From: an uncultured archaeon
GTDB taxonomy: Archaea > Asgardarchaeota > Thorarchaeia > Thorarchaeales > CAZPUN01
NCBI GenBank assembly: GCA_964589775.1
Contig: CAZPUN010000021.1
Location: forward strand, 53,768-117,767
Length of the DNA stretch: 64,000 nucleotides
Direction of reading: 5' to 3'
Part shown: piece by piece, positions 1-64,000 of the stretch
Position numbering within the stretch: the first letter of the stretch is position 1
Layout of the letters: each line of letters begins with the position of its first letter
Translations under genes and position numbers: made by a program
The notes under the pieces: generated by a model
Told to the model about the DNA's origin: nothing
The model's database searches: none
The model's input: only the letters and a program-made list of their open reading frames with translations

Positions 1-1
1 G

Positions 2-832
2 GCGCTTATCGTTTGCCGTCCGGGTCCCAGAATCGGTGATTATGCGCGGCGAATTGCAAATTTTCTAATTGACCGAAAAATTGAGGTTTATGCGACTCCT
101 GATTCATGTCCTGCTCTCTCAGAATTTATTATTGAATCTCAAATTCATGAATTAGAGCCTGATTTTGTCGTTACGGTTGGTGGTGATGGGACTGTATTGT
201 ATACCCTATCAAAGTTAAAGCGTCGCGATATTCCTCTTTTCTGCATTAATCGTGGCTCTTTTGGATTTATGACTGAAACTGATCTTGATAATGCAATACC
301 AGTTCTTGAAAAAGTTCTATCCGGAAATTATTGGATTGATGAAGCAATGAATTTATCTTCCGGTTTCGGAGATCAAATTTTTGCTGATGCGCAGAATGAA
401 GTAATGGTACATTCTGCTAAACCGGGGAAAATAATGACGTTCGATATTTTTCTTGATTCCGTATTGATCGAACGTGGGCGAGCAGATGGTGTTATTATTT
501 CTACCCCCACTGGCTCCACTGCTTATGCGCTTTCTGCAGGCGGTTCAATTCTTGATCCTCGTTTGAATGCAATAATTGTTGTACCCATATGTTCTCCATT
601 ACTAGAGTTACGCCCCATTGTTGTCCCTGGAGATAGCTCCATTGAAATAAAGATTACAAAGCCTCATGGCGAGGGCTTAGTTGTGATTGATGGGCAGGTT
701 TCATATAATATACCTCCTTTATCTACTGTTTGGATTAAAAAATCAAAGATTAAGACCCGTTTTATTCGGAGTGTAACAACATTTTATGATCGCTTTAGAA
801 CCAAAATAACTCGGGAAGACGATAATTTATGA
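2..832 (+). CDS. nadK: NAD kinase (ATP-NAD kinase), 5'-partial; the reading frame is open from the window edge
   Basis: The frame upstream of the listed ORF has no stops and encodes DFVVTVGGDGTVL (GGDG motif). Downstream it encodes VIISTPTGSTAYALSAGGSILDP, the NAD-kinase signature. The gene continues before position 1. Confidence 0.85.
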   Translation, partial: ALIVCRPGPRIGDYARRIANFLIDRKIEVYATPDSCPALSEFIIESQIHELEPDFVVTVGGDGTVLYTLSKLKRRDIPLFCINRGSFGFMTETDLDNAIPVLEKVLSGNYWIDEAMNLSSGFGDQIFADAQNEVMVHSAKPGKIMTFDIFLDSVLIERGRADGVIISTPTGSTAYALSAGGSILDPRLNAIIVVPICSPLLELRPIVVPGDSSIEIKITKPHGEGLVVIDGQVSYNIPPLSTVWIKKSKIKTRFIRSVTTFYDRFRTKITREDDNL

Positions 833-1335
833 AGTGTGTTGTACTAGACAGTGGTGCGATATTTAAAATTGATATTTCCGTTTTGCCATTTTCTTTTTTC
901 ACAACGCAATCTGTACTTTCTGAAATTAAAAATAGACGTACTGTGTCCCGAATAGACTTCGCCATATCCGCTGGTCGCTTGAGTATTCAGAATCCTAATA
1001 ATAATTCGATTGAAAAAATACAGGAAGTAGCAACTAAAACTGGGGACATCGCTGTATTATCCCATGTAGATATTGATGTATTGGCGCTTGCTTATGAGTT
1101 AAAAGGGTCGAATGAAGATGTTGAACTATGGTCTAATGATTTTGCAGTTCAGAATGTTGCGAGTATTTTGAATATTTCGTGGCGTTCTCCCGAGTATAGA
1201 ATAAAATCTGTATTGATCTGGGAATTTAAATGCCCGGGTTGTGGAAAGAGGTTTAAGAAGTTGACTCATGATGGTCTTTGTGATGTGTGTGGTACGCCCC
1301 TACGCAGACACAGAAAAAAACGAGTTATGCGCTAA
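829..1335 (+). CDS. Nob1-like PIN-domain endonuclease with a C-terminal zinc ribbon
   Basis: The N-terminal PIN-like segment reads VVLDSGAI...DIDVLALAYEL. The C-terminal CPGCGKRF...CDVCGT motif is a zinc ribbon. Length is about 168 aa, typical of archaeal Nob1. Its ATGA start overlaps the nadK stop. Confidence 0.5.
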   Translation: MKCVVLDSGAIFKIDISVLPFSFFTTQSVLSEIKNRRTVSRIDFAISAGRLSIQNPNNNSIEKIQEVATKTGDIAVLSHVDIDVLALAYELKGSNEDVELWSNDFAVQNVASILNISWRSPEYRIKSVLIWEFKCPGCGKRFKKLTHDGLCDVCGTPLRRHRKKRVMR

Positions 1336-1414
1336 CCTTTTAAAGGTAAATAATACGTGTGTAATACTAATATAAAATAATTAATTTTACGCGTGATATT
1401 TTGAGGCGAGGTAT

Positions 1415-1651
1415 ATGGTAAAACAAAACGAAATTTTACTTATTGACCGTGATATTGAATCATTACGTATGGAAGTACGAAGAGAAATTGAATTAGTGAA
1501 AAAGTTCTTTGATGATTTTAATCCTACGGATATTCCGTCTCAAGTTGTTATCTCGGCTCAAGACTTTGTTGGATTTGGGAAATCTGTATCTAAGAATCAA
1601 ATAGTTGCCGACTCACAATTAAGAGAAAATTTGAAAGAACTAAACTTGTAA
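1415..1651 (+). CDS. Hypothetical small protein (78 aa)
   Basis: A GAGGT Shine-Dalgarno-like motif lies about 6 nt upstream of the ATG. I recognise no family. Confidence 0.3.
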   Translation: MVKQNEILLIDRDIESLRMEVRREIELVKKFFDDFNPTDIPSQVVISAQDFVGFGKSVSKNQIVADSQLRENLKELNL

Positions 1652-3442
1652 TAGAGTTCTTCTTCGTCTTTTATTTTGTTTTGGCTTCAGGTATTTTGCA
1701 AGTTCTTCAGCTTTTTCTTTTAGAATGTCTTCGTTCTCTTGCACAGTTATTAGTGCTGATATCTTGTCTTGATTCAGTATCTTTTGTAGTATTTCTGCTA
1801 GTTCAACAATCTCTTGGTCGGTCGAATTCATTTCCAATGCTGAAAGTAGCTTATTAAGGTGGTCTGATGGTAATTTTCTGTTAGTTTTTAGATATATTAA
1901 CAATGCTGAATATAGGTCCTCTAATGCTTCTGAATAACCTTCGATATTCATGAGCTCTTTTGCAGAATGTAAAAATAGATCATATGCTTTGTTCAATGCT
2001 TCGGGTTTGTTTAATTTTGATAATTCACGAGCTGCATTTCGTATCCATATTGAAGCACACTCTGCACCGCACAATTTTTCATATGCTTTTGCTGCTTTCA
2101 TAGCTAAATCTGCTGCAGTTTTTCGTAAATGTTCTGCACTTGGTTCTACGTTGATTTCTTCACTTGTATCAGCGGCTTTTGAACACATGGTTGCAGCTTC
2201 TTCAAAATTTTCAGTAATCATATTTTCTTGCATAAGTCCGAGATACAAATCTCTTGCCATTTCCAAATAATGCTGGAAATCCTCTCCCATGATTTTTGAT
2301 ACTTTGGCCGCGCGTTCATAATTTAGTGCAGCTTCCGAAAAGTCTCCTTCATCTTCACTTGATTCAGCTCTTACTAAATATTTGTTTAGTAACTCATCAA
2401 GGATCTGTCTTCCTTCGTTTTCCATTCTACTTCTTAGCATACATGTGGCAGCTGTAATCTTATATTCATCGATTAGGTCTTCTTGATTGCTATCTGCTTT
2501 TGCTGCGAGAGTAAGAAATAATTCCGCTGCATGTCTATATGCCCATCTAGCTTTCATGACTTTGTTTAGGCGTTCGAAAATTTCTGCAGCACGTAGAGCT
2601 AATGTTGCTTGTTTTTCAGGGACTTCATCAACCTTTTGAAATTCTAAAGCTGCTTTTTCAAGAAATATTTGTGCTTGTTGAATTTGCCTATTTCGATCCA
2701 GTAATTCCGCCAAAAATTCGTAAACGCTTCCTGCTTTTGAATGCATGGACATGTGGGAATAGTATTCTGCAGCTCTTTGGAATTCTTTTGCGGCACGCAT
2801 ATCTTGGTCTAGTTTCAACAATATTGTTCCTGCATCTATTAATGCAGATGCGCCCTCGTCGTATTTGCCTCGAGATACTGCAATATCTGCCTTTTGATAA
2901 AGTAATTTTATAGTGCTTTTCCATACCTTATTTGCTTGTATATAATCTTTAAGTTCCTCATATTTTTCTGCAAGTTTCTTTAGAAGTTTAATCGCATCAT
3001 CAAGTCTTCCATTATCTATGTGTTGTTGAATGACTTCTTCCATAAGTTCAATTATTTTCTTATTTATATGAATTAGTTCAACATCGTCTTGAATAAGATC
3101 CGATGCATTTTTGAAGAAGGATAGTGCTTCGTTTGGTTTATTATATCTTCTAGCGATTCTCCCTGCTGTTAAGAAAATCTGTGAGACTACATCAGAGGTC
3201 TCTTCAGGTTCGCCTATTCGTGAATATGCTACTGCAGCTTTCTTATAGCATTTCAAGCACTTGTCGATTTTTTCTGCTTTTTCATACAAGTCTGCCGCAA
3301 TTTGATATATCTCTGATGCTAATTCGTTATCTCCATTATGTTCAGCATGGGCTGCGGTATTCTCTGCTAGCACTGCAGCTGCATTATATTTCTCCTCATT
3401 TTTCAGATTCTCGATTTTTTCAAGCATCTGTTTTATATCCAA
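1640..3442 (-). CDS. TPR-like alpha-helical repeat protein (600 aa) with a basic C-terminal tail
   Basis: Long stretches of helix-pair repeats rich in A, Y, L and E match TPR/Sel1-like periodicity. The C-terminus is KPKQNKRRRR. Confidence 0.5.
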   Translation of the reverse strand: MDIKQMLEKIENLKNEEKYNAAAVLAENTAAHAEHNGDNELASEIYQIAADLYEKAEKIDKCLKCYKKAAVAYSRIGEPEETSDVVSQIFLTAGRIARRYNKPNEALSFFKNASDLIQDDVELIHINKKIIELMEEVIQQHIDNGRLDDAIKLLKKLAEKYEELKDYIQANKVWKSTIKLLYQKADIAVSRGKYDEGASALIDAGTILLKLDQDMRAAKEFQRAAEYYSHMSMHSKAGSVYEFLAELLDRNRQIQQAQIFLEKAALEFQKVDEVPEKQATLALRAAEIFERLNKVMKARWAYRHAAELFLTLAAKADSNQEDLIDEYKITAATCMLRSRMENEGRQILDELLNKYLVRAESSEDEGDFSEAALNYERAAKVSKIMGEDFQHYLEMARDLYLGLMQENMITENFEEAATMCSKAADTSEEINVEPSAEHLRKTAADLAMKAAKAYEKLCGAECASIWIRNAARELSKLNKPEALNKAYDLFLHSAKELMNIEGYSEALEDLYSALLIYLKTNRKLPSDHLNKLLSALEMNSTDQEIVELAEILQKILNQDKISALITVQENEDILKEKAEELAKYLKPKQNKRRRRTLLQV

Positions 3443-3448
3443 TACTTT

Positions 3449-4549
3449 TCACACCCTGTTAATTAGAATTGGTTTTTGTTCATGCGAAGACTTGTATGCC
3501 ATATCAACGACCAGATGAGCTTTTGCTGCATCATCAAATCCAGGATATGGTACTTTATCTTCCAGAATTGATTTAATATATATATAGTCCTGAATTGCAT
3601 ATCTTTCAGAACCAATGTTTATGAGTGCATCAATTTGCTCACTGTTGAGTGAGTCGTATTCAAATCCGATTTTCTCTAATAATCTCCTACTCGCGCTCTC
3701 ATATGAAATTGCTGTTGGCTCTCCATCAGCTTCATGTATTATTAATGTTTTCTTTTCTTCCAATATTATTTTGATATACGCTTTTTCAAAAAACACTTCA
3801 ATTTCTCTATTCGAGGGGCGATCGACTTTATGCCATATTGAATCTATGCTTGTTGTCATTCCATTCTTATGTGTCATGATCAATGAAGCATGATCATCCA
3901 ATTCTTTTTGTGTATAATAATTAATTTGTGCGTATACACTTCTAATATTTCCAAATAACCACATTAATAAGTCTACATCATGTATTGAGTGCTCTAGGAG
4001 TGTTCCTCCACCTGCTATTTCCTTATTTCCACGCCATGCAGAATAATTACCCCAGTTAATCGGAATGTGTTGGTCGTCTCTGATATGTGCCACCATTGGA
4101 TGTCCCAAATTATGCTCGCTAATATAATCACGTACGTAATTTAAAAATGGATCAAATCGCAGAACTAATCCAACTTGCCCCTTTAAACCTGATTTGTTCA
4201 TAATATTTCGCATTTCATTCGCTACAGAATAATTATGTGCGAGAGGCTTTTCGCAAAACACATGTTTTCTTTTCTCGATTGCAAGTTCTAAAATTTCTTT
4301 GTGCCATTTCGTCGGTACCAGTATGAATACTGCATCAACGTTAGGATCCTTTATCAAGTCTTTGTAATTCATAAAAGATTTTTTTGCATCGAACAATTCT
4401 GTAGTTTCAACTAGTGTTTCCTTATCTATGTCTGCAATTGCATATATCTCTGCATCCAGAAGATTTGCTTCTATCAGTGCAGCTATTGACATCAAATGCA
4501 TTTTGCCAATATTTCCAGCTCCTATGAACCCTAACTTAAGTCTAGTCAT
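3449..4549 (-). CDS. Gfo/Idh/MocA family NAD(P)-dependent oxidoreductase
   Basis: The N-terminal Rossmann motif is KLGFIGAGNIGKMH. The EKP motif is present (VFCEKPLA). Confidence 0.8.
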   Translation of the reverse strand: MTRLKLGFIGAGNIGKMHLMSIAALIEANLLDAEIYAIADIDKETLVETTELFDAKKSFMNYKDLIKDPNVDAVFILVPTKWHKEILELAIEKRKHVFCEKPLAHNYSVANEMRNIMNKSGLKGQVGLVLRFDPFLNYVRDYISEHNLGHPMVAHIRDDQHIPINWGNYSAWRGNKEIAGGGTLLEHSIHDVDLLMWLFGNIRSVYAQINYYTQKELDDHASLIMTHKNGMTTSIDSIWHKVDRPSNREIEVFFEKAYIKIILEEKKTLIIHEADGEPTAISYESASRRLLEKIGFEYDSLNSEQIDALINIGSERYAIQDYIYIKSILEDKVPYPGFDDAAKAHLVVDMAYKSSHEQKPILINRV

Positions 4550-4569
4550 CTTTAGTCATCACTTGTTCT

Positions 4570-4989
4570 TTATTCGCCCTGTACTTGTACAATGATTCTT
4601 CTGTTTCGTGGGCGGTTATCAAAATCTACAAAAACAATCTGTTGCCATGTTCCCAAGGCAAGTTCCCCATTTATTATTGGAACAACAATTCCCGGACCCA
4701 TGAGGGATGCGCGTACATGTGAATGACCATTACCATCATGCCATCTTTTATGATGTTCGTATTCAATATTTTTCGGCGCTATACGTTCCATAAGAGCTGG
4801 AAAGTCCTCTAGCAGTCCAGGTTCATACTCAATTGTTGTGATCGACGCTGTTGAACCGGGTACAAAAATCAAAACCATTCCATTTTTTATATTACTCTTA
4901 TTTACGATACTTTCAACCTTTGAAGTTATATCCTTAATATCAGTATTTCCTCGAGTACTTAGAGTAATATAATCTGTGTATACTGTCAT
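4570..4989 (-). CDS. YjbQ/UPF0047 family protein (secondary thiamine-phosphate synthase-like)
   Basis: NGMVLIFVPGSTASITTIEYEPGL and HVRASLMGPG match the YjbQ family. I chose the internal ATG at 4987-4989 (MTVYTDY) as the start because GAGGGTG precedes it. The track ORF runs to 5016. Confidence 0.65.
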   Translation of the reverse strand: MTVYTDYITLSTRGNTDIKDITSKVESIVNKSNIKNGMVLIFVPGSTASITTIEYEPGLLEDFPALMERIAPKNIEYEHHKRWHDGNGHSHVRASLMGPGIVVPIINGELALGTWQQIVFVDFDNRPRNRRIIVQVQGE

Positions 4990-5071
4990 TTGACACACCC
5001 TCGCACAAATATACAACTTTACATGGTCTAATCAGTACTTAAAATTTTAGTTTTCAAAAATTAGTGATTTC

Positions 5072-5148
5072 GGAAGCACAAGGCTAAAAATAGACTTGAG
5101 AGGAACGCGGGTGACTAGGCTTAGGCAAATAAATAGCCCTGTGCTTCC
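5072..5148. ncRNA. Candidate structured RNA element: a GC-rich island closed by a long-range 11/12-bp helix
   Basis: GGAAGCACAAGG at 5072-5083 pairs with CCCTGTGCTTCC at 5137-5148. About 53 nt of GC-enriched sequence containing GGCTAGG and GGCTTAGG motifs sits between them, in an otherwise AT-rich intergenic region. It does not fold as a tRNA. Confidence 0.2.
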
Positions 5149-5264
5149 AAATGGTAGCAATCTTGAAGGCTAGGTTTTCATTATGCTACGATTATAATAA
5201 TACCACGACTCTATTTAAACTTTATGATACTATATGCACGTATCGATACCATCTGTACGTATAT

Positions 5265-6617
5265 TCATAGCATCATACTCATCATATCTATTTGTGAATA
5301 CAGTTCCTTGATAAGGTTGAAAGATGAAACAAGGACTCTTTCTTTTGCAATTACTGTTAGATTAATATTGATCTCTTTATTTTTTGAGATGATTTCTAGA
5401 TTTATTAGTGGTGCAATATTTTTTAGATTGTCTTGTATTAAATAACTACTCGATAATCGTTCAATTACTTTTTCGTTTGTTCCCTGCCACTGAAAGATCT
5501 TTTTTATTTCCATTGATGATATATATGTTGATTCAGGTAACTCTGAAAGTTGAACACATTTGATTATAAATTCTGGAATATTAGACACTATACCTTTCGC
5601 AGTTGCTATAATTTGTGAATTATCCATTTTGAATGTAATTGTTCTTAAGGCTCCAAAATCGGTGCTAAAAATAATTTCATCGTAATTTGATTCATCGGGC
5701 CTTAGTAGAACTTTGCCATATATCTTTATTGAAAAGATCTCATCATTTATGTTTGGTATTTCTGAAAATCTTGTATATTGTAATTTTTTCGGTTCTTGAT
5801 ATTTCTGAGTTTTTTGTTTTTGTTCAACAGATTCTTTCGTATCTTTTTGATGGGTTGAAATCTCTTGTGTATATTCTATGTTTTGTTTTTTGGCTGATGT
5901 TTTTGTTTCTTCTGAACTTGGTGTAGCTGGTAAAATCACACCGCGTTCTTTCAATAATTTTTCATAACTTTCTGACAATGACCGTGATATTCCTTCTATT
6001 AATCTTTCTACTGAAAACATATATTTTCGGTTGAATTCTGCTTTAAAATACACTTTTGTTTCATTTGATCGTACATTTATTATTATATGTCTAAATTCAT
6101 TTGTGGAGCTAAGTACAAAATCAATCATGCCATAGTTAATAGATTCTAAAAATTCTTTACAAGATGACTTTACTTTTAATGTGTCTGAACTTTGTATATT
6201 CATTTCATATTTGTAAAATTTGCGCGGTGGATCTTCGTATCGTTTATCATATATGTTCAAAGATATTTCACTTGAATTGCATACAGGCAAATATTTCTTC
6301 ATCATTCTATGAAAACTATTTGTCGTTGTAATATTTACTATACCGAATGAACCATCTATGAATAAGAGTCCAGACTTTATTGTTTTACTATATTTAGGTA
6401 CAAACTCGTACGCATTTGCCTTATTTTTCTTAATTGAACCTCCCCATTCTCTAAAATATTCTTTTATTATCTCCTCAGAACTATTCATATTTGTGATGGG
6501 ACCACTATCTTCAATTAATTTCTTTCGGACAAATCCAAAACCTACCAATAAACCTGCAATTATTAAATTCACATCAAAACATAGTACAATCATTTCCCGC
6601 ACCATACCATTACCCAT
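5265..6617 (-). CDS. Hypothetical membrane-anchored protein (450 aa)
   Basis: There is one N-terminal hydrophobic helix (LCFDVNLIIAGLLVGFGFV), followed by a long soluble region with a K/E/Q-rich low-complexity linker. I recognise no family. Confidence 0.4.
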   Translation of the reverse strand: MGNGMVREMIVLCFDVNLIIAGLLVGFGFVRKKLIEDSGPITNMNSSEEIIKEYFREWGGSIKKNKANAYEFVPKYSKTIKSGLLFIDGSFGIVNITTTNSFHRMMKKYLPVCNSSEISLNIYDKRYEDPPRKFYKYEMNIQSSDTLKVKSSCKEFLESINYGMIDFVLSSTNEFRHIIINVRSNETKVYFKAEFNRKYMFSVERLIEGISRSLSESYEKLLKERGVILPATPSSEETKTSAKKQNIEYTQEISTHQKDTKESVEQKQKTQKYQEPKKLQYTRFSEIPNINDEIFSIKIYGKVLLRPDESNYDEIIFSTDFGALRTITFKMDNSQIIATAKGIVSNIPEFIIKCVQLSELPESTYISSMEIKKIFQWQGTNEKVIERLSSSYLIQDNLKNIAPLINLEIISKNKEININLTVIAKERVLVSSFNLIKELYSQIDMMSMML

Positions 6618-6779
6618 ATATTCGTAAATTTCCTTATAAGGAATCTTATTTTTGAGTCGTTTTCCGTTATCCTAATTCAAATTGTTACTTTTGCCCTCAA
6701 TATCATAGATAAAACATTATATTAATATTAAAAAGTCCACAAATTTTGTAATAACGAATGAGTAGATTGGTGAAGTTAG

Positions 6780-8135
6780 TTGCCAAAATTTGAAAAGGTA
6801 TCAGTAATCGGGTCTGGAGCTGGTGGTCTATTAACCGCATTAGGTCTAGCGAATCGAAATATCAAAACTGATATTTATGAAATGGCTTCACATATTGGTG
6901 GTAGATTTTACAGTTATTATGTTGATGGATATTGGGTTGATGAAGGGTTACATGTTATTACTCGAATAAATTCTGGTCCTTTCATTCGTTTTCTGCGTAA
7001 TAATTTGAAGAGCATTCCAAAATTTGTGCCTCATGAAGGTTGGTATTTTAGAGTTTATGATCGTGAAGACACTGTGCCGAGTAGTGTTTTCAAGGCATTA
7101 AAATGGAAGCTAGTTGATTTTTCCGGGCGTATCCAATTACTGAAAATTGGTGCAAAGATCAAAACAATGACTCATGAGAAAATGTTGCATGAAAAAGATA
7201 AGACATTCGCTCAATATTTGGATGAGCATAATATTACTCATAAAGTACTTCGCGATATTCTTGAAAGTGGATTATATCTCGCTACGGGAGTTCCGATAAC
7301 TGAAGCCTCAGCTTATGAATCTTTAATGACTTTGAAAGATACTGATAAAAATGAGCCAAAATTAAAGGCAATCAAGAAAATACTCTTCGGAACCAACGAT
7401 TATGATGAAGGTTATGTAATTGGTGGTATGGGTGGCTTATTAGAACGAATTGTTGATGGAATTCATGGGGAAATAAAAACACAGTCAAAAGTAACCCAAA
7501 TCGATGTTGAAGACAATCAGGTTGTAGGTATTCATGTCAATGGTGAATATATTCCTACAAATTATGTTGTCAGTAATGTACCATTATGGAGCCTATATAA
7601 GCTTCTTCATGGTGTTGATTCCGAGACCATGAACTGGTTCAAATCCTATAGTCATATGCGACCTACTTATGGGCTTACTATATGGTTTGGATTGAAGAAG
7701 AAAGTATTGAATGATCGAAAATCCCGTGTTATTGTGTATCCTCGTCCAAGTGCATGGATTGTCTCAACGAGTGCATACGATCCCAGTAGAGCTCCTGAGG
7801 GAAAGGAATTGGTCGCCGTTGCGACTATATTACAGAAAGGCGAAAATCCCAAAAAGAAAGCCGAACTGTTGAAAGAAGAAGTATTAGAAAAATATCATCC
7901 GGAAATTTTGAAATATGCGGAGATGGAACATATACAACATTCCTATGCTACGCGAGCCGCTCTGATTCTTGGACAGACTTCTCTAGACCGCCCTGGACCT
8001 AGAACGCCAATCAAAGGCCTATATATCGTCGGTACAGATACCGCAGGAAAAGGTGTGGGATTACAGCATGCAGCAAATTCTGCTCTGGGCGCAATTGACG
8101 CAATTACAAAAGATATGGAGATGCAAAATCAATGA
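6780..8135 (+). CDS. FAD/NAD(P)-dependent oxidoreductase, phytoene-desaturase (CrtI)-like family
   Basis: The N-terminal dinucleotide-binding motif is VSVIGSGAGGLLTALGLA. The C-terminal LYIVGTDTAGKGVGLQHAANSA is typical of CrtI-like amine-oxidase-fold enzymes. The start is TTG, immediately after an in-frame TAG. Confidence 0.65.
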   Translation: MPKFEKVSVIGSGAGGLLTALGLANRNIKTDIYEMASHIGGRFYSYYVDGYWVDEGLHVITRINSGPFIRFLRNNLKSIPKFVPHEGWYFRVYDREDTVPSSVFKALKWKLVDFSGRIQLLKIGAKIKTMTHEKMLHEKDKTFAQYLDEHNITHKVLRDILESGLYLATGVPITEASAYESLMTLKDTDKNEPKLKAIKKILFGTNDYDEGYVIGGMGGLLERIVDGIHGEIKTQSKVTQIDVEDNQVVGIHVNGEYIPTNYVVSNVPLWSLYKLLHGVDSETMNWFKSYSHMRPTYGLTIWFGLKKKVLNDRKSRVIVYPRPSAWIVSTSAYDPSRAPEGKELVAVATILQKGENPKKKAELLKEEVLEKYHPEILKYAEMEHIQHSYATRAALILGQTSLDRPGPRTPIKGLYIVGTDTAGKGVGLQHAANSALGAIDAITKDMEMQNQ

Positions 8136-8728
8136 AGCCTATGGAATTTTGGATTGTAAGTGGAACTGGAATAAGCAAAACTCATATGTTAAATGCATTT
8201 GATAATGCGCTAAAAGAGTGCGGCTTGATAAACCAAAATTTGGTCTATGTTTCATCAATTCCCCCTCCCAAAATGATCGACGTTCTCATTATTAATGGTG
8301 CTACTTGGGTGCCCATGGAGTATACAAAGGATCGTATTGAACCTGTATCAATCAAGTTTGAGAATGATAAATCTTACTTACGAATCCCAGAGCAGGAAAT
8401 TATGTATGTTATTAAATCTGTATCCGAAGGAACTTCTGGCGAATTTATTAGTAGTGGAATTGGAGTTGCTTGGTATTGGATCGATGTAGAACACAATGTT
8501 CTTGGAGCAGTTGCTATGGAAGAATATGGACATCTTCCAGAATCAGAAATGCGCGAGTTAATTGCAGATCGTCTTATTGAAATGCTTAAGGCACGTGGCG
8601 TTGAACCCGTCCTAGAGAACAATGAGCCAAAGATGAAAATCGTAACCCGCTCCATGACCGTTCCTGAAGATCATTTCGGTGTATGTGCGGTTTTTGTTGT
8701 TTTCAATCCCTACACTATGCGCTATTGA
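8132..8728 (+). CDS. pdaD: Pyruvoyl-dependent arginine decarboxylase
   Basis: WIVSGTGISKTHMLNAFDNALKECGLINQNLVYVSSIPPP matches the PdaD family, including the SS cleavage/pyruvoyl site in VSSIPPP. The ATGA start overlaps the upstream stop. Confidence 0.7.
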   Translation: MKPMEFWIVSGTGISKTHMLNAFDNALKECGLINQNLVYVSSIPPPKMIDVLIINGATWVPMEYTKDRIEPVSIKFENDKSYLRIPEQEIMYVIKSVSEGTSGEFISSGIGVAWYWIDVEHNVLGAVAMEEYGHLPESEMRELIADRLIEMLKARGVEPVLENNEPKMKIVTRSMTVPEDHFGVCAVFVVFNPYTMRY

Positions 8729-8847
8729 TACTTAATAACAACTATTTCCTCTAAATCATTCAATCAGAGTACTCCTATCTTAATACCTTCTTTTTCTCTA
8801 TTGTATTGAAACGAAAGAAAAGAATATAAGTGAAAAAGGACCACTAT

Positions 8848-8873
8848 TTTATGATTATATAATAGTTAAGGAG
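8848..8873 (+). promoter_or_regulatory. Putative TATA-like box plus Shine-Dalgarno for the 8883 gene
   Basis: TTTATGATTATATAATA is followed by AAGGAG 9 nt before the ATG. This is positional inference only. Confidence 0.25.
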
Positions 8874-8882
8874 ATTGAAATA

Positions 8883-9947
8883 ATGGCAAGAATTAAAATT
8901 GCTCTTGCTGGAATTGGAAATTCCGCTTCAGCCCTTGTACAAGGCCTTGAATATTATAAGGGTAAATCTGTTGAAGATTCCTTTGGACTAATTCACTATG
9001 AATTTGCAGGATATAATGTTGAAGATATTGAAGTTGTAGCCGCATTTGACGTGGCGGAAGGTAAAGTTGGAAAAGATTTATCTGAAGCAATTTTTGCGGC
9101 GCCAAATAATGTTATGAAATTTGCTGATGTACCCAAGACTGGTGTTACTGTAAAAATGGCACCTGTGCTTGATGGTATTGATGAGCACCTTAAAGTTCTT
9201 GTTAAGATTTCTTCAGAAAAGCCTGTTGATGTTGCGGAGGAACTGAAAAAATCCGGTGCTGAGATTTTGATCAACTTAGTTCCAGGCGGTGCTGAGAAAG
9301 CTTCGCTATTCTATGCTGAGGAGGCACTTAAAGCAGGTGTAGGATTTATCAATGCCGCTCCTGTTGAAATAGCAACGAACAAAGAAATCGCAGAGAAATA
9401 TAAAGCTGCACGACTTCCATTGATAGGTGATGATTTACAAGATCAACTAGGCTCTACAGTTTTAAATCGCGATATTCTTCAACTTCTCGTGAAGCGTGGA
9501 GTCAAAATTGATGCAAGTTATCAGTTAGACGTCGGTGGTGGTTTAGAATCTCTTGATACTCATGTACGATGGAGATTGAAAAAGAGGGAGATTAAAAGCA
9601 AAGCAATTGCACAAGATGTTCCTTATGACGCTGCACTTGTAGCCGGGTCATCTGACTATGTAGACTTTCTTGGGAATGCCCGTGAATCGTACTTCTATCT
9701 TAGAGGTTTCCAGTTTGGTGGAGCTCCTATCGACATAGACATTAGATTTCATGTAACCGATGGCCCGAATGCTGCAGCAGTACTACTAGATACAATTAGA
9801 GCTGCAAAGTTAGCAATCAAGCGAAAGATCGGCGGACCATTAGTGTCTGTATGCGCATATGGTTTTAAGAATCCTCCACAAACAGCAACATTATCAGAAG
9901 CAGAACGCATGATTGAAGACTTTATATTGGGTAAAAGAACCTCATAA
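8883..9947 (+). CDS. myo-Inositol-1-phosphate (inositol-3-phosphate) synthase family, archaeal type
   Basis: The N-terminal KIALAGIGNSASALVQGLE, IGDDLQDQLGSTVL and SYQLDVGGG resemble the archaeal IPS family (compare GNDGKTGETLV and SYNILGD in known members). This rests on recollection of family motifs. Confidence 0.5.
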   Translation: MARIKIALAGIGNSASALVQGLEYYKGKSVEDSFGLIHYEFAGYNVEDIEVVAAFDVAEGKVGKDLSEAIFAAPNNVMKFADVPKTGVTVKMAPVLDGIDEHLKVLVKISSEKPVDVAEELKKSGAEILINLVPGGAEKASLFYAEEALKAGVGFINAAPVEIATNKEIAEKYKAARLPLIGDDLQDQLGSTVLNRDILQLLVKRGVKIDASYQLDVGGGLESLDTHVRWRLKKREIKSKAIAQDVPYDAALVAGSSDYVDFLGNARESYFYLRGFQFGGAPIDIDIRFHVTDGPNAAAVLLDTIRAAKLAIKRKIGGPLVSVCAYGFKNPPQTATLSEAERMIEDFILGKRTS

Positions 9948-10073
9948 TTGCTGTTTTTCTTTTCCTATTTTTTAGATATTGAGACCATATCAACAGAAAT
10001 ATTAATTATTTCTATATCTTAGTTCTTGGTGTAAAATTTGGAGCGTGTCCGACTCTCTTTAGGCACTGCAATA

Positions 10074-11063
10074 ATGCTAGAACTAGAATCCGGAATTTTT
10101 CCTCATGTACTTTCTACTGGGTTCATTATGACTTATACAAAAAATAAATGCATGGCAAATTGTGCGTTTTGTCCTCAGGCACGTGAGAGTCATGGACGCG
10201 CAGATATGCTTTCACGGATTACGTGGCCTGATTATCCTTTCTCAATAGTACTTCAGAGAATCGTAGAAAAACATAAGAAGTTCAGCCGATTTTGTATTCA
10301 GACTATTAACTATCCGACAGTTATTGAGGATAGTATTGAAATTATATCAAATCTTCGCGCAAAGACAAAAAAACCAATTTCCATCGCTATTCATGCGATC
10401 ACTATTGATGATATGAAACGGCTAAAAGAAGCTGGAGCCACGAATATTTCAATTCCTCTAGATGGTGCGACAGAGGAAGTTTTCGAACGAATAAAAGGTT
10501 CTAAGACCGGAAGTCCATATCGTTGGGCTAGTCATAATAAAGCAATTGATGATGCATTAAAAGTATTTGGCATAAATAATGTTTCGACACACATTATTGT
10601 TGGACTTGGCGAGACTGAACAAGATGTTGTTAAACTAATTGATCAAATGTACAATAAAGGAGTTCGTGTAGCTCTTTTTGCATTTACTCCAATAAGAGGG
10701 ACTGCTCTTGAAAAAATGTCTCAGCCCGACCTTGGAAGCTATCGGCGGATCCAACTAATTCGCTACCTGCTTGAACGAAAATATATTTCATATTCTAACA
10801 TTTCCTTCACAAATGGAAAGATTGCGAATATCGATATTAACCTTGAAAAATTGTATCACGCGTTAAAAGTTGGCCAACCGTTTCGAGTATCTGGCTGCCC
10901 CGGCTGTAATCGCCCATATTATAACGAGCGTCCGCTTGGTCCTATGTATAATTATCATCGTCGTCTTTCTAAAGACGAAATTAATAAGGCGATTAATGAT
11001 TTAGAAATCAAAATAAATGGTGATAAGATTGGACAGATTTCGTTTAATACCATTCTCAGTTAA
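10074..11063 (+). CDS. Radical SAM protein, candidate LipS-type lipoyl synthase component
   Basis: The CxxxCxxC motif CMANCAFC is present. It sits immediately upstream of a split lipoate-protein ligase. I preferred the ATG at 10074 over the TTG at 10038. Confidence 0.55.
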   Translation: MLELESGIFPHVLSTGFIMTYTKNKCMANCAFCPQARESHGRADMLSRITWPDYPFSIVLQRIVEKHKKFSRFCIQTINYPTVIEDSIEIISNLRAKTKKPISIAIHAITIDDMKRLKEAGATNISIPLDGATEEVFERIKGSKTGSPYRWASHNKAIDDALKVFGINNVSTHIIVGLGETEQDVVKLIDQMYNKGVRVALFAFTPIRGTALEKMSQPDLGSYRRIQLIRYLLERKYISYSNISFTNGKIANIDINLEKLYHALKVGQPFRVSGCPGCNRPYYNERPLGPMYNYHRRLSKDEINKAINDLEIKINGDKIGQISFNTILS

Positions 11064-11796
11064 TAATGCCTTCAAAAATATGGCTATTGATGAAGCAATT
11101 ATGATTGCTGTATCTGAAGGAACAGTACTTCCAACTCTGCGATTTTATCGTTGGGAACCATCTGCAATTTCAATTGGAACATTTCAAAGTATGACTGATG
11201 AAGTCGATGTTGAAAAATGTAAAGAGCTTGGTGTTGATGTTGTACGTCGTATAACTGGTGGCGGTGCTGTATATCATGACAAAAAGGGCGAAGTAACATA
11301 TAGCATTGCTGTACCTTTAGGTCACAGACTAGCACCTTCTGATATTCTTGAATCATATAAAATAATATGTAGTGGAATAATTGAAGGCTTGAAATCACTT
11401 GGAATACATGCAGAATTCAGTCCGATAAATGATGTTATTGTGAATGGTAAGAAAATCTCCGGGAATGCTCAGACAAGGCGAAAGGGTGTTTTGCTCCAGC
11501 ATGGTACTGTGCTAGTTGATTTTGATCCGGAAACGATGTTTTCTCTACTTAAGGTTCCAGATGAGAAGATACGAGATAAAAAGATAAAATTAGTTAGAAA
11601 ACGAGTTACTTCGATTAGACATGAACTCGGTAAAATGTTACCTCTTGAGCATGTTGCAAAACAATTGCGTAAATCATTCCAAGAAGCGTTATCTATAGAT
11701 CTTGTTGAGGATGGATTGACCTCTTATGAACTAAAGTTGGCTGAAAAAATTGCTGCGGAACGATATCAGAATCATGATTGGAATTTTAGGAGATGA
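11017..11796 (+). CDS. lplA: Lipoate-protein ligase A, catalytic (N-terminal) subunit
   Basis: RLIPFSVNNAFKNMAIDEAIM resembles the E. coli LplA N-terminus. RRITGGGAVYHD and GKKISGNAQ (BPL/LPL catalytic lysine motif) are present. The start may instead be the ATG at 11080. Confidence 0.75.
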   Translation: MVIRLDRFRLIPFSVNNAFKNMAIDEAIMIAVSEGTVLPTLRFYRWEPSAISIGTFQSMTDEVDVEKCKELGVDVVRRITGGGAVYHDKKGEVTYSIAVPLGHRLAPSDILESYKIICSGIIEGLKSLGIHAEFSPINDVIVNGKKISGNAQTRRKGVLLQHGTVLVDFDPETMFSLLKVPDEKIRDKKIKLVRKRVTSIRHELGKMLPLEHVAKQLRKSFQEALSIDLVEDGLTSYELKLAEKIAAERYQNHDWNFRR

Positions 11797-12071
11797 AACT
11801 AATGCAGATGATCGATTATAAAGTTCCTGGTGGGAAACTCCTTCGTATAAAAGCTGAAATTCAAGATGGCAAAATTGATAAAGTTATGATCTTAGGCGAT
11901 TTTTTTGTACACCCTGAAGACGCAATTGAAGAAATCGAGAAATCACTTTATGGCTGTCCTTTAAATAAAAACGATATTTTAGAGAGAATAAATCGCATAA
12001 TTTCCAGAGGCGTTTCTATAATCGGGTTCTCAGCTGAAGATGTCGCTGAAGTTTTGCTTCAAATGAAATAG
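11793..12071 (+). CDS. Lipoate-protein ligase C-terminal domain protein (LplB-like)
   Basis: DYKVPGGKLLRIKAEIQDGKIDKVMILGDFF matches the LplA C-terminal domain. It is translationally coupled to lplA (ATGA). Confidence 0.65.
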   Translation: MKLMQMIDYKVPGGKLLRIKAEIQDGKIDKVMILGDFFVHPEDAIEEIEKSLYGCPLNKNDILERINRIISRGVSIIGFSAEDVAEVLLQMK

Positions 12072-12185
12072 AATGATGTATTCATGTATTTTCTCTCTAA
12101 CCAATAAACCCTTATATATTATTTTTTTCACTTTATAACTGCATTATAATTTATTATGTTAAATAAATAATAGGGGCACAAAATC

Positions 12186-12764
12186 GTGAGCATACACTCT
12201 CCTCTCCGTCGTACAAGGACTGGCGAACGTACCGTAACCTTGGTGGGTCCTTATGATCTAATTGAGTTATTTGATGTATTTGGAAATATATCGGAATCTG
12301 ATGAGCAGTGGCATTCGCTAAGAATAAAGTATGCTTCTAAATTGAATGATAAAAAGGCAAAACAATGCCTTGCTGAAGCGCGACGAATAGCTCATAAGAA
12401 AAAGAATGGAAGCGATGAACTAAAAGCAAAGCAGGCGTTATTATTACTATCACTGTATTTGATTATTGAGACCTATTATGAGCATAACGAAAATTATTAT
12501 ATGTTAGGAAAATCAATCGCTGAAGAATTAGATGCCTTAAAAAAACTGGGACAGATTGATGTCTTTCACAGTCGTCTTCAACATTATATCGAGCGATTCT
12601 TAGCAGAAACTATTCATAGTGGTACTGAAAAAATCACGCCGGCAATAATTTCTTTTGTTGAGAGTTGTAGAAAATACAACATTCCCATTGAATCTCCTGA
12701 ACTACTCGCATTATATGAAACATTCACAGATCCCAGCAAAACAATTAAGAAAAATGTTATCTAA
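12186..12764 (+). CDS. Hypothetical protein (192 aa, GTG start)
   Basis: Predicted helical. No family recognised. Confidence 0.35.
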   Translation: MSIHSPLRRTRTGERTVTLVGPYDLIELFDVFGNISESDEQWHSLRIKYASKLNDKKAKQCLAEARRIAHKKKNGSDELKAKQALLLLSLYLIIETYYEHNENYYMLGKSIAEELDALKKLGQIDVFHSRLQHYIERFLAETIHSGTEKITPAIISFVESCRKYNIPIESPELLALYETFTDPSKTIKKNVI

Positions 12765-12774
12765 TTAGGCATCA

Positions 12775-13467
12775 CTATTTTTCTTTTCTTTTTTGTATAT
12801 CCGAAATTAAATACATTTCATCCATCATCTTTCCTATTTTTGGATCGTGCGTTACAACAACAAGTGAGCCGCCTTCATATTTTGTTTCCTTGATTAAAAG
12901 ATCCATAATGACTTTTGCAGTCGAAGGGTCCAAATCTGCCGTGGGTTCATCTGCAAGAATAATTTTCGGCTTGTTAGCTAAAGCTCTCGCAATTGCTACG
13001 CGTTGTTGTTCGCCTCCAGATAATTCGTTGGGATAGTGATCCATTCGTTCTTGTAAATTCACCCGCTCCAAAAGCTCTTGTGCGCGTTGTAATCGTTTTT
13101 CTTTATCAATTCCTGCAATTTGCATGGGAAGCATTACATTTTCTAAAGCCGTCATTACTGGAACTAAATTATAGAATTGAAAAACAAAGCCAATATCCCA
13201 TAGTCTTATACTTGCAAGTGCATTTTCTGACATGGTGGTTATATTCTTATTATCAATAAAAACTTCACCTGAAGTGGGTCTGTCAAGAGTTCCAATTATA
13301 TTTAGAAGTGTTGTTTTACCTGAGCCAGATGGACCCATGATCGATATTGAACGGCCTTTTTCTAGCTGTAAATTTACGTTGTTTAAAATATGAAATACTT
13401 TGCCGTCTTTATAATAATCCTTCGATACATTTTTGACATAAAGTAAGAGATTATCACTGCTTGACAT
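12775..13467 (-). CDS. ABC transporter ATP-binding protein (LolD/MacB-like); no permease adjacent
   Basis: Walker A is GPSGSGKTT. The ABC signature LSGGEQQRVAIARAL and Walker B ILADEPTADLD are present. I preferred the internal ATG (MSSSDN) at 13467. Confidence 0.85.
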   Translation of the reverse strand: MSSSDNLLLYVKNVSKDYYKDGKVFHILNNVNLQLEKGRSISIMGPSGSGKTTLLNIIGTLDRPTSGEVFIDNKNITTMSENALASIRLWDIGFVFQFYNLVPVMTALENVMLPMQIAGIDKEKRLQRAQELLERVNLQERMDHYPNELSGGEQQRVAIARALANKPKIILADEPTADLDPSTAKVIMDLLIKETKYEGGSLVVVTHDPKIGKMMDEMYLISDIQKRKEK

Positions 13468-13644
13468 AATAGTTAATACTTTTAAAAAACATCTTTTATG
13501 ATTTGTTATTATATTATTTCTGAAAATCTGTAATCGTTTATATATGTAAAAGAAATATTTGATGTACACTTTTTTATCTCAAAATTTTTGTAAAAATTTA
13601 TATTTGTATATGACATATTTATTTCTAATAATGAGGTAATTATC

Positions 13645-13923
13645 ATGACGTACGGATTTCTTGTCTTCTATAAATTTAAGCAACTAAATGAGGAGGAAGA
13701 AAAGAAGGCAAGAAACTTTTGGAAGGAGTTTAGAAATAATTTACCGGGAAATATAAAATTGGTCGGAGAATATAAACACGCTTGGGGTACCCAGTGGAAT
13801 GGATATCTCGTTCTTGAAGCCGAAACTATGAATGATTTCATTAAATTTTGGCCCATTTTTAGAGATAAAACCCGCTGGTATGTGCAAGCGACGGAGACTA
13901 TAATCTCAACGAAAACTGAATGA
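13645..13923 (+). CDS. Hypothetical small protein (92 aa)
   Basis: There is good SD-like context (AATGAGGTAA). It is followed by a strong terminator hairpin. Confidence 0.4.
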   Translation: MTYGFLVFYKFKQLNEEEEKKARNFWKEFRNNLPGNIKLVGEYKHAWGTQWNGYLVLEAETMNDFIKFWPIFRDKTRWYVQATETIISTKTE

Positions 13924-13946
13924 AAGGAGGATAGATCAGCCCCACT

Positions 13947-13998
13947 AGATGATGCGCATACGTTGTGCATCATCTTCTCTTTTGTTTATTGATTTTTT
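13947..13998 (+). terminator. Hairpin plus T-tract terminator
   Basis: A 12-bp stem (AGATGATGCGCA / TGTGCATCATCT, one G-U) at 13947-13975 with a TACGT loop is followed by TCTCTTTTGTTTATTGATTTTTT. Confidence 0.6.
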
Positions 13999-14119
13999 CG
14001 CGATATGATCAATGCTATTTTTAAAACCCATATCATAAAAAAGGATATTTATAAATTTTTGATAATCTCGAAATTGATTTTTAATGTGTATTTAAGTAAG
14101 AGAATCTTATGTAAATACA

Positions 14120-14584
14120 CTATATTCTATTTTTTTCTTTTATGTATTTTAAAATTTCAAGATGTATTGTTGTTGGGTCTTTTTGATATACTTTCGGCGT
14201 AAATCTCTTTGCACGCACGATTGCTTTATCTAATTGTGAAAGGTCTTTACACCAAATTAGATATCCATTTGTATCCATATATTCTGCCAATTGGTCTTGA
14301 TGTGCATCAAGCAGATCTTTATTTGTAACTACTATTAGTTTTCGGCCCTTTTGTATATTCTCAAATATCGTTCCTGAGCCCGCAGAAGCAATTATGATAT
14401 TTGCTTTTTCATAATATGGTTCTAAACTTGGAACTAATCTCACATATCCAAAATTCTTAGGAATATACTCTCCAATGCCAATTTGGGCAAATACCTCATC
14501 CTTGATTTTTCCTTTTTCAACTAGTTCATCAACGGCTTTGACTAATTTATCAAATTTATATGTTCCAACTGTAACAAAGATCAT
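14120..14584 (-). CDS. Alg13-like glycosyltransferase subunit (GT28 C-terminal domain)
   Basis: The N-terminal MIFVTVGTYKFDKL is the Alg13/MurG C-terminal domain signature. It overlaps the Alg14-like gene by 4 nt. Confidence 0.7.
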   Translation of the reverse strand: MIFVTVGTYKFDKLVKAVDELVEKGKIKDEVFAQIGIGEYIPKNFGYVRLVPSLEPYYEKANIIIASAGSGTIFENIQKGRKLIVVTNKDLLDAHQDQLAEYMDTNGYLIWCKDLSQLDKAIVRAKRFTPKVYQKDPTTIHLEILKYIKEKNRI

Positions 14585-15069
14585 ATTAACTTACCCCGAT
14601 AAATTGCCTTTGGATATTTCTTAGCAAGTTCTTTCCATTGTACAAAAAAGAGATCCGTTCGGCCATACATTATTTTTCCTGTCATCGACAGTTCTTTAAT
14701 TCTACTAAGGCTTTCTATATAAAAGGTATATAGCCCAAGAACCTTTGCAGCAAAAAATACCGGTACAGTTAGTCCACTTCCCGGACTCGCAACAGCAGCA
14801 ATTTTGTGCTTTCTAAGTAAATTTAGCATAACAAAAAATGTCTTTATAGTTCTATATGCCGATTTAATCTTGCTTGCATGAGGATCATCACGAGGTGAAT
14901 CTACATGAATGATCGTACCGGGGAGTTTTTTATTCCGAATCTTCTTCTCTCCAAGTTCATTTGTCTTGGACATTATATATACTAACTCTACGTAATCTTT
15001 CAAAGATTCTGCAAGCTTAATTCCCTGCCGTGTATGCCCACCTTTTCCAAGTACTATAGCTATTTTCAT
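14581..15069 (-). CDS. Alg14-like protein (UDP-GlcNAc transferase membrane-anchor subunit)
   Basis: IAIVLGKGGHTRQ is the GGHT motif of Alg14. It is paired with the Alg13-like gene. Confidence 0.7.
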   Translation of the reverse strand: MKIAIVLGKGGHTRQGIKLAESLKDYVELVYIMSKTNELGEKKIRNKKLPGTIIHVDSPRDDPHASKIKSAYRTIKTFFVMLNLLRKHKIAAVASPGSGLTVPVFFAAKVLGLYTFYIESLSRIKELSMTGKIMYGRTDLFFVQWKELAKKYPKAIYRGKLI

Positions 15070-15265
15070 TTTTCTAATCGCCAGTTCTATAATCTTTATG
15101 TTTCTTTTTTAATTTATTGTGACAGGCTTAATCAGACGTCTCAGTATATTATTTCCTTATTATATATGCAATACGTGAAGAATACTTACTTTTATTTATT
15201 TTTATGAGAATATTTCCAATAGAAATAAAGGTTAATTAGTTAAAAAATAAATTAAGTGATGCGTT

Positions 15266-16036
15266 ATGAGCATTAAAAAAGACCGACCGACCACGTCCAA
15301 GCGTCCTCAAACCCAAGGTAAGAAATTAGCCAAGAAAGATCTATTAAGGCTCAGGGGATTGAGTCTTTCATTTAGGATGTATTATTTTGAGAAAGATCTT
15401 ACCGTTTCACAAGTGATGAGTAAAATTAAATCTGCATTAGGTGATGAGGGATTCATATCTGCATCTCAACAGCCTGACCGTGTATCTGCCGAATTTATTA
15501 TTAGTTTTCCAGTTCATGTATCTGGGCTCGATTCATATGGGAACATAATGCCCATGACCTACATGGCACAGGAGAAAGGTACTGTTATTATCAAGCCAGA
15601 GACTCGTACTATTGAGGTACGTGGTTCAAAGAGGGTAGCAAAGCGTGCGATTTATACATTAGAGAAGATCTTCAATATGAAGATAAACTCTCTAGGTTTC
15701 AATAATGGTGGAATGGCAGAACTGTATAAGAAAGCAAACACTATTGGATCTGTTTTGATTACGGATATGGAAAATCCATATTTGCGAGCTATTGAAATTA
15801 GCGGAGAATCTGTTCGTAACGCACCTGAAATTGGTGTATTTACACGACGCCAGAAGGGAAAGATTTCCCGATTTCGTGGTGCATTTGAGTTTCCCTCGGG
15901 TCAAATATTGACGACTACAATTGACGCTGATGGAAGTGTAATTATATACAAGAAAGGCGAAGGACTATACGCATTGGACGTGGATTGGTTCGTACAAACA
16001 TTAGAGGAGACTGCCCTTGCACATCTTGAAGGATAG
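15266..16036 (+). CDS. Hypothetical protein with a basic N-terminus (256 aa)
   Basis: The N-terminus is KRPQTQGKKLAKK. No family recognised. Confidence 0.4.
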   Translation: MSIKKDRPTTSKRPQTQGKKLAKKDLLRLRGLSLSFRMYYFEKDLTVSQVMSKIKSALGDEGFISASQQPDRVSAEFIISFPVHVSGLDSYGNIMPMTYMAQEKGTVIIKPETRTIEVRGSKRVAKRAIYTLEKIFNMKINSLGFNNGGMAELYKKANTIGSVLITDMENPYLRAIEISGESVRNAPEIGVFTRRQKGKISRFRGAFEFPSGQILTTTIDADGSVIIYKKGEGLYALDVDWFVQTLEETALAHLEG

Positions 16037-16079
16037 GATGCGCGTGGGCTTTTCTCCTCATCTTTCAAACTTTTTTTGA

Positions 16080-17138
16080 TTATATATCAAAAGTAAACTC
16101 TGCAGGATCTGTTTCTTCTAAGACGTATGCAAGTAATTTTCCGGTGTTTTCAATATCTGCGAGTTTTCCAAGCTCTACGGGGCTATGCATATATCTTATT
16201 GGTATTGACAATAGGGCCGTTATTACTCCTTTTCCTGCTACTTGTATTGCCCAAGCGTCAGTTCCAGATGAACCGAATACTGGTTCGAGTTGATGATCTA
16301 TTTTCTTTTCTTTGGCGATTTTTATTATTTTATCCACGAATGGTTTGAAGAAGTTTTGTCCGATGCCAATTACGGGGCCTGCACCCAGTTTTATTTCTCC
16401 AATATCTTTTGCAGTAGTCTGATTTGATATGCCAAAGGTAACATCTAAGGCGATTCCTAAGTCGGGTTCAAGACGTTTTGCTGCTACAGTTGCGCCTCTT
16501 AGTCCAACTTCTTCTTGGGTAGTTGCAACAAAGTATACATCGGCTTTTAGTTTCTTCTTGTCAATGTTTTGTAGTGCATATAGCATTGCAGTAACACATG
16601 CTTTGTCATCTAAAGCTGGACCTGCTACGCTGCCTTTCACGCCTAACTCATCAATATGTGCGTCTATAGAAATAGGGTCTCCAATTGTAATTCCTAAATC
16701 TTCAATATCTTTTTTATCTACTGCACCAATATCTACAACAAGATCTTTAACTTTTGGTAGTTTTTCATCTTTATCAAGGTGGGGAGGTTTACCACCAATA
16801 ACACCCTTTATTGGACCTTTTGAAGTATGGATAATTACTTTTTGTGATAGTAATGCTTTTGCTGAAAAGCCTCTTGTGGTTATCATAATATCTCCAGAAG
16901 ATGTAAATCCTTTTACCATCATACCAACTTGATCAATATGTGCTGCAATCATGATTTTTTTATCCGAGCCTGTCTTTACAACGGCATACGTATTTCCCAT
17001 AACATCTGAAAAAATCTCATCTGCATAATCTTTTGCTTCTGAAATAAACACTTTCCTTGCGGGTATTTCATAACCAGATACACTTGGAGCATCAATTAAT
17101 CTGGTCAAAATTTCTCCTACATTGCTCATGAGACTCAT
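16080..17138 (-). CDS. M42 family metallopeptidase (TET/FrvX-type aminopeptidase)
   Basis: IMIAAHIDQVG, ATTQEEVGLRGA and SGTDAW match the M42 family. Confidence 0.85.
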   Translation of the reverse strand: MSLMSNVGEILTRLIDAPSVSGYEIPARKVFISEAKDYADEIFSDVMGNTYAVVKTGSDKKIMIAAHIDQVGMMVKGFTSSGDIMITTRGFSAKALLSQKVIIHTSKGPIKGVIGGKPPHLDKDEKLPKVKDLVVDIGAVDKKDIEDLGITIGDPISIDAHIDELGVKGSVAGPALDDKACVTAMLYALQNIDKKKLKADVYFVATTQEEVGLRGATVAAKRLEPDLGIALDVTFGISNQTTAKDIGEIKLGAGPVIGIGQNFFKPFVDKIIKIAKEKKIDHQLEPVFGSSGTDAWAIQVAGKGVITALLSIPIRYMHSPVELGKLADIENTGKLLAYVLEETDPAEFTFDI

Positions 17139-17210
17139 CTCCTAGGTCAATGATATTCATAACCTACTTAATATTATTTTGATTTATACTAAAAAAAAGA
17201 AGATAAAATA

Positions 17211-18413
17211 CTATTGCATATACGTTTTAATGATTATTGATATTATTGGAATAAGCGACGATGTAACTATTTTTAAGAGCGTGCTCGTAGTGATTGGGAA
17301 TGTTTTATATGCCTTTACTTCTGAAATCATTGAATTCAAAATTTCCATATCCTTATTCAATATCGCTTTGGTTTCCTCAACTTTTTGGCTTCGTCCCATT
17401 GCCATTAGGAGCATGTATTTTTGTTCTAACTCGTCATATACAAGTTCAAATATATCAAGGAAAGAGCGTTTCACATTTCGCATAGATTTCCATATTGTTT
17501 TTGTTGAAATTATTAAGGAAATTAAGGCAAAAAGTGTAAGTATGGATAATGCAAAATAATCTGTACCTTGCAATTTTGTATTGTTTAATATGGCATATAT
17601 AACAATAACGCCGGAGAATGTGATTGTAATCCCTAGAATTGCATATGTTAATATTAGTGGTATTTTCGTGATTTCTTCTATATTTTCTCTAAACCTATGG
17701 AAGGGTTCCATGTGTTCAATTGTTTCGTGTAATTTCTCTATGTTGGGTTTGTCGCTAGTAGCATATAGTATTTCGTTTTTCAATAACGTATTTAAATGCC
17801 ATATTTTGAGATTTTCTTTCTTTATTGCTTTATTGATCATAGTCATAATATAAATTGCTGAATAAACTGCTGCAGAACCATGAAGTATTATAAGCCCAAA
17901 GTATGTTTGGTCGAGGATAAATACAATTATGTTAAATGGAAAGTGGATCAGATATTTACCATAGAACATATAAGAATTAAGACCCAAAATTAATTGGTAA
18001 TTATATATTCCATATATTGCAATTCCCATCAAAAGTCCATATTTTAAATCCTTGTAGTTAAATAAATGGGTTTTAATATCATTTCTTATAATATCAATAT
18101 CTTTTTCATCTTTAATAATGCTTTTCATTATTTTGTAGTATTTACTATCTGGATCTCCATATCCAAACAAGTCAAGTGCTTTTGGAAATAATGTCTTAAT
18201 TGCCAAAAGTGCGATATATACCAGAACAGTAGTTGTGATGTTTATTATGTTGAATGGGTAATCAAAGATACTATATCCTTCAATTTGCATTATTGCTCCG
18301 ATAATAGTGTTTAGTATTAATATGTACAGCGTTAGAATCTTGTAGTCTAAAAATGGTGATCTTAATATAAATAATGTAGCCCCATTATCAAGGTATTTTT
18401 TAAAAGAATTCAT
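17211..18413 (-). CDS. Polytopic membrane protein; paralog of the 18624..19892 protein
   Basis: It has about 10 predicted TM helices. Its C-terminus (LIPIISIIIKTYMQ) resembles the paralog's LPIISVIANTLLKAIF. Confidence 0.5.
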   Translation of the reverse strand: MNSFKKYLDNGATLFILRSPFLDYKILTLYILILNTIIGAIMQIEGYSIFDYPFNIINITTTVLVYIALLAIKTLFPKALDLFGYGDPDSKYYKIMKSIIKDEKDIDIIRNDIKTHLFNYKDLKYGLLMGIAIYGIYNYQLILGLNSYMFYGKYLIHFPFNIIVFILDQTYFGLIILHGSAAVYSAIYIMTMINKAIKKENLKIWHLNTLLKNEILYATSDKPNIEKLHETIEHMEPFHRFRENIEEITKIPLILTYAILGITITFSGVIVIYAILNNTKLQGTDYFALSILTLFALISLIISTKTIWKSMRNVKRSFLDIFELVYDELEQKYMLLMAMGRSQKVEETKAILNKDMEILNSMISEVKAYKTFPITTSTLLKIVTSSLIPIISIIIKTYMQ

Positions 18414-18610
18414 TTATTTCTCCAGTCCTCCTGTTTTTCATCTGGCTCAATTAATATAGCAAGAAGTGCTCCTCCAAAGGCTGATGTGATTGCTAAGAAT
18501 AACCAATCTACTTTATCCTTAAATATTAGGGGTGAAACAATATATGCAACGATAAATGCTATGAATGCCATAACGACCATGCGTAGCTGCATTATCTTGT
18601 AGCTTTTCAA
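18410..18610 (-). CDS. Small two-TM membrane protein (66 aa)
   Basis: It has two hydrophobic helices and overlaps its neighbours at both ends (ATGA). Confidence 0.4.
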   Translation of the reverse strand: MKSYKIMQLRMVVMAFIAFIVAYIVSPLIFKDKVDWLFLAITSAFGGALLAILIEPDEKQEDWRNK

Positions 18611-18623
18611 ATTTTCACCTCCC

Positions 18624-19892
18624 TTATCCTATTTCAATACCAAAAATCGCTTTTAATAATGTATTTGCAATTACGGATATTATGGGTAACACAGTGGCAG
18701 CTAAGACACTCATGAATTGATTCATAGAAATTGGTGAACTTGAAACTGCTGCAATTTCGTTTCCAATATTCTTGACTGTTATATAATCGTTTGTATAATC
18801 TGGGGTATCAAAATTTGTTTCAAAAACATGTGTGATAATTGTATCAAATTGATAAAATTGGATCATATCTAATATTGTATTTATTGCATCTAATGTTTCA
18901 TTTTTAGCTATATTAATGATTTTCCATACACTTCCGACTGGTAATAAGAGAACTGAAAAAGCCATTATTGCAATTACGAATAGGTACATAAAATTAATTG
19001 GATTGAATATGCCTGTTAAATATCCACTATATATCAAGAATGCTGCAACCAGAATTGAAACTGATGAGATCTTAATGGCAATGCTATATGTATATTTTGA
19101 TAATGCACTAAAGCTAGCCTTAAGTTTTCTAAGGGATACACTCTCATTTTTTATTAATTCGAGTTCTTCGCTATTTACTCCTCCTTTTGCAATATCTATT
19201 GCGCGTTCTTTAAGAAGTTTGACGTAATTTGGAAATCTATACAGGGATTCATCACCTAATTTCCAGATTGAATACATGAATCTGAATAATATTGACAAAG
19301 CTGTCCAGACTAATAGATGGAACAACAGGAAAAGAACACGGTCTGTGATAATTGAAATCAGGGCAGCTGTTGGATTGTATATCGTTACTATTGTTGGATC
19401 CAGATTATACGGAACATGAAGTACAAAAAAGTTGTATGTCCAATATGAATTGATTATAATCGACATAATTGCGCCGAATATGACATTTTTACGTGTATAT
19501 ATTCTATTTACGGTTTCATAACGATATTTTTGAAATGTCTCATTATCTTTAAAGATGTTTTTGAGTAATATGTAACTTTTTGGATCGATTTTTCCATTTA
19601 GTCCAAACATTTTCTCAAAATTATCAATACTCGTACTTATTATCCATGCGCCAAATGGATCTGCAATGATTTGTATCATCTGTGCATAGTTTGATTTAAT
19701 TGCATCATAACCCGCTGCAATATATGCCGTTGAAAATTGAACAAAAACAAATATTACGATTGCGAGAAAAGTATATTTTACACTGTACCCAAGTTTTATT
19801 TTTTTAAATATGAAATCATATTTTGTATATATTATTTCTTTAGATAGTCCCGTATCTTTCTCTAAATTCATCAATCCATCCTCCCAATCCAT
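18624..19892 (-). CDS. Polytopic membrane protein; paralog of the 17211..18413 protein
   Basis: It has about 10 TM helices and heads a three-gene operon. Confidence 0.5.
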   Translation of the reverse strand: MDWEDGLMNLEKDTGLSKEIIYTKYDFIFKKIKLGYSVKYTFLAIVIFVFVQFSTAYIAAGYDAIKSNYAQMIQIIADPFGAWIISTSIDNFEKMFGLNGKIDPKSYILLKNIFKDNETFQKYRYETVNRIYTRKNVIFGAIMSIIINSYWTYNFFVLHVPYNLDPTIVTIYNPTAALISIITDRVLFLLFHLLVWTALSILFRFMYSIWKLGDESLYRFPNYVKLLKERAIDIAKGGVNSEELELIKNESVSLRKLKASFSALSKYTYSIAIKISSVSILVAAFLIYSGYLTGIFNPINFMYLFVIAIMAFSVLLLPVGSVWKIINIAKNETLDAINTILDMIQFYQFDTIITHVFETNFDTPDYTNDYITVKNIGNEIAAVSSSPISMNQFMSVLAATVLPIISVIANTLLKAIFGIEIG

Positions 19893-19988
19893 AAAGTATG
19901 TAAAAACCGATATTTATCATTTTTCATAAAAAATATTAATAAATAGAAAAATTAATTTTCATGAAAAAGCTATGGGATTTGATAAGAT

Positions 19989-20336
19989 TTGATAAAAAAG
20001 CATCAAATTATGAACATAGTAATAACTCCCAATGCTATGGAATATATTAAAAAGCATTCAAAATCGAACGAGATTATATTATGGAAGCGTTCAATTTCAG
20101 GTTGTTTTCTTGCATATGATGAATTAGTAGTTTCAATTAAAAGAGAACTTATGAATTTCAACTTTGATGAATTAATTCAAATTACCGTTTCGGGAGTTAA
20201 TGTCTTCATACATCCTGATGCTTTTGAATTCATTAAGGATATGAATGAAATAATTATTGATTTCAAGGACGACAAATTTTTCCCGAGTTTGTATGTTCTC
20301 GGTGTAGAACCAATTACGCATGAAACAACATGTTAA
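19989..20336 (+). CDS. Hypothetical protein (115 aa)
   Basis: No family recognised. Confidence 0.35.
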   Translation: MIKKHQIMNIVITPNAMEYIKKHSKSNEIILWKRSISGCFLAYDELVVSIKRELMNFNFDELIQITVSGVNVFIHPDAFEFIKDMNEIIIDFKDDKFFPSLYVLGVEPITHETTC

Positions 20337-20377
20337 TTTAGTATAAGTAGCAAAGTATTATTTGGTGTAAATAAAAG

Positions 20378-21127
20378 ATGAATTGTAGATTGGTTGATAC
20401 ACACTGTCATTTGGAAGATGATGCATTTATTAATGATGTTGATAAAGTGATTTCAGAAGCAATATCTAAAGGCATTTGCATGATCTCTTCAGGACTCGGT
20501 GTAGAAGGTGGGAAGAGAGCATTAGAAATTGCAAAACTCTACGATGGTGTATATGCAACTATTGGATTATCGCCTCCTGACTATAAAGAAACTGATGCAA
20601 CTATTGACCTGATTCGTTCTCATCATAGTGAAATTGTTGGGGTCGGCGAAGTCGGGCTTGATTTCTGGTATCAACGTGAAGAAAGTGATAAATCTGCTCA
20701 ACGAGAATCATTTCGAAAATTCATTGCGCTCGCAAAAGAACTAGATCTACCACTATCTATTCATTCTCGTTCTGCGGGGCATTATGCTATTGAAGTATTG
20801 GCTGAAGAAAAAGCTGAACGTGTTCATATGCATGCATTTGATGGTCGTGCCAAGCATGCATTAAAAGGTGTGGAACTTGGATATTACTTTAGTATTCCTC
20901 CTTCAATTGTACGTTCTCAGCAAAAAGTCAAATTAGCTAAAGTTGTCCCGATTGAGCAAATGTTTCTTGAAACGGATTCTCCAGTTCTCGGTCCAGAGCC
21001 AAGGGTACGAAACACACCTTTAAATGTTGAAATTTCTATGAGAAAAATCGCAGAAATTAAAAATCTAGATGTTGAAGCTGTTGCGGAGATCACTACACAA
21101 AATGCCAAGGAATTTTATGGGCTATGA
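20378..21127 (+). CDS. TatD family hydrolase (Mg-dependent DNase)
   Basis: VDTHCHL is at the N-terminus. GEVGLD and the metal ligands in the HSR and HAFDG segments are present. Confidence 0.85.
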   Translation: MNCRLVDTHCHLEDDAFINDVDKVISEAISKGICMISSGLGVEGGKRALEIAKLYDGVYATIGLSPPDYKETDATIDLIRSHHSEIVGVGEVGLDFWYQREESDKSAQRESFRKFIALAKELDLPLSIHSRSAGHYAIEVLAEEKAERVHMHAFDGRAKHALKGVELGYYFSIPPSIVRSQQKVKLAKVVPIEQMFLETDSPVLGPEPRVRNTPLNVEISMRKIAEIKNLDVEAVAEITTQNAKEFYGL

Positions 21128-21137
21128 GGTGAATTTC

Positions 21138-21800
21138 ATGGATATTCAGAAGCTAAATCAAGAATTATCGGCTATTCTTAGAAAACGAACAAGTGTTGCA
21201 TCATTAGAAGAATGGCGGAAAAAATCAGCCGAATCAGATGTTCCCTTATTTGATTATCGCTTTGATCACGTATTACGGGTTGTACGAACTGCGCATAGAC
21301 TAGCTAAACTGACTGGTGCAGATGAAGAAATCGTTGTTGCTGCGGCATGGTTGCACGATATTGCAAAACCCAGTGCCGTTTATCCCGTAGAAAAGCATGC
21401 TGACAAAAGTGCAAAAATTGCTGAAGAGATACTGCGAGATATAAAATTTCCGGAAGAAAAAATTCCTGCGGTAATTGATGCGATTGAAAAACATGCAGGT
21501 CTTATTAATTATAATAAGGTAGAGCCTCTGGAAGCAGCTATTGTTTGGGATGCAGATAAGCTTGTAAAGATTGGCGCTATTGGTATCGTGCACAGTGTTA
21601 TGTTACAGCCAATTCTATTTCCGGGCCAGAGCATATTGGGTGTTATGGAGAACTTGATTAAATTTATTCCATTGGCTGAAAAAATTGTACGTTCGTTTAA
21701 CACTAGTTATGCACGCAAGGCAGGAGAAGAACGTATAAAGTCATTAAAAGAATTTGCAGCATCCTTAAAGAAAGAATTGGAACTCTTTGACTTGGAATGA
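21138..21800 (+). CDS. HD-domain phosphohydrolase
   Basis: The H..HD motif (AAWLHDIAK) and VWDADKL are present. I chose the ATG at 21138 because GAGGTGA precedes it. The track ORF starts at 21069, inside tatD. Confidence 0.7.
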   Translation: MDIQKLNQELSAILRKRTSVASLEEWRKKSAESDVPLFDYRFDHVLRVVRTAHRLAKLTGADEEIVVAAAWLHDIAKPSAVYPVEKHADKSAKIAEEILRDIKFPEEKIPAVIDAIEKHAGLINYNKVEPLEAAIVWDADKLVKIGAIGIVHSVMLQPILFPGQSILGVMENLIKFIPLAEKIVRSFNTSYARKAGEERIKSLKEFAASLKKELELFDLE

Positions 21801-22609
21801 TGGTAAAAATGAAGGCGGCATTGCTAACAATTGGAAATGAAATTCTTGAAGGCATAATTGTAAATACCAATTCGGCATGGCTAGCGAGGCGTTTAACTGC
21901 TCTCGGTGTCATAGTCGATATTGAATTAACTATTCGCGATGATCTATCTGAGCAAAAATATTGGTTTAATTGGTTAAAAGATAAGCAATTTGATTTAGTC
22001 ATTTCTACAGGTGGCTTAGGTCCAACTCATGATGATATGACATTACAAGGATTTGCCGAGGCATTTAATTTAGAATTAGAGATTGATCCTAAAGCATATG
22101 AAATTGTAAAAAGGCAATATCGAAAATTCTATGAACAAGGGCTTCTCGATAGTCCTGACATGACGGAATCGCGAACAAAGATGGCTCGGATCCCTGCAGG
22201 TTCTATTCCACTTGACAATAAAGTTGGTGGAGCTCCAGGAGTTCAAATAACAATTGGTAAAACAACGTTTTTCATTCTTCCCGGAGTGCCCGGTGAGATG
22301 AAAAGTATTTTTGAAGAGTCTGTTGTACCCTGGGTAAAAGAAAATTCAGAGGGCGTCTATTATCAAAAAATAGTAGAATTTCCTACAATTGATGAGACAG
22401 GTTTTTCAAAATTCGAAAAGGTTGCAATGAAAAAAGAGCCTCGCGCATATATTAAGTCAATGCCTAAAGTTTATGGTACCGTACAAACATTACGTGTTTG
22501 GGTCTCTTCAAGACAGTCTACACTTGAAGAAGCAAAAGATGCAGTTGAAAATGCTATCAGAGCATTAGAAGAAGCATCAGGCATGAAATCCAATGAAGTT
22601 AAGGATTGA
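21797..22609 (+). CDS. CinA-like / MoaB-MogA-fold molybdopterin-binding domain protein
   Basis: KAALLTIGNEIL, ISTGGLGPTHDDMT and ILPGVPGEM match the CinA N-terminal domain. Confidence 0.7.
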   Translation: MMVKMKAALLTIGNEILEGIIVNTNSAWLARRLTALGVIVDIELTIRDDLSEQKYWFNWLKDKQFDLVISTGGLGPTHDDMTLQGFAEAFNLELEIDPKAYEIVKRQYRKFYEQGLLDSPDMTESRTKMARIPAGSIPLDNKVGGAPGVQITIGKTTFFILPGVPGEMKSIFEESVVPWVKENSEGVYYQKIVEFPTIDETGFSKFEKVAMKKEPRAYIKSMPKVYGTVQTLRVWVSSRQSTLEEAKDAVENAIRALEEASGMKSNEVKD

Positions 22610-22701
22610 ATTATTGCATAAGTATATGTAGAAAGTATGCTTTTTATAGCGGTAATAAATCGCCTAAACGTTCATAAAAGCATATAAAATAGAATATGTA
22701 C

Positions 22702-22862
22702 TTTGAGGACTTAGAATAGGTTACGAGTTTGATATTTCGCATCCAAAAGGTCCTCAAATTGGAGTGATTATCAAGATCCCTCACTGTAATATCGCGAATA
22801 TATTCGTGAATGATTATCATAAGGTAGTCTATACGCAAAATTCTCGTATCTCAATGTGGAAA
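22702..22862 (+). repeat. Dispersed intergenic repeat, copy 1 (about 160 nt)
   Basis: It is about 75-80% identical to copy 2. It contains the TTGAGGAC...GGTCCTCAA inverted repeat, an internal small hairpin and the ATACG...CGTAT hairpin. Confidence 0.7.
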
Positions 22863-23159
22863 GTATCAGGATCTCCATTTGTTCTTATAATAAGTATTTT
22901 TTATTGCATAAGCATAGCGTGATCGAAACCTTTTGAAGAGAATGATGTTTTTGCCGAAATGTTCATAAATGGCTGTGTACAGTTTATGAATGCAATGGGC
23001 GAAGTATATTATAAATAACAGTATCAACTTTAAGATGTCTCTGAGTTTGTTCATAGATATTAAGCAAACCTTAGGCAATGGCAGATTCTCGTATGACGAA
23101 GTGTTAGAGCCGATTCTTCAATAACAGATTCAAAAATGAAAATTTGTATGTCCCAATAG

Positions 23160-23240
23160 ACACACAAAAGATCCATGTTAATAGAGATCTCCTGCTGCTG
23201 GTATAGTGCGTATATATGTACGAAATGGCTATATTTCCAT
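23160..23240 (+). repeat. Partial or degenerate copy of the same repeat
   Basis: ACAAAAGATCC...AGAGATCTCCTG...GCGTATATATGTACGAAATGGCTAT matches the 3' half of copies 2 and 3. Confidence 0.45.
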
Positions 23241-23322
23241 ACATATATACTCAGAATATCCAAAGCTTATCGCAATAAGTATGCCATTAGTATCCGAATT
23301 TAATATAAAATGGTGAAATACA

Positions 23323-24069
23323 ATGATATTAGAATTTCCAGATATGAATGACTTTATTGTCTTCATGATTGCAGTTGGATATGCTGGACTTGTAATAATT
23401 ATTGGTGATTTGCTTAAGCGAAAAGCCAATTTAGATACAGGATTCACTAGAAAAATAATTCATATCTTCGCCGGTATGGCTACTTTTTCAATTCCATATT
23501 ATACACATCCATGGATGGCTATTTTTGTCGCATTGATCTTCGTAATAATTCTTGGATTAGCCAATTCAAATCGTTTTTCGTCTGCGTTTTCAGCTATGGC
23601 TCGACCTGAAGAAATTGAGCAAGGCTTACTAAAAGGTCCTTTCATTTATTCGATTTCGATTACGCTGTTAGTTTCAATCTTTACATTGCTCGATAAAACT
23701 CAATATTATTTTCTTGCTGCAATTCCGCTTCAAATTATGTATTTTGGTGACGGTCTTGCTGCTCCAATTGGAATAAAATATGGCAAACATGAATGGATCA
23801 TTAATGGTTCAAAGCGAACGCTTGAAGGCACAATGGGTTTAATTTTATTTGGATTTATTGGTGCAATATTTGCTGGCTGGTTCTTCGGAATTTATAATTA
23901 TGGAATCCTCACGTGGCAATTATTATTCTTCTATTCGATAATTGCGATCATAGTTGCTGCAATTCTTGAGTTTATTTCTCCAAAGGGTCTAGATAATTTT
24001 GTTCTCCCAATTGGAACATGTGTTGTCCTAGTTTTTATTGCAATCTTAAATGGATTGTTAATAATTTAG
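23323..24069 (+). CDS. Polytopic membrane protein of the CTP-dependent transferase superfamily (CdsA / CarS / dolichol-kinase-like)
   Basis: It has 6-7 TM helices. The C-terminal KYGKHEWIINGSKRTLEGTMG resembles the K..T.EG..GG CTP-binding motif of this superfamily. The specific activity is unknown. Confidence 0.4.
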   Translation: MILEFPDMNDFIVFMIAVGYAGLVIIIGDLLKRKANLDTGFTRKIIHIFAGMATFSIPYYTHPWMAIFVALIFVIILGLANSNRFSSAFSAMARPEEIEQGLLKGPFIYSISITLLVSIFTLLDKTQYYFLAAIPLQIMYFGDGLAAPIGIKYGKHEWIINGSKRTLEGTMGLILFGFIGAIFAGWFFGIYNYGILTWQLLFFYSIIAIIVAAILEFISPKGLDNFVLPIGTCVVLVFIAILNGLLII

Positions 24070-24200
24070 TGAATCTCCTTATTTTTCTTTATTTTTACTT
24101 TTTTGAAATAAGATGGCTACAAGGAACTTGTTGTTTTGTAGGTTGCAATAAATTATCAAAAAGTTAATAAAAGTCTGAACTTATCAAATAAATTAAGTAA

Positions 24201-24357
24201 TTTGAGGATTTAGAATGGGTTGCGAATCTATTCGCATCCAAAAAGGTCCTCAAATTGAAGCGATTCACAAGCTCCCTCATTGGGGTGCCGCGAGTATATG
24301 TGCGAAATGGCTATCTCAAGGTAGCCTATACGCACACTCGTATCTCGATGTGGGGGT
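24201..24357 (+). repeat. Dispersed intergenic repeat, copy 2
   Basis: See copy 1. It has the TTGAGGAT...GGTCCTCAA stem (U-G instead of C-G), a GCGAAT/ATTCGC hairpin and ATACG/CGTAT. Confidence 0.7.
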
Positions 24358-24456
24358 TTGTCAGAGAACATAGAATTCCTATGTGAGGTGTATGTTGGTA
24401 GGCTTACGCGTTGCATTTTTATAGTAGTTCTTTCAATATTTTTAATATAAACGAAA

Positions 24457-24759
24457 ATGGTGAGTAACATGATTATTCTTGAATACGAAGGATCTCAATT
24501 CCATGAAGTGAATCAAGCAAATTCAAATAAAATTACTCTTACAATTGATGAAGCTGCAAAGAAAATGATTCTCTATGTCCCACATGGGGCATCAATGATT
24601 CAGCGTCGTGCAGCCGAGCGACAAGCACGTGGTTTTGTCAAAACCGGTTATCATCCATCCAGTGGTGGACGCGTAGGAATTGGGTTCGAATTCGTAGTGG
24701 AGGGCGAAGGTGGTAATCTGCCCGACATTCTTACAAAGAGTCCAAGAGAAGTTTACTAA
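24457..24759 (+). CDS. Hypothetical small protein (100 aa) with a GC-rich 3' half
   Basis: The ORF is intact. Its second half is compositionally atypical for this genome (GYHPSSGGRVGIGFEFVVEGEGG). It is followed by a strong hairpin terminator. Confidence 0.35.
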   Translation: MVSNMIILEYEGSQFHEVNQANSNKITLTIDEAAKKMILYVPHGASMIQRRAAERQARGFVKTGYHPSSGGRVGIGFEFVVEGEGGNLPDILTKSPREVY

Positions 24760-24762
24760 TTT

Positions 24763-24810
24763 GGGGGACTAACCCCCCGTTTAATTGTTTTATTGCTTAT
24801 TTTTTATCAT
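24763..24810 (+). terminator. GC hairpin plus T-tract terminator
   Basis: GGGGG-ACTAA-CCCCC lies 4 nt after the stop, then GTTTAATTGTTTTATTGCTTATTTTTTATC. Confidence 0.55.
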
Positions 24811-24849
24811 GACGAAAGTAATATATTGTGTTTTTGTTTGCTAATACAT

Positions 24850-25128
24850 ATGATAAAGAAATTATTACAATTAATACAAAAAAATGGTATATCTAGTCGT
24901 TCTATTTTGGCAAAAGAAATGAATATCTCTGTTGAATTATTAGATTTGATGCTCACAGATCTGCAACGCAAGGGATATATTGAGGTTAACAAAATACCTG
25001 ATGGGACGTCATGTGAAATATGTCCATTTCATAAAATTTGCAAAATTTCAAAGGAAGAATGCGAATCTAATAATCAACAAACACTCAGATTAACTAAAAA
25101 GGGTCTTGATTTTGTAAATTCACAATAA
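24850..25128 (+). CDS. FeoC-like winged-helix protein with a C-terminal Cys cluster
   Basis: LLQLIQKNGISSRSILAKEMNISVELLDLMLTDLQRKGYIE is wHTH-like (FeoC-like). The C-terminus carries CEICPFHKIC...C. I chose the start at the ATG at 24850. Confidence 0.45.
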   Translation: MIKKLLQLIQKNGISSRSILAKEMNISVELLDLMLTDLQRKGYIEVNKIPDGTSCEICPFHKICKISKEECESNNQQTLRLTKKGLDFVNSQ

Positions 25129-25650
25129 TGATTTCTGTCGGACTTTTTCTAAAATACGTTCTACAAGTTTTTGGAATGCTTCTTCAACACCAATTGCATT
25201 TTTTGCGGATGCTCTTACATATTCAAGGTCATATTTTTCTACCACTTTCTTTACATTTTCCGGGTTAGTGTTTGATGGTAAATCAATTTTGTTCTCTATT
25301 AGTATGACCGGTATTTTTGAATTGACCTCATATAATACATTTAACCAATCATCGATCGTATCTAATGTTTCTGGTTTAGTTGTATCAAAAACAAAAAATG
25401 CACCCGCTGCATTCTGATAATATGCTCTTCTTAAATTTCTAAAACCTTGTTGTCCTGCAATATCCCAAATAACTAATTTTACGGTTAAATTTTTTACTTG
25501 TACGTGTTTAACGTGAATGTTGGTTCCCAAAGTTTTCAAATAGTCTTGACTGAAACTATCATAAACGAATCTACTGACTAGACTAGTTTTTCCAACTTTG
25601 CCTTCTCCTAGAAAGCAAACCTTGAATAAATATGTATTACGAGTTTCCAC
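25120..25650 (-). CDS. Ras-superfamily small GTPase (Rab/Ras-like)
   Basis: G1 is GEGKVGKTS, G3 is WDIAGQ, G4 is NKID and G5 is SAK. Length is 176 aa. Confidence 0.85.
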   Translation of the reverse strand: METRNTYLFKVCFLGEGKVGKTSLVSRFVYDSFSQDYLKTLGTNIHVKHVQVKNLTVKLVIWDIAGQQGFRNLRRAYYQNAAGAFFVFDTTKPETLDTIDDWLNVLYEVNSKIPVILIENKIDLPSNTNPENVKKVVEKYDLEYVRASAKNAIGVEEAFQKLVERILEKVRQKSLL

Positions 25651-25778
25651 ATATTGGCCTCCAAATTTATTTACGATAGTTTCTGTTTCTCTCTGAAATC
25701 CCTCTTTATACTTATTTTATACTTTAATATTTATTAAATCTACCGTATATAAGAGTTAACTTTTTTCATATTTTCTTT

Positions 25779-26420
25779 TTACTTCTTAGTATTTATTTCT
25801 ATTGTAAATTTGAACGGGCCTCTATATAACTTTGATGCTGGGCACCCATAGCATGAACCATGAATATATTCTTCGCAATGCTCACAATCCATATTGCACA
25901 TTTTTTCTTTTCCTACCAATTTGTCTATTGGACGAATATGTACAAAATGTGGTTCTACATGTTGTCCAATAGTCAATACACTTCTTTGCTTAATCCCTTG
26001 TGATTCCTTCATTATGCAATTTCCAATAGTGATTTCTAATTGTTTTTTATCTTCTGAATATACCAAAGCTACTATATCATATTCACCCATAACTGTACTG
26101 ATCTTTAATATCCTCGGGCAGTTTTTGTATTTCTCAACTATTTTTCGTGTTGTTGTGATTCCATCTGTTTTTAGCAAAATGTATGCGAGTTCTAATCCCA
26201 ATATTTCCGGATTTATAGCTGAAACCGTTTTTATTGCTCCTGACTTTATTAATTTCAAGAATCGTTCTCTTATTGAAACGTGTGATAAACCTATTTTTTC
26301 CCCAATTTCTGTAAAACTAATTCTCGCGTTTTCTGCCATTGCTGCAATTATGGCTTTATCAATGTCATCAAGAGCTTTTTTATCTTTCAAGATTGACACC
26401 TTGTTACAATTTGTAATCAT
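25779..26420 (-). CDS. Lrp/AsnC-family regulator fused to a C-terminal Cys-rich (metal-binding) domain
   Basis: The HTH_AsnC segment is LDDIDKAIIAAMAENARISFTEIGEKIGLSHVSIRERF, followed by a RAM-like domain. The C-terminus reads CNMDCEHCEEYIHGSCYGCP. Confidence 0.65.
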   Translation of the reverse strand: MITNCNKVSILKDKKALDDIDKAIIAAMAENARISFTEIGEKIGLSHVSIRERFLKLIKSGAIKTVSAINPEILGLELAYILLKTDGITTTRKIVEKYKNCPRILKISTVMGEYDIVALVYSEDKKQLEITIGNCIMKESQGIKQRSVLTIGQHVEPHFVHIRPIDKLVGKEKMCNMDCEHCEEYIHGSCYGCPASKLYRGPFKFTIEINTKK

Positions 26421-26513
26421 TCTATATAAATTTGCCTAATCTAAATTATTTCATAGCAAAAATGGCAGAAAAATAAAAAAATTGAAATATAAAAAAGCAA
26501 AAAGATTCAATTT

Positions 26514-27659
26514 TTAGTCCATATTTTGTAACGTTTTTCTAATAGCTTTGTAGCTGAATTCATAATTTACTCCGACTGGTTTGATGAATCCGGCTTCTTC
26601 TAATCGTCTTAGATGTTCGAGTATCTCTAATTTTTCTTTTGGATTGTCTGGTGCGATATCTTTGTACGAGAAGGTATCACCCACTTTTGCTGCGCGAATC
26701 AACAGATCTTTATCTTCTTGGGCGAGTCTATTGAATCGTCTTAAGATTAACTCTCTTACTTCATCGGGTACATCTATATTTTCATATCCTTCTTTGAGTG
26801 ATAGTGTTCCATTTGATTCTGTGATATATCCATTTTTATCTAATGTGCTCATAAGTGCTAGTACAAAATATGGGTTTCCTCGCGTGTGACTATATATAAA
26901 ATCAATGAACACATCAGAAACTTTACTTTTCGTCATCTCTTCTATTGTTTGCTTTGTTTCTTCTTTTGTTAGGGGAGATAGATCAATTATTTTTGCGATT
27001 TGTTGAATGTTCTTTAATGCAGCTTCCGCCTTTGAACCCTTAGCTGTGATAAGTTCCTCAGGAATCTGTGAACCTATAAACAAGATTCGTCTCTGTTTTG
27101 ATTCTCTTAGTATGTATAATAGTGTGTCTAATGTATCTGCACCTGCTGCTTGGATATCTTCAAAAATGAGAACGAGTGGTTTTATCTCTGCAATTCTTGT
27201 AAGTACTCTATTTATTAAGGCAATTAAATCCTCATGATCAATTTCTAATTCGCCACTAAATACTGCTTTTACCTTTTCTAATGGATTATCTGGTTTATTT
27301 TGATATGAGTTTTCTAATGCTTTCATAATCTCTTCATTTTCTTGAAGAATGTCAAACATATCAATAATCCCTGAATATCTTACTTTGTGTGCTTTTAATT
27401 GTGCTTTTACTCTGATTATGAAAGCCTTATCCTTTAAATCTTCAATCAACTTGTTAAGAACAACTGTCTTACCGATTCCCGCTTCTCCTCTAACCAATAC
27501 AACTCGCAGCTGTCCCTGGAGGGTTTCTTCGAATATTTTCTTTAATTCTTCAGTTACTTTTTCTCTTCCTACTATGGAAGACGTTTTAGGGTCAGCCTGA
27601 AACATAATATCAGCTCCTAAATACACAAATAACTTCTTGTGATTTGTTGATATCATCAA
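26514..27659 (-). CDS. AAA+ ATPase of the archaeal-ATPase (PF01637-like) type with a C-terminal winged helix
   Basis: GREKVTEELKKIFEE...VVLVRGEAGIGKT carries Walker A, and LVLIFEDIQ is Walker B. The C-terminus is wH-like (LEILEHLRRLEEAGFI). Confidence 0.5.
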   Translation of the reverse strand: MMISTNHKKLFVYLGADIMFQADPKTSSIVGREKVTEELKKIFEETLQGQLRVVLVRGEAGIGKTVVLNKLIEDLKDKAFIIRVKAQLKAHKVRYSGIIDMFDILQENEEIMKALENSYQNKPDNPLEKVKAVFSGELEIDHEDLIALINRVLTRIAEIKPLVLIFEDIQAAGADTLDTLLYILRESKQRRILFIGSQIPEELITAKGSKAEAALKNIQQIAKIIDLSPLTKEETKQTIEEMTKSKVSDVFIDFIYSHTRGNPYFVLALMSTLDKNGYITESNGTLSLKEGYENIDVPDEVRELILRRFNRLAQEDKDLLIRAAKVGDTFSYKDIAPDNPKEKLEILEHLRRLEEAGFIKPVGVNYEFSYKAIRKTLQNMD

Positions 27660-27786
27660 ATAAAACCCTTGTGGTCTATTGTTTTATGGTTAAAGAACTG
27701 TATATATTTTTTGGTGCTTCTTATAAATAAGTTCACCTTTTCATAGTTTTTCCTATTTTTGATTTTAAAAAATAAAAAAAGAAGGG

Positions 27787-29550
27787 CTATCTGTGCGTCC
27801 ATATAAACTCAATTGTATCCTCTATCTTTTCAACTTTACAAAACGCAAATCTTTCGAATTGAATTATGTCTCCAACTTTTACATTCCTAATATCTGGCTC
27901 GGCGATTCCATCTTCATATGTTCCATCAACCATTAGAATTTTTACTGGCTCTGCAGATTTCCTTGGTACCCATTGAATTATGCGTGCATTATGTTTTCTG
28001 GCATCATCTATGGTTCGACTATGATATTTTGCCTCTCCTTTTCCATTGCTAAATGATTTTAGTTCTATATTCATAAGGTCCTTCAGGCGTACAATTTTTC
28101 CTTGAAGTTTCTCTGCATCTCTCCTCTGTATGTTAATGAACAAATCCGCATTCTCTCTGAATAATGGTATTGTTCTTGTTCCTCGTTCTGGAAAGTCTGG
28201 ATGTATTGGTGGATGCGATTCTACTATGTCCTCAGGAGCTCCGATGATCTTTAATTCTACGGGATCATGTACCATAAAGTATCTATTGGCTACTGGATCT
28301 ATTAGAGCTCTGTTTATTGAGTATATTTGCTCTGGTGAAAACGTAACATCTACAGCACTTAATCCAATATCAAGTAATGCTTGTCTTATTGCTTCTGGTT
28401 TAATTCCTCTTCTCTTCAATGATTGTAGGCTCCATGTTCGTGGATCAGACCAGCCTTGATATTCTCCTGTTCGTACTTTTTCTGCCGATTTGCTTTTACT
28501 TAGTGAGAGATCTTTAATTCGCATTCGACCATAGAGTATGATCTGTGGCTTTTTCCAGCCATAGATATCCCAAATCATATTCTCGATAATTCCTTCCTTT
28601 CGTAGATCTTTTCCTCGAATAATGTGGCTAATTCCAAATTCATGGTCATCGATGCCCCACGAAAATTCCAATAGTGGCCAGACTCTATATTTTGTGCCAA
28701 CACGTGGATGTTCTTTTTCAGAAATTCGTAACATGACCGGGTCTCTTAATGCAGGATCTGGATGTGCCATGTCTGTTTTTAATCGGACCACAGCTCCACG
28801 TTCTGGGTATGTACCATCCAGCATCTTCTCCCAACGTTCGAGATTTTCTTCAATTGAAAGATCACGACATGGGCAGGCTTTCTTTTGCATTTTATACTTT
28901 TCGCGCCATTCTTTTCCATCGCATGTACATACGTATGTCTCGCCCTTTTCTAATGTATCCCGAGCATATTTATAGAATATGTCAAGTCTATCAGATTTAT
29001 AGTATGTTTTATGCCATTTTACACCAAGATATTCAAGTCCTTCAGGAATCATGTCATATGCTTCTGGGTCTATTAATTTTGTTTCTGAACCGATTGTATC
29101 ATCAAAGACCAGATATAGTTCGCCTTTGTATCGTTTGGCATAATAATCATTCAAAACAACCATACGTGAGTTTCCAATATGTAATGGTCCAGAAGGATAT
29201 GGTGCGAGTCTTAATACGATTTTATCATATTTGTCTGCCTCTGGCAATGGAGGTAATTCTTTCTTTTCATCTTTCTTCTTCTGTTGTTCTTCCAAAGCAT
29301 TAGGATCTATTTCCAATAATCGCTTCTTTTGCTCCTCCAAGCTCATAGAATTTACTTTCTCAACAATTTCTTGGATCATTTGTTGTAATTCTTTAATTTT
29401 CTTTTTAAATTCCGGATTGGCTTTTATTGCTGAACCAATTATTGATTTTGGATTAGCTTTTCCGCCATATTTTATTGCATTCAATAGTGCCAATTTTTCA
29501 ATAAGAATTCTATCATCCAACATGATTCCCTCGTTAATATAGTCTAACAT
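27787..29550 (-). CDS. gltX: Glutamyl-tRNA synthetase (archaeal/eukaryal-type class I)
   Basis: The HIGH motif is PSGPLHIGN and the KMSKS-like motif is LSKSKS. Domain order is typical of GluRS. Confidence 0.85.
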   Translation of the reverse strand: MLDYINEGIMLDDRILIEKLALLNAIKYGGKANPKSIIGSAIKANPEFKKKIKELQQMIQEIVEKVNSMSLEEQKKRLLEIDPNALEEQQKKKDEKKELPPLPEADKYDKIVLRLAPYPSGPLHIGNSRMVVLNDYYAKRYKGELYLVFDDTIGSETKLIDPEAYDMIPEGLEYLGVKWHKTYYKSDRLDIFYKYARDTLEKGETYVCTCDGKEWREKYKMQKKACPCRDLSIEENLERWEKMLDGTYPERGAVVRLKTDMAHPDPALRDPVMLRISEKEHPRVGTKYRVWPLLEFSWGIDDHEFGISHIIRGKDLRKEGIIENMIWDIYGWKKPQIILYGRMRIKDLSLSKSKSAEKVRTGEYQGWSDPRTWSLQSLKRRGIKPEAIRQALLDIGLSAVDVTFSPEQIYSINRALIDPVANRYFMVHDPVELKIIGAPEDIVESHPPIHPDFPERGTRTIPLFRENADLFINIQRRDAEKLQGKIVRLKDLMNIELKSFSNGKGEAKYHSRTIDDARKHNARIIQWVPRKSAEPVKILMVDGTYEDGIAEPDIRNVKVGDIIQFERFAFCKVEKIEDTIEFIWTHR

Positions 29551-29589
29551 ATAGCTTTGAGAATTGAGTTAAAAATGTGACGAAAGAGT

Positions 29590-31224
29590 TCATATTAGCC
29601 AGTCATATGAATCAATCGCCATAAATACCATTCTGAATGCATGTATTCGAAACGTGTATGTCAATGGAATTGATGCTTCTCCTGTTTGAGCTTCTATGGC
29701 TTTACTTATTTGAGTTAAAATATCTGTAACTCCTTGTTCTCCAAAACTCGCATAAATCGTATTGAGCGAATATATTTCTATGTCTTGTATTCCAATTCCA
29801 CTTAGAATTAGTATATCTCTAACAATTTCTGAAATGTTTGAATATGAGGCATGAATTATATTTAGTTTGTCTTCTGAAATATTGCCTGCGATTCCGATTG
29901 TGGCGATACTTTCATTACCGAAATTTCTGTATAGGCTTAATCCATAACTATATGGATAATATGAATACACCTCTCCATCCATCGCATATGAAATTGTAGA
30001 GCGTTCAAGTGTAATTCCTTTCTTATTCCAGCCTGCTATTCCCATAGGATGTCCCATTAATAATTGTATGAAATTATCTCCATCTACAAGATCATCTAAA
30101 ACCATTGGCATACCTAAACTTCTAGCTGTGTATCCTTGGTTTTTTATATACGTACCGAGTTGTTCGTAAATTTGGAATGTGTTTGCGCTTGATATGTTTC
30201 CAAGCGTTCTAAGATATCTACAAAGCCCTGGAATATCTACTCTTCTCATATATTGCATCATTTCAAGATTTTCTTCTCTTGCTTGTGAAAAGTCTATTTC
30301 AATTCCTTTTATATAGGATTCAAAATTGTTATCTTTTATCCACTTTGTTAAGTTTTGAGTGATTTTATAATATGTATTTATGTTTTGCATTGATACATGC
30401 CAATCTGAAGTTGAAGTTTCACGTGGCCTAGCGACAATATTAATCCCATGAGTTCCTAAGAACATAGTCATATTGTAAAACCATGAGTTTGTATTGAATT
30501 GATCTGCAGGAGCATCTAAAATAATATAGCCGTATTTTGAGATGTTATTGAGAGTAATATTAGATAATGATGTCCAATTTACATTTGCGCCCAAATCTGG
30601 ACTATAGTCTATTATGAATCCTATCTGAGGCATTTCTTGTGCTACTGGGATTGATACAATTGGATTATGCCCCATATATGAAACAGAATATGGAAAACCA
30701 ATACCTATGATATTCAAGAATACAAACCAGAAAATGCTCTTTCTTGATATCTTGGGTCTTTTTAAACTAACATGCTTTACTCGTTTAAAATGAAATCCAC
30801 CAAATATTAATAGCACACCAAAAAGATTGATTACATTGATAATGGTCATTTTTGATAATAAAGGCGATATTGCCATAAGAAACAAAGATGCGATGAGCAT
30901 CACTAATAATGAACCAATCGTGTTTTTATTTTTATACAAGCCAATTGTAATTAATGGAATTATAAAAAATAGTGGCAGTACCCATAATATTATTGGAATG
31001 AGCTCTAATAGCGTATTACCCGCAAAAATCATTCTAACTAAAACCGAAAGTAATGTGTAAAATAAAATGAATATATTCATAATATATATTGCAAATATCG
31101 CGTAATAATTATACTTGTATGAAACGCCACTTCGATATATTGTCCAGATTTTTTGTATCGTTTGCCGGAATTTATCAGGCGGTCTTGAATTTTCGTCAGC
31201 CATTTTGATCAGCACAATTATCAA
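29590..31224 (-). CDS. Membrane protein with 5-6 N-terminal TM helices and a large sequon-rich extracytoplasmic domain
   Basis: Hydrophobic helices are followed by about 350 aa containing many N-x-S/T sites. No family recognised. Confidence 0.4.
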   Translation of the reverse strand: MIIVLIKMADENSRPPDKFRQTIQKIWTIYRSGVSYKYNYYAIFAIYIMNIFILFYTLLSVLVRMIFAGNTLLELIPIILWVLPLFFIIPLITIGLYKNKNTIGSLLVMLIASLFLMAISPLLSKMTIINVINLFGVLLIFGGFHFKRVKHVSLKRPKISRKSIFWFVFLNIIGIGFPYSVSYMGHNPIVSIPVAQEMPQIGFIIDYSPDLGANVNWTSLSNITLNNISKYGYIILDAPADQFNTNSWFYNMTMFLGTHGINIVARPRETSTSDWHVSMQNINTYYKITQNLTKWIKDNNFESYIKGIEIDFSQAREENLEMMQYMRRVDIPGLCRYLRTLGNISSANTFQIYEQLGTYIKNQGYTARSLGMPMVLDDLVDGDNFIQLLMGHPMGIAGWNKKGITLERSTISYAMDGEVYSYYPYSYGLSLYRNFGNESIATIGIAGNISEDKLNIIHASYSNISEIVRDILILSGIGIQDIEIYSLNTIYASFGEQGVTDILTQISKAIEAQTGEASIPLTYTFRIHAFRMVFMAIDSYDWLI

Positions 31225-31289
31225 TTATATTTTAATAAGGGATATATTATAATTTCTAATATATAATTAAGTAATAAAAAACATTTGAG

Positions 31290-32246
31290 GTGCGCAATTT
31301 GGTTAGTGGATATTTTGTTATTGTTTTATTGACGAATCTTACGTTTCTATGGTTATTTATTTCTGGTGCGCTTATGGAAGTGCTCTCGCAGCGTGTATTC
31401 AGAAGTGCATACGTGGTTGACAGCTTAGTATTCAGAATTTTAATGGGTCCTGGAATTATCATGCATGAATCTTCACATGCGCTTGCATGTATTTTAACAC
31501 GTACTAAAATTGTAGAATTCAAACCGTATAAGATTGAGAAAACTGCAGATGGATATATTTTGGGCTACGTAAAGCATGTCGAGCCATCTTCAAGCTTAAA
31601 ATCTGCAATTATCGGTATTGCACCGATGTTTATGTCATTTGTAATTTTAGGTCTTATTTCTTTAGTTCTTCCATCCAATCCCCCATTGGGCGGGCAAATT
31701 TGGTCCGGATTACAAACATTAATTGCAGCAAAATTCTCAACTGATGTTGGAATAGTGCTTGCGGTATATAGTTCCATCATAGTTGGCGTATTGATTGGTA
31801 TCGGGAATCTTACGATACTGAATCCGATCTTTTGGTTATTCCTCTATTTGGCATTAACAATTTCATTCATGGCAAATCCATCATCCCAGGACTTAACAAA
31901 TGCGAACAAAGGTCTAAAAATAATTATTGTATTTAACGCAATTTGGCTCCTTATTTCATTTCTATTGCCTGCTTCGGGATATGCTTTATTTGGTCTCTAT
32001 GAATTATTATCTGTAATATTCTCACTTGCGACGGCGTTTACAATACTTGCATGGGGAACTTTTGTAATCGGTTATTTTCTTTCTCGACTCAGAATACCAT
32101 TTAATATTATTGCGATCATAATCATGTTTGTTGTGCATTTTCCGTTATCTTCAATTATAGCTCCAGCTGCACTGTTGACCTTGGTTGATTTTGGTGTTCT
32201 GCTAGGCGTCTCAATTATTATGAATCTGGTACCTGCCTTCAGATGA
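31290..32246 (+). CDS. Polytopic membrane protein with an HExxH motif (putative intramembrane/juxtamembrane zinc metalloprotease)
   Basis: GIIMHESSHALACIL is an HExxH motif next to a TM helix. It has a GTG start. Confidence 0.35.
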   Translation: MRNLVSGYFVIVLLTNLTFLWLFISGALMEVLSQRVFRSAYVVDSLVFRILMGPGIIMHESSHALACILTRTKIVEFKPYKIEKTADGYILGYVKHVEPSSSLKSAIIGIAPMFMSFVILGLISLVLPSNPPLGGQIWSGLQTLIAAKFSTDVGIVLAVYSSIIVGVLIGIGNLTILNPIFWLFLYLALTISFMANPSSQDLTNANKGLKIIIVFNAIWLLISFLLPASGYALFGLYELLSVIFSLATAFTILAWGTFVIGYFLSRLRIPFNIIAIIIMFVVHFPLSSIIAPAALLTLVDFGVLLGVSIIMNLVPAFR

Positions 32247-32370
32247 TAATTCTTTTATTTTCTATTTTTTCAAAAATATTTATGAGTAATTTATTTATAC
32301 TCTATAATCATAAAGATATTTGAGAGTCAATTCAATTTGAATTTAATGAGAAAAATCAAACCTCTTTGAA

Positions 32371-33984
32371 GTGATTTTAATGAGTGCAGGAGAGAAAAAA
32401 ACAACAGCACCAGAGAGCAGAAAGGAAGCGATTGAAGCAGTTCTACGTGAATCTGGCTTAAGTGATGAAGAAATCTCTATTTATTTAGGGACAGACCGTG
32501 ATACTAGTTTTTCAGGTCCGGTTGAAGAATCTTTAACCCTGCCTGAAGGAGTATCTGTTGCGGATGAAGATGCTATTGAGAAAGTTATTGAAGAGGAATT
32601 TGAAGAAGCATTAAAGTGGGTAGATTCCCTAGAATCTAAAGAACGCACGCCTGAATTGATCGAGGCTGCACCCGAAGAAGGTTTCGATGTCATATTAGAT
32701 AAGCTTGAGGAATTACGAACTGAAGTAAATAGGCTTCAAAGAGGAATTATCACCGTTTTTGCCAGTCAACTGTTGCAACTACGTAAAAAGATCAGTAGTT
32801 TATCTGGTGATATATCTGATGAAATGGTTCGACGATTACGTATGAAATTCTTCAAACCCTTTATTGAAACGACATATCGTTCTATTGTAGATGATGAATT
32901 TGAAAGGCTAGAACGTGAAATAATAGATAATATTGTTAAATCGACCGGAGATAAATTCAAAGAATTTGCAATTAGTGTCCGTGAGTCTGAAGAAAAACTA
33001 CGTAGCGTAGTTATGGATCAAAAAGAAGTTGTTGAAGAATATCTAAAGAGCTTAGAACGTGAACTCGATGCTGAGCGCGATAAGAACATTAAGAACACTC
33101 GAATTATTGAAGATTTGAAAAGAGAAAATCTCGAGCTAAGAAAGCAATTAGGTCTTCTGCGTGAGAAGGGTGCGATTGCCGGAGAAACTGATAGACGTAT
33201 TGATGAACTTACTGATGAACTTGATTCTCTGCGTGCTCAGATTGCTAAGAAAGATGTTACTATCGCGGGTCTCCGAGAAAGTTTGGAAAAAGCTAAACAA
33301 AGAATTGATGAGTTAACGAAACGTAATGGCGACCTTGAAGCGCAATTAGAAATATTCAAGACTGAGGCATCATCTGGTTCTGCGGATGTTGAGAAGTATC
33401 GTATTGAAATTGAGAGTTTGAAATCCAAGATTAGTATTTTAGAAAAAGCTCTCGAAGAAAAACGAATGCAAGCTGAACTTGCGCAATCTAAGATTCGCAA
33501 ATTAGAAGATGAACTTGAATTGGCCCGCTCTACGACATCTGAATCTACTGTAACTGTTTCTGAGGATGTTATGAAAGAGCTAACTGAGCTACGCGAGCGT
33601 ATCAAACATGTTGTTGAGCTTGAAGAAAAAGTTTCAAAGTTAGAAGATGAACGGAAGCAATATATTGCTAAAATTGATGAACTCAAAGCTCAAGTTGACG
33701 AAGCGCAGCAAAATGCGATGGCATTTCAGCAAATTGTAGAAGATCTTCAAAAGGCTAAGGATGAAGCGGAATATCTCATGGGTCGTTATAAGACAATCTT
33801 AGATTCAGACAATCAATATAAGATGATTATTTTACTTGATAGTGTTAAAGCAATGAATTTGGATGCATTAGCAAAGACACTTGGAGCTCCGAAGGGTCTT
33901 GTCAAATCTTGGGCTATGAAATTACAAAAGCTTGGGCTTGTAGAAATTGAAGGCGATGTGGTACGGGTTGTCGAACGACTCTAA
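32371..33984 (+). CDS. Long coiled-coil protein with a C-terminal winged-helix domain (paralog A)
   Basis: About 350 aa of heptad-rich E/K/L/R sequence. The C-terminus reads LDALAKTLGAPKGLVKSWAMKLQKLGLVEIEGD. It shares Y.I.DDEF and the C-terminal wH with the 57398 and 63363 proteins. Confidence 0.55.
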   Translation: MILMSAGEKKTTAPESRKEAIEAVLRESGLSDEEISIYLGTDRDTSFSGPVEESLTLPEGVSVADEDAIEKVIEEEFEEALKWVDSLESKERTPELIEAAPEEGFDVILDKLEELRTEVNRLQRGIITVFASQLLQLRKKISSLSGDISDEMVRRLRMKFFKPFIETTYRSIVDDEFERLEREIIDNIVKSTGDKFKEFAISVRESEEKLRSVVMDQKEVVEEYLKSLERELDAERDKNIKNTRIIEDLKRENLELRKQLGLLREKGAIAGETDRRIDELTDELDSLRAQIAKKDVTIAGLRESLEKAKQRIDELTKRNGDLEAQLEIFKTEASSGSADVEKYRIEIESLKSKISILEKALEEKRMQAELAQSKIRKLEDELELARSTTSESTVTVSEDVMKELTELRERIKHVVELEEKVSKLEDERKQYIAKIDELKAQVDEAQQNAMAFQQIVEDLQKAKDEAEYLMGRYKTILDSDNQYKMIILLDSVKAMNLDALAKTLGAPKGLVKSWAMKLQKLGLVEIEGDVVRVVERL

Positions 33985-34331
33985 AATGTTATAGTTCTAT
34001 CGCCTTCATTCATTGCTTCTATTATTTTTTTCCAATATTCTGCCATGGAAATTAAAGATCTGGAAAAATCTTGAGAAAGCCAGAATTTGCCTTGTTTCTT
34101 TTCAATCATTCCGATATCTCTTAATTTTCTCATTACTTTTACGTATAATCCTCTACTTGTATATAGGAAATCCTCCCATTTCTCTACGGGATAAACTCCA
34201 CCATTCTCGATTAATTTGTTTAAGATCTTAGAAGCTTGTATCACTTGCAATTCAGTAAAAAATATATATCTCAGTAGATGGTTTGGCGATATTAATGTAG
34301 GTCTTTTTACTATAGTTATTTTTGAGGGCAT
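33981..34331 (-). CDS. Small hypothetical protein, possibly winged-helix
   Basis: LYVKVMRKLRDIGMIEKKQGKFWLSQDF is wH-like. It overlaps the 32371 gene by 4 nt and is convergent with it. Confidence 0.3.
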   Translation of the reverse strand: MPSKITIVKRPTLISPNHLLRYIFFTELQVIQASKILNKLIENGGVYPVEKWEDFLYTSRGLYVKVMRKLRDIGMIEKKQGKFWLSQDFSRSLISMAEYWKKIIEAMNEGDRTITF

Positions 34332-34469
34332 TTTAAATCTCTCTAGCTTTTGTATTCATTACATATTATTCTACATTTTTTGTTTTTTAATCAATTTTTT
34401 GTATTTAAGTTAAAAAATATAAGTATCATCCACCATATAATTTTATAATAGGAGGTCTATAACTCTAAA

Positions 34470-35195
34470 ATGAAACATGAAAATAAAAAGCTGATCAACA
34501 TTAGTGAACTCATTGGCTTCGATATTGGGCTGTCTCTAAAACCATCTCTAATTCGGAATGATTTTGATTGGACTCTTGAATGGCTTATTTCAATACAGTC
34601 AGACATAGATTATCTATTGATTGAAGCCGAACGTGAAGAAGATTATTTATCTTTGGATGAACTTCAGAGAATCTCTAGAAATGCGCCATCTGTACAAATT
34701 ATACCTACTGTACAAATTAGGCGTCGTTTGGCTGAAGAACGAATACTGAAATATAAAAAAATTGGTGCTGTAAATCTTGTTGCCGGTGATATCAAATATC
34801 TTCGAAAAGGAGAAGAAAATTTTGATTCCCGAACTCGTATGTACAGTGCAGTGAAACTTGCTATTAAAAATAATTTTCACCTTATTTGGGTCGGTATTGA
34901 TCATTTGCGAGGTCCTGCACTTTATTTATCAAATAAATATCCCCGACGGTTAGGTTTTGTACATAGAAATTGGCTTTATACCTATTATCCGCCTATTGCT
35001 GAAGCTGATGAATATTATATGGTTGATCTTGAATCACTCAAGGATGATGATGTGGGTATTACATTCAGGGTTCTTCTAGAATTAAGTGCTCGTGGCTTTA
35101 TTGCGAAAGTTACAAATTTAGATTTTAATTTACACAAATGTATTGTATCGATGAAAGAAAAAATAAACAACCAAATAATTCGCCTGAATTTGTAA
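34470..35195 (+). CDS. Hypothetical protein (241 aa)
   Basis: No family recognised. Confidence 0.4.
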   Translation: MKHENKKLINISELIGFDIGLSLKPSLIRNDFDWTLEWLISIQSDIDYLLIEAEREEDYLSLDELQRISRNAPSVQIIPTVQIRRRLAEERILKYKKIGAVNLVAGDIKYLRKGEENFDSRTRMYSAVKLAIKNNFHLIWVGIDHLRGPALYLSNKYPRRLGFVHRNWLYTYYPPIAEADEYYMVDLESLKDDDVGITFRVLLELSARGFIAKVTNLDFNLHKCIVSMKEKINNQIIRLNL

Positions 35196-35206
35196 AAATA
35201 GTTAAT

Positions 35207-35300
35207 ATGGGATGGCGGGTGGTGCCATCCTTAGAAATAGGTCCATGGATTTTACCATGGAAAGTCGGGTGGGTCATTGGGTGGAGAGTACATTTTTGAT
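35207..35300 (+). terminator. Compound GC-rich hairpin element after the stop codon (candidate terminator or structured 3'UTR)
   Basis: GGATGGC-GGGTGGT-GCCATCC spans 35210-35230 and TCCATGG-ATTTTA-CCATGGA spans 35242-35261. There are three CGGGTGG/TGGGTGG motifs, and T-tracts follow. Confidence 0.4.
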
Positions 35301-35492
35301 TTCACCTTTTATTGTGGGTCATACATTAATGCCAAACTTTCCTATTTATTCTCCACACCCAAGAAATCTGCAAAAATTTTTATGAGTCTATATAAATGTT
35401 AAGTGTTTAATACATGAAATAAAAATTAATCGTGATGTTCTTATATGAAATATTTGATTATATAATTCATAATTCTTTCATTGGTGTATAAA

Positions 35493-36845
35493 ATGTCGGA
35501 AATTTACATTAAAAATGCAAAGATTGTTACGATGGATCCAAATAATAGAATTATTGAAAACGGTTTTGTCCATATAAAAGACGATTATATTGTAGATATT
35601 GGTAAGGGTAGCAAATCCATAGACGGCGGGTGCGTAATTGATGCAGAAGGTGACATTCTATTACCCGGTTTAGTTAATACACATACACATTTATTTCAAA
35701 CATTAGGAAAAGGACTTGGTTCCGATTCTGATTTACTCGGGTGGTTCAAAGGTGCGTGGGAGCCTATTGCAAAAGCATTAAACAAAGAACTATATGAGAC
35801 TGCTATACTCGCTAGTGCAATTGAATCGATTCATTCTGGAACAACGTCATTATTGGCATATGAACATATTCTAAGTGCAAAATCGGAATTGCTTGATGTT
35901 GTTGTTTCTACAATAAAGAAAATGGGCATTAGGACCATTTTAGGAATTGGATATCAAGACCAGGGATTTGAGATTGGTGCGCCTCGTATTGCTGTACAAC
36001 CCACTGACGAAATAATTTCATTTCTCGAAGATAGCCTAAATCGATATCATACAGGAAATGACATGTTTCGTATTTGGTTAGCTCCTGGAACTATGAACTG
36101 GATTTCTGATGATCTCATTCGTGCTACCAAAGATCTTGCTAATCAATTTAATACAGGCATTACGATTCATATGGATGAAACACAAAGCGAATGTAATTAT
36201 AGTTTGAAAACTCGTGGTGTAAATGAAATTATGTATGCATACAAGACTGGACTTCTTGATGATAATGTCTTAGTTGTTCATGGTGTTTGGGCTGATGATC
36301 AATCTATACAAGCGATTGCAAAATCAAATGCAAAATATTCTCACAATCCCGTGAGTAATTGTTATCTTGCATCTGGGATTGCGCCTCTCAAAAAGTATCT
36401 AGATGCAGGTATCATGTCCGGTCTTGCGACTGATGGTGCCGCAAGCAATAATACTTTGGATATGTTTGAAGTTATCAGATTAACTGGTTTAATTCACAAA
36501 GGTTACAATCGAAATCCGAAAGAAATAACTTCTGAGCAGATATTACGTATGGCTACTATCAATGGTGCTAGAGCTATATTAATGGATAATATTGGCTCAA
36601 TTGAAATAGGTAAGAAGGCGGACCTTATAATCATCGACGGTAAAAGTCCAAATATTCTCCCCATTCATAATTTAATATCTAACATTGTATATGCTTTTGG
36701 AAGAACACAAGTAAAAACATCAATAATTAATGGACGAATTGTTATGGAGAATGGTAAAATTTTGCATTTGAACGAATCTGAGATAATTGAAAAATTATAT
36801 AAAATCACAAAGAAATTAAGTGATGATTTGAGTATGAATACCTAA
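35493..36845 (+). CDS. Amidohydrolase-family deaminase (MTA/SAH- or 5'-deoxyadenosine-deaminase-like)
   Basis: The metal-binding motif is LPGLVNTHTHL. HMDE, VVHGV and GLATDG resemble MtaD/chlorohydrolase. The start is the ATG at 35493. Confidence 0.7.
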   Translation: MSEIYIKNAKIVTMDPNNRIIENGFVHIKDDYIVDIGKGSKSIDGGCVIDAEGDILLPGLVNTHTHLFQTLGKGLGSDSDLLGWFKGAWEPIAKALNKELYETAILASAIESIHSGTTSLLAYEHILSAKSELLDVVVSTIKKMGIRTILGIGYQDQGFEIGAPRIAVQPTDEIISFLEDSLNRYHTGNDMFRIWLAPGTMNWISDDLIRATKDLANQFNTGITIHMDETQSECNYSLKTRGVNEIMYAYKTGLLDDNVLVVHGVWADDQSIQAIAKSNAKYSHNPVSNCYLASGIAPLKKYLDAGIMSGLATDGAASNNTLDMFEVIRLTGLIHKGYNRNPKEITSEQILRMATINGARAILMDNIGSIEIGKKADLIIIDGKSPNILPIHNLISNIVYAFGRTQVKTSIINGRIVMENGKILHLNESEIIEKLYKITKKLSDDLSMNT

Positions 36846-36899
36846 ATTTTTTTTTACTCCTTTTGTATTTTCTAATTGAATATGGTATGATTTATCGAA

Positions 36900-37625
36900 T
36901 TAATGAATGTTCTTTATAATATTTGAAATCTGTTGAAGAATGTCGCTATCCTCTGAAATTTTGAATGCGTTATACGTTTCGGATTCTGCATCGTATAAGT
37001 ACGTGAAATTTACAATATGTTCTTTCATGATTTTTAATGTATGTGGATCAAGCACTTCATTTACGTCTTTATTGTTCTCATCGGTAATTATGAAAATGAA
37101 ATCTGAACCCTCGATGATCGATTTATCCTGAAACGCGTCTTTCATAATTATCCAGAATGTAATTGAAATATTATCATGATTTGGAATAGATGTTAATTCT
37201 GCTAATTGAACACTTTTCATTGCTTTATCCGCAAATGACTTCGGGAATCCTATTTTTTCCAAGAAGAATTTTAATGCTTCATATGATGTTGAAATTAAAA
37301 TTACCTTTAATCGTATGTCCTCCATATTATATTCATCTGCAGTGACCTGTTTTTCTTTGATTTCTGGTGGTTCTTGCATATTTAGATACATTCGAATTAT
37401 TGATTCTATTTTTGCAGTGGATTCTTGAACATCATGTTCAGAGAGTATATCAATTATGGAGGATATTATGTTCTTTACCGTTTCTTTGGTTAATTCCTTA
37501 GAAAATAGTATGTTCTCTCCTTTAGATAGACTTACAAATCCGTTTGAATAATTTAATTCATATCCTTCTTTAAGCTTCAAGATATATCCTCCAAACAATA
37601 TAATAAATAAAAATAACAAATTCAT
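36900..37625 (-). CDS. Hypothetical protein with an N-terminal signal/anchor helix
   Basis: The N-terminus is hydrophobic. No family recognised. Confidence 0.35.
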   Translation of the reverse strand: MNLLFLFIILFGGYILKLKEGYELNYSNGFVSLSKGENILFSKELTKETVKNIISSIIDILSEHDVQESTAKIESIIRMYLNMQEPPEIKEKQVTADEYNMEDIRLKVILISTSYEALKFFLEKIGFPKSFADKAMKSVQLAELTSIPNHDNISITFWIIMKDAFQDKSIIEGSDFIFIITDENNKDVNEVLDPHTLKIMKEHIVNFTYLYDAESETYNAFKISEDSDILQQISNIIKNIH

Positions 37626-37649
37626 ATTTATAACTTATTCTGGTCTTGA

Positions 37650-38054
37650 CTAGCTGATTCTTTTGATATATTGTAGCATTAAGACAATAATTATTATCGC
37701 AAGAATTAATGTTGAATAGATTAATGACTCATAGCTAATCGAAAATAGATCAATGAGTACAAACATTCCCGCTTGAGCAAAAACACTAATTAAAAATCCC
37801 AAAAACATAGTGAGATATAATTGATATTGTGGGACATATCCTTTTGGATATATGCTATCCTCTGGGCGATTCATTGAATTTCGAATTAGTCTCTGTTTAT
37901 TGTATCTCAAGAATAGAAATGATATTATTAATGTTGAAAATGCATAAGATATAAATGCGGCAGCATGGTTTATTATATAGAATATTCCGCCTGCTACTAC
38001 TATTAAAAGAGCCATGAATAAACTGATAGTATTTAATAGACCCTCATTATTCAT
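37650..38054 (-). CDS. Small four-TM membrane protein
   Basis: It has four hydrophobic helices. Confidence 0.4.
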   Translation of the reverse strand: MNNEGLLNTISLFMALLIVVAGGIFYIINHAAAFISYAFSTLIISFLFLRYNKQRLIRNSMNRPEDSIYPKGYVPQYQLYLTMFLGFLISVFAQAGMFVLIDLFSISYESLIYSTLILAIIIIVLMLQYIKRIS

Positions 38055-38137
38055 TAATAATCACCATTGTTCCTTGCATGTCCTATTTCTAAACTCTTTT
38101 ATAAAGGCTTTGTTTATTATAATTGTGGAGGTATATT

Positions 38138-39316
38138 ATGAGCGAGAGTGACTTTTCAAAGGTATATTTTGCTGACCGAAATGCAAAAGCAAAGTATTCA
38201 ATGCTCGATAAAATTGACCGCTTATGGAAAAAATTAGGTCTTGATAAAGCTATTAAGCCCGAAATGCGAGTATTAATTAAGACTCATTTTGGTGCTAGCG
38301 GAAATACGAACTATATTCGTCCTGCATTCATACGGCATGTCGTAGATCTTGTGAAGCAAAATGGTGCATATCCTGCTGTTGCTGAATCTACAGGGCTAGG
38401 ATATGGGCGATGGGGCGATTATGGTGGCCGTTCGCTTGCTACGGATTACATTGAAATGGCAGCATCTAATGGTTTTTCGATTGGTACAGTTGGTGCTCCG
38501 ATCATTATGATCGACGGATATTGGGGTACTGATTCCTTTGAAGTTAAAATTGATGGAAATTATTTAGACAGTGTTCATGTTGCAATGGCTTTGAAGGGAT
38601 TCGACATTATTATAATGATGACACATGCGAAGGGTCACGGAGCAACCGGATTTGGTGGTACTCTCAAAAACTTAGGAATCGGTTGTGTTGCAAAGCAAAG
38701 TAAAGGTCTTATGCACAGTGAAGGCGATATTGCGGTGAATCCTAAAAAATGCAAGCCTTCGGAATGTGGTGCTCCATGCCTTTCTGTTTGTCCTCATGAT
38801 TGTATTTCAATCGATAAAGTTGCAAAAATAAACACTCAATGTTGTACATTGTGTTTGCATTGTAAATCCGTTTGTACTCATAAGGCTCTAAATGCAATTA
38901 CACTGACCTGGAGTAAATCTGAAGATGCAACTAAGAAAATGGTCGAAAATGCACTTGGCGTGCTCAAGGGTGTTGGTGCCGATAAATTCTATTACTTCAA
39001 TCTTGCTTTAGATATTTCCGAAATATGCGATTGTGCATCTTACGGTCCTGCACCAATTGTTCCAGATATTGGAATCTTTGCATCGCGAGACCCTGTTGCA
39101 ATAGACAAAGCAGTATTGGATAAAATTAATGAATTTCCACCTATTCAGCAATCAAACTTAGCAGGAATAAAAGACGGAATGGATAAACTGGAATATGTTT
39201 ATGACAAGATTTTTCCGAAAGAAGAATTCAAACACATAAATCACATTATTCAAATCGAGTATGCCGAAAAATTAGGCTTAGGTACTCAAAAATACAAAAT
39301 TGAACAGGTAGATTAA
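38138..39316 (+). CDS. DUF362-type iron-sulfur protein with an inserted 4Fe-4S ferredoxin-like domain
   Basis: Multiple C..C..C...CP-like clusters are present (CKPSECGAPCLSVCPHDC, CCTLCLHCKSVC). GGAGGT precedes the ATG at 38138. Confidence 0.55.
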   Translation: MSESDFSKVYFADRNAKAKYSMLDKIDRLWKKLGLDKAIKPEMRVLIKTHFGASGNTNYIRPAFIRHVVDLVKQNGAYPAVAESTGLGYGRWGDYGGRSLATDYIEMAASNGFSIGTVGAPIIMIDGYWGTDSFEVKIDGNYLDSVHVAMALKGFDIIIMMTHAKGHGATGFGGTLKNLGIGCVAKQSKGLMHSEGDIAVNPKKCKPSECGAPCLSVCPHDCISIDKVAKINTQCCTLCLHCKSVCTHKALNAITLTWSKSEDATKKMVENALGVLKGVGADKFYYFNLALDISEICDCASYGPAPIVPDIGIFASRDPVAIDKAVLDKINEFPPIQQSNLAGIKDGMDKLEYVYDKIFPKEEFKHINHIIQIEYAEKLGLGTQKYKIEQVD

Positions 39317-39433
39317 TTTATATCTTTTATTATTTTATTTTTCATACTACAAAAGATAATTTTTTTAGATATTTCCCAAAATTTTTTATATAATCATAAG
39401 ATATATGTATCAAAACAAACATTGGTGATATCA

Positions 39434-39820
39434 ATGCGAATTGCAATACCTTCAGCAGATCCAAATGGATTAGACGGTTATATCGCAGACCATTTTGGTC
39501 GAGCAGAATATTATACTTTTATTGATTTAGAAGACAAGGAAATTAAAGATGTAAAAGTTGTTAAGACTCCTTTCGTTGAACATGGTCCTGGAGATATTCC
39601 CAAATTTGTTCAACAGAATGGGGGAAACCTTGTTATTGCACGTGGTATGGGTCATCGTGCTATTGAATTCTTCCAGCAATTGGGTATTGATGTTATTACA
39701 GGGGCCCAAGGAAAAATAAAAGATGTGATGGATCTTTTCATCAAAGAATTATTGAAAAATGATGATTCATGGCGAAACGAATCACAATATCAACAACACA
39801 ACCATGAGCATGGTGTCTAA
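39434..39820 (+). CDS. NifB/NifX/NafY-like dinitrogenase FeMo-cofactor-binding-domain protein
   Basis: MRIAIPS...HFGRAEYYTF...ARGMGHRAIEFFQQLGIDVITG matches the PF02579 pattern. Confidence 0.6.
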   Translation: MRIAIPSADPNGLDGYIADHFGRAEYYTFIDLEDKEIKDVKVVKTPFVEHGPGDIPKFVQQNGGNLVIARGMGHRAIEFFQQLGIDVITGAQGKIKDVMDLFIKELLKNDDSWRNESQYQQHNHEHGV

Positions 39821-40699
39821 TTATACGACCTTACGCGGGGAGTAATCTACTTTTACTTCCTCTCCTTTTTGTATATATGCAATTGCCATGATATTTGTAT
39901 TGTGTGCAAAACCTATTCTACCCCAATGGTCTAATACTATGACTCCTGCTGGTCCGTTGACACGCTCCGTAAGATACTTTATTGATGCCTCGGCAGCTAA
40001 CTCTGGAGTCATTCCCTGTTCTACTAGTAGAGTTGCTGTTCTTGAAAGTAGTACTTTTGCAATTACTTCACCAACACCGGTTGCCGCAGCACCTGCAATT
40101 GGAGTAGCATATCCGCCACTTCCGATCATCGGAGTATCGCCAACTCTTCCGACCATTTTCTTTCTTGTTCCGCCTGTGGAGCCACCTACTGCAACGTTCC
40201 CATTTATATCGACTGCAACAGCTCCTACTGTATCCCCAGAATCATTTGTATTGGTTTTTTCTGGTTGTTTCAGATCTGTTCTGGGCCTATAACCTTCATT
40301 TACCATTTTTTCGTATAGGTCATTTGCGCCATCTGCAGAAAATGCAACATGTGGTGTTTTTTCCATAATGTATCGTGCTAGAGAAATTGGGTTTCGTGTC
40401 TTAGTAACAGACATAACAGCTCCAAAGTCTAATGTTGTACCATCCATTATTAGTGCATCTAATTCTTGGAATCCTTTTTCGTTTAATACCGAGCCAATTC
40501 CTGCATTAACCTTCCCGGAATCTTCAAAAACTATTATTGCCTTCTCAACGGCATCTAATGCTGAGCCACCATTTTTCAAAATTTCAAATCCTGCTTCAGC
40601 AGCTTCTTTCACAATTTTTAGTGCTTCTTCTTTAGGCTTGGAACTTTTGTTACCCGCTCCACCATGGACAATTATAGCCGGGATTTTTATCTCTGTCAT
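39821..40699 (-). CDS. Isoaspartyl peptidase / L-asparaginase (Ntn-hydrolase, plant-type asparaginase family)
   Basis: IIVHGGAGN is present. The autoproteolytic site is GDTVGAVAVD, with GSGGY downstream. Confidence 0.85.
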   Translation of the reverse strand: MTEIKIPAIIVHGGAGNKSSKPKEEALKIVKEAAEAGFEILKNGGSALDAVEKAIIVFEDSGKVNAGIGSVLNEKGFQELDALIMDGTTLDFGAVMSVTKTRNPISLARYIMEKTPHVAFSADGANDLYEKMVNEGYRPRTDLKQPEKTNTNDSGDTVGAVAVDINGNVAVGGSTGGTRKKMVGRVGDTPMIGSGGYATPIAGAAATGVGEVIAKVLLSRTATLLVEQGMTPELAAEASIKYLTERVNGPAGVIVLDHWGRIGFAHNTNIMAIAYIQKGEEVKVDYSPRKVV

Positions 40700-40712
40700 A
40701 TTTATCTCCTCT

Positions 40713-41717
40713 TCAATCAGTGTACTCCGCCAAGCGTACTATGTTTTCCCTCCCTCTTTTATCTCTTCTTATATGCCCTTTTTCTTCCAAGTCTGATAAA
40801 ATTAAACTTATTCGCGCTTGGCTCATATTTAAATCGATATAGATATTTTTCTGTGGCGCGATCCCTCCCTTTTTCTGAAGGTATTTTATTATTTTCTTCT
40901 CATCGCGTGTTAGTCTAGTTGTGACTTTGTGCTTGATCCTAATTCGTGAAATAATCTTTGGTACTATTTTTGATAATAATAAACCAATCAAAACGCCTGC
41001 AATCAAAAATACAATCAATTCAATAATATTGTCTGATACAATTATGAATTGTTCATTTTCCTGATAAAAAATTACAAATAGGCTTTCCTGCCCTGGGAGA
41101 ACTCTTGCGCGTTCCCATCTAAAATTAATTCGTAATCCATCTGTATAGTTATTCGTTGGTTGAGGATAAATCGGCTGAGATATATTATCATTCAAGTATG
41201 CCGCTTTTGGTAATGCTACATTAAGTGAGTAATTTAAAATCGGATATGTTGGTCTCATGTAATATATGAAAATATATGATTGTTGATTATCTTCCTGATC
41301 TATGTTTTGTAGAGATGTTAGATCTGATGATATATAGTTGATTTGTATTGCGATATTTTCGCCTATTGCTATTGGTTCGTTGAACATAATTTTCAATTCA
41401 GTTCCCAATGATGATATTGTTTTCGAAAATGAACTGATTTCTTTCTCTGAATTTATCGTGATGTTTGATGCAAGTATTGTATTTAATCTAATGTTTATTG
41501 AATCGATGCCTGATGTTCCATTATTAACAATAGTGAATTTCGTAGAAATATCGGCTGTTCCATCTATGTTAATTTGAATATTATCCTGAAAGTTCTTCAT
41601 GAATATATTGTAGCTGTCCTGTGCATATGCTGGACATACATTGCTGGATAACAACAACAGGCTCAGTGTAATATAGATTAATGCCGTTTTATTCATCAGA
41701 TTGCCCACCATGTTCAA
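40713..41717 (-). CDS. Type-I membrane protein with a signal peptide, an extracellular domain, a single TM and a cytoplasmic C-terminal winged-helix (MarR/PadR-like) domain
   Basis: The signal peptide is LIYITLSLLLLSSNVCPAYAQ. The TM helix is IIELIVFLIAGVLIGLLL. The C-terminus reads LTRDEKKIIKYLQKKGGIAPQKNIYIDLNMSQARISLILSDLEEKGHIRRDKRGRENIV. It lies 13 nt upstream of the asparaginase gene. Confidence 0.55.
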   Translation of the reverse strand: MNMVGNLMNKTALIYITLSLLLLSSNVCPAYAQDSYNIFMKNFQDNIQINIDGTADISTKFTIVNNGTSGIDSINIRLNTILASNITINSEKEISSFSKTISSLGTELKIMFNEPIAIGENIAIQINYISSDLTSLQNIDQEDNQQSYIFIYYMRPTYPILNYSLNVALPKAAYLNDNISQPIYPQPTNNYTDGLRINFRWERARVLPGQESLFVIFYQENEQFIIVSDNIIELIVFLIAGVLIGLLLSKIVPKIISRIRIKHKVTTRLTRDEKKIIKYLQKKGGIAPQKNIYIDLNMSQARISLILSDLEEKGHIRRDKRGRENIVRLAEYTD

Positions 41718-41833
41718 TTTAAGTGTTTTATTATAATAACCTTCAAATTAAGCATTTTCCTGAAGTACATCTTGCATAGAATAGATATTTTTATTTATGC
41801 TTTTATAATCTTTAGATTTGTCGGTGAAAACAA

Positions 41834-43015
41834 ATGTATGATGCAGCAATTATTGGAAGTGGTCTTGGCGGTCTGTTAACAGGTGCCATGTTAGCGAAAG
41901 AAGGTAAGAGTGTATATATTGCTGAAAAATTAAATTTTTATGGTGGGCGTTGTACCGCATTTGAGTACAAAGGGTACCAAATCCCAACTGGCGCAATTCA
42001 CATGATTCCTTTTTCTCGGGGGCCCATGAAACAAGTTATCTTAGATCGGTTGAATATTGATATAGAATTCATAGATGGTGGTCGTGCATATGTTGTACAT
42101 GAAGATGGGACTCCTGAAGAACTCACTGGAAATTACACTGCAAAGCTATTTCTGAAAGCTAGTTTAGGCGATAAACTTGCAAAACAATATATGGACTCAT
42201 TCTATGAATTCGCATTAGGAATTCGAAGCAGCGAATTTTCATATGTTGAAAAATTAAATTATATCCGGATGATTAAGAAATATGGTCATCCCCGAACACC
42301 TCAAGGTGGTTTTGGAAATCTTATTAAAAAGCTTGTCAAATTTATCAAAGACCATGGTGGTGAAATGCACTTATCTACACGTGCAATTGATGTCTTGGTT
42401 GATGGTAATGTTGCAAATGGAATACTTGTTTATCGTTTAGGCAATACTGAAATAATCAAGGCACGTAATGTTATTTCGAATATTGGACCACGATTAACCG
42501 CTGAACTATTAGGCAAAAAACGATATTTGTTGGGTAAGCAATTTATTGAAAAATTAAAGGAACATAAGACAGTTCCTGGAATTAAGATTGCAGTTGGTTG
42601 TGATCATCAAGTAAATCCTGGTCCTGTAACTTTAACTCCATTTCTAAAGCGCGTGAGTGGTTTTTCAGAGCCTACAATTGCAGATCCTTCACTTGCGCCC
42701 GAAGGAAAGCATCTTATTTTGAGTCATCAAGAAATTAGATCTTCAGATATTAACCATGAAATAGAATTAGGAGTACAGGATATTAAATCATATATCAAAG
42801 ACTTTGATGAAAGTTGTGAAATAATTAGTGTTCATTCATATTTAAACGATCATCCTGTAAATCATTCACCACAAGGAAATGATTTCAGTCAATTCACAAA
42901 AATCAAGCATTTCTATTTAGTTGGTGATGGTGTAAAGCCTTCTGGGCTTCTTATGACAGAAGGAGTGGCAGAATCTGCAAGAATAGTTGCTGATCACATA
43001 TTGGAGGGTAAATAA
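41834..43015 (+). CDS. FAD/NAD(P)-dependent oxidoreductase (CrtI-like family; paralog of the 6780 protein)
   Basis: The motif AAIIGSGLGGLLTGAMLA is present. The C-terminus is YLVGDGVKPSG. Confidence 0.65.
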   Translation: MYDAAIIGSGLGGLLTGAMLAKEGKSVYIAEKLNFYGGRCTAFEYKGYQIPTGAIHMIPFSRGPMKQVILDRLNIDIEFIDGGRAYVVHEDGTPEELTGNYTAKLFLKASLGDKLAKQYMDSFYEFALGIRSSEFSYVEKLNYIRMIKKYGHPRTPQGGFGNLIKKLVKFIKDHGGEMHLSTRAIDVLVDGNVANGILVYRLGNTEIIKARNVISNIGPRLTAELLGKKRYLLGKQFIEKLKEHKTVPGIKIAVGCDHQVNPGPVTLTPFLKRVSGFSEPTIADPSLAPEGKHLILSHQEIRSSDINHEIELGVQDIKSYIKDFDESCEIISVHSYLNDHPVNHSPQGNDFSQFTKIKHFYLVGDGVKPSGLLMTEGVAESARIVADHILEGK

Positions 43016-43194
43016 TGGCAACACTGCAAGTTAATGAGGAACTCTGCGTAGGATGCGGCAATTGTCTTTTAATTTGTCCCCATGATGGTATGAATGTATG
43101 GGGCAAAGCAAAACCAAATGAAAAGTGTACTGATTGTAGATTATGCGAACGCGCTTGTCCTATGGATGCGATATCTTTTCCTGAGAAAAAGTAA
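43015..43194 (+). CDS. 2[4Fe-4S] ferredoxin (59 aa), not in the ORF track
   Basis: Manual translation gives MATLQVNEELCVGCGNCLLICPHDGMNVWGKAKPNEKCTDCRLCERACPMDAISFPEKK, with two C..C..C...CP motifs. Its start overlaps the upstream stop (TAATG). Confidence 0.7.
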   Translation: MATLQVNEELCVGCGNCLLICPHDGMNVWGKAKPNEKCTDCRLCERACPMDAISFPEKK

Positions 43195-43239
43195 TTTTCT
43201 CTCTATTTTTTTTAATAAAAAAAAGGAATGGAGGAGTAA

Positions 43240-44715
43240 TTATTTAGAAACCCATGATTTAATATTGAATATTAATGCTAGACCAATCAAGCCAAATGGA
43301 ATGAGTGAATACGGCATATAATCTTGTATTGCACTCTGGACAAGTCCAGGAAGATTTGGCTGAACATTAATTTCCTGAAGTGGTGTCCATTTATAGTATG
43401 TATCTCCCGCATAATCGTATCTTAGAATTGGGCTATTCAAAATGTATGTTCCCTCTGTTTCGAAATGAAGTTGGTATGTGATCGTAATTGATTCGCCAGG
43501 ATTTAATGTAGAGACAGTCTTAGATAGGTTTCCATCACCAATTATTGAAACTGATGTGTAATTTCCAAGTCCCAGAACTTTTGATTCATCAAGTAATACA
43601 TTTGTTATAGGTTCTGTTCCATTGTTTGTCGCGGTGACAGTTACTGATACAGTACCACCGGAATTGATTGTTTCTGGAGATACTACGCGTGTTAGTGTAA
43701 TTAATGGTGGATAATTTCCTTCAAAGTATATTCTATAGCTGTTTACAGCACTGCCGTAATCTGTAAGATTGAATACTGCAAATCTTTGATCAATGATCCT
43801 TGAATATGATGGATAATCTGTTGAAGTAATATTTGAAGTCATTGTGAATCCAACTACAAAGGATTTTGCAGTTGTTGACGGTACCAGAGAAGACATACCT
43901 GCTACTTCTGCAATGTCTAGCGAGTGATTACCAGTTCCCTGTACAACTTGTGTCTTAAGATATCCAAGAGCGCCTACTGACAGTATTTGAGTACCAAACT
44001 TTGCAATTAACATAACTGCAACGGAATCAGAAGCTTCTGAATAGTCATTAAGATTGAAATTACTTGCTAATCCAGGAGTTGGAAATGTACCAATAATTCC
44101 TTGAGCAAGCTGTGTATATGTGGATCTAATTGCATATATTGCGACGAACAGAGCGATATTATCTATTTCTATATAAATATCCTTAGCGTGTTGGATAGAA
44201 ATTCCAAGTGTTTGTGAGAATGAATTTGCAACTGTAGATGATCTGGTTTCGCCTTGAGATTTTGAAACGTTTGTATATACTATAATAAGGCTGTTTGTGA
44301 GCAGGTTAATCAATTGCCCAAGTTTCTGAGACATCTCTCCCATGGTTTCATTACCCATTAATTCCATTAATAGATGGGAGACTAAAGTTCCATGTATGTT
44401 TAGTATTGCGGCTCCTAAGAATCCCTCGTATTCTGGATTCTCAAAGTTAAATCCGGAAATATCTAATCCTAGTTCTGCTAATACTACTACTGGAGATCCA
44501 TCTGGTATAATTCCTACACCTAATAATTCACCACGTATTTCTGAAATGTTAATATCTGGGAAATCCTCAGCGAAAATGCTATGAGATAGTGTAGCAATTT
44601 GTGTATTTGTAGTCGGGGATGCGGCACTTACAGGCTGAATTACTCCCATCGGTATTGCCGAGAAGGCTAATACCATTATTAGTATAAATCCAAAGGTCGT
44701 GCGTGCTATTTTCAT
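43240..44715 (-). CDS. Secreted cell-surface protein with a CARDB-like domain and a C-terminal TM anchor
   Basis: The signal peptide is FILIMVLAFSAIPMGVIQPVSAAS. TINSGGTVSVTVTATNNGTEPITNV is CARDB-like. The C-terminal helix is LIPFGLIGLALIF. Confidence 0.45.
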   Translation of the reverse strand: MKIARTTFGFILIMVLAFSAIPMGVIQPVSAASPTTNTQIATLSHSIFAEDFPDINISEIRGELLGVGIIPDGSPVVVLAELGLDISGFNFENPEYEGFLGAAILNIHGTLVSHLLMELMGNETMGEMSQKLGQLINLLTNSLIIVYTNVSKSQGETRSSTVANSFSQTLGISIQHAKDIYIEIDNIALFVAIYAIRSTYTQLAQGIIGTFPTPGLASNFNLNDYSEASDSVAVMLIAKFGTQILSVGALGYLKTQVVQGTGNHSLDIAEVAGMSSLVPSTTAKSFVVGFTMTSNITSTDYPSYSRIIDQRFAVFNLTDYGSAVNSYRIYFEGNYPPLITLTRVVSPETINSGGTVSVTVTATNNGTEPITNVLLDESKVLGLGNYTSVSIIGDGNLSKTVSTLNPGESITITYQLHFETEGTYILNSPILRYDYAGDTYYKWTPLQEINVQPNLPGLVQSAIQDYMPYSLIPFGLIGLALIFNIKSWVSK

Positions 44716-44745
44716 TTACTTAATCACCTCAATAATTATCTTAAT

Positions 44746-45315
44746 TTAGTCCTCCTTAGGTCTTATACTTGCACCTATAATTCCAGCAATGATTCCAATA
44801 ATTAATGGAACTACTAACATTATGGCAATAGATACCAATAATGTTTGTAATCCTGTAGATGTACCTCCTGTACCACCAATAGTCAGGAATGCATCAACAA
44901 CATTTCCAATTACAGGTGAAGCGAGGACTTCTGCGATTGAAAATCCTTCTGGAAATGGTGGTATGTTTGTTAGAGAAAATCCACCAGCTAATAGATACTT
45001 GAACAAGTTATAAGCTGAAAAGGCTAACAGTCCTAAGTTTGTTAGAAATGTTATGAATGCAACTGCAACTGCTCCTTTTTTAGTCCCTGCAATTAGTCCT
45101 CCGATGAATAATGCTCCTGCCCAGACACCTGCCATTAATGGATATCCAATCGGATCAACAAAGATTGCATAAACTAAAACAAGTGTAGGCCTAAGATAAT
45201 CATTAGTATATGGGGCTAGCCATTCCACTACCATGTTGAAGCCTATAGGCAGTGTGTACCATGCGGCCGCTAATATTGTAAAATTAGCGATAAGCCATCC
45301 AAAAAGTTTGCTCAA
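44746..45315 (-). CDS. Polytopic membrane protein (189 aa)
   Basis: It has 5-6 TM helices and sits in an operon with the surface protein. Confidence 0.4.
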   Translation of the reverse strand: MSKLFGWLIANFTILAAAWYTLPIGFNMVVEWLAPYTNDYLRPTLVLVYAIFVDPIGYPLMAGVWAGALFIGGLIAGTKKGAVAVAFITFLTNLGLLAFSAYNLFKYLLAGGFSLTNIPPFPEGFSIAEVLASPVIGNVVDAFLTIGGTGGTSTGLQTLLVSIAIMLVVPLIIGIIAGIIGASIRPKED

Positions 45316-45632
45316 ACACTCATCACCTCATAATCCAATTGGATTTTATCAATATAAAAGTTGCTTATTTAACTTATTACTTTTTCTTAACGATTTTCGC
45401 ATATTTTTTGTAATATTTTCATTTTTATCGACAATATATTACAATAATAACAAAAATTATTCCCAACAATTAAAAAAAGTATAAATCTTTTATGAATAGT
45501 CTCGAAATTCATAGACTTATTTGAGAAATATGCAAGTATTACAAATTATGTGTAAAAAAGCATCGATTTTTTTAAAGTGGTGTCGGCTTGCCTAAGCACT
45601 CAAAGTGTAAGCTTATAACAAAAATCACATAA

Positions 45633-45806
45633 ATTGAAGATTTAGAATATGTCATAACTTGAATTTAGCACATCCAAAAAGATCCTCAAAAGAAAATTAA
45701 AACGATAACCAAAGATCTCTCAATGGAGCTAGGCGAGTATATGCACTAAATGTAAATCATAAACTTGTCTATATAATGCAGAACCCTCCCGTCTCAATAC
45801 GGGACG
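45633..45806 (+). repeat. Dispersed intergenic repeat, copy 3 (more diverged)
   Basis: It contains TTGAAGATTTAGAATA...CATCCAAAAAGATCCTCAAA...GCGAGTATATGCACTAAATG...TCCCG-TCTCAATA-CGGGA. Confidence 0.55.
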
Positions 45807-45967
45807 TATTAGGTAGCTAAAAATATTTAATTATTTGAGTGTTAATACATCTATTAGCAATAGAAATTATTTGCAAAGGTGTAATGTATCACACAAGCAT
45901 AGTAATTTAATATTGGAGGCATATAAAGCTGGAAGACCAAAATTGCAAAGATGCATATGACATCATA

Positions 45968-46297
45968 ATGCTCTTATCAAGCCACAACGTACTTCGTAGA
46001 AATATTATCCTTACATTAGCACATATCTATCCGAAAAGTATCTCTGGAGTTCAACTGGCAAAATTAATCGGATATAGTGGTCAATCAAAGACTCTATATC
46101 GTGGAGTCTTAAAACATCTATCGGAGGATCAGTTGATCCTTGTAGATCAACTAACTCCTCGAATGTATGCAATAAGGATAAATCACGAACATCCTCTCAT
46201 GAAAAGTTTGATTGAATTATGTAAAAAGTACGGTCAAGACTTGAGGAAAATCTATCTTGACGCCTTAGGAGCTGAATTTAATGAAAAGCACAACTGA
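45968..46297 (+). CDS. Small winged-helix transcriptional regulator (ArsR/MarR-like)
   Basis: ILTLAHIYPKSISGVQLAKLIGYSGQSKTLYRGVLKHLSEDQLIL is wHTH-like. Confidence 0.4.
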   Translation: MLLSSHNVLRRNIILTLAHIYPKSISGVQLAKLIGYSGQSKTLYRGVLKHLSEDQLILVDQLTPRMYAIRINHEHPLMKSLIELCKKYGQDLRKIYLDALGAEFNEKHN

Positions 46298-46874
46298 AAG
46301 AGCAATTCGTTTATATAAATGGACTGTAAGATATGCAGCACTAGTAGGCGTCACCATATTTTCATTGATCTTTGTTCTCCTGTACATTCCTCAAGTAGAT
46401 ATTTCGGGGATACCTGCCTCTAGCGGTACTTCTAAATTCATAATATCTATCTTTATGTATCGTAATTATATACTTGTTTTAGCAGGGGCCATTATTGCAA
46501 TAGGTTTTTCAGTCTGGGTATATAATTTCATTCCTCAACCAATAGACGAGTTTGTAGTATCTACTGCTCTGGGGCAGGTAAATCCCCGTTACCAATTTAA
46601 CAGAAAATTCGGTCGAAAATATGAAATTATTATGAACGGAAATGGAACGAAAATCGAAATATTTTGTAGGAATCAAGAGATCGAATCTGGTGAATGGTTT
46701 GTTTTCAAAATCACAAGCTCGACACTATCTGCTTCAAACCTTGAGGAAATTGCATTGAGAAATGGATTATCTGTTCATGATGGCAGAATTACCGGCTGGT
46801 GTTCCAAAGACGAATTGCCATTGAAATTGCTTCTTATGCAACGCGCTATTAAACAAGCGGCTCAAGCCTCTTAA
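46281..46874 (+). CDS. Two-TM membrane protein (197 aa)
   Basis: It has two hydrophobic helices and overlaps the upstream regulator gene. Confidence 0.4.
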   Translation: MKSTTERAIRLYKWTVRYAALVGVTIFSLIFVLLYIPQVDISGIPASSGTSKFIISIFMYRNYILVLAGAIIAIGFSVWVYNFIPQPIDEFVVSTALGQVNPRYQFNRKFGRKYEIIMNGNGTKIEIFCRNQEIESGEWFVFKITSSTLSASNLEEIALRNGLSVHDGRITGWCSKDELPLKLLLMQRAIKQAAQAS

Positions 46875-46946
46875 TTCATCTTTTTTTAAATGTTAGATAA
46901 TTCTAGAAATAGATTTTTTGAAAAGATTATAAAAAAGTTCTTGACT

Positions 46947-47393
46947 TTACCAAGCTTTATCTATCTTTTTCGGGTCTAACCAAATTGGATTTGGCTTTCC
47001 ATTTTCATAAACAACTTCAATTAATCTATCAACCAAATATGCGGTTAATTTCTTCATGTGCTCCTTTAATTCATTATATTGGTCGAATCGCATCCTTACT
47101 ATGTGTGCCATTAATACTTTTTTTGCTTCAGTGGGCATAGTTACTCCAACTAGTTTTCTCAGAAATTTTGTAATGGTCCTCTGTATATGGTAAACATAAA
47201 AATCCGCAATTCCAAAAATCGGCATGGAACCCACATTGATATTATACCAGTATGATGAAATTGCTTCCCCCACAATATCGAACACTTCTTTAGGTTCGGC
47301 GCCGCATCTTGGACATTTTATTCCTTCTTTGTATGCTATATATTCTAAACCACATTTTGGACATTTATGAGAATAATTCACATGAATTGCCAT
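46947..47393 (-). CDS. Zinc-ribbon protein (CPKCG...CPRCG)
   Basis: The N-terminal zinc ribbon is CPKCGLEYIAYKEGIKCPRCG. GGTGG lies 5 nt before the ATG at 47393. The track ORF starts at GTG 47402. Confidence 0.4.
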   Translation of the reverse strand: MAIHVNYSHKCPKCGLEYIAYKEGIKCPRCGAEPKEVFDIVGEAISSYWYNINVGSMPIFGIADFYVYHIQRTITKFLRKLVGVTMPTEAKKVLMAHIVRMRFDQYNELKEHMKKLTAYLVDRLIEVVYENGKPNPIWLDPKKIDKAW

Positions 47394-47483
47394 TTTTTCC
47401 ACCGGGCTTGTGTTAACCCATTTATATTTTATGTATGATTTCTTTTATAAGGATTCTTTGGGGCATTATATATGTGAAGAATC

Positions 47484-48395
47484 ATGTCTATTCGAGACCT
47501 GCTTTCCGGATATTTGGAGCCTAAGGAAAGTTTATTCGGTTATCCACAAATTAATGAAAATGTAACTCCTGAACACATTGGTGTATTAGGTATTCCTTAT
47601 GATATTACCTCGAGTTTTCGTTCTGGTGCAAGAGATGCTCCAAATAAAATACGCCATGCATCATCACTACATCTTATTTCGCCGATCACTGAGTATGGTG
47701 TTGATATTTCTGAAATTGATGTTGTAGATATTGGAAATGTGAATTTAGCCGGTATATTTCCCGAACAAGCATTATTAGATATATCTGATGTTTCATTTAA
47801 GATATTTGGATACTTTCGAAAGGCTATATTTCTTGGGGGCGATCACTTTATCACATATCCAATCTTACGTGGATTATCCCGGGTCAAAAATGACTTTGGA
47901 TTGATTGTCTTTGATGCGCATTTAGACCTTTATGACTTGTTTGAAGGACAAAGCTTATCCCATGCAACCACTTTACGCCGCATAATTGATGATGATCTTG
48001 TAAAACCAGAAAATATTTTAGTTATAGGGGTTCGAAATTATGCTCTTGAAGAAATTCAGTTCGCTGAAAATTACGGTGTTCGGATCTTTGAAACAAAGTA
48101 TCTCAATTTGTGGGATACACTAAATGAATCATTAAGTTTGATTCTCTCGTCCTTGAAGAATGTTTACATTAGCATTGACATGGATGTTTTGGACCCTGCA
48201 TTCGCCCCCGGAGTTGGTGCTCCCGTTCCAGGTGGAATCAGTACTCGTGAGCTTATCCATATTCTTTCGACCATATCTTCACGGTCAAATATACTTGGAT
48301 TTGATATAACCGAAATTGTTCCTGCATATGATCACAGTGACATTACATTGCTTGCTGCATCCAAAATCATGATGGAGATCATCGGGCGTCTTTAA
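47484..48395 (+). CDS. speB: Agmatinase (ureohydrolase/arginase family)
   Basis: GGDHFITYP, DAHLD and SIDMDVLDPAFAPG are the Mn-binding motifs. Confidence 0.8.
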   Translation: MSIRDLLSGYLEPKESLFGYPQINENVTPEHIGVLGIPYDITSSFRSGARDAPNKIRHASSLHLISPITEYGVDISEIDVVDIGNVNLAGIFPEQALLDISDVSFKIFGYFRKAIFLGGDHFITYPILRGLSRVKNDFGLIVFDAHLDLYDLFEGQSLSHATTLRRIIDDDLVKPENILVIGVRNYALEEIQFAENYGVRIFETKYLNLWDTLNESLSLILSSLKNVYISIDMDVLDPAFAPGVGAPVPGGISTRELIHILSTISSRSNILGFDITEIVPAYDHSDITLLAASKIMMEIIGRL

Positions 48396-48441
48396 TTGCA
48401 TCGAAATATTTAAGTAGTTTTTACTACAAAAAACATGTAAT

Positions 48442-49140
48442 ATGTCCGACTTGAGAGCAGTTTCATTACTTCGTAAGCTGGGATTTTCACCATACGAGTC
48501 AGAGGCATTGGTGGCATTATTCAAGTTAGGCCCAGCGACAGTATCCGACCTTCACAAAGTAACCAAGATTCCGCATGCTAATTTGTACTCTGTAATGGAA
48601 AAATTAGCGGAACGTGGTTTTGTAATAATTTCCCCTGGGCGCCCAAAGATTTTCAAGGCAGTACCTCCAGAGGAAGTGAAGACTGAACTTACCAAAACAG
48701 TAACTGAGCTAACGGACATATTGAAGAAGATCGAGCAAGAGTCTAAATCAACTGAGACGTGGGAGATATTATATACAATACGCGGTCAGGACAATGTGAT
48801 TTCAAAGATTGAGGCCATGATTTCCTCATGTACGGAAAATTTGATGGTTGTTGCGCCTTCTCTTTCAATATTTCCTCAACAAATATTTGACAGATTGAAA
48901 AGAGCATCAGAGCGTATTGCAGACTTTAGAATTATAACTAGTGATGACCGTGTTACAATTTCTGGTGTTCATCATCGTATAGGTGATGGAATAAGCGCCA
49001 TTGATGTAATTACGGATGATCATCAGTCTCTAATTTCATTGCCCGATTTTTCGGTATGTGGATGGATTGAAAATCCTATTATTACGATGCATTTTAAACA
49101 ATTTCTAGAGCAAATGTGGAGCAATTCAAAGGAGCGTTAA
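48442..49140 (+). CDS. TrmB-family transcriptional regulator
   Basis: LRKLGFSPYESEALVALFKLGPATVSDLHKVTKIPHANLYSVMEKLAERGFVI is HTH_TrmB. Confidence 0.75.
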   Translation: MSDLRAVSLLRKLGFSPYESEALVALFKLGPATVSDLHKVTKIPHANLYSVMEKLAERGFVIISPGRPKIFKAVPPEEVKTELTKTVTELTDILKKIEQESKSTETWEILYTIRGQDNVISKIEAMISSCTENLMVVAPSLSIFPQQIFDRLKRASERIADFRIITSDDRVTISGVHHRIGDGISAIDVITDDHQSLISLPDFSVCGWIENPIITMHFKQFLEQMWSNSKER

Positions 49141-49145
49141 GAAAA

Positions 49146-50516
49146 ATGGAAGAATTTGATGTAATAGTTGCTGGTGCAGGTACTGGCGGATCTGTTGCAG
49201 CATATGCGATTGCGAAAAAGGGATTTAGTGTAGCCCTATTGGATCAAAAGCCCAGATCCCTAATTGGTAAGAAGACCTGTGGTGATGCGATGGGTGATCA
49301 CCACTTTAAAGAACTGAATGAATTAATCGGATTACCCGAGCCTCGTGAAGATGTAATTCAATACACTGTTAAGGGTCTAGTGATTTATCCTCCGAATCGC
49401 AAGAATCCTATGGATGTAAGTGGTCCTGGAACTACTGGAGTTTCATTTAACCGTCATGCAATGGGGCAATGGCTAGTAGATCTTGCGGTATCCGAGGGTG
49501 TAAAATTATTTGATGCAGTTTCTGTACAATCTCCAATTATTGAAGGTGATTCAGTAGTTGGTATTACTTATCGCGATAAAAATAAAGAAATTAAGAAGTT
49601 AAAAGGAAAGATTGTAATTGATGCCACAGGTGTAGGTGGAGTTCTCCGTAGGCAAGTTCCAGAATCTTTCTTAATGGATAAGCGTTTTGCGTTGGATGAA
49701 ACGATTGCAGCATGGCGAGAGGTTTTGGAGACATCTTATACTTTTGACAGACCTGATATGCTTGAGATTTATTTTGATCTTGAGCATGCGCCAGGTGGTT
49801 ATGCGTGGATATTTCCGCAAGGTCCAAATAGAGTAAATGCTGGGCTCGGTGTAACTGCAGGTCTTCCAAATGTTCCAAATGTCAAAAAGAAGTATTATGA
49901 CTGGATGATGAATTCTTTTGAGCCACTCCAGAAGAAAACTAAAGTTCTTGATGCTGGCGGCGGTCAGGTACCTGTAAGGCGTCCGGTTGATGTTCTGGTA
50001 GGTAATGGATTCATGATTGTTGGAGATGCTGCCTCTCAAGTGAATCCAATTCATGGTGGTGGTATTGGCCCATCTATGTATGCTGCTGCCTTAGCGTCAA
50101 AAGCTGCAGTTTCGGCTCTCGAATCTAATGATGTTTCACGAGAAGCATTATGGTCATATCCTGCAGAATATATGCGTACATATGGTAAGAAACAGGCGGG
50201 ATTAGATATTTTCAAGTGGCTTATCATTCGTATTTCAAACAAAGATATCGATTTTGCTTTTGATAAAGGTCTAATAAAAGGTAGTGACTTGCTTGAAATC
50301 AGTCTGACTGGAAAATTGCAAATGAATCTGATTGAAAAAATGGGCCGATTGGTTTCAGGCCTTGGTAATATTTCACTATTAAGACGATTAAAGAAAACGA
50401 CGGAACTCATGGAACAAATTAAATCGCTTTATGATAACTATCCCTCGTCAATCGATAAAATTCCCGAATGGAAACAGAAAATGGTGCCGATCTATAAGGC
50501 TGCTCGTAATTTATAA
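49146..50516 (+). CDS. Geranylgeranyl reductase-family FAD-dependent oxidoreductase (e.g. digeranylgeranylglycerophospholipid reductase)
   Basis: FDVIVAGAGTGGSVAAYA, KTCGDAM and GDAAS are present. AGGAG lies 11 nt before the ATG at 49146. The track ORF starts at GTG 49116. Confidence 0.75.
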   Translation: MEEFDVIVAGAGTGGSVAAYAIAKKGFSVALLDQKPRSLIGKKTCGDAMGDHHFKELNELIGLPEPREDVIQYTVKGLVIYPPNRKNPMDVSGPGTTGVSFNRHAMGQWLVDLAVSEGVKLFDAVSVQSPIIEGDSVVGITYRDKNKEIKKLKGKIVIDATGVGGVLRRQVPESFLMDKRFALDETIAAWREVLETSYTFDRPDMLEIYFDLEHAPGGYAWIFPQGPNRVNAGLGVTAGLPNVPNVKKKYYDWMMNSFEPLQKKTKVLDAGGGQVPVRRPVDVLVGNGFMIVGDAASQVNPIHGGGIGPSMYAAALASKAAVSALESNDVSREALWSYPAEYMRTYGKKQAGLDIFKWLIIRISNKDIDFAFDKGLIKGSDLLEISLTGKLQMNLIEKMGRLVSGLGNISLLRRLKKTTELMEQIKSLYDNYPSSIDKIPEWKQKMVPIYKAARNL

Positions 50517-50610
50517 TTTTGTGCTTCATTTTTCTTATTTTTTTATTTATAAACAATAAATTCAAAAGATTATTTTTCTATATTTTAGATATGAACAAAA
50601 ATTCGTAAAT

Positions 50611-51108
50611 TTGGTAAAGATGATGGGAAATAAGTGTTTTTCGAAAACTGGATTTGGTATTGGTTCATTTGGCACAATGAGTATTTTGTTTCTTTGGGCA
50701 TATACTAGTGCGCATCAGATTCTAAGTGTTCCGATGTTCTATATCTTTACTGCAATATTATCCACGTTGAACGGGCTCATTGGTGGATTGCTAAATCTTT
50801 ATGCAACAGAAAACAATAATTATTTTCTTGGAATTTGCCATAATGCAAAAAAAGGGAATATCGCATTACTTCTTGTATTCCTATCTATTGTAATTCCGCC
50901 TATTTACTTTGACGTACTATTTCCCAATTTATTAAATAATGTCTTAATCATTTTCTGGATCCTTGGCTATATATTCATAATATTATTCAGTATAAAGATT
51001 GGTACATCGTTTAGAGAAGCCGAATCTTCAAATAGAGAAAATATTGTTGAACGGCTTTCTCTTTATTTTAAGCGTGTATACGCTCGAATATCTAGTCAAA
51101 ATAAATAA
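50611..51108 (+). CDS. Polytopic membrane protein (165 aa)
   Basis: It has four TM helices. Confidence 0.4.
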   Translation: MVKMMGNKCFSKTGFGIGSFGTMSILFLWAYTSAHQILSVPMFYIFTAILSTLNGLIGGLLNLYATENNNYFLGICHNAKKGNIALLLVFLSIVIPPIYFDVLFPNLLNNVLIIFWILGYIFIILFSIKIGTSFREAESSNRENIVERLSLYFKRVYARISSQNK

Positions 51109-51113
51109 AAAAA

Positions 51114-52811
51114 TTATTTTTTGATTCTTTTTTCCTTTATAATTTTTAATAATTCTTTAAGTCCATTTTCAATGGACGGCCCTGTAATAATCGAAGTTTC
51201 TGTAAATAATGCTGGTAGTCCATTTTCGGCCTCTCTAGCTTTTGATATCAATTTGATTTTCTCTAATGCTTCGTCCTTTGAAACCGGTGCCTCGCCCATA
51301 TCCTGATCATTCGCAGTGATAATGCGTAAATCAATTTTGTTTCCAACAATAAGAATTGGTGTTTCAGGCCCTAACATTTGATTTATTTCTTTAACCCAAT
51401 AGTCAATACTCTGATAGCTCCATCGATCTACAACTGAATATACGATTATCGCTGCTTCTGCATCTGCATAGAATTTTCCACGTGTAATCTTTATTTTCTT
51501 AGCTTCATTCAAAGGCCAAATTTCTGTATCAAAAGCAACGTCCTTCAATGGAATTTCTTTTGTAAGAATTCTCATTGTGCTTAATGATGTTATTTGTTCT
51601 TCTTGTTCGTTGAACCCTATATTTTCAAATAGTGAACTCATTCCTACGTCATCTTCACCTAATACAACAACTTTAACTTTGTATTTGGGTAGTTCTCTTA
51701 CAACTAATGTCTCTACTTCTTCTTTTTCTGTGGTTGGCGTCTCTGTAGGTGCTTCCACTTTGGTTTCTATGGCGGGTGCTTCCACTTTGGTTTCTATGGC
51801 GGGTGCTTCCACTTTGGTTTCATTTGATACAATTTCGGGTTTAGAGGCTGATTCAGGAGTTATCTGTTTTTCATCACTATCATATTTTGTAGTCATCTGA
51901 TCAATAATTCTCAATGTGTATGAAACTAGATCTTCTTCTGTTGTACTTTGTTTAATTGTTTCCTCCATAATTTGCTCTAGGACTTCTTCATCAGTTTTTT
52001 CAATTTGGGGTATTATAATTTTTCTTTCATGTGTAGACTCTTCCACTTTAGTTTCTGTGGTAGGTGCTTCTACTTTAGTTTCTACGGGAGGGCCTTCCAC
52101 TTTAGTTTCTGTGGTGGGTGCTTCCACTTTGGTTTCTGTGGTGGGTGCTTCCACTTTGGTTTCTGTGGTGGGTGCTTCCACTTTGGTTTCTATGGCGGGT
52201 GCTTCCACTTTGGTTTCTATGGCGGGTGCTTCCACTTTGGTTTCTATGGCGGGTGCTTCCACTTTAGTTTCTGTGGCGGGTGCTTCCACTTTAGTTTCTA
52301 CGGGAGGGACTTCCACTTTGGTTTCTGTGGTGGGTGTTTTCACTTTAGTTTCTATGGCGGGTGCTTCTACTTTGGTTTCGCTTTTTCTTGTAGGGATCAC
52401 TTCTTCAATTATGTCACTAATTATTTTTGACTTATCAATAATCGGCTTTTTATCTGATTCTGGTATTGGCTTAGAAGTAGGTTCTATCGCTTCTGTTTGA
52501 GTTTCCTTAATTTCAGGTTTGATTGGTTCGACGGACCCCCAGATATCATCTGACTCAGGCTCTGGTTTAATTTCCTCTACTTCTACGAAGATTTTCTTAG
52601 CCTTTGGTATTCCAATCTTTAGCATGACTTCTTCAACTAATGCCGGCGGCAGTATCTTTCCTTTATAATAAAAGAAACGTTCTAGTTCTTTTCGGACTTG
52701 ATCAAATGACTTTCCTTTTACTGGAATTGTTTTTATTAATCTGCCTTTATCCTTAATGCGTATTGTTTTTTGCTCCAATGTTATTCCAAATGTTGTTCCT
52801 GGGACAATCAA
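51114..52811 (-). CDS. Multidomain protein with an N-terminal domain, a long (E-T-K-V-E-A-P-A/T-I/T)n tandem-repeat linker and a C-terminal Ras-like GTPase domain with a degenerate P-loop
   Basis: The C-terminal domain has KVKVVVLGEDDVGMSSL (G1 with Met in place of Lys), VGNKIDL (G4) and FTETSII (G5). The middle carries at least 16 copies of a 9-aa repeat. Confidence 0.6.
   Translation of the reverse strand: MIVPGTTFGITLEQKTIRIKDKGRLIKTIPVKGKSFDQVRKELERFFYYKGKILPPALVEEVMLKIGIPKAKKIFVEVEEIKPEPESDDIWGSVEPIKPEIKETQTEAIEPTSKPIPESDKKPIIDKSKIISDIIEEVIPTRKSETKVEAPAIETKVKTPTTETKVEVPPVETKVEAPATETKVEAPAIETKVEAPAIETKVEAPAIETKVEAPTTETKVEAPTTETKVEAPTTETKVEGPPVETKVEAPTTETKVEESTHERKIIIPQIEKTDEEVLEQIMEETIKQSTTEEDLVSYTLRIIDQMTTKYDSDEKQITPESASKPEIVSNETKVEAPAIETKVEAPAIETKVEAPTETPTTEKEEVETLVVRELPKYKVKVVVLGEDDVGMSSLFENIGFNEQEEQITSLSTMRILTKEIPLKDVAFDTEIWPLNEAKKIKITRGKFYADAEAAIIVYSVVDRWSYQSIDYWVKEINQMLGPETPILIVGNKIDLRIITANDQDMGEAPVSKDEALEKIKLISKAREAENGLPALFTETSIITGPSIENGLKELLKIIKEKRIKK
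51745..51830. repeat. 27-nt in-frame tandem repeat, block 1 (about 3 units)
   Basis: GGTGCTTCCACTTTGGTTTCTATGGCG is repeated head-to-tail. It encodes AIETKVEAP on the minus strand. Confidence 0.85.
52035..52385. repeat. 27-nt in-frame tandem repeat, block 2 (about 13 units)
   Basis: It is the same unit with wobble variants (TCTATGGCG / TCTGTGGTG / TCTACGGGA). Confidence 0.85.
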
Positions 52812-52915
52812 AGTTTTTGTCTCCTCTAAACACGAATAATGATATTCATACTCAAAGTAAAATATATATGCTTTTAGTCTTTTAAATCAATCTAATAAAT
52901 CTTGGCAGTGATACC

Positions 52916-54175
52916 ATGGATAAGTACGAAAAATTAAAGTCCGGCGAGCGTGTGATTGTAGTTTCATTCATAGTTACAGTTTGTGTATTTATAGTTGAGA
53001 TAATTGTGGGAATTCTCAGTAATAGTGTTTCACTTACTGCTGATGCTATTCATACAGCAACAGACTCGTTAGGTATCATTGCTGTATTTTTCGGTTTAAA
53101 AATTGCACAACGTAAGCCTGATGAACGATTCCCGTATGGATATTACAAAGCTGAAAATATCGGCGCATTAGTTGTTGCCTTTATAATCTTATTAACTGCT
53201 GTGGATATTTTGGTTGATTCAATGGATGCAATTTTACATCCGCGAACATTAAGTATTCCTTTAGTAGCTTTGACCGTAGCAGCTGTTGGTACTGTTATTT
53301 CCTACCTTCTTGCGTATTATAAAGGAAAAACCGGAAGAAAAATAAATTCACAATCTCTTATTGCTGAAGCTGAACATTCTCGGATTGATGTTTTTGCAAC
53401 AGCTCTTGTGTTTATTGGTATTCTAGTTTCATATCTTGGATTTCCAATTGTAGAAGCCATGGCTGGTTTTATTGTTTCTATTTTTGTTGCTATTTCAGGT
53501 TTAGAAATTGCAAAAGATGCACTTTTTGTTCTTATGGATGCATGTACAGATTCTGAGTTACCTATACAGCTAAAGGAATTTATAGAATCACATCCCAAAG
53601 TTGATGGAGTACACTCTATAAAGATTCGTCGTGCAGGGCCATTTCTTTTTGTTGATGCACATTTAGAGCTTGCACCTACATATTCTGTTAATTTTGCGCA
53701 TGAAATCTGTGATGAACTTGAAGAACGTATTAAAGAAAAATTCAACAATATTGAATCTGTAAACTTTCACGTCGAACCTGGTACTGGGGATTCTAAGGTC
53801 ATTGCAGTCCCTGTAGAATCAAGAGACGTAAGCTTAACAGATAGAATTTCATCGCATTTTTCAAGAGCACCATATTTTTTGATCATTCGAGTAAAGCATA
53901 AGGAGATAGTTGAAACAAAAATTGTTGAGAATCCTGCAAAAGATATATCCTCCAAAAAGGGATTAAAAATCGCTCATGTATTAGTAGATGCTGGGGTTAC
54001 TGTTGTAATTACAAGGAATATCGGTGAAATTACATATTATGCATTAAACAGTCTTGGAATACTTATTTTTAGGACTGATGATGATGTTGTAGAAAATGTC
54101 GTAAAATTATTTTTGCAAGGAAAATTAAAATATTATGAGCTCGCAATATCTGAAAAATTTGAAAAAAATAAGTAA
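52916..54175 (+). CDS. Cation diffusion facilitator (CDF) transporter fused to a C-terminal NifX/NafY-like domain
   Basis: The six-TM core has the HTATDSLG and HSRID motifs of CDF proteins. The C-terminal 110 aa (KVIAVPVESRDVSLTDRISSHFSRAPYFLII...VITRNIGEITYYALNSLGIL) resembles the 39434 protein. Confidence 0.7.
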   Translation: MDKYEKLKSGERVIVVSFIVTVCVFIVEIIVGILSNSVSLTADAIHTATDSLGIIAVFFGLKIAQRKPDERFPYGYYKAENIGALVVAFIILLTAVDILVDSMDAILHPRTLSIPLVALTVAAVGTVISYLLAYYKGKTGRKINSQSLIAEAEHSRIDVFATALVFIGILVSYLGFPIVEAMAGFIVSIFVAISGLEIAKDALFVLMDACTDSELPIQLKEFIESHPKVDGVHSIKIRRAGPFLFVDAHLELAPTYSVNFAHEICDELEERIKEKFNNIESVNFHVEPGTGDSKVIAVPVESRDVSLTDRISSHFSRAPYFLIIRVKHKEIVETKIVENPAKDISSKKGLKIAHVLVDAGVTVVITRNIGEITYYALNSLGILIFRTDDDVVENVVKLFLQGKLKYYELAISEKFEKNK

Positions 54176-54404
54176 TTGCCGATAGATCCCCTTCTACCAG
54201 TTTTTCTATCTTTCTATTTTTCCCGCAATATAATTCTTAACAGAAATTTATATAAGTAATAGCTTTCAATAGTAAATTAATATTTATTAACAAATTTATA
54301 CACTTGGGGGATTAGATATTCTATCTCAAAAAAAGGATTTCGAGAAAGACTCAATTGTACAACATTTAAAACAATTTGGATTATCAACATATGAAGCGGC
54401 TGTC

Positions 54405-56528
54405 ATGTCCATATTATTATATTCTGATAAGCCGCTTTCTGGGAATGAAGTTGCAAAGCAAATTGGAATTACGCGTTATTATGTTTTTGAAATTTTGAAA
54501 AAATTATCTGAACGTGACTATATTACAGTAACTCCAACTCGTCCAAAATTATATTCTTTTTCAACATCCATTTTACAAGATAAAATTTCAGAAACGGAAT
54601 TATACTATGATAATTTAATTAAATCTGTTCAACGGAACGGTCCATTCGTGGTTCTCTCTGAATTAAAAGACTTTAATACAAATGCTGAGCGTATATATGT
54701 TGCATTAAAGGGAAGAAATCATACTGTACAATCTATTTCCAAAGTTACTGGAATTCCCCATTATACTGTGCGACAAATATTGAAACAATTTGTACAATAT
54801 AATTTAGTTCGTACCCGAAGATCAAATAAATCAATTCTTTATTTTCTTTATCCGTCAGAAATAGCAAGTGAAAAATTAGTTGAGTATCTTACTGAACTAA
54901 AAGAGAAACGAATTAAAACTCTATATGCTGCATACAATAAAATTGTAAGTCACGTTAAGAATAAAGAGCGAATCCTTGATGAAGAAATCAAAATAATTGA
55001 AGTAACCGGGCTCGAAAATGTAATAAAGCGCGTGCGTTTCATCATTCAAAAGTCTTCCAAAATCTTAAGTATTAGAGGTAAAAGATTATTTGACGCAATT
55101 TTGAATAGCCGAAACAAAAAAGAGGTCTTTTATGAGTTCAACTTGTATCTTGATGAGGTCACTCGGTTTGTTAGAAGAAATGGAGAACTCAATATTATAT
55201 TCAGTAATTATTATTTGAATGCAGAAAAATTCGGGAAGATGTTTAATGTTTTGGCGAAGTATAAAGATGTTATTGATGCTAGATTATTTAATGGACCGAC
55301 ATATGATATTGATATTATTGATGGCAAAACGATTATTGAATACTTGGGTGGAACCCCATTCAAGGCGATCATAATAAATCATCCTCAATTTGTAAACGCA
55401 CAAGTTGGTATGTTTAATTTATTATGGGAAAAAAGTCAAAATTTCTATTATGCGTATGAAAGATCATCTTCAGACATATTTAATAATGATTATGAACTAT
55501 TAATTGAATCTCTCCCAGTATTACGTGGTGAAAATGGAATTAATGTTGTAAACTCCTTCAATAACGCCATAAAAATTTGGTTTTATCTTGTAAAAAATGC
55601 AAAACAGCGAATTTATCATGTGCGTTATTATCCCGAAAATAAGGAATTTAATATGACGTATTTTCAAGATGCATACTCCCTTATCTATAATAAGGGTCGT
55701 GAGAATATTGATATTAAAATAATTAGTAACTTTCCGAATTATTTGATTAAAAAGATCGATAATGACCTCCGCTTACAAAACTTAAAAGTTGAATCTGTAA
55801 AAACGCACATTCATTATAATTTAAATAAGCACATTGGTTTTGATATCATAGATGATTTCGTATTAATTATATTTCATCCTGATGATTATTCGAAATTTGA
55901 AGACTATAAATTAATTATTGTACGTGATGATATACTACTTAATTTCATGATCCATGACTTTTTGGCTATGTGGCGTAATTCTTATGACTCAAAGTTTCTT
56001 ATATTTCCATACGTAAACAATCTTAATATGAAAAAAGAATTAATGCAAGTTCTAGATAATGATTTATTATCAAAACTTAAATCTTCAATTCCGATTCAAT
56101 TGGGTAAGATCGGCTTAACTGGATTCATAAAATTATTTTTAATTGCTGAAAAATCTATTTCTGTGATTGCACCTTGTAAATCTGACTTTGCTTCTGCATT
56201 TGGTATATATTCATTTGATGAGCTCGCCACATATATTTCAAAAACTCCTGAAGAAATACGGATAATTGTAACTGATGATGAATTAATGCCTTATATAAAG
56301 TCTTTTACCGATAATGTAAAGACTAATCTGAAACTTCACAAATTTACTTCTAAAATAGGTCCATTAACAAGCTATATTATAATTGATAATAAATATGTTC
56401 TTCAAATTTGGAAATCTGAAATCGATTTACTATATGATTATATTATCTATAAGCTTCCTCAATTTGTGAATCGTGCTATTCAACATTTTGAGTATGCATG
56501 GACTAACAGTGAAGAAGTCATTATCTAA
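54405..56528 (+). CDS. Large TrmB-like regulator with two tandem N-terminal winged-helix domains and a roughly 550-aa repeat-containing C-terminal region
   Basis: The first HTH is LSGNEVAKQIGITRYYVFEILKKLSERDYITVTPTRPKLY and the second is ERIYVALKGRNHTVQSISKVTGIPHYTVRQILKQFVQYNLVRT. The frame is open upstream to 54291 and encodes the first TrmB helix, but there is no canonical start. Confidence 0.55.
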   Translation: MSILLYSDKPLSGNEVAKQIGITRYYVFEILKKLSERDYITVTPTRPKLYSFSTSILQDKISETELYYDNLIKSVQRNGPFVVLSELKDFNTNAERIYVALKGRNHTVQSISKVTGIPHYTVRQILKQFVQYNLVRTRRSNKSILYFLYPSEIASEKLVEYLTELKEKRIKTLYAAYNKIVSHVKNKERILDEEIKIIEVTGLENVIKRVRFIIQKSSKILSIRGKRLFDAILNSRNKKEVFYEFNLYLDEVTRFVRRNGELNIIFSNYYLNAEKFGKMFNVLAKYKDVIDARLFNGPTYDIDIIDGKTIIEYLGGTPFKAIIINHPQFVNAQVGMFNLLWEKSQNFYYAYERSSSDIFNNDYELLIESLPVLRGENGINVVNSFNNAIKIWFYLVKNAKQRIYHVRYYPENKEFNMTYFQDAYSLIYNKGRENIDIKIISNFPNYLIKKIDNDLRLQNLKVESVKTHIHYNLNKHIGFDIIDDFVLIIFHPDDYSKFEDYKLIIVRDDILLNFMIHDFLAMWRNSYDSKFLIFPYVNNLNMKKELMQVLDNDLLSKLKSSIPIQLGKIGLTGFIKLFLIAEKSISVIAPCKSDFASAFGIYSFDELATYISKTPEEIRIIVTDDELMPYIKSFTDNVKTNLKLHKFTSKIGPLTSYIIIDNKYVLQIWKSEIDLLYDYIIYKLPQFVNRAIQHFEYAWTNSEEVII

Positions 56529-57333
56529 TCTTGTAAATTTCAGTGGTTTCATCAATCTTTATTATATTTGGCGTAAATCCAGTAAAATTAACACTTATGA
56601 CTGATATATCCGACTTAAATCCTTGTCGTAATCGTGCGATATATTTTTCATTTAGATTTACTAATCTGTTTAATGCTGGATCAATTTGAATCCATTTGCC
56701 ATTGACATATGCTTCTAACCATGCATGTCCTATTGTTTCTCCATCCTGTTTATAGTAATATCCAACAATTCGTCTTGCTGGAATTAAGAGTTGCCGTAAT
56801 ATCGAAATTGTTAAATCGGAAAATTCGTCGCAATCCCCTTCTAATGTTTGCATGACTTTTTTGGCACCCAGTCTCTCTGTCAGATTAGTTCTCAATTTGA
56901 TTTTTGAATTTACGAATTTATTTGTTAAAATAATTTTTTCATCGTCCGGGTGAGATCTGATAGATGTAATGAATTCTTGAAGATCTGGTATAAATTCCCA
57001 GAATTTTCGTTCTTTTAGATATTCATTTTTCCATGCTATTTTCAAAGATTCGTCCGATATGAAATTTCGATTTGTTTCAACAATTAGTTCCGCTGTAAAT
57101 TCTCTCGATTCATTCGGATTAAAATTTTTAATTTTCAGTCTTGCAAAGCTATTTCCTTCTGATTTGTGTATTATACGCATTAATGGCTGAATTGTTATTT
57201 TTCTAACGTGCTGCCAAGGTACCTTTGTATTTAGCGCCCATAGACCATTTATATTAGTAATCAAGCGGTCACATTGATTTTGTAATTTTAATTTATATAT
57301 TATTTTAAAAATCATAAATCTACCAAACCTCAC
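56521..57333 (-). CDS. Transglutaminase-like cysteine-protease-fold protein
   Basis: GDCDEFSDLTISILRQLLIPARRIVGYY carries the catalytic Cys. GHAWLEAY carries the His, and IQIDP the Asp. Confidence 0.7.
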   Translation of the reverse strand: MRFGRFMIFKIIYKLKLQNQCDRLITNINGLWALNTKVPWQHVRKITIQPLMRIIHKSEGNSFARLKIKNFNPNESREFTAELIVETNRNFISDESLKIAWKNEYLKERKFWEFIPDLQEFITSIRSHPDDEKIILTNKFVNSKIKLRTNLTERLGAKKVMQTLEGDCDEFSDLTISILRQLLIPARRIVGYYYKQDGETIGHAWLEAYVNGKWIQIDPALNRLVNLNEKYIARLRQGFKSDISVISVNFTGFTPNIIKIDETTEIYKIR

Positions 57334-57397
57334 TACATAAATAGTTTTATACTACTTTATTATAAATTTCTCTTAGAAATGTGTCGAGGAGCCCGAT

Positions 57398-58846
57398 ATG
57401 CCTCTTAAAGATGATGAACCCTTAGAAACTGATGAGAAAATGATTTCTGATCTACTTGATGAACTTGAAGTTCCTGAAGATTTGAAAGCTGAAATTAAAA
57501 CCGGAAAGATAAAGCAAAAATTCATCAAAACTGAAAGTGTAGATGTTGCACGATACAAATTGGATCTTGATAAAGCATCCGGGAAGCTAAGGAGCTCTCC
57601 AGAGCCATATCTTGATATTTCTAAAAATCTCAATAAGCTTAGTGAGCATCTAGAAGTGGATATTGTTCCGGTTCTGTTGAAATTCTATGTTACACTTAAG
57701 GGTGAACTATCTGTTGTAAAAGAATCGATATTGGCAAGAGCAAAATCTCGTGCAAAAATGTCACTTATTAAAATGTTTATTGATAAGGATCTTTCATATA
57801 TCATCGATGATGAATTTTCAAATATTGAATCCAAATCTGGTAGTGAAGTTTTAGAGCCGGTTCTTAATCAAGTACGTGATGTTGCAGATAAACTAAAGAA
57901 GTATGATCGTGAAATCAGAAATAATGTAGCTGAACAACAAAGAACTATAGAAGCATATATTGGGACCGTTTTAAGTGTAGTTGATGATATTTCTAAGTTA
58001 GTTGAAAATATTGATGTAGTTGAGCTACAAAAGCAGCTTAGAGAACGCGATGGTATTATAGAAGCTCTTCGTACGGAATTATCGACTAAAAATATGCAGC
58101 TAAAGGCTCGGGAAAAAGAAATTGAAAATCTCAAAGCAAGAATAAATGAGCTACAAGCAAGAGTTGATGAATTAGAAGAAAATATGGCATCTGGGGAAGC
58201 AATTACTCCAGGTTATGTGTCTGAATTGCGTGAAAAAGTTCGTGCTTTAGAAGCTTCTCGTTCGTTACTTATGAGTAAATATGAAGATGCTTTAAAGCAC
58301 ATTGAAGAATCTGAATCAGAAATCAAAGAATTATCTGATGCTTTAGCCCATAAGAAAATTGAACTTGAAGATGCTTTGTATAGAATTCGCTCATTGGAAA
58401 GTGAGATTGAGGAATTACGTAAGCGACTTGCAAAAGTTACAGAACTTGAAGACGAAATAAAGAAGCTAAAAAGTAGAGATCTAACTCATCTTCTAGAACT
58501 AAAGGAACAAGATCTTAATGTTATGAAAATACAACTAGAACGTGCAACAAAGGAGCGCGACGAATATAAGCAAGAACTCGATGAGTTAAAGGCACGTATG
58601 GAAAAGTTAGACTTGCTAATTGAGCGTGATGCAAAAACCATGGCGTATAAAGTATTAGAAAAACAAAAGCAATCTACCATTCGTGATTTGGCTCGACCCC
58701 TGGGTGTATCCCCGTCCACAGTTCGAACATGGATGAATGAATTTCAGACTCTTGGCTTAGTAAAGTATATTGATGATAATACTGTTGAAATTATTGAGGA
58801 ACCCTTACCTGCTGCAGAAGATGAAGAAAATAAAGAAAGTACGTGA
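57398..58846 (+). CDS. Coiled-coil protein with a C-terminal winged-helix domain (paralog B)
   Basis: Heptad-rich ELEEL, LKAR and IEELRK sequence. The C-terminus is STIRDLARPLGVSPSTVRTWMNEFQTLGLVKYIDDN. It shares Y.IDDEF with paralog A. Confidence 0.55.
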   Translation: MPLKDDEPLETDEKMISDLLDELEVPEDLKAEIKTGKIKQKFIKTESVDVARYKLDLDKASGKLRSSPEPYLDISKNLNKLSEHLEVDIVPVLLKFYVTLKGELSVVKESILARAKSRAKMSLIKMFIDKDLSYIIDDEFSNIESKSGSEVLEPVLNQVRDVADKLKKYDREIRNNVAEQQRTIEAYIGTVLSVVDDISKLVENIDVVELQKQLRERDGIIEALRTELSTKNMQLKAREKEIENLKARINELQARVDELEENMASGEAITPGYVSELREKVRALEASRSLLMSKYEDALKHIEESESEIKELSDALAHKKIELEDALYRIRSLESEIEELRKRLAKVTELEDEIKKLKSRDLTHLLELKEQDLNVMKIQLERATKERDEYKQELDELKARMEKLDLLIERDAKTMAYKVLEKQKQSTIRDLARPLGVSPSTVRTWMNEFQTLGLVKYIDDNTVEIIEEPLPAAEDEENKEST

Positions 58847-58858
58847 GGGTATGCATAA

Positions 58859-59935
58859 TTGAATATTCAGCGAAATAAGATACTCTATGCAGATCCCACA
58901 CAACTTCGAGAAGCCGAAATGTATGAGTCATTACCAGATGGCTCTGTAAAATGTAACTTATGTGCTAGGCGGTGTATCATAAAACCTGGTCGCGTAGGTA
59001 TTTGCCGTGTTCGAGCTAATATTGACGGAAAATTGTATTCGCTAAATTATGGACGATTAAATGGTATGTATCCAGATCCTATAGAGAAAAAACCTCTATT
59101 TCATTTTGCACCCGGTTCGATTACTTTTTCCGTTAGCACACCTGGCTGTAATTTCCGGTGTCAATTCTGTCAAAATCATCACACGGTATATGAACCAATT
59201 GACCATACATCGTTTATACCTCCAGAAGTCATTGTATCTATGGCACAACGGAGCAATTCTCAAGGAATAAGTTATACCTATTCTGAGCCTACTGTATTTT
59301 TTGAAACCGTGCTAGATACAAGTAAAATCGCTCATGAACTTGGACTTTACAACACATTAGTCACGAATGGCTATATGACTCCTGAAGCTATTGATTTATT
59401 AGCTCCTTATATTGATGCAGTAAGTGTGGATTTTAAGGGCTCCGGTAATACATTCTTCTATCGGCGATATATGGGTGTTCCATATCCTGATCCTATTTTT
59501 GATGCATTATTGGCGTACAAAAAACATGGAATTCATATTGAAATTACAAATTTGATATTACCTCAGATAGGTGATTATCCGGAAGATACTAAGCGAATTG
59601 CTCGTTGGGTTGCCGATAATCTTGGTGAAAATACACCATTTCATATAACTGCATTTCATCCTGCTTTTAAAATTCGTAATATTCCTCGGACATCATCAAA
59701 ATTACTCTTGAAGCATTTAGAAATTGTACGTAATGAGGGGTTACAATTTGTATATTCCGGAAATATTCCCGGTATGAGTACCGAAAGTACTTATTGTCCT
59801 AATTGTAATGAACTTGTGATTAGCAGATATAGTGTTTTCTTAAGTTCTAATAAAGCTACTGAGGATGGTCGATGTCCCAAGTGTGGTGCAGATCTTAATA
59901 TCGCAGGACTAAACTGGATGCGGAGGAGTACATAA
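58859..59935 (+). CDS. AmmeMemoRadiSam-system-type radical SAM enzyme (PflX-like)
   Basis: The N-terminal CNLCARRC...GICRVR zinc-ribbon-like motif is followed by GCNFRCQFCQN (CxxxCxxC). A C-terminal CPNC...CPKCG is present. It has a TTG start. Confidence 0.7.
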   Translation: MNIQRNKILYADPTQLREAEMYESLPDGSVKCNLCARRCIIKPGRVGICRVRANIDGKLYSLNYGRLNGMYPDPIEKKPLFHFAPGSITFSVSTPGCNFRCQFCQNHHTVYEPIDHTSFIPPEVIVSMAQRSNSQGISYTYSEPTVFFETVLDTSKIAHELGLYNTLVTNGYMTPEAIDLLAPYIDAVSVDFKGSGNTFFYRRYMGVPYPDPIFDALLAYKKHGIHIEITNLILPQIGDYPEDTKRIARWVADNLGENTPFHITAFHPAFKIRNIPRTSSKLLLKHLEIVRNEGLQFVYSGNIPGMSTESTYCPNCNELVISRYSVFLSSNKATEDGRCPKCGADLNIAGLNWMRRST

Positions 59936-60003
59936 CGAGCCTAGATCATCTAATAAAACTTTCTTGGGAAAAAGTAGGTAATGGTTATTTACCGCATTTA
60001 CTT

Positions 60004-60828
60004 ATGTGGTCCAATAGTAAAATTAAGAAGATCGCTCTAAAATTCAATGATTATTTTTCTGTTGGAATTGTTGGGCCTAAAATTTGTGTAGGCTATGTTG
60101 GTACGGACCTTTATCGGCATCCCTGCCCAGCGCACGAAAAAATTAATGGCGGGACTCAATGTAAGTTATGTTATCAGTTAGATGTAAATGCAGTTTGTTC
60201 TCGATGTACTGGTTCTGGCTGTGATGCTAGTTCAGAACTTCAAAGTAGGTGTATTAATACTCCAACAATCGTCTATATTGCAGGATTCAAAAGTGGTGTT
60301 TTAAAAGTTGGTGTCACTCGTGAATCTCGTGGATTATCACGTTGGCTAGAGCAGGGTGCGGATTTTGCGGTTCGATTAACCACTTGTCCTGATGGTCTCA
60401 AAGCTCGAAAAATTGAAGACTTTATATCTAGTAATTTTGGTATTACAAAAGTTGTACGAAGAAATAAGAAAAAGTTCTTCAACTCGACTCAATATTCATT
60501 TGAATGGTTCAAACACGAATTACATAAGCTATTTTCGAAAGTGCGTGAACTCTTTGGTTGTAAAATTTCATTGGACAATATCTTTAATTTTGAGCCATTT
60601 TATGGTAAGAACATATCCGTTTCTCCTACTGAAATTAATATTCCTCGAGATCTTTCTGATGAAATACGTGTATTAGGTAATATAGTAGCAGTCAAAGGGT
60701 CATTTGTAGTTTTGCAATATGAAAAATCTCATTATCTTATTGACTTTTCAAAAGCTTACGGATATCATCTAAATTGGCAAAGTCAAGTCGCAATGAAAGT
60801 TCAATCGAGTTTAGAGGACTTTTTCTGA
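60004..60828 (+). CDS. Cys-rich protein with a possible GIY-YIG-like core
   Basis: The N-terminal cluster is HPCPAHE...CKLC...CSRCTGSGC...C. TIVYIAGFKSGVLKVGVTRESRGLSRW resembles the GIY-(10)-YIG-R spacing. This is speculative. Confidence 0.3.
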   Translation: MWSNSKIKKIALKFNDYFSVGIVGPKICVGYVGTDLYRHPCPAHEKINGGTQCKLCYQLDVNAVCSRCTGSGCDASSELQSRCINTPTIVYIAGFKSGVLKVGVTRESRGLSRWLEQGADFAVRLTTCPDGLKARKIEDFISSNFGITKVVRRNKKKFFNSTQYSFEWFKHELHKLFSKVRELFGCKISLDNIFNFEPFYGKNISVSPTEINIPRDLSDEIRVLGNIVAVKGSFVVLQYEKSHYLIDFSKAYGYHLNWQSQVAMKVQSSLEDFF

Positions 60829-60894
60829 CTTTATAATTAATTTTATATTGTTAAAAAATAACTAATATAAGATGGTATTGTATCAGGTGGGGTA

Positions 60895-61722
60895 TTGGAA
60901 TTGGACAGTCCTCGATCAAATATACAGTTTATAAGTATAATCCGAAAATTCGGTGGGGAATCGCTTATTTCAGTTGAATATAGTAAAAATTCGGATATCG
61001 ATGAAGATTTAATCTCTGCATTTTTACAGGCATTTTCTATTTTTGCGGGGGCAGGCGATTCTCAAGATGGACTAAGTTCGATCGAAAAAGATGGATTTAA
61101 CTATATTATTGAAACCACTGAAAAAATTCTAGGCGTAATTGTCTTAACTAAGATTGAAGATGAGCAAAATATTCGAAATAAGTTAAAGGAGTTATGTAAA
61201 GAATTTGAGGATATTTATGCATATCATTTAGATAAATGGACTGGTAATATATCTCATTTCAGAGAATTTCTAATATATATAGTTTCTAAATTTCCACTTG
61301 CCAAAATTGATTATGATCTTGTTCCGGTAAAATCTATAGATGGCGCAACAAAAACTGTAGGTCAAACTGCTGAAATTATTGAAACTGTTAAAAAGATGAT
61401 TAACGGGAAGCGAACCGTTTTGGACATAATAAACGCATCAGAAATTCCTGAAGAATTTGTAATCGGCGCCTTATCTTTAATGAAGCGATTTGGTGAAATT
61501 AAGTTTAAGCGGTCTATAAAAGAGGAAGATAAACCGCGAATTGTTGCACCAATTGGACCACAACTCAGAAGATTTTACGCCGATGTGGTTGACCAGTTAT
61601 CCGAGTTATGTACTGGTGAAATGACGATTAAAGAAATATCTTCCAAGTTGGGTATTGAATTTAATACTACTAAGTTTATATTAGAAAAATTAGCTGATTC
61701 AGGATATGTTGAATTCTTATAA
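60895..61722 (+). CDS. Roadblock/longin-like N-terminal domain fused to two winged-helix-like domains
   Basis: ESLISVEYS / EDLISAFLQAFSIFAGA / GFNYIIETTEKILGVIVLTK follows a beta-alpha-beta-beta pattern like Roadblock/LC7. wH-like segments are TVLDIINASEIPEEFVIGALSLMKRFGEI and IKEISSKLGIEFNTTKFILEKLADSGYVE. Confidence 0.4.
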   Translation: MELDSPRSNIQFISIIRKFGGESLISVEYSKNSDIDEDLISAFLQAFSIFAGAGDSQDGLSSIEKDGFNYIIETTEKILGVIVLTKIEDEQNIRNKLKELCKEFEDIYAYHLDKWTGNISHFREFLIYIVSKFPLAKIDYDLVPVKSIDGATKTVGQTAEIIETVKKMINGKRTVLDIINASEIPEEFVIGALSLMKRFGEIKFKRSIKEEDKPRIVAPIGPQLRRFYADVVDQLSELCTGEMTIKEISSKLGIEFNTTKFILEKLADSGYVEFL

Positions 61723-61771
61723 AAATAAGTGAAGCTTTTTGCCCAGTGCCAAATATTGGTACTTCGGGCTT

Positions 61772-62179
61772 TCACATTATTTGGTGTAATATCTTCTTAA
61801 TATTTCTGACAGCCTTTTTAACGTCGTTGAACACTAATCCCAGCTTTGTATCCTGTCCAGCAGTTACAATTATTATATTATCTTTATCAACTGTCATCAC
61901 AACAGTTACACCATTTTCTCCATCAATAATGATAGCTCTAACATTCCCCTGGTTTAGATTCTGTGCTGTTTGGTTTCCTGTTGCATATAATGCAGCAGAT
62001 ACTGCAGCAATAAGAGCTTCATTTTCCTCTCCGGTCATATAATTAGCTACAGGTAACCCTTCAATTGTAAGAACAGCTGCAGAAGTAATAGGTGATGATT
62101 GCACTAGTTCTTTTAACTCTTCTGTAATTTTACTTACTAACGGGCTTGATTCGTATTGGTCTGCATTATTATATCCCAT
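61772..62179 (-). CDS. Roadblock/LC7 (MglB-like) domain protein
   Basis: ITSAAVLTIEGLPVAN...ALIAAVSAALYATGNQTAQNL...VRAIIIDGENGVTVVMTVDKDNIIIVTAGQD follows the canonical Roadblock pattern. It is 135 aa. Confidence 0.7.
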   Translation of the reverse strand: MGYNNADQYESSPLVSKITEELKELVQSSPITSAAVLTIEGLPVANYMTGEENEALIAAVSAALYATGNQTAQNLNQGNVRAIIIDGENGVTVVMTVDKDNIIIVTAGQDTKLGLVFNDVKKAVRNIKKILHQIM

Positions 62180-62267
62180 TCACACCTGCCCCATTTGACT
62201 AATAATATTTTATTATTTTTATTTAATACTATTTATTATTTATTTTTATCTTTTAAAAGTTGGTGTT

Positions 62268-63308
62268 TTAATTCGTTTCTATTGTATCAATTAATTTTGT
62301 ACTTATTAGCCCCGGAGCTTCTATTTTTTCATTTGGTGTTTTCATGATCATTAGAACTTTTTCAGCATCCTCATGTAGTCCATGTTCTCTCAACAACTCT
62401 ATAAATTTCATTCCTGTTGTAATTGTTAGTCCTTTTTCTGGTATACCATTTTTAATGGAATCTAATAATGCTTCTAATGGTATGTTTCTTACTTTTATTA
62501 AGTCATTTTTATGTTTTTCAAGGTGTTTTAGGCCTTTAACTACGATTCCTCTTAATTCCTTTTGGTCTTTTGTCTCTGGTCTTCTTTGCAATATGATCTT
62601 GTACCGCTTGATTCCATTTTCTATCAGGTCTTTAATTGTGATATATTCCCCATATTCATCAATTGGTGACTTTACAGATGTTGAAATTAGCCACGCGGTT
62701 CCGAATTCTTTTGCGTACCTTGCGCCTTTTAATATTTCAGATTCTGCCAGTGGGAAAAATGAACGATATGCCTTGTATTCACATGCAAGTAACCATGAGG
62801 GGTCTCTATTCTCAACTATTAGATCTGGGGTTAATGTGTATCCGGAACCGATTTGTGGTATTGAATAATCTGCATTTGGTGCTAGGATTCGCATCAATTT
62901 TAAAAATGCAATATGGAAAATATTATGTCGTAGGTTGCGTGATTCTTGCGGATGGCGTATTCCTGCAGTATGATATAATTTCGGCATATCTGGGCTGATT
63001 CCTAATTTTCCCTTGATATATTGCTTTGCTGTGATCCTTCCTTCTTTATGTTGTTTTTTAACTAGCTCTACTGCTGCTACATATGCAAGTGCTCGGAATA
63101 ACCTTCTGCCTTCGTCAAGTAACTCATCAATTGGATCGATCGGCTCTGTATAATCTTTGGGTGGTTCCAAGCTCTCTATATCAATATATTGAGCTGCTGT
63201 ATCCAAGTCACCACCCAATAGATTCAATATATTTGTGAATTTTTTTTCAAGATTTTTTGACTGTACATATTTTCGTATTGCTATTTTTTGCTTATTGCTC
63301 AAATCCAT
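62268..63308 (-). CDS. Hypothetical protein with a PD-(D/E)xK-like motif
   Basis: GYTLTPDLIVENRDPSWLLACEYKAY gives a PD...(13 aa)...E-Y-K arrangement consistent with a restriction-endonuclease-like fold. The rest is unrecognised. Confidence 0.3.
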   Translation of the reverse strand: MDLSNKQKIAIRKYVQSKNLEKKFTNILNLLGGDLDTAAQYIDIESLEPPKDYTEPIDPIDELLDEGRRLFRALAYVAAVELVKKQHKEGRITAKQYIKGKLGISPDMPKLYHTAGIRHPQESRNLRHNIFHIAFLKLMRILAPNADYSIPQIGSGYTLTPDLIVENRDPSWLLACEYKAYRSFFPLAESEILKGARYAKEFGTAWLISTSVKSPIDEYGEYITIKDLIENGIKRYKIILQRRPETKDQKELRGIVVKGLKHLEKHKNDLIKVRNIPLEALLDSIKNGIPEKGLTITTGMKFIELLREHGLHEDAEKVLMIMKTPNEKIEAPGLISTKLIDTIETN

Positions 63309-63362
63309 TTTTTTCCCTGTTACTATTTTTTTGAATTGAAATAAATTTAGATTCTGATATTT

Positions 63363-64000
63363 TTAGAAGATTTTCTTTAATAAAGTAATCTCTTGGGTTT
63401 CTTCATTATACGATACCAGTCCTGCATTTACAAGATCGTGTATTGCATGTAAAATTACTGCAGGTTGAATTCCTGTTGCGTTTGTTAAGGCTCTTCTATC
63501 GATTGTTTCTGCTGATGTTTGTAATGTATACAATATTCTAGCATGTGGTTTCCCGGCAAATACGTTTTCAAGCAGTACTACATATATTGACAATAGATCT
63601 GAAAGGTCTAGCTTTTCATCTTCTTTACTTTTTTCAGCGGATAATTCCTTGTATAGGGAACTAATTCTATCTAATTGTTTTTGAATTTCGTTTAATTCTT
63701 GTTCTAATTCTTGTTTCTCACGTATTATTTGTGCCATCTTTTCATCTTTTGCAGATAGGTCCTCGATCATTTTATTTAATTCTTGTTCTCGGCTTTCTGC
63801 GTTTTTCTTAATTTGTTCTATTTGAAGTTCTTTTTCATCGATTTCTTTCTGTAATGTTTCGACTTTTTCTTTAAGCTGAGCAATTTCTGTATCATATTTC
63901 TCTTTATCGTTTTTGAGTTCGTCACGTTCTTTTGTTAATTCATCGATTTTTGTGTTTAGTTCATTAATTTGATTTTCAAGGTTATTTATCTTTTCTTTAT
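63363..64000 (-). CDS. Coiled-coil protein with a C-terminal winged-helix domain (paralog C), 5'-partial; it continues beyond the window end
   Basis: The minus-strand frame stays open from 63770 to 64000 (KEKINNLENQINELNTKIDELTKERDELKNDKEKYDTEIAQLKEKVETLQKEIDEKELQIEQIKK...). The C-terminal wH is ETIDRRALTNATGIQPAVILHAIHDLVNAGLVSYNEE. Confidence 0.5.
   Translation of the reverse strand, partial: KEKINNLENQINELNTKIDELTKERDELKNDKEKYDTEIAQLKEKVETLQKEIDEKELQIEQIKKNAESREQELNKMIEDLSAKDEKMAQIIREKQELEQELNEIQKQLDRISSLYKELSAEKSKEDEKLDLSDLLSIYVVLLENVFAGKPHARILYTLQTSAETIDRRALTNATGIQPAVILHAIHDLVNAGLVSYNEETQEITLLKKIF

Follow-up and report, generated by a model that had tools for sequence, protein, structure and literature searches.

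Intergenic repeats in an Asgard archaeon: a candidate orphan small-RNA gene with decayed duplicates

The repeat units

The window, a stretch of 64,000 nucleotides from an uncultured Asgard archaeon, holds three full copies of an intergenic repeat (Table 1). Each is followed, 100–460 nt downstream, by a plus-strand gene of the same orientation. The downstream genes encode a polyprenol/phytol-kinase-like membrane protein, an unknown protein of 96–100 aa and a 109-aa protein without family match. The repeats are real, and 20-mers conserved among the copies recur far above shuffle expectation; no conserved block along the element stands out beyond chance. An earlier note on this DNA described a family of ~160-nt repeats, all intergenic and all on the plus strand, and in placement and orientation it was right. 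The unit is larger than proposed, at about 290 nt: homology between the copies already starts ~50–90 nt before the first hairpin, and the units are of similar size at each site (~282–290 nt). Copies 1 and 2 share 160 of 199 positions (22654–22859 versus 24147–24353; 75–77% identity by BLAST), in line with the 75–80% given earlier. Copy 3 (45609–45813) is 74% identical to copy 1 and ~68–76% identical to copy 2, and is matched by nhmmer over 45536–45822 (E = 9e-72).

Table 1 Features of the repeat family in the window
Feature	Position	Strand	Description
Copy 1 unit	22611–22900	+	80% identical to copy 2; core hairpin region 22699–22875; decayed
Tandem relics	22901–23266	+	One or two scrambled, strongly decayed units; include the earlier partial copy (~23166–23258)
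16-mer TTATTGCATAAGTATA, third variant copy	23267–23282	+	Brackets the tandem units; other copies at 22611 and 22901
Copy 2, full unit	24114–24403	+	Core 24198–24361; segment missing from the kinase to 96-aa-gene spacer of the sister genome (alignment with L040)
Promoter-like BRE/TATA box AAAGTTAATAAA	24160–24171	+	Upstream of copy 2; 38 nt before H1
Copy 2 hairpin H1	24198–24257	+	24 bp; outer stem AAUUUGAGGAUUU/AGGUCCUCAAAUU, inner stem GCGAA/UUCGC; MFE structure
Copy 2 hairpin H2	24267–24361	+	37 bp; 1×1 mismatch, 3-nt and 4-nt bulges, 4×4 internal loop, UCAA apical loop
Copy 3 unit	45536–45817	+	Most decayed full copy; core 45630–45813; divergent intergenic region

Following copy 1 are the tandem relics, in which short blocks matching the first unit are found at 22901–22916, 22953–22969 and 23085–23103. 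The partial copy reported at ~23160–23240 belongs here and is genuine, albeit weak (nhmmer E = 0.049–0.058, the lower value at 23185–23232; within 23213–23232, 19 of 20 positions agree with copy 2). A fifth trace proposed at 54300–54380 gave no nhmmer or covariance-model match at E ≤ 10. The direct 16-mer repeat is confined to the borders of the tandem units. Neither nhmmer nor covariance model R1 found copies beyond the known set, and neither method found any in the 19 kb of flanking sequence, leaving four or five copies in ~83 kb of genome, all on the plus strand, 67–80% identical and none near-identical.

Promoter-like box and fold of copy 2

Preceding the hairpins of copy 2 is a promoter-like box whose pattern, AAAGTTWAWWWW, has five occurrences in ~83 kb of this genome. 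Each of the other four sites is followed after 27–42 nt by a gene or candidate gene: a called tRNA-Leu, a second tRNA-like gene identified by eye, a protein gene and a further RNA candidate. The spacing of the AAAGTTAATAAA box at copy 2 is the same as at the tRNA-Leu, the tRNA-like gene and the protein gene. Transcription of copy 2 would begin at about 24187–24194. Copies 1 and 3 have degraded versions of the box. Downstream of H2 there is no clear oligo-T terminator, the nearest five-T run (24413–24417) lying within the TATA region of the neighbouring gene, and the window contains no antisense targets longer than 11 nt.

The plus strand of the copy 2 core folds at –77.2 kcal/mol, far below shuffled sequence (z = –8.0); the corresponding values for the minus strand are –50.7 kcal/mol and z = –3.8. 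Both hairpins contribute, H1 alone reaching –26 kcal/mol (z = –6.6) and H2 alone –51.2 kcal/mol (z = –7.9). The fold comprises 61 pairs, among them 11 G-U pairs (eight of these in H2), and has no A·C appositions inside helices. Because G-U pairs are frequent, A·C appositions absent and the minus-strand fold weaker, the predicted structure fits selection on a single-stranded molecule of the plus strand and not a plain DNA palindrome. The promoter box at the right distance and the stable, strand-specific fold together mark copy 2 as a predicted small-RNA gene. A protein-coding role was rejected: indels between the copies break the reading frame, and the 52-aa open reading frame of copy 2 matched only itself in searches of 5.8 billion and 1.84 billion proteins.

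Copies 1 and 3 and the sister genome

Copies 1 and 3 fold no better than shuffled sequence, with z-scores of –1.1 on the plus and –1.4 on the minus strand for copy 1 and of –2.1 and –1.3 for copy 3. A structured plus-strand RNA is a sound reading of copy 2, with its G-U-rich, strand-specific fold and its promoter-like box; the family as a whole shows no selection on structure. The GC content is 45% in copy 2, 35% in copy 1 and 33% in copy 3. It had further been claimed that pairing is preserved wherever the copies differ. The single-sided changes quoted for this do occur (outer stem, C-G/U-G/U-A; inner hairpin, G-U/A-U), but copy 1 retains 46 of the 61 pairs of copy 2, against a neutral expectation of 47.6 ± 3.1, and copy 3 retains 36, against 35.4 ± 3.8. 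Identity in paired and unpaired columns is 0.79 and 0.79 in one comparison and 0.67 and 0.70 in the other. As pairs are kept at the neutral rate, stems are conserved no better than loops and the folds resemble those of shuffled sequence, the compensatory pattern is not supported.

Statistical tests of covariation point the same way. The RNAalifold covariation term is unfavourable (+1.46), and an excess of double-sided changes (6 versus 2.7 in shuffles, reached in 3 of 500) is weak, coming from three sequences with the structure taken from one of them; no statistically supported covariation was found, an outcome that the earlier note had named as refuting its reading. The ATACG/CGTAT hairpin, previously listed as part of a shared architecture, is missing from copy 3, and its loop indel measures 3 nt instead of 2 and leaves the frame intact; it is other indels, of 4, 1 and 1 nt, that break the frame.

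At seven positions that are properly paired in copy 2, copies 1 and 3 have the same mismatch, mostly A·C. Changes on the copy 2 branch run 11 to 1 in favour of AT-to-GC over GC-to-AT, compared with 4 to 7 on the copy 1 branch (Fisher p = 0.009). Whichever way the tree is rooted, these patterns suggest that structure was selected on the copy 2 lineage alone. The copy 2 branch is not the shorter of the two (14 changes versus 11 for copy 1), which agrees with simple purifying selection only if that branch carries the root.

The only close relative at hand is a sister genome with 81–99% protein identity, and in it all three copy loci are empty, which points to the family being a lineage-specific gain. 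The kinase gene flanked by the repeats occupies the same place there without them; copy 1 is missing, copy 3 is missing at both corresponding loci (L050 and L051), and the flanks of the copy 2 unit (...TTGAAATAAGA and TTACGCGTTGCATTTTTATAG...) are common to the two genomes. At two more distant homologous loci (L054 and L064), where synteny differs, the gene homologous to that at 45968 has no element upstream. The left junctions of the units have only ...AAG in common. The units share no terminal inverted repeat, the internal hairpins being the only inverted repeats, and the empty-site junctions show no target duplication, so MITE-like ends, for which the earlier note had proposed a check, were not found. 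‘Target-like’ similarities at the junctions (TTGCAT...TATA) resemble generic AT-rich promoter sequence. Divergence among the copies (20–33%) is about equal to neutral intergenic divergence from the sister (31–33%), and dating copy 3 by the divergence of its flanks is uninformative for that reason.

Searches beyond this genome were negative. Covariance-model and nhmmer searches found no homologues in ~50 kb of the sister genome or in more distant relatives, and plasmids and phages gave no blastn match. With no homologue found outside the genome, there is no independent covariation. Exact-pattern scans of GTDB genomes, JGI metagenomes and IMG/VR returned chance matches in unrelated coding DNA and did not recover the window’s own copies; the scanned collections therefore exclude this genome, and such scans say little about divergent relatives. 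At gathering thresholds the whole window has no match in Rfam 15, and relaxed searches of 22500–24500 and 24150–24420 gave chance-level matches only (E ≥ 0.9). Copy 2 is an orphan RNA candidate and not a conserved RNA family.

Readings of the repeat family

The reading that we tentatively prefer, at a little under an even chance, is that of one orphan small-RNA gene, predicted at copy 2, with decayed duplicates. The lineage would have gained a ~290-nt module in which two hairpins follow a promoter-like 5′ part, and this module would have been copied at the DNA level, promoter included, into three intergenic sites, at one of them in tandem. Copy 2, probably the sole intact copy, would be independently transcribed as a lineage-specific small non-coding RNA of ~170–230 nt, starting at about 24190 from a box of the type found upstream of the genome’s tRNA genes; that this RNA is made, and where it begins and ends, are predictions from sequence. 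In its predicted fold, a 60-nt hairpin on the 5′ side and a 95-nt hairpin rich in G-U pairs on the 3′ side may confer stability or offer a protein-binding surface, with the hinge GAAGCGAUUCA and the 3′ tail free to pair, and the RNA would presumably act in trans. Copies 1 and 3 and the tandem relics would be non-functional duplicates drifting towards the AT-rich background.

The main rival, which we regard as rather unlikely, sees the unit as a non-autonomous mobile element mobilised in trans, such as a derivative of the IS200/IS605 type that bears hairpins and transposes as single-stranded DNA. Copy 2 would then have inserted recently and the others, now decayed, long ago, and the plus-strand fold would serve transposition and not an RNA function. 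A mobile element would be expected to give rise to repeated gains of a defined unit at separate intergenic sites, a behaviour that counts against a small-RNA gene, and the three empty sister loci, the element-free loci L054 and L064 and the similar unit size all agree with mobility. At their right ends copies 2 and 3 resemble each other (GTATGTTGGTAGGC, GTATTAGGTAGC), both terminating at the very point from which the sister sequence is homologous again; a strand-specific fold would also suit a single-stranded DNA intermediate; and a single orientation without terminal inverted repeats or target duplications is the look of IS200/IS605 relatives, elements reported in >65% of Asgard genomes (PMC13343696), a frequency that itself favours this reading. 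However, no transposase or TnpB-like gene is found in the ~83 kb of genome, and neither of two ORFan genes within the variable island (17211–19892) has a Pfam, NCBIfam or PDB match. The copies are few and divergent, with none in the 19-kb flanks; the two hairpins are large, dissimilar and internal where matched subterminal ones would be expected; the left ends are not conserved between copies; and the promoter box is kept in the intact copy only. A variant that we consider very improbable would make copy 2 the active master copy of an unrecognised Asgard mobile module, a promoter with a two-hairpin RNA, spreading with neither terminal repeats nor target duplications; the expressed RNA would either aid its own mobilisation or be a hairpin from which small guide RNAs derive, a role comparable to that of the omega and bridge RNAs of transposons or of Argonaute guide precursors.

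Functionless segmental duplication of intergenic DNA, the fold of copy 2 being an accident of history, is improbable in our judgement. The uniform, neutral divergence of copies 1 and 3, at a level close to that of intergenic DNA between this genome and its sister, is what such duplication would leave, as is the lack of conservation outside this genome; yet a z-score of –8 spread over two separate hairpins, with G-U pairs and no A·C inside helices, is unexpected by accident, and the GC enrichment runs against the AT bias of the genome and is concentrated at pair-forming positions. Least probable is a cis-acting 5′ leader or riboswitch-like element controlling the downstream plus-strand genes, an option that the earlier note had offered and for which the position and orientation of the copies speak. 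It is largely refuted: the genes that follow the copies are unrelated to one another, and in the sister genome their orthologues stand without the element. The gene at 24457/24469 is separated from copy 2 by ~70 nt of its own conserved promoter and 5′ UTR. Moreover, neither copy 1 nor copy 3 is structured, and no riboswitch in Rfam matches.

Several known classes were also considered and rejected. The RYYYAAC and GTTRRRY core motifs of integron attC sites are missing at both hairpin bases, the flanked kinase gene keeps its place in the repeat-free sister, and no integrase is nearby, which speaks against a gene cassette. H/ACA and C/D guide RNAs are contradicted by internal loops of 3–4 nt, by the lack of an ACA directly after the stems and by the lack of an Rfam snoRNA match; a retron msr-msd RNA by the lack of a reverse-transcriptase domain in the neighbouring genes; and omega or bridge RNAs by the missing Rfam match and by the lack of a neighbouring TnpB, IscB or IS110 recombinase, the small internal loops counting further against a bridge RNA.

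The predicted orphan small-RNA gene has its closest parallels in LhrC1–5 of Listeria and Qrr1–5 of Vibrio, multi-copy small-RNA families that arose by tandem and dispersed duplication and in which all paralogues retain structure and function. The likeness lies in small intergenic units that have promoters of their own (here predicted), stand partly in tandem, are confined to one lineage and specify a hairpin-rich RNA of 100–200 nt, here likewise predicted; the difference is that one copy is structured here and the others decay neutrally. ERIC, BOX and Correia elements, Sulfolobus SM-type MITEs and hairpin derivatives of IS200/IS605 are likewise 200–300 nt long, intergenic, present or absent between close relatives and of shared orientation, with a strong single-strand fold of the intact copy. 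Unlike them, the family described here lacks terminal inverted repeats and target-site duplications, has very few copies and no cognate transposase in 83 kb, with no two copies near-identical, and carries its hairpins internally. TnpB and IscB omega RNAs and IS110 bridge RNAs resemble it in being structured RNAs of ~150–200 nt within a mobile unit, and differ in their adjacent TnpB, IscB or IS110 recombinase, none of which lies next to the repeats, and in bridge-RNA guide loops far larger than its internal loops.

The repeat family defines no conserved RNA class and has no bearing on a long-standing question. It also serves as a caution that similarity between repeat copies, together with a few pair-preserving changes, does not amount to covariation. 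If copy 2 is expressed, this little-studied Asgard lineage would gain a further orphan small RNA and, with the empty sites of the sister genome for comparison, would offer a tidy case of how a small-RNA gene is born, is duplicated and decays.

Extent and ancestry of the repeat family

The repeat family described in the earlier note holds up in the main: copies 1–3 can be aligned, and conserved 20-mers occur 2–3 times, against 0.02–0.03 in shuffled sequence. Copy 1 (22654–22859) and copy 2 (24147–24353) are identical at 160 of 199 positions, and copy 3 (45609–45813) shares 74% identity with copy 1 and ~68–76% with copy 2. The unit is ~290 nt long, not ~160 nt as first estimated, because homology between the copies starts 50–90 nt 5' of the first hairpin. 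The MoCF and kinase genes (the latter at 23323–24069, encoding a membrane protein) are separated by copy 1 and, after it, by element fragments in scrambled order, the remains of one or two tandem units in advanced decay. Bracketing these units is a 16-mer with a small dyad (TTAT-N3/4-ATAAG), conserved at 15/16 among its copies, far above the unit bodies in between; it could be an operator or recombination site. A fifth trace proposed at 54300–54380 gave no nhmmer or covariance-model match at E ≤ 10.

Features of the repeat family and of putative RNA genes (window positions, except L058, a locus sequence reaching left of the window start)
Feature	Position	Strand	Details
Candidate structured RNA	5070–5223	-	between two minus-strand genes; tRNA-type promoter box AAAGTTTAAATA at 5223–5212
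16-mer TTATTGCATAAGTATA	22611, 22901; variant form at 23267		
Copy 1 core	22699–22875	+	z = -1.1 (+), -1.4 (-); H1 alone (+) -2.2, H2 alone (+) -1.4
Element fragments after copy 1	22901–22916, 22953–22969, 23085–23103, 23185–23258		MoCF–kinase spacer
Copy 2 core	24198–24361	+	-77.2 kcal/mol, z = -8.0 (+); -50.7 kcal/mol, z = -3.8 (-)
H1, copy 2	24198–24257	+	24 bp; alone (+) z = -6.6
H2, copy 2	24267–24361	+	37 bp; alone (+) z = -7.9
Copy 3 core	45630–45813	+	z = -2.1 (+), -1.3 (-); H1 alone (+) 0.0, H2 alone (+) -1.7
tRNA-like gene GGCCCGG...CCGGGCCCCA	L058 7151–7250, ~2 kb left of window start		apparent insert in T-arm region

The sole close relative in the collections, referred to here as the sister genome (GCA_053940065.1 / GCA_053985755.1 and matching Logan contigs), has an unchanged gene order and is empty at all repeat sites. 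Its spacers measure 70 nt between the MoCF and kinase genes (713 nt in the window), 128 nt between the kinase and 96-aa genes (387 nt) and 387 nt between the 189-aa and 109-aa genes (652 nt). At the copy-2 site the alignable left flank ends with ...TTGAAATAAGA and the right flank resumes with TTACGCGTTGCATTTTTATAG, which delimits an insert of 290 nt, 24114–24403; the copy-3 site has a sharp right junction at 45817/45818. In more distant relatives, whose loci differ in synteny, the homologue of gene 45968 likewise has no element ahead of it. Owing to the empty sister sites and this absence, the family represents a gain in the window's lineage. Unconstrained intergenic DNA differs by 31–33% between window and sister and the repeat copies by 20–33% among themselves; judged by these divergences, the copies could date from around the time when the two genomes diverged. 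Protein identity to the sister is very uneven, 81% for the kinase and 99% for the 109-aa protein (45968–46297); strong constraint, or recombination across lineages, could be the cause.

The host is an AT-rich Asgard archaeon (~33% GC); nearby genes encode a Ras-family small GTPase, Alg13/14-like glycosyltransferases and a Roadblock/LC7 protein, and the best named matches of local proteins are MAG proteins of Thorarchaeota (~50% identity) and Heimdallarchaeota (64%). At 17211–19892 (-) is a variable island of two genes (400 and 422 aa) without a match in Pfam, NCBIfam or PDB; between the same flanking genes the sister has six small unrelated genes. Within a 565-aa ORF (51114–52811, -), a 27-nt unit of 9 codons is repeated in tandem 14 or more times at 51671–52417.

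Folding and covariation

On neither strand do copies 1 and 3 fold more stably than their shuffled versions. The fold of copy 2, with its hairpins H1 and H2, includes 11 G-U among 61 pairs and zero A.C appositions within helices, an asymmetry that, in the modelled structure, is a sign of selection on the plus strand in single-stranded form and is at odds with a DNA palindrome.

Compensatory substitutions had been taken to indicate a conserved structured RNA family, a reading that the alignment does not support. Of the 61 pairs of copy 2, copy 1 retains 46 and copy 3 retains 36, in line with the neutral expectation (47.6 ± 3.1 and 35.4 ± 3.8) of a simulation in which each paired base was redrawn from the substitutions seen between copies. 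Identity is 0.79 in paired versus 0.79 in unpaired columns, and 0.67 versus 0.70; conservation shows no clustering along the element, and the RNAalifold covariation term is unfavourable (+1.46). Double-sided changes number 6 versus 2.7 in shuffles (3/500), a weak signal from three sequences with the structure taken from one. The base changes originally quoted are individually correct and are of the kind expected from drift.

Copy 2 is also distinct in composition, with 45% GC (copy 1, 35%; copy 3, 33%). Copy 2 departs from a base shared by copies 1 and 3 at 14 sites; in 11 of these it has G/C where the other two have A/T. Seven paired positions form a proper pair in copy 2 and an identical mismatch, mostly A.C, in the others. 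The substitution spectra of the copy-2 and copy-1 branches differ (Fisher p = 0.009). Either copy 2 mended a flawed ancestral structure, or it stayed intact and copies 1 and 3 derive from an intermediate that had already decayed; under both histories, selection on structure acted on the copy-2 line only.

Promoter box and predicted transcription

The pattern AAAGTTWAWWWW occurs five times in ~83 kb of this genome. Four occurrences lie 27–42 nt 5' of a tRNA-Leu gene that both tools call, a second tRNA-like gene recognised by eye, a protein-coding gene and the candidate structured RNA 5070–5196 (-). The fifth, at 24160, is 38 nt ahead of the first H1 pair in copy 2; copy 1 has a decayed box (AAACGTTCATAAA), and copy 3 has lost it. 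These observations support independent transcription of copy 2, with a predicted start at ~24187–24194. The next five-T run after copy 2 (24413–24417) is within the TATA region of the adjoining gene.

The candidate RNA at 5070–5223 (-) forms a perfect 18-bp stem, UUGGAAGCACAGGGCUAU / UAGCCUUGUGCUUCCGA, with a loop of ~47 nt (fold z = -4.3), and has no Rfam match. The tRNA-like gene in L058 is missed by ARAGORN and by an Rfam gathering search; after it comes a GC-rich hairpin region (L058 7380–7440).

Nature of the element

Protein coding is excluded by frame-breaking indels between copies and by a copy-2 ORF lacking any homologue. A shared 5' leader, one option in the earlier note, or a riboswitch is an unlikely identity for the element: the three genes downstream have no relation to one another, their orthologues do without it, and between copy 2 and gene 24457/24469 lie that gene's conserved promoter and 5' UTR. 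A canonical MITE is unsupported, the copy boundaries having neither terminal inverted repeats nor target-site duplications.

A non-autonomous mobile element, for example of the single-strand-transposing IS200/IS605 kind, is possible, though less likely than a small-RNA gene. The single orientation of all copies, the lack of repeats at the unit ends, the strand-specific fold and the alike right ends of copies 2 and 3 would suit it, as would the abundance of this IS family reported for Asgard genomes (PMC13343696). What speaks against it is that the hairpins are internal and do not resemble one another, that copies are few and none near-identical, and that no transposase is found within the ~83 kb covered (the window and ~19 kb beyond). 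No Rfam family matches the element, and no similar sequence was found in plasmids, phages or viral contigs. Two large pattern scans, which required exact motif matches and did not cover this genome, failed to return even the copies in the window and say little about divergent relatives.

The repeat family is genuine, confined to this lineage and for the most part dead; within it, 24114–24403 is a credible candidate for an orphan small-RNA gene, or for the one copy of a small mobile module that is still intact.

Follow-up and report, generated by a model that had tools for sequence, protein, structure and literature searches.

A TrmB-like regulator gene without a canonical start codon ahead of its DNA-binding domain, and a candidate AUU start, in a probably Asgard archaeon

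Initiation at AUU is known from bacterial genes such as infC (IF3) and pcnB of E. coli. The gene described here, which is part of the 64-kb stretch of DNA analysed as a whole (the window), appears to have in common with them a conserved coding sequence without AUG, GUG or UUG, an AUU behind a Shine-Dalgarno (SD) element and a weak start that may limit the amount of a regulatory protein. The likeness has its limits: infC and pcnB are bacterial, whereas the window comes from an archaeon with the eukaryote-type factors aIF1, aIF1A and aIF2, and no autoregulatory loop of the IF3 kind is evident. Moreover, we infer the start from sequence, and the AUU is conserved in just two sampled lineages.

A second comparison is with the near-cognate sites detected by ribosome profiling of H. 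volcanii, which made up about 30% of the putative alternative sites (PMC7261190). They share with the present case the prospect of archaeal initiation one base away from AUG. However, the authors of that study discounted them because they might be false positives, and most were alternative sites, whereas in the present gene a conserved protein would have no start other than the near-cognate codon. A third point of comparison is offered by mis-annotated N-termini and start-codon turnover in MAGs, since the public product of our gene (P0001), which begins at the first ATG, has a truncated domain; the usual cases have a canonical alternative, but here there is none. The locus is an interesting annotation case rather than a new kind of system.

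Reading frame and DNA-binding domain

Read directly from the letters, the frame of the gene is closed upstream by TAA at 54288-54290. From 54291 to 54404 it encodes QIYTLGGLDILSQKKDFEKDSIVQHLKQFGLSTYEAAV, followed by MSILLY, and ATG, GTG and TTG are all absent from these 38 codons. The claim of the sequence-only reading that the frame is open back to 54291, with no canonical start between the stop codon and the ATG at 54405, was thus confirmed. The features of the locus are as follows; sister refers to the lineage represented by L001, L005 and L006.

54236-54274, + strand: promoter-like block CTTAACAGAAATTTATATAAGTAATAGCTTTCAATAGTA, with a BRE/TATA-like TTTATATAA at 54247-54255 followed by AATAG-N6-AATAG
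54304-54315, + strand: TTG GGG GAT TAG; the TTG is the annotated start in the sister but lies in another frame here, and TAG follows after three codons
54306-54310, + strand: GGGGG run, proposed SD element; TTGGGGGA is the same in 4/4 sequences while both flanks have diverged
54311-54317, + strand: spacer of 7 nt (ATTAGAT); the sister spacer has 8 nt (ACACTATA)
54318-54320, + strand: ATT, proposed initiation codon (AUU), in frame and invariant in the window, L001, L005 and L006
54318-54404, + strand: 29 codons omitted from the public annotation, encoding ILSQKKDFEKDSIVQHLKQFGLSTYEAAV, i.e. a tail at the N-terminus followed by helix 1 and the first part of helix 2 of a TrmB-type wHTH
54318-56528, + strand: proposed full coding sequence of 736 codons plus stop, with tandem wHTH domains and then a long C-terminal region of unknown function
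54328-54334, + strand: A7 homopolymer in the codons CAA AAA AAG, incidental and not conserved in the sister (CAA AAG AAA)
54405-54407, + strand: ATG, annotated start of a 707-aa product; the sister has ATT (Ile), and the SD-like match upstream is at most 3 nt

It had been claimed that the first helix of the TrmB domain is encoded upstream of the first ATG, and this is correct. The Pfam TrmB profile (PF01978) aligns from its position 1 at the L of LKQF (54366) and has reached about position 14 at Met 54405. The score of the extended protein was 61.9 bits over profile positions 1-63 (cut-off 25.6), and the gathering score was passed only when the codons upstream of ATG 54405 were included; the precomputed TrmB match of the annotated 707-aa form is merely 'faint'. 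A start at ATG 54405 would drop 13 of the 68 profile positions of the DNA-binding domain. Among solved structures there was a weak match to the wHTH of MJ223 (1KU9, E = 0.005), aligned from LKQF onwards, which added nothing beyond Pfam.

With the upstream codons included, the protein shares with archaeal regulators of the TrmB family (PF01978) an N-terminal wHTH that matches from profile position 1. It differs from them in its C-terminal part: the sugar-binding effector domain (PF11495) had no match in the protein at E <= 0.1, so that the protein is TrmB-like in its DNA-binding domain only. Instead it contains a second wHTH and a region of approximately 550 aa with just a sub-threshold match to DUF7436.

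The family is tiny. Among 1.84 billion representatives, 16 proteins were identified by an exhaustive search with HMMER, with just one cluster exceeding 40% identity; two GTDB genome scans returned no orthologs, and a metagenome scan returned relatives at 30% identity only. All 17 detectable relatives possess the first TrmB helix and none begins at the position equivalent to Met54405, where the sister has Ile (ATT) and the other relatives have L, I, V, Y, C or E. Orthologs that start at this methionine and lack the upstream helix were therefore not found, and ATG 54405 most likely encodes an internal methionine. One homolog, at 22% identity, is named Heimdallarchaeota at NCBI.

On balance, these observations suggest a functional TrmB-like winged-helix regulator whose real start lies 5' of the annotated ATG, with ATT 54318 as the most likely position. 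The annotated 707-aa product would then, by a slight preponderance of probability, be 29 residues short. In that event the public record would lack the first helix of the DNA-binding domain, an omission that would mislead domain calls as well as structure prediction. Gene callers limited to ATG, GTG and TTG can truncate real proteins.

Selection on the upstream codons

Because the ortholog searches yielded few close relatives, the comparison rests on two independent lineages, one consisting of the window and L002 and the other of L001, L005 and L006. L002 (ENA ERZ27262694 k141_80022) is a second assembly, identical to the window from 54150 to 54420, which may come from the same reads as the window assembly. 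Neighbours of the gene at the sister locus encode an Arf/Ras/Roc GTPase, a Roadblock/LC7 protein and GGR; this gene content and the homolog named Heimdallarchaeota are the grounds for calling the archaeon probably Asgard.

In 54318-54404 the two lineages differ by 16 synonymous and 2 non-synonymous changes, the synonymous divergence being saturated, and pN is 0.029 compared with 0.20 in the remaining gene (binomial P = 7e-10 under neutrality). It follows that translation of the 29 codons persisted through almost the entire divergence. They are under strong purifying selection and represent the part of the gene that is most conserved at the protein level. Within them, codons 54318-54353 show 8 synonymous and no non-synonymous differences (P about 9e-7). 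Neither relaxed constraint nor internal stops nor frameshifts, the hallmarks of a pseudogene, were found: the ORF of 736 codons is intact, with an overall dN/dS of approximately 0.15, and the disputed segment has the low pN given above.

Protein-level conservation ends on its 5' side at ATT 54318. Just upstream of this codon the alignment loses its frame, through a length difference of 1 nt, as well as its similarity, and yet TTGGGGGA is kept. The pattern of synonymous and non-synonymous differences against a sister genome can place the true 5' end of a gene.

Leader sequence and proposed initiation at AUU

The promoter-like block is identical to L001, L005 and L006 at 38 of 39 bases, as against 58% overall identity in the surrounding intergenic region, and by comparison with archaeal promoter architecture it can be regarded as a putative promoter. 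Further downstream, the GGGGG of the conserved run occurs only 15 times on both strands of the whole 64-kb window. GGG is the rarest glycine codon (8% of Gly codons), and for this reason an SD element accounts better than codons for the conserved G5. From the G-run to ATT 54318 there are 7-8 nt that are almost wholly different between the lineages; since they differ in both sequence and length, they behave like a spacer.

This arrangement fits the use of SD elements elsewhere in the genome. SD-like matches of at least 5 nt precede 25 of 61 first-candidate starts but only 38 of 314 internal candidates, and the aligned spacing has its mode at 8, with 24 of 38 genes at 7-9. To ATT 54318 the aligned spacing is 6-7 nt in the window and 7-8 nt in the sister. 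At ATT 54318, where protein-level conservation ends, a near-cognate codon thus follows a putative ribosome-binding site at the usual distance. Folding of the RNA around the start gave no structure beyond shuffled controls (window z = -0.8, sister z = -1.7), and the 64-kb window contained no Rfam match.

The best reading of the locus, and one we hold to be somewhat more probable than all others taken together, is SD-led initiation at AUU 54318. Transcription would start approximately 25 nt 3' of the TATA-like box (54247-55), which is conserved. On the transcript the GGGGG element (54306-10) would pair with CCUCC of the 16S rRNA 3' end; with the small subunit positioned in this way, the P site would hold the AUU that lies 7 nt beyond the element, and the initiator tRNA would decode it as methionine. 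The predicted product has 736 aa (M/I-LSQKKDFEKDSIVQHLKQFGLSTYEAAVMSILLY...) and a complete first wHTH. A purpose of such a weak near-cognate start could be to hold the level of the regulator low. If correct, this would be a clean instance, with comparative support, of initiation at a near-cognate codon with the help of an SD in a probably Asgard archaeon; hardly any experiments have addressed translation initiation in that group.

Several considerations count against AUU. AUU starts are rare, which makes the prior for such a start low. A study of one cultured Lokiarchaeon (PMC7531240) described SD elements as not prevalent, and aIF1 was reported to discriminate against non-canonical starts (PMC6237735). 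Since ATT accounts for 5% of codons, there is a chance of about 10% that one stands in frame and suitably far from the G-run by coincidence. In addition, the loss of the start and the TAG would both follow in one step if the window had lost a single nucleotide (GAT TTA to GAT TA). The in-frame TTG of the sister abuts the G-run, and TTG GGG GAY would read M-G-D, so that the C/T difference is synonymous.

Competing explanations

These last points lead to the main rival reading, a 1-nt deletion in 54311-54317, which could be either a recent, genuine loss of the start or an assembly error. In the first case the ancestral start would have been the TTG by the G-run, put out of frame by a 1-nt deletion in codon 4 in the window lineage, so that the gene is now silent or truncated from AUG 54405. 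Indeed, the sister reads TTG GGG GAC ACT ATA ATT TTA in frame, its product P0019 beginning MGDTIILSQ, while in the window (present sequence GGGGGATTAGATATT, within 54290-54340) TTG GGG GAT TAG is out of frame and closed by the TAG at 54313. One T inserted after 54312 would restore LGDLDILSQKKDF, and the change from Ile to Met at 54405 could represent a compensating new start. That start, however, has no SD, and in the truncated form the first wHTH would be without its helix 1 and half of its helix 2; the rest of the ORF is intact and constrained. A loss of the start is also difficult to reconcile with the strong conservation of the 29 codons that would then be untranslated, because of which the lesion would have to be very recent; the turnover between G-run and ATT, nearly complete, likewise looks like that of a spacer rather than of codons. 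We consider this loss unlikely, though it deserves serious attention. The idea of a truncated or pseudogenised regulator put forward in the sequence-only reading survives only in this form, as a very recent event with its lesion in 54311-54317 instead of the A7 run. The same missing base could also be an assembly or sequencing error in the MAG consensus, in which case TTG 54304 is the real start. The source is a metagenome assembly, and a single added base gives a canonical start and a sister-like N-terminus. On the other hand, L002 has the identical sequence (albeit possibly from the same reads), the site contains no long homopolymer (TT), and similar spacer-length differences separate the two lineages at other genes; an error is improbable. 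A 1-nt deletion as the cause would make the case an ordinary lesion or a MAG error.

Initiation might also take place at another non-canonical codon. ATT 54294, AAG 54333 and ATT 54354 are all near-cognates in the open frame, and the last of these would give an N-terminus with a length near that of some relatives (e.g. P0004 and P0006). No SD stands at a usable distance from any of them, the sister has no counterpart of the sequence that contains ATT 54294, and a start at 54333 or 54354 leaves the perfect conservation of codons 54318-54353 unexplained, so that a start at any of the three seems, if anything, slightly less probable still. Recoding from TTG 54304 would resemble short stop-hopping in E. 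coli and the take-off and landing logic of T4 gene 60: at the UAG after TTG GGG GAU, the peptidyl-tRNA-Asp would leave GAU (54310-12) and land 5 nt further on, at the identical GAU (54315-17) of the main frame. Matched GAT codons do flank the TAG (GAT TA GAT), directly 3' of the G-rich SD-like run; but this arrangement follows automatically from the 1-nt deletion and is not conserved, the sister having no stop there. As such events are normally inefficient and RNA structure did not rise above shuffled controls, we regard a hop as very improbable. Scarcely credible, finally, is a frameshift, slippage or homopolymer error at the A7 run, or disruption by a repeat or insertion. The sequence-only reading had proposed an A7 lesion and placed the run at 54329-54335; the run exists one base lower, but a single frame (ILSQKK, then DFEKDS) passes through it in both window and sister, where the run is interrupted (CAAAAGAAAG). 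When all three upstream frames were inspected, there was no canonical start that an A7 indel could join. In form, A AAA AAG is a slippery heptamer of the dnaX type; the sister does not have it (CAA AAG AAA G), and programmed -1 frameshifting was rejected on this ground and on that of the single conserved frame. The supposed resemblance to a dispersed repeat family was not confirmed: at up to 3 mismatches GGGGATTAGATAT had 25 matches versus 24.9 expected from shuffling, AAAAAAAGGATTTCG had 5 versus 9.2, and blastn of 54176-54345 against the window gave only chance-level matches of at most 14 nt. Among the explanations proposed at the outset, a non-canonical initiator is the best supported, with ATT 54318 behind the conserved GGGGG as the candidate codon.

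Whether initiation at AUU 54318, if it occurs, is old is a separate matter. The ATT is conserved in 4 sequences from two lineages, and the sister additionally has the in-frame TTG four codons upstream. It is conceivable, if doubtful, that AUU behind the G-rich SD is the ancestral and conserved start in both lineages and that the TTG and ATG of the sister are annotation artefacts. An ancestral AUU would mean that a near-cognate start has remained stable in evolution in a probably Asgard archaeon with eukaryotic-type aIF1, aIF1A and aIF2, and the output of the gene could depend on start-codon stringency, as is the case with AUU in bacterial infC and with near-cognate starts in eukaryotes. The annotated starts of the sister differ among themselves: product P0002 is annotated from a strain-specific ATG and P0019 from the TTG abutting the SD. 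The upstream ATG of L001 was rejected as an ancestral start, being a strain SNP where L005 and L006 have ATA. As regards the TTG, two other syntenic genes also have the sister's annotated start inside or against a G-rich SD, and indels in their SD-to-start spacers separate the lineages; the annotated TTG may therefore be a longest-ORF artefact.

The reading frame upstream of the annotated start

The TrmB-like winged-helix (wHTH) regulator is annotated from ATG 54405, the opening codon of a 707-aa ORF both in a mechanical ORF list and in the public record P0001. Direct reading showed that its frame is closed on the 5' side by TAA 54288-54290. The 38 codons in between encode QIYTLGGLDILSQKKDFEKDSIVQHLKQFGLSTYEAAV, and none of them is ATG, GTG or TTG, exactly as the sequence-only reading had claimed. 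A second assembly record of the locus (ENA k141_80022) has the same base at every position from 54150 to 54420. The presence of an upstream coding segment without a canonical start is confirmed and is no chance pattern. When the extended translation was compared with PF01978 (Pfam TrmB) it scored 61.9 bits. The match begins at profile position 1 with the L of LKQF (54366) and arrives at about position 14 by Met 54405; the first ATG thus sits within the winged-helix domain. For the annotated 707-aa product the precomputed TrmB match is merely 'faint'.

The protein family is very small. A word-indexed search across 5.8 billion proteins yielded 3 matches, and exhaustive HMMER searching among 1.84 billion representatives found 16. 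The only close relative (68-69% identity) belongs to a sister lineage represented by three sequences: L001, a Logan contig with the product P0002; L005, NCBI GCA_053940065.1, encoding P0019 (748 aa) and fully syntenic with 47.4-62.2 kb of the window; and L006, a second Logan contig. The ortholog comparison proposed earlier found no relative starting at the equivalent of Met 54405. In the alignment of all N-termini this residue is I, L, V, Y, C or E and the helix xxLxxFGLSxxEAxV is present in every relative, while all three sister sequences carry ATT opposite ATG 54405.

Constraint on the segment and its 5' boundary

Nei-Gojobori differences per codon between the window and L001
54318-54404, + strand: the 29 codons preceding ATG 54405; 16 synonymous and 2 non-synonymous differences, pS about 0.9 (saturated), pN 0.029
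54318-54353, + strand: the first 12 of these codons; 8 synonymous and 0 non-synonymous differences, pN 0
Remainder of the gene: pS 0.655, pN 0.20

Under neutrality, the probability that at least 16 of the 18 changes in codons 54318-54404 are synonymous is 7e-10. Nowhere else in the gene is the protein constraint as strong, and the segment has therefore been translated for essentially all of the time since the window and sister lineages diverged. Elsewhere the ORF is undamaged (dN/dS about 0.15).

Zones of the four-way DNA alignment (window, L001, L005 and L006), 5' to 3'
54236-54274: 39-nt block, 38 of 39 bases identical, with BRE/TATA-like TTTATATAA inside
Following stretch: about 30 bases, diverged, with a length difference of 10-11 nt
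Island: TTGGGGGA, identical in all
Spacer: ATTAGAT (7 bases) in the window, ACACTATA (8) in the sister, nearly all different
ATT 54318 and beyond: ATT invariant, later differences nearly all in third positions

The intergenic region around the 39-nt block shows an overall identity of just 58%. The block (L005 about 5918-5956) has a TATA-like box followed by AATAG-N6-AATAG, and its first half is similar to GAAATATTTAAGTAGT at 48400-48420, where the other TrmB gene has its promoter. It may combine a promoter with an autoregulatory operator.

The two public sister products (a 603-aa fragment and the 748-aa protein) have differing annotated N-termini although they represent one gene. The ATG that opens P0002 (L001 1973-1975) is a strain polymorphism, reading ATA in L005 and L006, and was rejected as a conserved start. 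The sister's first canonical in-frame codon is a TTG adjoining a run of five Gs (TTG GGG GAC ACT ATA ATT), from which P0019 starts as MGDTIILSQ. In the window the corresponding TTG 54304 lies in a different frame and reaches a TAG at 54313.

Proposed initiation at AUU and its rivals

Shine-Dalgarno (SD) matches, defined as at least 5 contiguous nt complementary to the canonical 16S 3' end, precede 25 of 61 first-candidate starts versus 38 of 314 internal ATG, GTG or TTG codons. This genome uses Shine-Dalgarno sites; they are clearly enriched in the window, whereas a review describes them as apparently not prevalent in one cultured Lokiarchaeon (PMC7531240). The aligned spacing has its mode at 8 and is 7-9 in 24 of the 38 genes with a match. 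From the GGGGG at 54306-54310 it is 6-7 to ATT 54318, and 7-8 to the sister ATT; matches upstream of ATG 54405 do not exceed 3 nt. Since GGGGG is scarce (found 15 times in the 64-kb window, counting both strands) and GGG is the least-used Gly codon (8%), the G-run is favoured as an SD over codons.

Non-canonical initiation, one of the options originally listed, is the best reading of the gene start, and we lean towards the use of AUU 54318, either ancestrally or as a rescue. An ordinary 1-nt lesion is nevertheless a serious rival. The ancestral start could have been TTG GGG GAY (M-G-D, the C/T difference being synonymous), with one base of codon 4 lost in the window lineage; inserting one T after 54312 restores TTG GGG GAT TTA GAT ATT CTA, reading LGDLDILSQKKDF. 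Such a deletion accounts for the frame change and the TAG together and is the simpler history. A real, recent loss leaving a truncated protein or none is possible but rather unlikely, and it must be too recent for any decay to show in the 29 codons. Alternatively, translation might persist after a real deletion from AUU, 7 nt past a fortuitous SD. That the deletion is an assembly artefact and the gene ordinary is improbable, and a start at some other near-cognate codon is no more probable. At 54310-54317 the same Asp codon stands on both sides of the TAG of the 3-codon TTG frame (GAT TA GAT), formally a take-off and landing pair for a 5-nt hop; the pair is most likely a mere by-product of the 1-nt length change, and hopping is very improbable.

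Spacer indels have precedents in the syntenic region. Upstream of the radical-SAM gene (58859; window 58837-58861, L005 about 10560-10590) a 1-nt indel, CAT-AATTG versus CATGAATTG, affects the sister's annotated ATG, which adjoins a GAGGGT element; in the window this ATG is out of frame and reads ATG CAT AAT TGA. A TTG about 9-10 nt past GAGGGT is common to both lineages, and the annotation of the sister gene probably starts too far upstream. At the 60895 gene (window 60880-60903, L005 about 12600-12630) the upstream SD AGGTGGGG is conserved, the sister's annotated GTG lies within it and the spacers differ by 2 nt. Indels in the spacer, and 'longest-ORF' starts that fall within SDs, thus recur in this genome pair, so the sister's TTG is plausibly not a real start either.

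A frameshift or error at the nearby A7 homopolymer had also been suggested. The run exists, at 54328-54334, one nucleotide lower than the position first given. An indel or slippage there was rejected: the conserved peptide ILSQKK|DFEKDS keeps a single frame across the run, the sister has it broken, and no start upstream can be joined to the gene (none in frame 0 after TAA 54288 or in frame 2 after TAA 54278; only TTG 54304, followed by the TAG, in frame 1). The supposed resemblance to a dispersed repeat did not hold up, as no repeat was found at a detectable level. Both explanations are barely credible. Rfam gave 0 matches in the window, and the leader folded into no more structure than shuffled controls.

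Among bacterial genes, infC and pcnB are established examples of initiation at AUU behind an SD. The N-terminus studied here is likely mis-annotated and has a probable AUU start, which makes it a further example of a known phenomenon; it would gain in interest if a conserved AUU start were confirmed in this probably Asgard archaeon. Profiling in Haloferax volcanii put about 30% of the putative alternative initiation sites at near-cognate codons, but the authors set them aside (PMC7261190), and non-canonical codons are reported to be disfavoured by aIF1 discrimination (PMC6237735).

Domain architecture of the family

The protein is TrmB-like in its wHTH alone. A Pfam search found no TrmB effector domain; a second wHTH and a long uncharacterised C-terminal region are present. 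Four of the 16 relatives (P0006, P0009, P0011 and P0014) are DNA-binding/GTPase fusions, in which the same TrmB-type wHTH N-terminus is combined with a small GTPase domain of Ras/Roc type at the C-terminus (Pfam Ras, E-values from 1e-25 to 1e-27). NCBI gives the name Heimdallarchaeota to at least one other member of the family. Elsewhere in the window, a 565-aa protein (51114-52811, - strand) has a small-GTPase-like C-terminal region and a long stretch in which the octapeptide ETKVEAPA/T is repeated nearly perfectly; the sister ortholog of this protein matches Arf/Ras/Roc.

Follow-up and report, generated by a model that had tools for sequence, protein, structure and literature searches.

Longin and Roadblock domains form dimeric platforms in GATOR1, Ragulator and MglB and, to our knowledge, all longin and Roadblock proteins characterised so far act as such platforms for GTPases or complexes. 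Radical SAM enzymes of the AmmeMemoRadiSam family usually occur alongside homologues of AMMECR1 and Memo, a gene context reportedly tied to nucleotide-base or isoprenoid modification. In Asgard archaea, an operon of genes for a DENN protein, a LAMTOR1-like Roadblock protein and a Rab-like GTPase has been described (Liu et al., 10.1101/2020.10.19.343400), as has an NPRL2-like family that joins a longin domain to an NPRL2-specific C-terminal domain (Liu et al., bioRxiv 10.1101/2020.10.19.343400; Nature 2021). Most Thorarchaeota MAGs and a few from Lokiarchaeota carry this family, and the text of that study reports no conserved neighbourhood for it, as for most ESP genes (10.1101/2020.10.19.343400). 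Asgard GTPases are generally not encoded beside their Roadblock or longin genes (PMC10933270). Here we describe a conserved Thorarchaeota gene block that brings relatives of several of these proteins together.

Results

The block is listed in Table 1 as it occurs in the window, by which we mean the whole 64-kb stretch of DNA analysed. A first-pass annotation had drawn seven open reading frames here, all with correct coordinates and strands, the last of which extends past the window; the transglutaminase gene falls outside the interval it covered.

Table 1. Genes of the block and their positions in the window
Feature	Coordinates	Strand	Profile
Transglutaminase-core (cysteine-protease-like) protein, 270 aa	56521..57333	-	PF01841
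CCL, long coiled-coil/winged-helix protein, 482 aa	57398..58846	+	
AmmeMemoRadiSam-type radical SAM enzyme, 358 aa from TTG	58859..59935	+	TIGR04337
DUF2797 protein	60004..60828	+	PF10977
NPRL2/NPRL3-like protein, 275 aa	60895..61722	+	
Roadblock/LC7 protein, 135 aa	61772..62179	-	PF03259
PD-(D/E)xK (Mrr/restriction-endonuclease-like) fold protein, 346 aa	62268..63308	-	
CCS, short coiled-coil/winged-helix protein, cut by window end	63363..64000	-	

In the window lineage the core consists of two convergent units. Unit A runs from the radical SAM gene through the DUF2797 gene to the NPRL-like gene (longin followed by two winged helices), and unit B from CCS, the first gene of the minus-strand operon, through the PD-(D/E)xK gene to the Roadblock gene, such that the stop codons of the NPRL-like and Roadblock genes are 49 nt apart. 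The CCL and transglutaminase-like genes are usual but separable neighbours of this core; the latter, divergent from CCL across a spacer of 64 nt, forms part of the extended conserved block. Most Thorarchaeota carry two NPRL-like paralogues in tandem where the window lineage has one, and a NifB-like radical SAM enzyme within unit B that the window lineage has lost. The layout had been described as mirror-image operons, which is accurate for the window lineage but not for the main Thorarchaeota clade, where the opposite-strand gene p148 lies between CCL and the radical SAM gene. The gap between these two genes in the window is 12 nt rather than the 13 nt given before, and holds only with the TTG start at 58859; an ATG at 58919 (M21) is an alternative, near which the orthologue alignments and the TIGR04337 match begin.

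The proposed check of neighbourhood conservation was run, and the block was found together in every relative recovered, at 72 loci in genomes, with each species represented by one genome, and at 50 metagenome loci, all of the informative ones. Among main-clade loci of at least 19 kb, the genes for the radical SAM enzyme, the NPRL-like protein, a second radical SAM protein (rSAM2), Roadblock, PD-(D/E)xK and CCS were each present in 24/24, the DUF2797 gene in 22/24 and the transglutaminase gene, at the same position, in 23/24. In the species examined the core locus is single-copy and fixed in position. The flanks are nearly as well conserved in the main clade (TopoVI-A 29/35, M50 34/35, A3 21/22), so most of the roughly 120 loci are not independent evidence of functional linkage, and the case for linkage therefore depends on two rearrangement events. 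One is in the window lineage, where TopoVI and M50 are missing and the main-clade flank genes A1, A2, A3 and p119 are found at 13.6-16.0 kb, a distance of 41 kb, while everything from the transglutaminase gene through CCS is intact. The other, in locus L022, has its breakpoint between p148 and CCL; the transglutaminase gene is apart from the core in this locus. Both of these independent breakpoints lie beyond the convergent core, and the ~120 loci, whose proteins share 28-75% identity, show no break within it. Individual members are nonetheless dispensable: one lineage or another lacks the DUF2797 gene (lost in L029, L030 and L053), the second NPRL copy, the NifB-like gene or p148.

Main-clade spacing is operon-like, with a median of 10 nt from the radical SAM to the DUF2797 gene, 38 nt from there to the first NPRL gene, 59 nt between the NPRL genes and 7 nt from the Roadblock to the NifB-like gene. 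The very short or overlapping gaps of the first and last of these pairs indicate, as judged from the sequence, translational coupling at least within pairs. In the window the intergenic spacers measure 49-88 nt and are rich in AT, and every gene there could be transcribed from a promoter of its own.

The radical SAM enzyme is the best-conserved product of the block (59-75% identity). Its assignment to the AmmeMemoRadiSam type was borne out by a TIGR04337 score of 290.1 bits (cut-off 220), and the motif C97-x3-C101-x2-C104 is invariant in 61 orthologues, as are four N-terminal cysteines and a C-terminal four-cysteine ribbon. It is not a viperin (29 bits; cut-off 180). No AMMECR1 or Memo match (PF01871, PF01875) was present among the called neighbours at four ~20-kb loci (L001, L004, L006 and L007), and a crude motif test found no open reading frame with GCIG or PHAG in the window; AMMECR1 and Memo encoded elsewhere in the genome may be the real partners of the enzyme. 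The protein encoded at 60004 had been called Cys-rich and GIY-YIG-like. It is indeed Cys-rich, but it belongs to DUF2797 (PF10977, 57.9 bits; cut-off 25), a profile matched by all 36 family members, in none of which did GIY-YIG, T5orf172 or related Pfam models give a match even at E≤10. Eight invariant cysteines form two Zn-ribbon-like sites, the conserved core reads KVGV...R...RW-EQGAD, and a PDB sequence search returned no match. The GIY-YIG assignment is therefore unsupported in sequence, though a structural likeness may exist. Upstream of 60004, from CTG 59914, lies a conserved N-terminal extension that lacks a canonical start codon. The pairing of this gene with an AmmeMemoRadiSam-type gene is not among the few bacterial contexts reported for DUF2797.

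The protein encoded at 60895, previously described as Roadblock-like with two winged helices, does have both helices (residues 156-206 and 222-275) behind an N-terminal longin domain (about residues 8-135), but its likeness to an NPRL2/3-like Asgard family already described in the literature had been missed. HTH_NPRL3 matches occur in 76/120 family members (best E 9.4e-5), NPR2 matches in 8/120 and weak DUF742 (CvnC) matches in 27/120. NPRL2 is the top PDB match at a sub-significant E of 0.09-0.17, and hhalign aligns the two collinearly across 201 columns with a probability of only 10%. Among the 150 best representative hits, ten full-length matches of ~375-425 aa were checked and none contained the NPR2/NPR3 Pfam families. 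The conserved β1-β2 loop, GGEP, resembles the 'LGPK' GP motif of NPRL2 (PMC12290439). A counterpart of the catalytic arginine finger of human NPRL2 (R78) was sought and not found, the equivalent β4-β5 loop, in a region aligned with low confidence, being three residues long and free of arginine; the family-invariant arginines are R17, R94, R123 and R173.

Identification of the 61772 product as Roadblock/LC7 was upheld (PF03259 Robl_LC7, 41.9 bits against a cut-off of 23), and its PDB matches include two crystal structures of Asgard Roadblock proteins, 9jue (E 1.6e-13) and 7f8m (E 3.9e-13); it is not itself the crystallised SMTZ1-45 protein. It is not an MglB equivalog (NF052242, 15.7 bits against a cut-off of 200), and no MglA-like GTPase is adjacent. 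As had been noted for the cluster in the window, no GTPase lies within the block at any locus, which is usual for Asgard Roadblock and longin genes (PMC10933270). None was found within 10 kb at any locus either, yet in the window lineage a 565-aa protein with a Ras/Roc/Arf-like domain is encoded 4.6 kb from the block.

The 62268 protein has the PD-(D/E)xK fold proposed for it, a restriction-endonuclease-like α/β core with an invariant PD...ExK and helical N- and C-terminal extensions; no Pfam model covers the family, and every member recovered is from Thorarchaeota. Catalytic residues are likewise intact in the radical SAM enzyme and in the transglutaminase-core protein (PF01841, 57.3 bits; cut-off 23), whose triad Cys168/His203/Asp218 is invariant in 39 sequences. 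The two operon-heading proteins each combine a coiled coil with a C-terminal winged helix-turn-helix, as first proposed. In CCL a helical N-terminal domain precedes ~250 aa of coiled coil, residues 419-456 give sub-threshold HTH_28/HTH_29 matches, and the orthologues in L006 and L007 are 29-30% identical. CCS, complete in the source contig (284 aa, L001 9092-9946), has orthologues at 43-57% identity, and its strongly conserved C-terminal half carries a GKPHAR-LYTL winged helix. Paralogy between CCL and CCS received moderate support (CCS HMM against CCL, E 1.8e-5; hhalign probability 41%), and a full-length CCL paralogue at 32371-33984 in the window (E 6e-20) is a clear third member.

Discussion

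The reading that we tentatively prefer is that the block is inherited vertically, is specific to Thorarchaeota and belongs to the core chromosome rather than to a mobile or defence island, and that its longin and Roadblock proteins regulate or scaffold its enzymes. The longin-winged-helix protein or proteins and the Roadblock protein would serve as regulatory or scaffolding subunits of a platform that associates with the putatively co-transcribed enzymes and controls or assembles them, winged-helix and coiled-coil/winged-helix modules may supply protein-protein or DNA tethering, and a small-GTPase partner, if any, would be encoded elsewhere. The first-pass annotation had proposed an uncharacterised regulatory or defence-like module. 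Its regulatory part is still reasonable, because the neighbourhood is conserved and the 62268 protein, examined as that annotation had suggested, adopts a nuclease fold and keeps its catalytic residues; neither of the annotation's two refuting conditions came true, and its caveat that the association is purely positional was correct. The defence-like part was not sustained, since the locus is a fixed, single-copy core locus, the radical SAM enzyme is not a viperin, and there were no real PADLOC matches: all that PADLOC-DB 2.0 returned was noise from coiled coils (JetC, LmuB), a generic radical SAM resemblance to pVip and winged-helix matches.

Synteny without shared function is a somewhat doubtful but serious competitor. 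Here the region would simply rearrange slowly in Thorarchaeota and adjacency would be a mere consequence, with the radical SAM enzyme working with distant AMMECR1 and Memo, the NPRL-like and Roadblock proteins acting on distant GTPases, and the nuclease-fold protein engaged in DNA repair or processing. The near-equal conservation of the main-clade flanks fits this account, as do the spacers that could mostly hold promoters, the independent loss of several members, the departure of the formerly adjacent p119 with the other flank in the window lineage, and the functionally unrelated families from which the components come. Against it, two breakpoints spared the convergent core and none entered it, and the tight radical SAM-DUF2797 and Roadblock-NifB-like gaps point to coupling within those pairs.

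A true GATOR1/Ragulator-type regulator, with a distant Rag-, Arf- or Ras-like GTPase served by the NPRL-like and Roadblock proteins as its GAP or GEF and with the enzymes as bystanders or downstream targets, is unlikely. The longin fold with NPRL-type winged-helix signals, the tandem paralogues of most Thorarchaeota that mimic an NPRL2-NPRL3 heterodimer, the adjoining Roadblock gene, the GGEP loop and the 565-aa GTPase-domain protein near the window-lineage block all favour it, but the main clade has no GTPase near the block, the R78 position lacks arginine in a three-residue loop, similarity to NPRL2 stays below significance and the NPR2/NPR3 Pfam families were not found in the full-length matches checked. 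Quite improbable is a system for nucleic-acid modification, restriction or processing, with the radical SAM and DUF2797 proteins modifying a base, the Mrr-like PD-(D/E)xK protein cutting, and the coiled-coil/winged-helix and other winged-helix modules binding DNA. Such a system would suit the several winged-helix modules of the block (one above the TrmB threshold), a second, near-threshold PDDEXK_1 protein in the main clade (p245), the adjoining TopoVI of that clade and the base- or isoprenoid-modification link said to exist for the Memo/AMMECR1/radical SAM context. It sits poorly with PADLOC matches no better than coiled-coil noise, with a single-copy locus at a fixed position in all species and free of integrases, repeats and variability, with a block that has no methyltransferase, helicase or ATPase, and with the unsupported nuclease call for DUF2797. 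Finally, and with very little probability, the block could encode an archaeal precursor to the GATOR1-Ragulator nutrient switch, where an NPRL2/3-like longin heterodimer and Roadblock, physically coupled to the AmmeMemoRadiSam-type and NifB-like radical SAM enzymes and DUF2797, would read SAM or metal-cofactor status and signal to a distant small GTPase or, via the winged-helix and coiled-coil/winged-helix modules, to DNA; if true, this would be an ancestral counterpart of eukaryotic SAM sensing at GATOR1.

Comparison with known systems

The block resembles each of several described systems in part. Its radical SAM enzyme passes the AmmeMemoRadiSam cut-off and keeps all Cys motifs, but that system comprises three genes, and here AMMECR1 and Memo are missing from the locus and it is DUF2797 that follows in tight coupling. 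A Roadblock/LC7 protein beside a small winged-helix protein is also a feature of bacterial MglA/MglB and the actinobacterial conservon (CvnA-D), whereas the block lacks an MglA/CvnD GTPase and a CvnA sensor kinase, and its winged helix is fused to longin. The Asgard DENN operon shares a conserved neighbourhood around a Roadblock-superfamily protein and a longin-related regulator; it holds its GTPase and DENN, in place of which the block has enzymes. The distribution and architecture described for the NPRL2-like family of Liu et al. agree with those of the 60895 family. Similarity to GATOR1 (NPRL2-NPRL3-DEPDC5), below significance in sequence, lies in a longin domain with a putative winged helix of NPRL type behind it; the NPRL2/NPRL3 heterodimer is mirrored by two divergent side-by-side paralogues in most Thorarchaeota and, as with the LAMTOR Roadblock proteins of Ragulator, a Roadblock-fold protein is encoded alongside. 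The block has no DEPDC5, Rag GTPase or R78-type arginine finger, its NPRL-like proteins are smaller and do not have the C-terminal domain of NPRL, and GATOR1 has no counterpart of its radical SAM enzymes, Zn-ribbon DUF or nuclease-fold protein. The block brings two eukaryote-like regulatory proteins, the NPRL2/3-like and the Roadblock protein, together with a nuclease-fold protein and a radical SAM enzyme.

Conserved gene order in Thorarchaeota and its reduced form

The window derives from an Asgard archaeon related to Thorarchaeota. The seven open reading frames of the first-pass annotation are all present on the strands stated there, the last being truncated by the end of the window and 284 aa long in the source contig. 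They include two convergent units: genes for a radical SAM enzyme (rSAM), a DUF2797 protein and an NPRL2/3-like protein (NPRL) face those for a short coiled-coil/winged-helix protein (CCS), a nuclease-fold protein (PDEK) and a Roadblock protein (Robl). A long coiled-coil/winged-helix gene (CCL) is the seventh; a transglutaminase-like gene (TG), outside the annotated interval, also belongs to the conserved block. Relative loci were collected through homologue look-ups, a scan of one genome per species and a metagenome scan, together with a tblastn screen using all block proteins. The neighbourhood proved to be conserved, with the same gene order in about 70 Thorarchaeota species and in all informative metagenome contigs.

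In the main Thorarchaeota clade the order is p119 (-), p245 (+), TG (-), CCL (+), p148 (-), rSAM (+), DUF2797 (+), NPRL (+), NPRL (+), rSAM2 (-), Robl (-), PDEK (-) and CCS (-), where p245 is a near-threshold PDDEXK_1 protein. Median gaps are operon-like (rSAM to DUF2797, 10 nt; DUF2797 to NPRL, 38 nt; NPRL to NPRL, 59 nt), and the median gap between the convergent units is -4 nt. The additional rSAM2 gene lies directly 3′ of Robl in about 50 loci, at a median gap of 7 nt (an 8-nt overlap in L006). Its product is a NifB-like radical SAM protein that scores 224 bits against TIGR01290, under the cut-off of 343, and matches NifB crystal structures at E values of 1e-57 to 1e-65. To our knowledge, its hosts are not known as nitrogen fixers. 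Three loci (L029, L030 and L053) have lost DUF2797, the rSAM-NPRL spacing leaving no room for it, and L053 also carries a single NPRL copy. Some Thorarchaeota can therefore dispense with DUF2797 and with the second NPRL paralogue.

A reduced version is found in the window lineage (the window and L004/L005), whose block genes are 62-96% identical. It has one NPRL copy, nearer to the DUF2797-proximal paralogue, and lacks the NifB-like gene, p148 and p245. Because loss of p148 places CCL directly before rSAM, the mirror-image operons of the first-pass annotation are a feature of this lineage only; in the main clade p148 separates the two genes. A metagenome scan with the nuclease family as query found no lineage intermediate between this one and the main clade. 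Several other genes of this lineage are listed in the table. The 707-aa winged-helix gene sits where the main clade has p245, and the 361-aa gene preceding CCS, just past the window end, occurs in the window lineage only. The transporter fused to a Nitro_FeMo-Co domain is of note because the main-clade NifB-like gene is missing here.

Features of the locus and related genes (coordinates within the window unless a locus is named)
Feature	Position	Strand	Size	Remarks
p119, A2, A1, A3 homologues	13645-16036			41 kb from TG
Small GTPase	25120-25650	-	176 aa
CCL paralogue	32371-33984	+	537 aa	full-length
GTPase-domain protein	51114-52811	-	565 aa	Ras/Roc/Arf-like GTPase domain at C-terminus; conserved beside the locus in L004
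Transporter fusion	52916-54175	+		Cation_efflux + ZT_dimer (cation-diffusion-facilitator), C-terminal NifX/NifB-type Nitro_FeMo-Co domain
Winged-helix gene	54405-56528	+	707 aa	two N-terminal TrmB/MarR-type wH domains; weak DUF7436 match; converges on TG, 8-nt overlap
TG	56521-57333	-
CCL	57398 (start)	+
rSAM	58859 (start)	+
DUF2797 extension	59914-60003	+
DUF2797	60004 (start)	+
NPRL	60895 (start)	+	275 aa
Robl	61772-62179	-
PDEK	62268-63308	-	346 aa
CCS	63363-64000 (window end)	-	284 aa
rSAM2	L006 11445-12284		~279 aa	core domain only
Gene preceding CCS	L001 7892-8977	as CCS	361 aa	hydrophobic N-terminus; no Pfam match

Protein families of the block

Several family calls of the first-pass annotation stood. 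The rSAM protein is of the AmmeMemoRadiSam type (TIGR04337, 290 bits vs a cut-off of 220), and 61 orthologues share without change its CxxxCxxC motif, four Cys near the N-terminus and a 4-Cys ribbon at the C-terminus. Neither AMMECR1 nor Memo was found in the window, which was also screened with simple sequence motifs, or among the called neighbours in L001, L004, L006 and L007, and no protein of the block gave viperin-level scores. Robl belongs to the Roadblock/LC7 family (41.9 bits vs 23), and two crystal structures of Asgard Roadblocks are the closest to it among solved structures. Identity with the crystallised Thorarchaeota SMTZ1-45 Roadblock (7f8m), at 42% or below, rules out that they are the same protein. 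PDEK matches no family model and has only 22 homologues, 22 of 22 from Thorarchaeota; contigs from ENA, JGI and Logan encode it, and every homologue with a name comes from a Thorarchaeota MAG. Its family alignment holds invariant E122, P161-D162 and E177-Y-K179, and therefore the PD-(D/E)xK call is right.

The protein at 60004 is a DUF2797 member (57.9 bits vs 25) and Cys-rich as annotated, with eight invariant Cys. The accompanying GIY-YIG-like call found no support at the profile level: none of 36 family members matched a GIY-YIG-type profile and a profile search of PDB was empty. Literature searches found no functional study of DUF2797 or AmmeMemoRadiSam. Upstream of the DUF2797 gene, an in-frame, open extension matches the conserved N-terminus of the L004 and main-clade proteins, a near-invariant Trp included; it holds no ATG, GTG or TTG, and a CTG lies at 59914 where L004 has ATG. 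Either the gene starts at a non-canonical codon and, as in L004, overlaps the rSAM stop by 22 nt, or its product has a shorter N-terminus.

CCL and CCS are both coiled coils with a C-terminal wHTH. Their proposed paralogy is modest: a first BLAST match was confined to the coiled coil, hhalign gave 41%, and the CCS HMM matches CCL at E 1.8e-5. A further CCL paralogue (BLASTP E 6e-20) aligns collinearly with CCL from the helical "DDEF" domain at its N-terminus through the C-terminal wHTH, and its neighbours have no Pfam matches. With this third member, the family is multi-copy in Thorarchaeota rather than block-specific.

NPRL, annotated as Roadblock-like, shows no similarity to Robl by BLASTP. 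A profile search gave 208 homologues, and an AF2 model built with 120 of them (pLDDT 84.7) predicts a bb-a-bbb-a-a topology followed by two winged helices. Members of the family match HTH_47 (113/120), HTH_NPRL3 (76/120), DUF742 (27/120) and NPR2 (8/120). The top PDB sequence match is NPRL2, yet at E 0.09-0.17, and hhalign to human NPRL2 (sequence verified against 6ces_N) is collinear but weak, at a probability of 10%. An exhaustive representative search returned 599 relatives, many of them longin-only matches within large multidomain proteins; of ten full-length, ~400-aa matches checked from the best 150, none fell in the NPR2/NPR3 Pfam family. In these searches a direct link to eukaryotic NPRL2 stayed below significance. 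The b1-b2 loop carries a conserved GGEP (GGES in the window lineage), resembling the "GP motif" discussed in PMC12290439. Liu et al. describe a family of this kind, found in most Thorarchaeota MAGs, in which a longin domain is joined to a C-terminal domain specific to NPRL2; no gene neighbourhood is given for it in the text of that paper. The neighbours of a distant paralogue (L080), namely PadR, HAAS and an ODP lactamase, were uninformative.

Interpretation of the block

That these genes make up a conserved, lineage-specific core block is nearly certain. Reasoning from what is known of the families, we tentatively favour the reading that the longin-wH and Roadblock subunits would act as regulators or scaffolds of the enzymes with which they are presumably co-transcribed. 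Almost equally likely is that independent units are merely syntenic. Main-clade flanks show nearly the same conservation as the block itself (TopoVI-A 29/35, TopoVI-B 28/35, M50 34/35, A3 21/22), and the loci therefore cannot each be counted as an independent observation. The informative rearrangements are two. In the window lineage, the cluster of p119 and A-gene homologues marks a breakpoint, and on the other flank ProRS, H+-PPase and HMG-CoA reductase stand in place of TopoVI and M50; TG through CCS came through intact. In L022 the break separates p148 from CCL, and the genes upstream encode surface proteins. No breakpoint lies within the convergent core among the loci compared.

A strict GATOR1-like GAP, which the NPRL2/3-like and Roadblock proteins might bring to mind, is unlikely. 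In an alignment to human NPRL2, of low confidence in this region, no Arg of NPRL falls at the R78 finger position. As the first-pass annotation observed, the cluster encodes no GTPase; none lies within 10 kb of the block in the main clade, the 565-aa GTPase-domain protein is outside the conserved block, and neither GTPase of the window has a counterpart near the main-clade block. This absence does not weigh heavily against regulation of a GTPase, because in Asgard archaea the GTPase genes generally lie apart from their Roadblock and longin genes (PMC10933270). Less likely still is a nucleic-acid modification or restriction-like system. The suggestion of a defence-like module found no backing in a PADLOC scan of nine proteins, whose only matches were noise from coiled coils, wH domains and general radical SAM similarity. 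Scans for tRNAs and Rfam families found no RNA genes in the window.

Each component is from a known family or adds a new member to a known superfamily. In the literature searched we found no description of this neighbourhood, or of Roadblock, radical SAM and nuclease-fold genes paired with a tandem of NPRL2/3-like genes. Longin, Roadblock and small-GTPase genes of eukaryotic type are numerous in Asgard genomes, yet almost none has an informative neighbourhood (Liu et al.; PMC10933270), which leaves few clues to their partners and functions. The block would supply the NPRL2/3-like family with a conserved set of directly testable candidates for partners, namely the Roadblock protein, the two radical SAM enzymes, the Zn-ribbon DUF protein and the one with the nuclease fold. 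Should synteny be all there is, it reduces to a Thorarchaeota lineage marker. If the link is real, the block would place DUF2797, and an AmmeMemoRadiSam-type enzyme without AMMECR1 or Memo neighbours, in a genomic context for the first time, and would bear on the origin of the GATOR1/Ragulator branch of TOR signalling.

Follow-up and report, generated by a model that had tools for sequence, protein, structure and literature searches.

The radical SAM gene described here encodes an intact, bona fide AmrS, the radical SAM enzyme of the AmmeMemoRadiSam system, in the usual dispersed archaeal arrangement. We put the probability at about 70% that it is an ordinary AmrS ortholog and that the genes for its presumed partners, AmrA (AMMECR1) and AmrB (Memo), lie at other places in the genome, as in archaea generally. 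The stretch of DNA analyzed, 64 kb in length and referred to below as the window, is densely coding with ~34% G+C; its features relevant to AmrS are listed in Table 1.

Table 1. Features of the window discussed in the text.
Feature	Coordinates	Strand	Remarks
PIN_6 + zinc-ribbon protein	829..1335	+	Overlaps end of NAD kinase gene
Transglutaminase-core protein	56521..57333	-	PF01841, 57 bits; divergent neighbor, left edge of block; position conserved
Coiled-coil protein with C-terminal wHTH	57398..58846	+	12 nt upstream of AmrS; orthologs in the same place in all block-bearing loci
SD-like GTGAGGG	58843..58849	+	Read from sequence; overlaps stop codon of upstream gene; 9-10 nt before AmrS TTG
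AmrS, AmmeMemoRadiSam-system radical SAM enzyme	58859..59935	+	358 aa, TTG start
AmrS N-terminal Cys cluster, C32-x2-C35-x3-C39-x9-C49	58952..59005	+	Invariant in alignments
AmrS radical SAM motif, C97-x3-C101-x2-C104	59147..59170	+	In GCNFRCQFCQN
AmrS C-terminal zinc-ribbon-like C313-x2-C316 ... C339-x2-C342	59795..59884	+	Invariant Cys; Zn-ribbon models match weakly
DUF2797 protein	59914..60828	+	Probable CTG start 59914; annotated ATG 60004
275-aa protein with C-terminal wHTH	60895..61722	+	TrmB, 26.9 bits; conserved in block
Roadblock/LC7 protein	61772..62179	-	PF03259, 41.9 bits; block member, position conserved
346-aa protein	62268..63308	-	Family unknown; right edge of block; Thor-like orthologs E 1e-76 to 1e-83

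The initial annotation had placed the protein in the AmmeMemoRadiSam radical SAM family, and profile searches support that placement. With 290.1 bits (E 1.9e-86), the match to NCBIfam TIGR04337 clears the curated cut-off of 220 and spans positions 3-329 of the 349 in the profile; all other radical SAM families among the NCBIfam profiles fell far below their own cut-offs, and Pfam returned only the generic Radical_SAM domain. Like other members, the protein has the family length, an N-terminal CX2CX3CX9C cluster, the CX3CX2C motif and a C-terminal zinc ribbon, and every cysteine concerned (C32/C35/C39/C49, C97/C101/C104, C313/C316 and C339/C342) is invariant whether 12 or 54 sequences are aligned. 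Among 7134 homologs found in a large protein collection at E<=1e-10, the closest is 90% identical (NCBI GCA_053940065.1) and the next ones begin at 55-59%; the named relatives after the closest are Thorarchaeota, Lokiarchaeota or Promethearchaeota proteins called "AmmeMemoRadiSam system radical SAM enzyme". Archaeal proteins to which NCBI gives this name are 48-59% identical to the window copy, which has diverged somewhat further than the rest of the archaeal members in the comparison. The gene has probably been inherited vertically in an Asgard archaeon related to the Thorarchaeota/Lokiarchaeota group. With regard to its start, a short N-terminal extension precedes the common "EA.LYE" start and is shared with the 90% identical relative. 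We rejected an ATG at M21 as the start codon given this conservation and the Val found at that position in the closest relative, which leads us to prefer the TTG or a start close by. The SD-like GTGAGGG is a candidate ribosome-binding site for AmrS.

The AmrS fold is PflA-like (PDB 3c8f, 19% identical), and weak matches to NrdG2 (TIGR02495, 51 bits) and PFLA (TIGR02493, 50 bits) were obtained with NCBIfam. Together with an anaerobic ribonucleotide reductase gene, NrdD, on the contig that extends ahead of the window (L096, 18871-20955, ~4-6 kb before the window start), these similarities could indicate a misassigned glycyl-radical-enzyme activase, such as an NrdG-type protein serving the NrdD ~5 kb before the window. 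We find this scarcely credible. Both scores are far below the respective cut-offs of 131 and 232, whereas the TIGR04337 score is well above its own, and on these family scores an activase identity is effectively refuted. Moreover, the NrdD gene is not linked to AmrS, from which it is separated by >60 kb, and no glycyl-radical enzyme is encoded adjacent to the window AmrS. Finally, the N-terminal Cys cluster and the C-terminal zinc ribbon, extra modules relative to PflA and the glycyl-radical activases, are AmrS-specific and invariant. The NrdD gene is consistent with an anaerobic lifestyle.

By the established chemistry of radical SAM enzymes, the protein would be expected to bind a [4Fe-4S] cluster on C97/C101/C104 and to cleave SAM reductively, yielding a 5'-deoxyadenosyl radical that would abstract a hydrogen atom from the substrate. 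The most likely substrate, by analogy, would be a protein or peptide, since the AmrS core is most like PflA, which acts on protein. Two accessories are shared across the family: the C-terminal zinc ribbon and the four-Cys N-terminal site, a putative auxiliary site for Fe-S or metal. Few uncharacterised systems are as widespread in archaea and bacteria as that formed by AmrS, AMMECR1 and Memo, and human homologs of medical interest exist for two of the three components. Memo and AMMECR1 gene contexts have reportedly been linked to nucleotide-base and isoprenoid modification. To our knowledge, no substrate has been assigned to the system, and a literature search yielded neither an experimental paper on AmrS nor a solved AmrS structure.

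The initial annotation had further stated that neither AMMECR1 nor Memo can be recognized in the window, which we confirmed. Their diagnostic motifs, RGCIG and PHAGxxYSG, are found in none of the six frames of the window. AmrA and AmrB profiles, built from proteins adjoining AmrS in bacterial loci with seeds verified by NCBIfam as members of TIGR04335 (AmrA) and TIGR04336 (AmrB), likewise gave no match in the 64-kb window, in the 6.8 kb past its 3´ end (ENA contig k141_80022, L088) or in the 6.5 kb ahead of its 5´ end (k141_538249, L096), so that the absence extends ~6.5 kb or more beyond either end. In total, ~77 kb around AmrS was covered, and the Pfam annotations of the flanks were examined as well. 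As controls, the AMMECR1 profile recovered the archaeal structures PH0010, MM0484 and ST0229 (E 8e-46 to 2e-31), and the Memo/LigB profile recovered human MEMO1 (1.5e-38). Since these sensitivity controls were passed, the local absence of AMMECR1 and Memo stands.

The three-gene AmmeMemoRadiSam system has been defined mainly by co-occurrence across genomes. We surveyed how often AmrS actually adjoins AmrA or AmrB, taking one genome per GTDB species (80 AmrS loci, 26 archaeal and 54 bacterial, with flanks of up to 10 kb). Of the 54 bacterial loci, 10 had AmrA and/or AmrB in their flanks, often fused as AmrB-AmrA and placed immediately after AmrS; of the 26 archaeal loci, none did. The pattern was the same for loci flanked by 3 kb or more on each side (5/30 bacterial, 0/11 archaeal). 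A second scan, of JGI metagenomes, gave another 80 AmrS loci at 48-57% identity, for all of which the nearest neighbor is archaeal; their flanks total 742 kb, 23 loci having at least 3 kb on both sides, and again none of the 80 carries AmrA or AmrB. Thus, 0 of 106 archaeal AmrS loci from the two scans have either gene in the available flanks. Across all 178 loci searched for AMMECR1 and Memo/LigB, nothing was found save in the 10 bacterial loci and for one LigB gene 5 kb from AmrS in a JGI locus (L154), which we rejected as AmrB given that NCBIfam identifies a generic LigB dioxygenase.

Adjacency to, or fusion with, AmrA or AmrB is not a defining feature of the TIGR04337 family, and the earlier description of this subfamily as normally encoded next to AMMECR1 and Memo does not apply to archaea. 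With the system dispersed in these organisms, an AmrS that is locally an "orphan" is what one would expect, and missing AmrA/AmrB neighbors should not count as anomalous. The related suggestion that the isolation of the gene points to a different substrate or partner set likewise falls away, since local orphanhood implies neither when 0/106 archaeal and 10/54 bacterial loci show adjacency. The AMMECR1 arCOG is present in 429 of 524 archaeal genomes in one survey, and the linked gene named there for archaeal AMMECR1 encodes a PIN/Zn-ribbon protein and not a radical SAM enzyme (PMC6393860). We infer that amrA and amrB are present elsewhere in this genome.

It is also conceivable that AMMECR1 and Memo have been lost from the genome altogether and that AmrS acts on a different substrate. 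Such a loss would fit the lack of a partner within ~77 kb, the relative divergence of the window AmrS, and the PIN_6 + zinc-ribbon gene in the window, which resembles the gene family reportedly linked to archaeal AMMECR1 and is adjoined by no AMMECR1. Nevertheless, we judge it very unlikely, as AmrS keeps every family-invariant residue, local absence is the archaeal norm, and AMMECR1 occurs in most archaeal genomes (PMC6393860).

We also noted that AmrS lies within a conserved block of seven genes, identified from Pfam-annotated contexts and local searches, with the order transglutaminase-like (-), coiled-coil wHTH (+), AmrS (+), DUF2797 (+), wHTH (+, one or two copies), Roadblock (-) and 346-aa protein (-). 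The block was seen in the window, in a 91% relative (L002), in a Thorarchaeota MAG (L005/L006) and in the metagenomic loci L099/100, L101/102, L105, L106/107 and L108. It is also retained in L007, which is labelled Lokiarchaeota and whose AmrS groups with the Thor-like sequences. Outside the block, the flanks differ between lineages, and the block is confined to this region of the Asgard tree. The Thor-like AmrS proteins are 68-76% identical among themselves and only 55-59% identical to the window AmrS; this gap indicates that the block is old, and the divergence of the window protein that it reveals is a point against the ordinary reading.

Ahead of the ATG of the coiled-coil gene are a GAGGAG and TATA-like, AT-rich sequences; this gene abuts AmrS in the window lineage only, the gap being ~525 nt in the Thor-like group. 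With promoter-like sequence before the coiled-coil gene and no spacer before AmrS or DUF2797, 57398-60828 is probably a single transcription unit in which AmrS would be co-transcribed with the upstream coiled-coil wHTH gene, the first of the unit, and the overlapping DUF2797 gene. The 275-aa wHTH gene follows after a 66-nt AT-rich spacer that may hold a separate promoter. The N-terminus of its product appears roadblock- or longin-like by eye, its L007 ortholog weakly matches HTH_NPRL3, the HTH of NPRL3 (GATOR1), and the protein may form an Asgard eukaryote-like regulator pair with the neighboring Roadblock/LC7 protein. The 346-aa protein at the right edge has no match in Pfam, NCBIfam or PADLOC; by eye, its motif TPDLIV...ACEYK resembles a PD-(D/E)xK nuclease core. 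The Thor-like blocks contain an extra NifB-like radical SAM gene (~274 aa) between the wHTH genes and Roadblock (L005 13823-14647, minus strand; L006; L007 12951-13778, minus strand), which matches the nifB model at 200 bits, below its cut-off, and which the window lacks. We considered and rejected a defense-island reading of the block, as no block protein matches a defense-system model in PADLOC, which returned only coiled-coil noise (JetC and LmuB, ~21 bits) and a weak pVip radical SAM similarity (30 bits).

The gene downstream of AmrS encodes a DUF2797 protein (Pfam PF10977, 57.4-57.9 bits for 60004..60828 against a gathering threshold of 25; 50-68 bits for the Thor-like orthologs). The 30 in-frame codons upstream of its annotated ATG read LDAEEYITSLDHLIKLSWEKVGNGYLPHLL. 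These codons are conserved in relatives, align with the first strand of the DUF2797 family ("VQIVGY") and form confident strands in an AlphaFold model (pLDDT 89.7, pTM 0.87), and the DUF2797 genes of relatives begin with TTG or ATG exactly at the CTG at 59914 of the window. Given these observations, we take 59914-60003 to be coding, and the true start is most likely CTG 59914, with an overlap of 22 nt with AmrS, and not ATG 60004. The T-to-C change at this start codon is synonymous in the overlapping AmrS frame. Gene callers had shortened the protein to 274 aa; its real length is probably 304 aa. As read from the sequence, the 22-nt overlap suggests translational coupling of AmrS and DUF2797.

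The DUF2797 protein begins with a beta domain bearing a Cys cluster (Zn-ribbon), continues with a central domain that is weakly GIY-YIG-like and ends in a small beta-barrel. It shares the invariant VY..F....KVGVT..R...R..EQGAD with haloarchaeal members of the family, to which it is otherwise only 25-30% identical. The central domain differs from the GIY-YIG nuclease domain (I-TevI, the UvrC N-terminal domain, SLX1) in having Lys for the second Tyr, and it gave no Pfam GIY-YIG match; an hhalign comparison of the protein with I-TevI, for which an approximate I-TevI sequence was used, was not significant (E 0.39). Sequence searches of the PDB gave no matches for the protein, Foldseek against the PDB returned nothing significant, and no experimental literature on DUF2797 was found in a literature search.

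The initial annotation had proposed the Cys-rich protein at 60004 as the functional partner of AmrS, and this idea has some, limited support. The support comes from the pairing itself: DUF2797 directly follows AmrS in the window lineage, L002 and six Thor-like loci or locus pairs (L005, L099/100, L101/102, L105, L106/107 and L108), with an overlap or a spacing of <=12 nt in every lineage having both genes. This pairing, a trait by which the window AmrS departs from other TIGR04337 members, survives 55-59% AmrS identity, and AmrS resembles a protein-directed activase. AmrS and DUF2797 could thus be a functional pair in this Asgard clade, with DUF2797 as a substrate or a nucleic-acid-directed partner besides or replacing AmrA/AmrB. 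On balance, we hold this to be doubtful. In L007 the block is retained, yet DUF2797 is absent within 10 kb, and in two further cases, another archaeon and a haloarchaeon, the DUF2797 genes lie away from any radical SAM gene. DUF2797 is found at 0 of the 80 GTDB AmrS loci and, among the JGI loci, only at the Thor-like L099-L108, so that, among the AmrS loci examined, those with DUF2797 all belong to the window lineage or the Thor-like group, and the operon-like pair is confined to these two. In addition, since the whole seven-gene block is conserved, the adjacency may reflect inherited gene order. The conserved, tightly coupled pair lends modest support to DUF2797 as an AmrS partner, and the tight pairing could mark an added or a different one. 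The more specific proposal, that a Thorarchaeota-like AmrS was recruited into a translationally coupled DUF2797 pair within the block, with DUF2797 as its substrate or nucleic-acid-targeting partner, seems to us unlikely; if true, the pairing would be a first experimental handle on the substrate of AMMECR1, Memo and AmrS.

Under the preferred reading of an ordinary ortholog, the window AmrS adds little to what the family already offers, since the copy and its dispersed arrangement are both typical of archaea, the lack of nearby AmrA/AmrB included. The only mildly new point is that a DUF2797 gene follows AmrS in tight linkage and has been retained in two distant Asgard lineages, and this conserved, overlapping pair is the lead worth keeping.

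Other radical SAM genes were encountered in the course of the analysis. In 46 of 110 archaeal loci, mostly of Bathyarchaeia type, AmrS is followed at short distance by a separate radical SAM gene (~363 aa) that is PflA/NrdG-like and uncharacterised. In one example (L135, 5299-6390) it is on the same strand, 71 nt after AmrS; we rejected genes of this type as AmrS, the score on TIGR04337 being 33 bits. A second radical SAM gene in the window (10038-11063, plus strand) encodes a lipoyl synthase of LipS2 type (337 bits, cut-off 270), adjoins LplA-like lipoate-protein ligase genes (11017-11796 and 11793-12071) and is unrelated to AmrS. The window also encodes a 565-aa protein (51114-52811, minus strand) with a long TETKVEAP-type repeat run and a C-terminal small GTPase domain, whose L002 ortholog matches Arf, Ras and Roc, and a further small GTPase gene is located at 25120-25650 on the minus strand.
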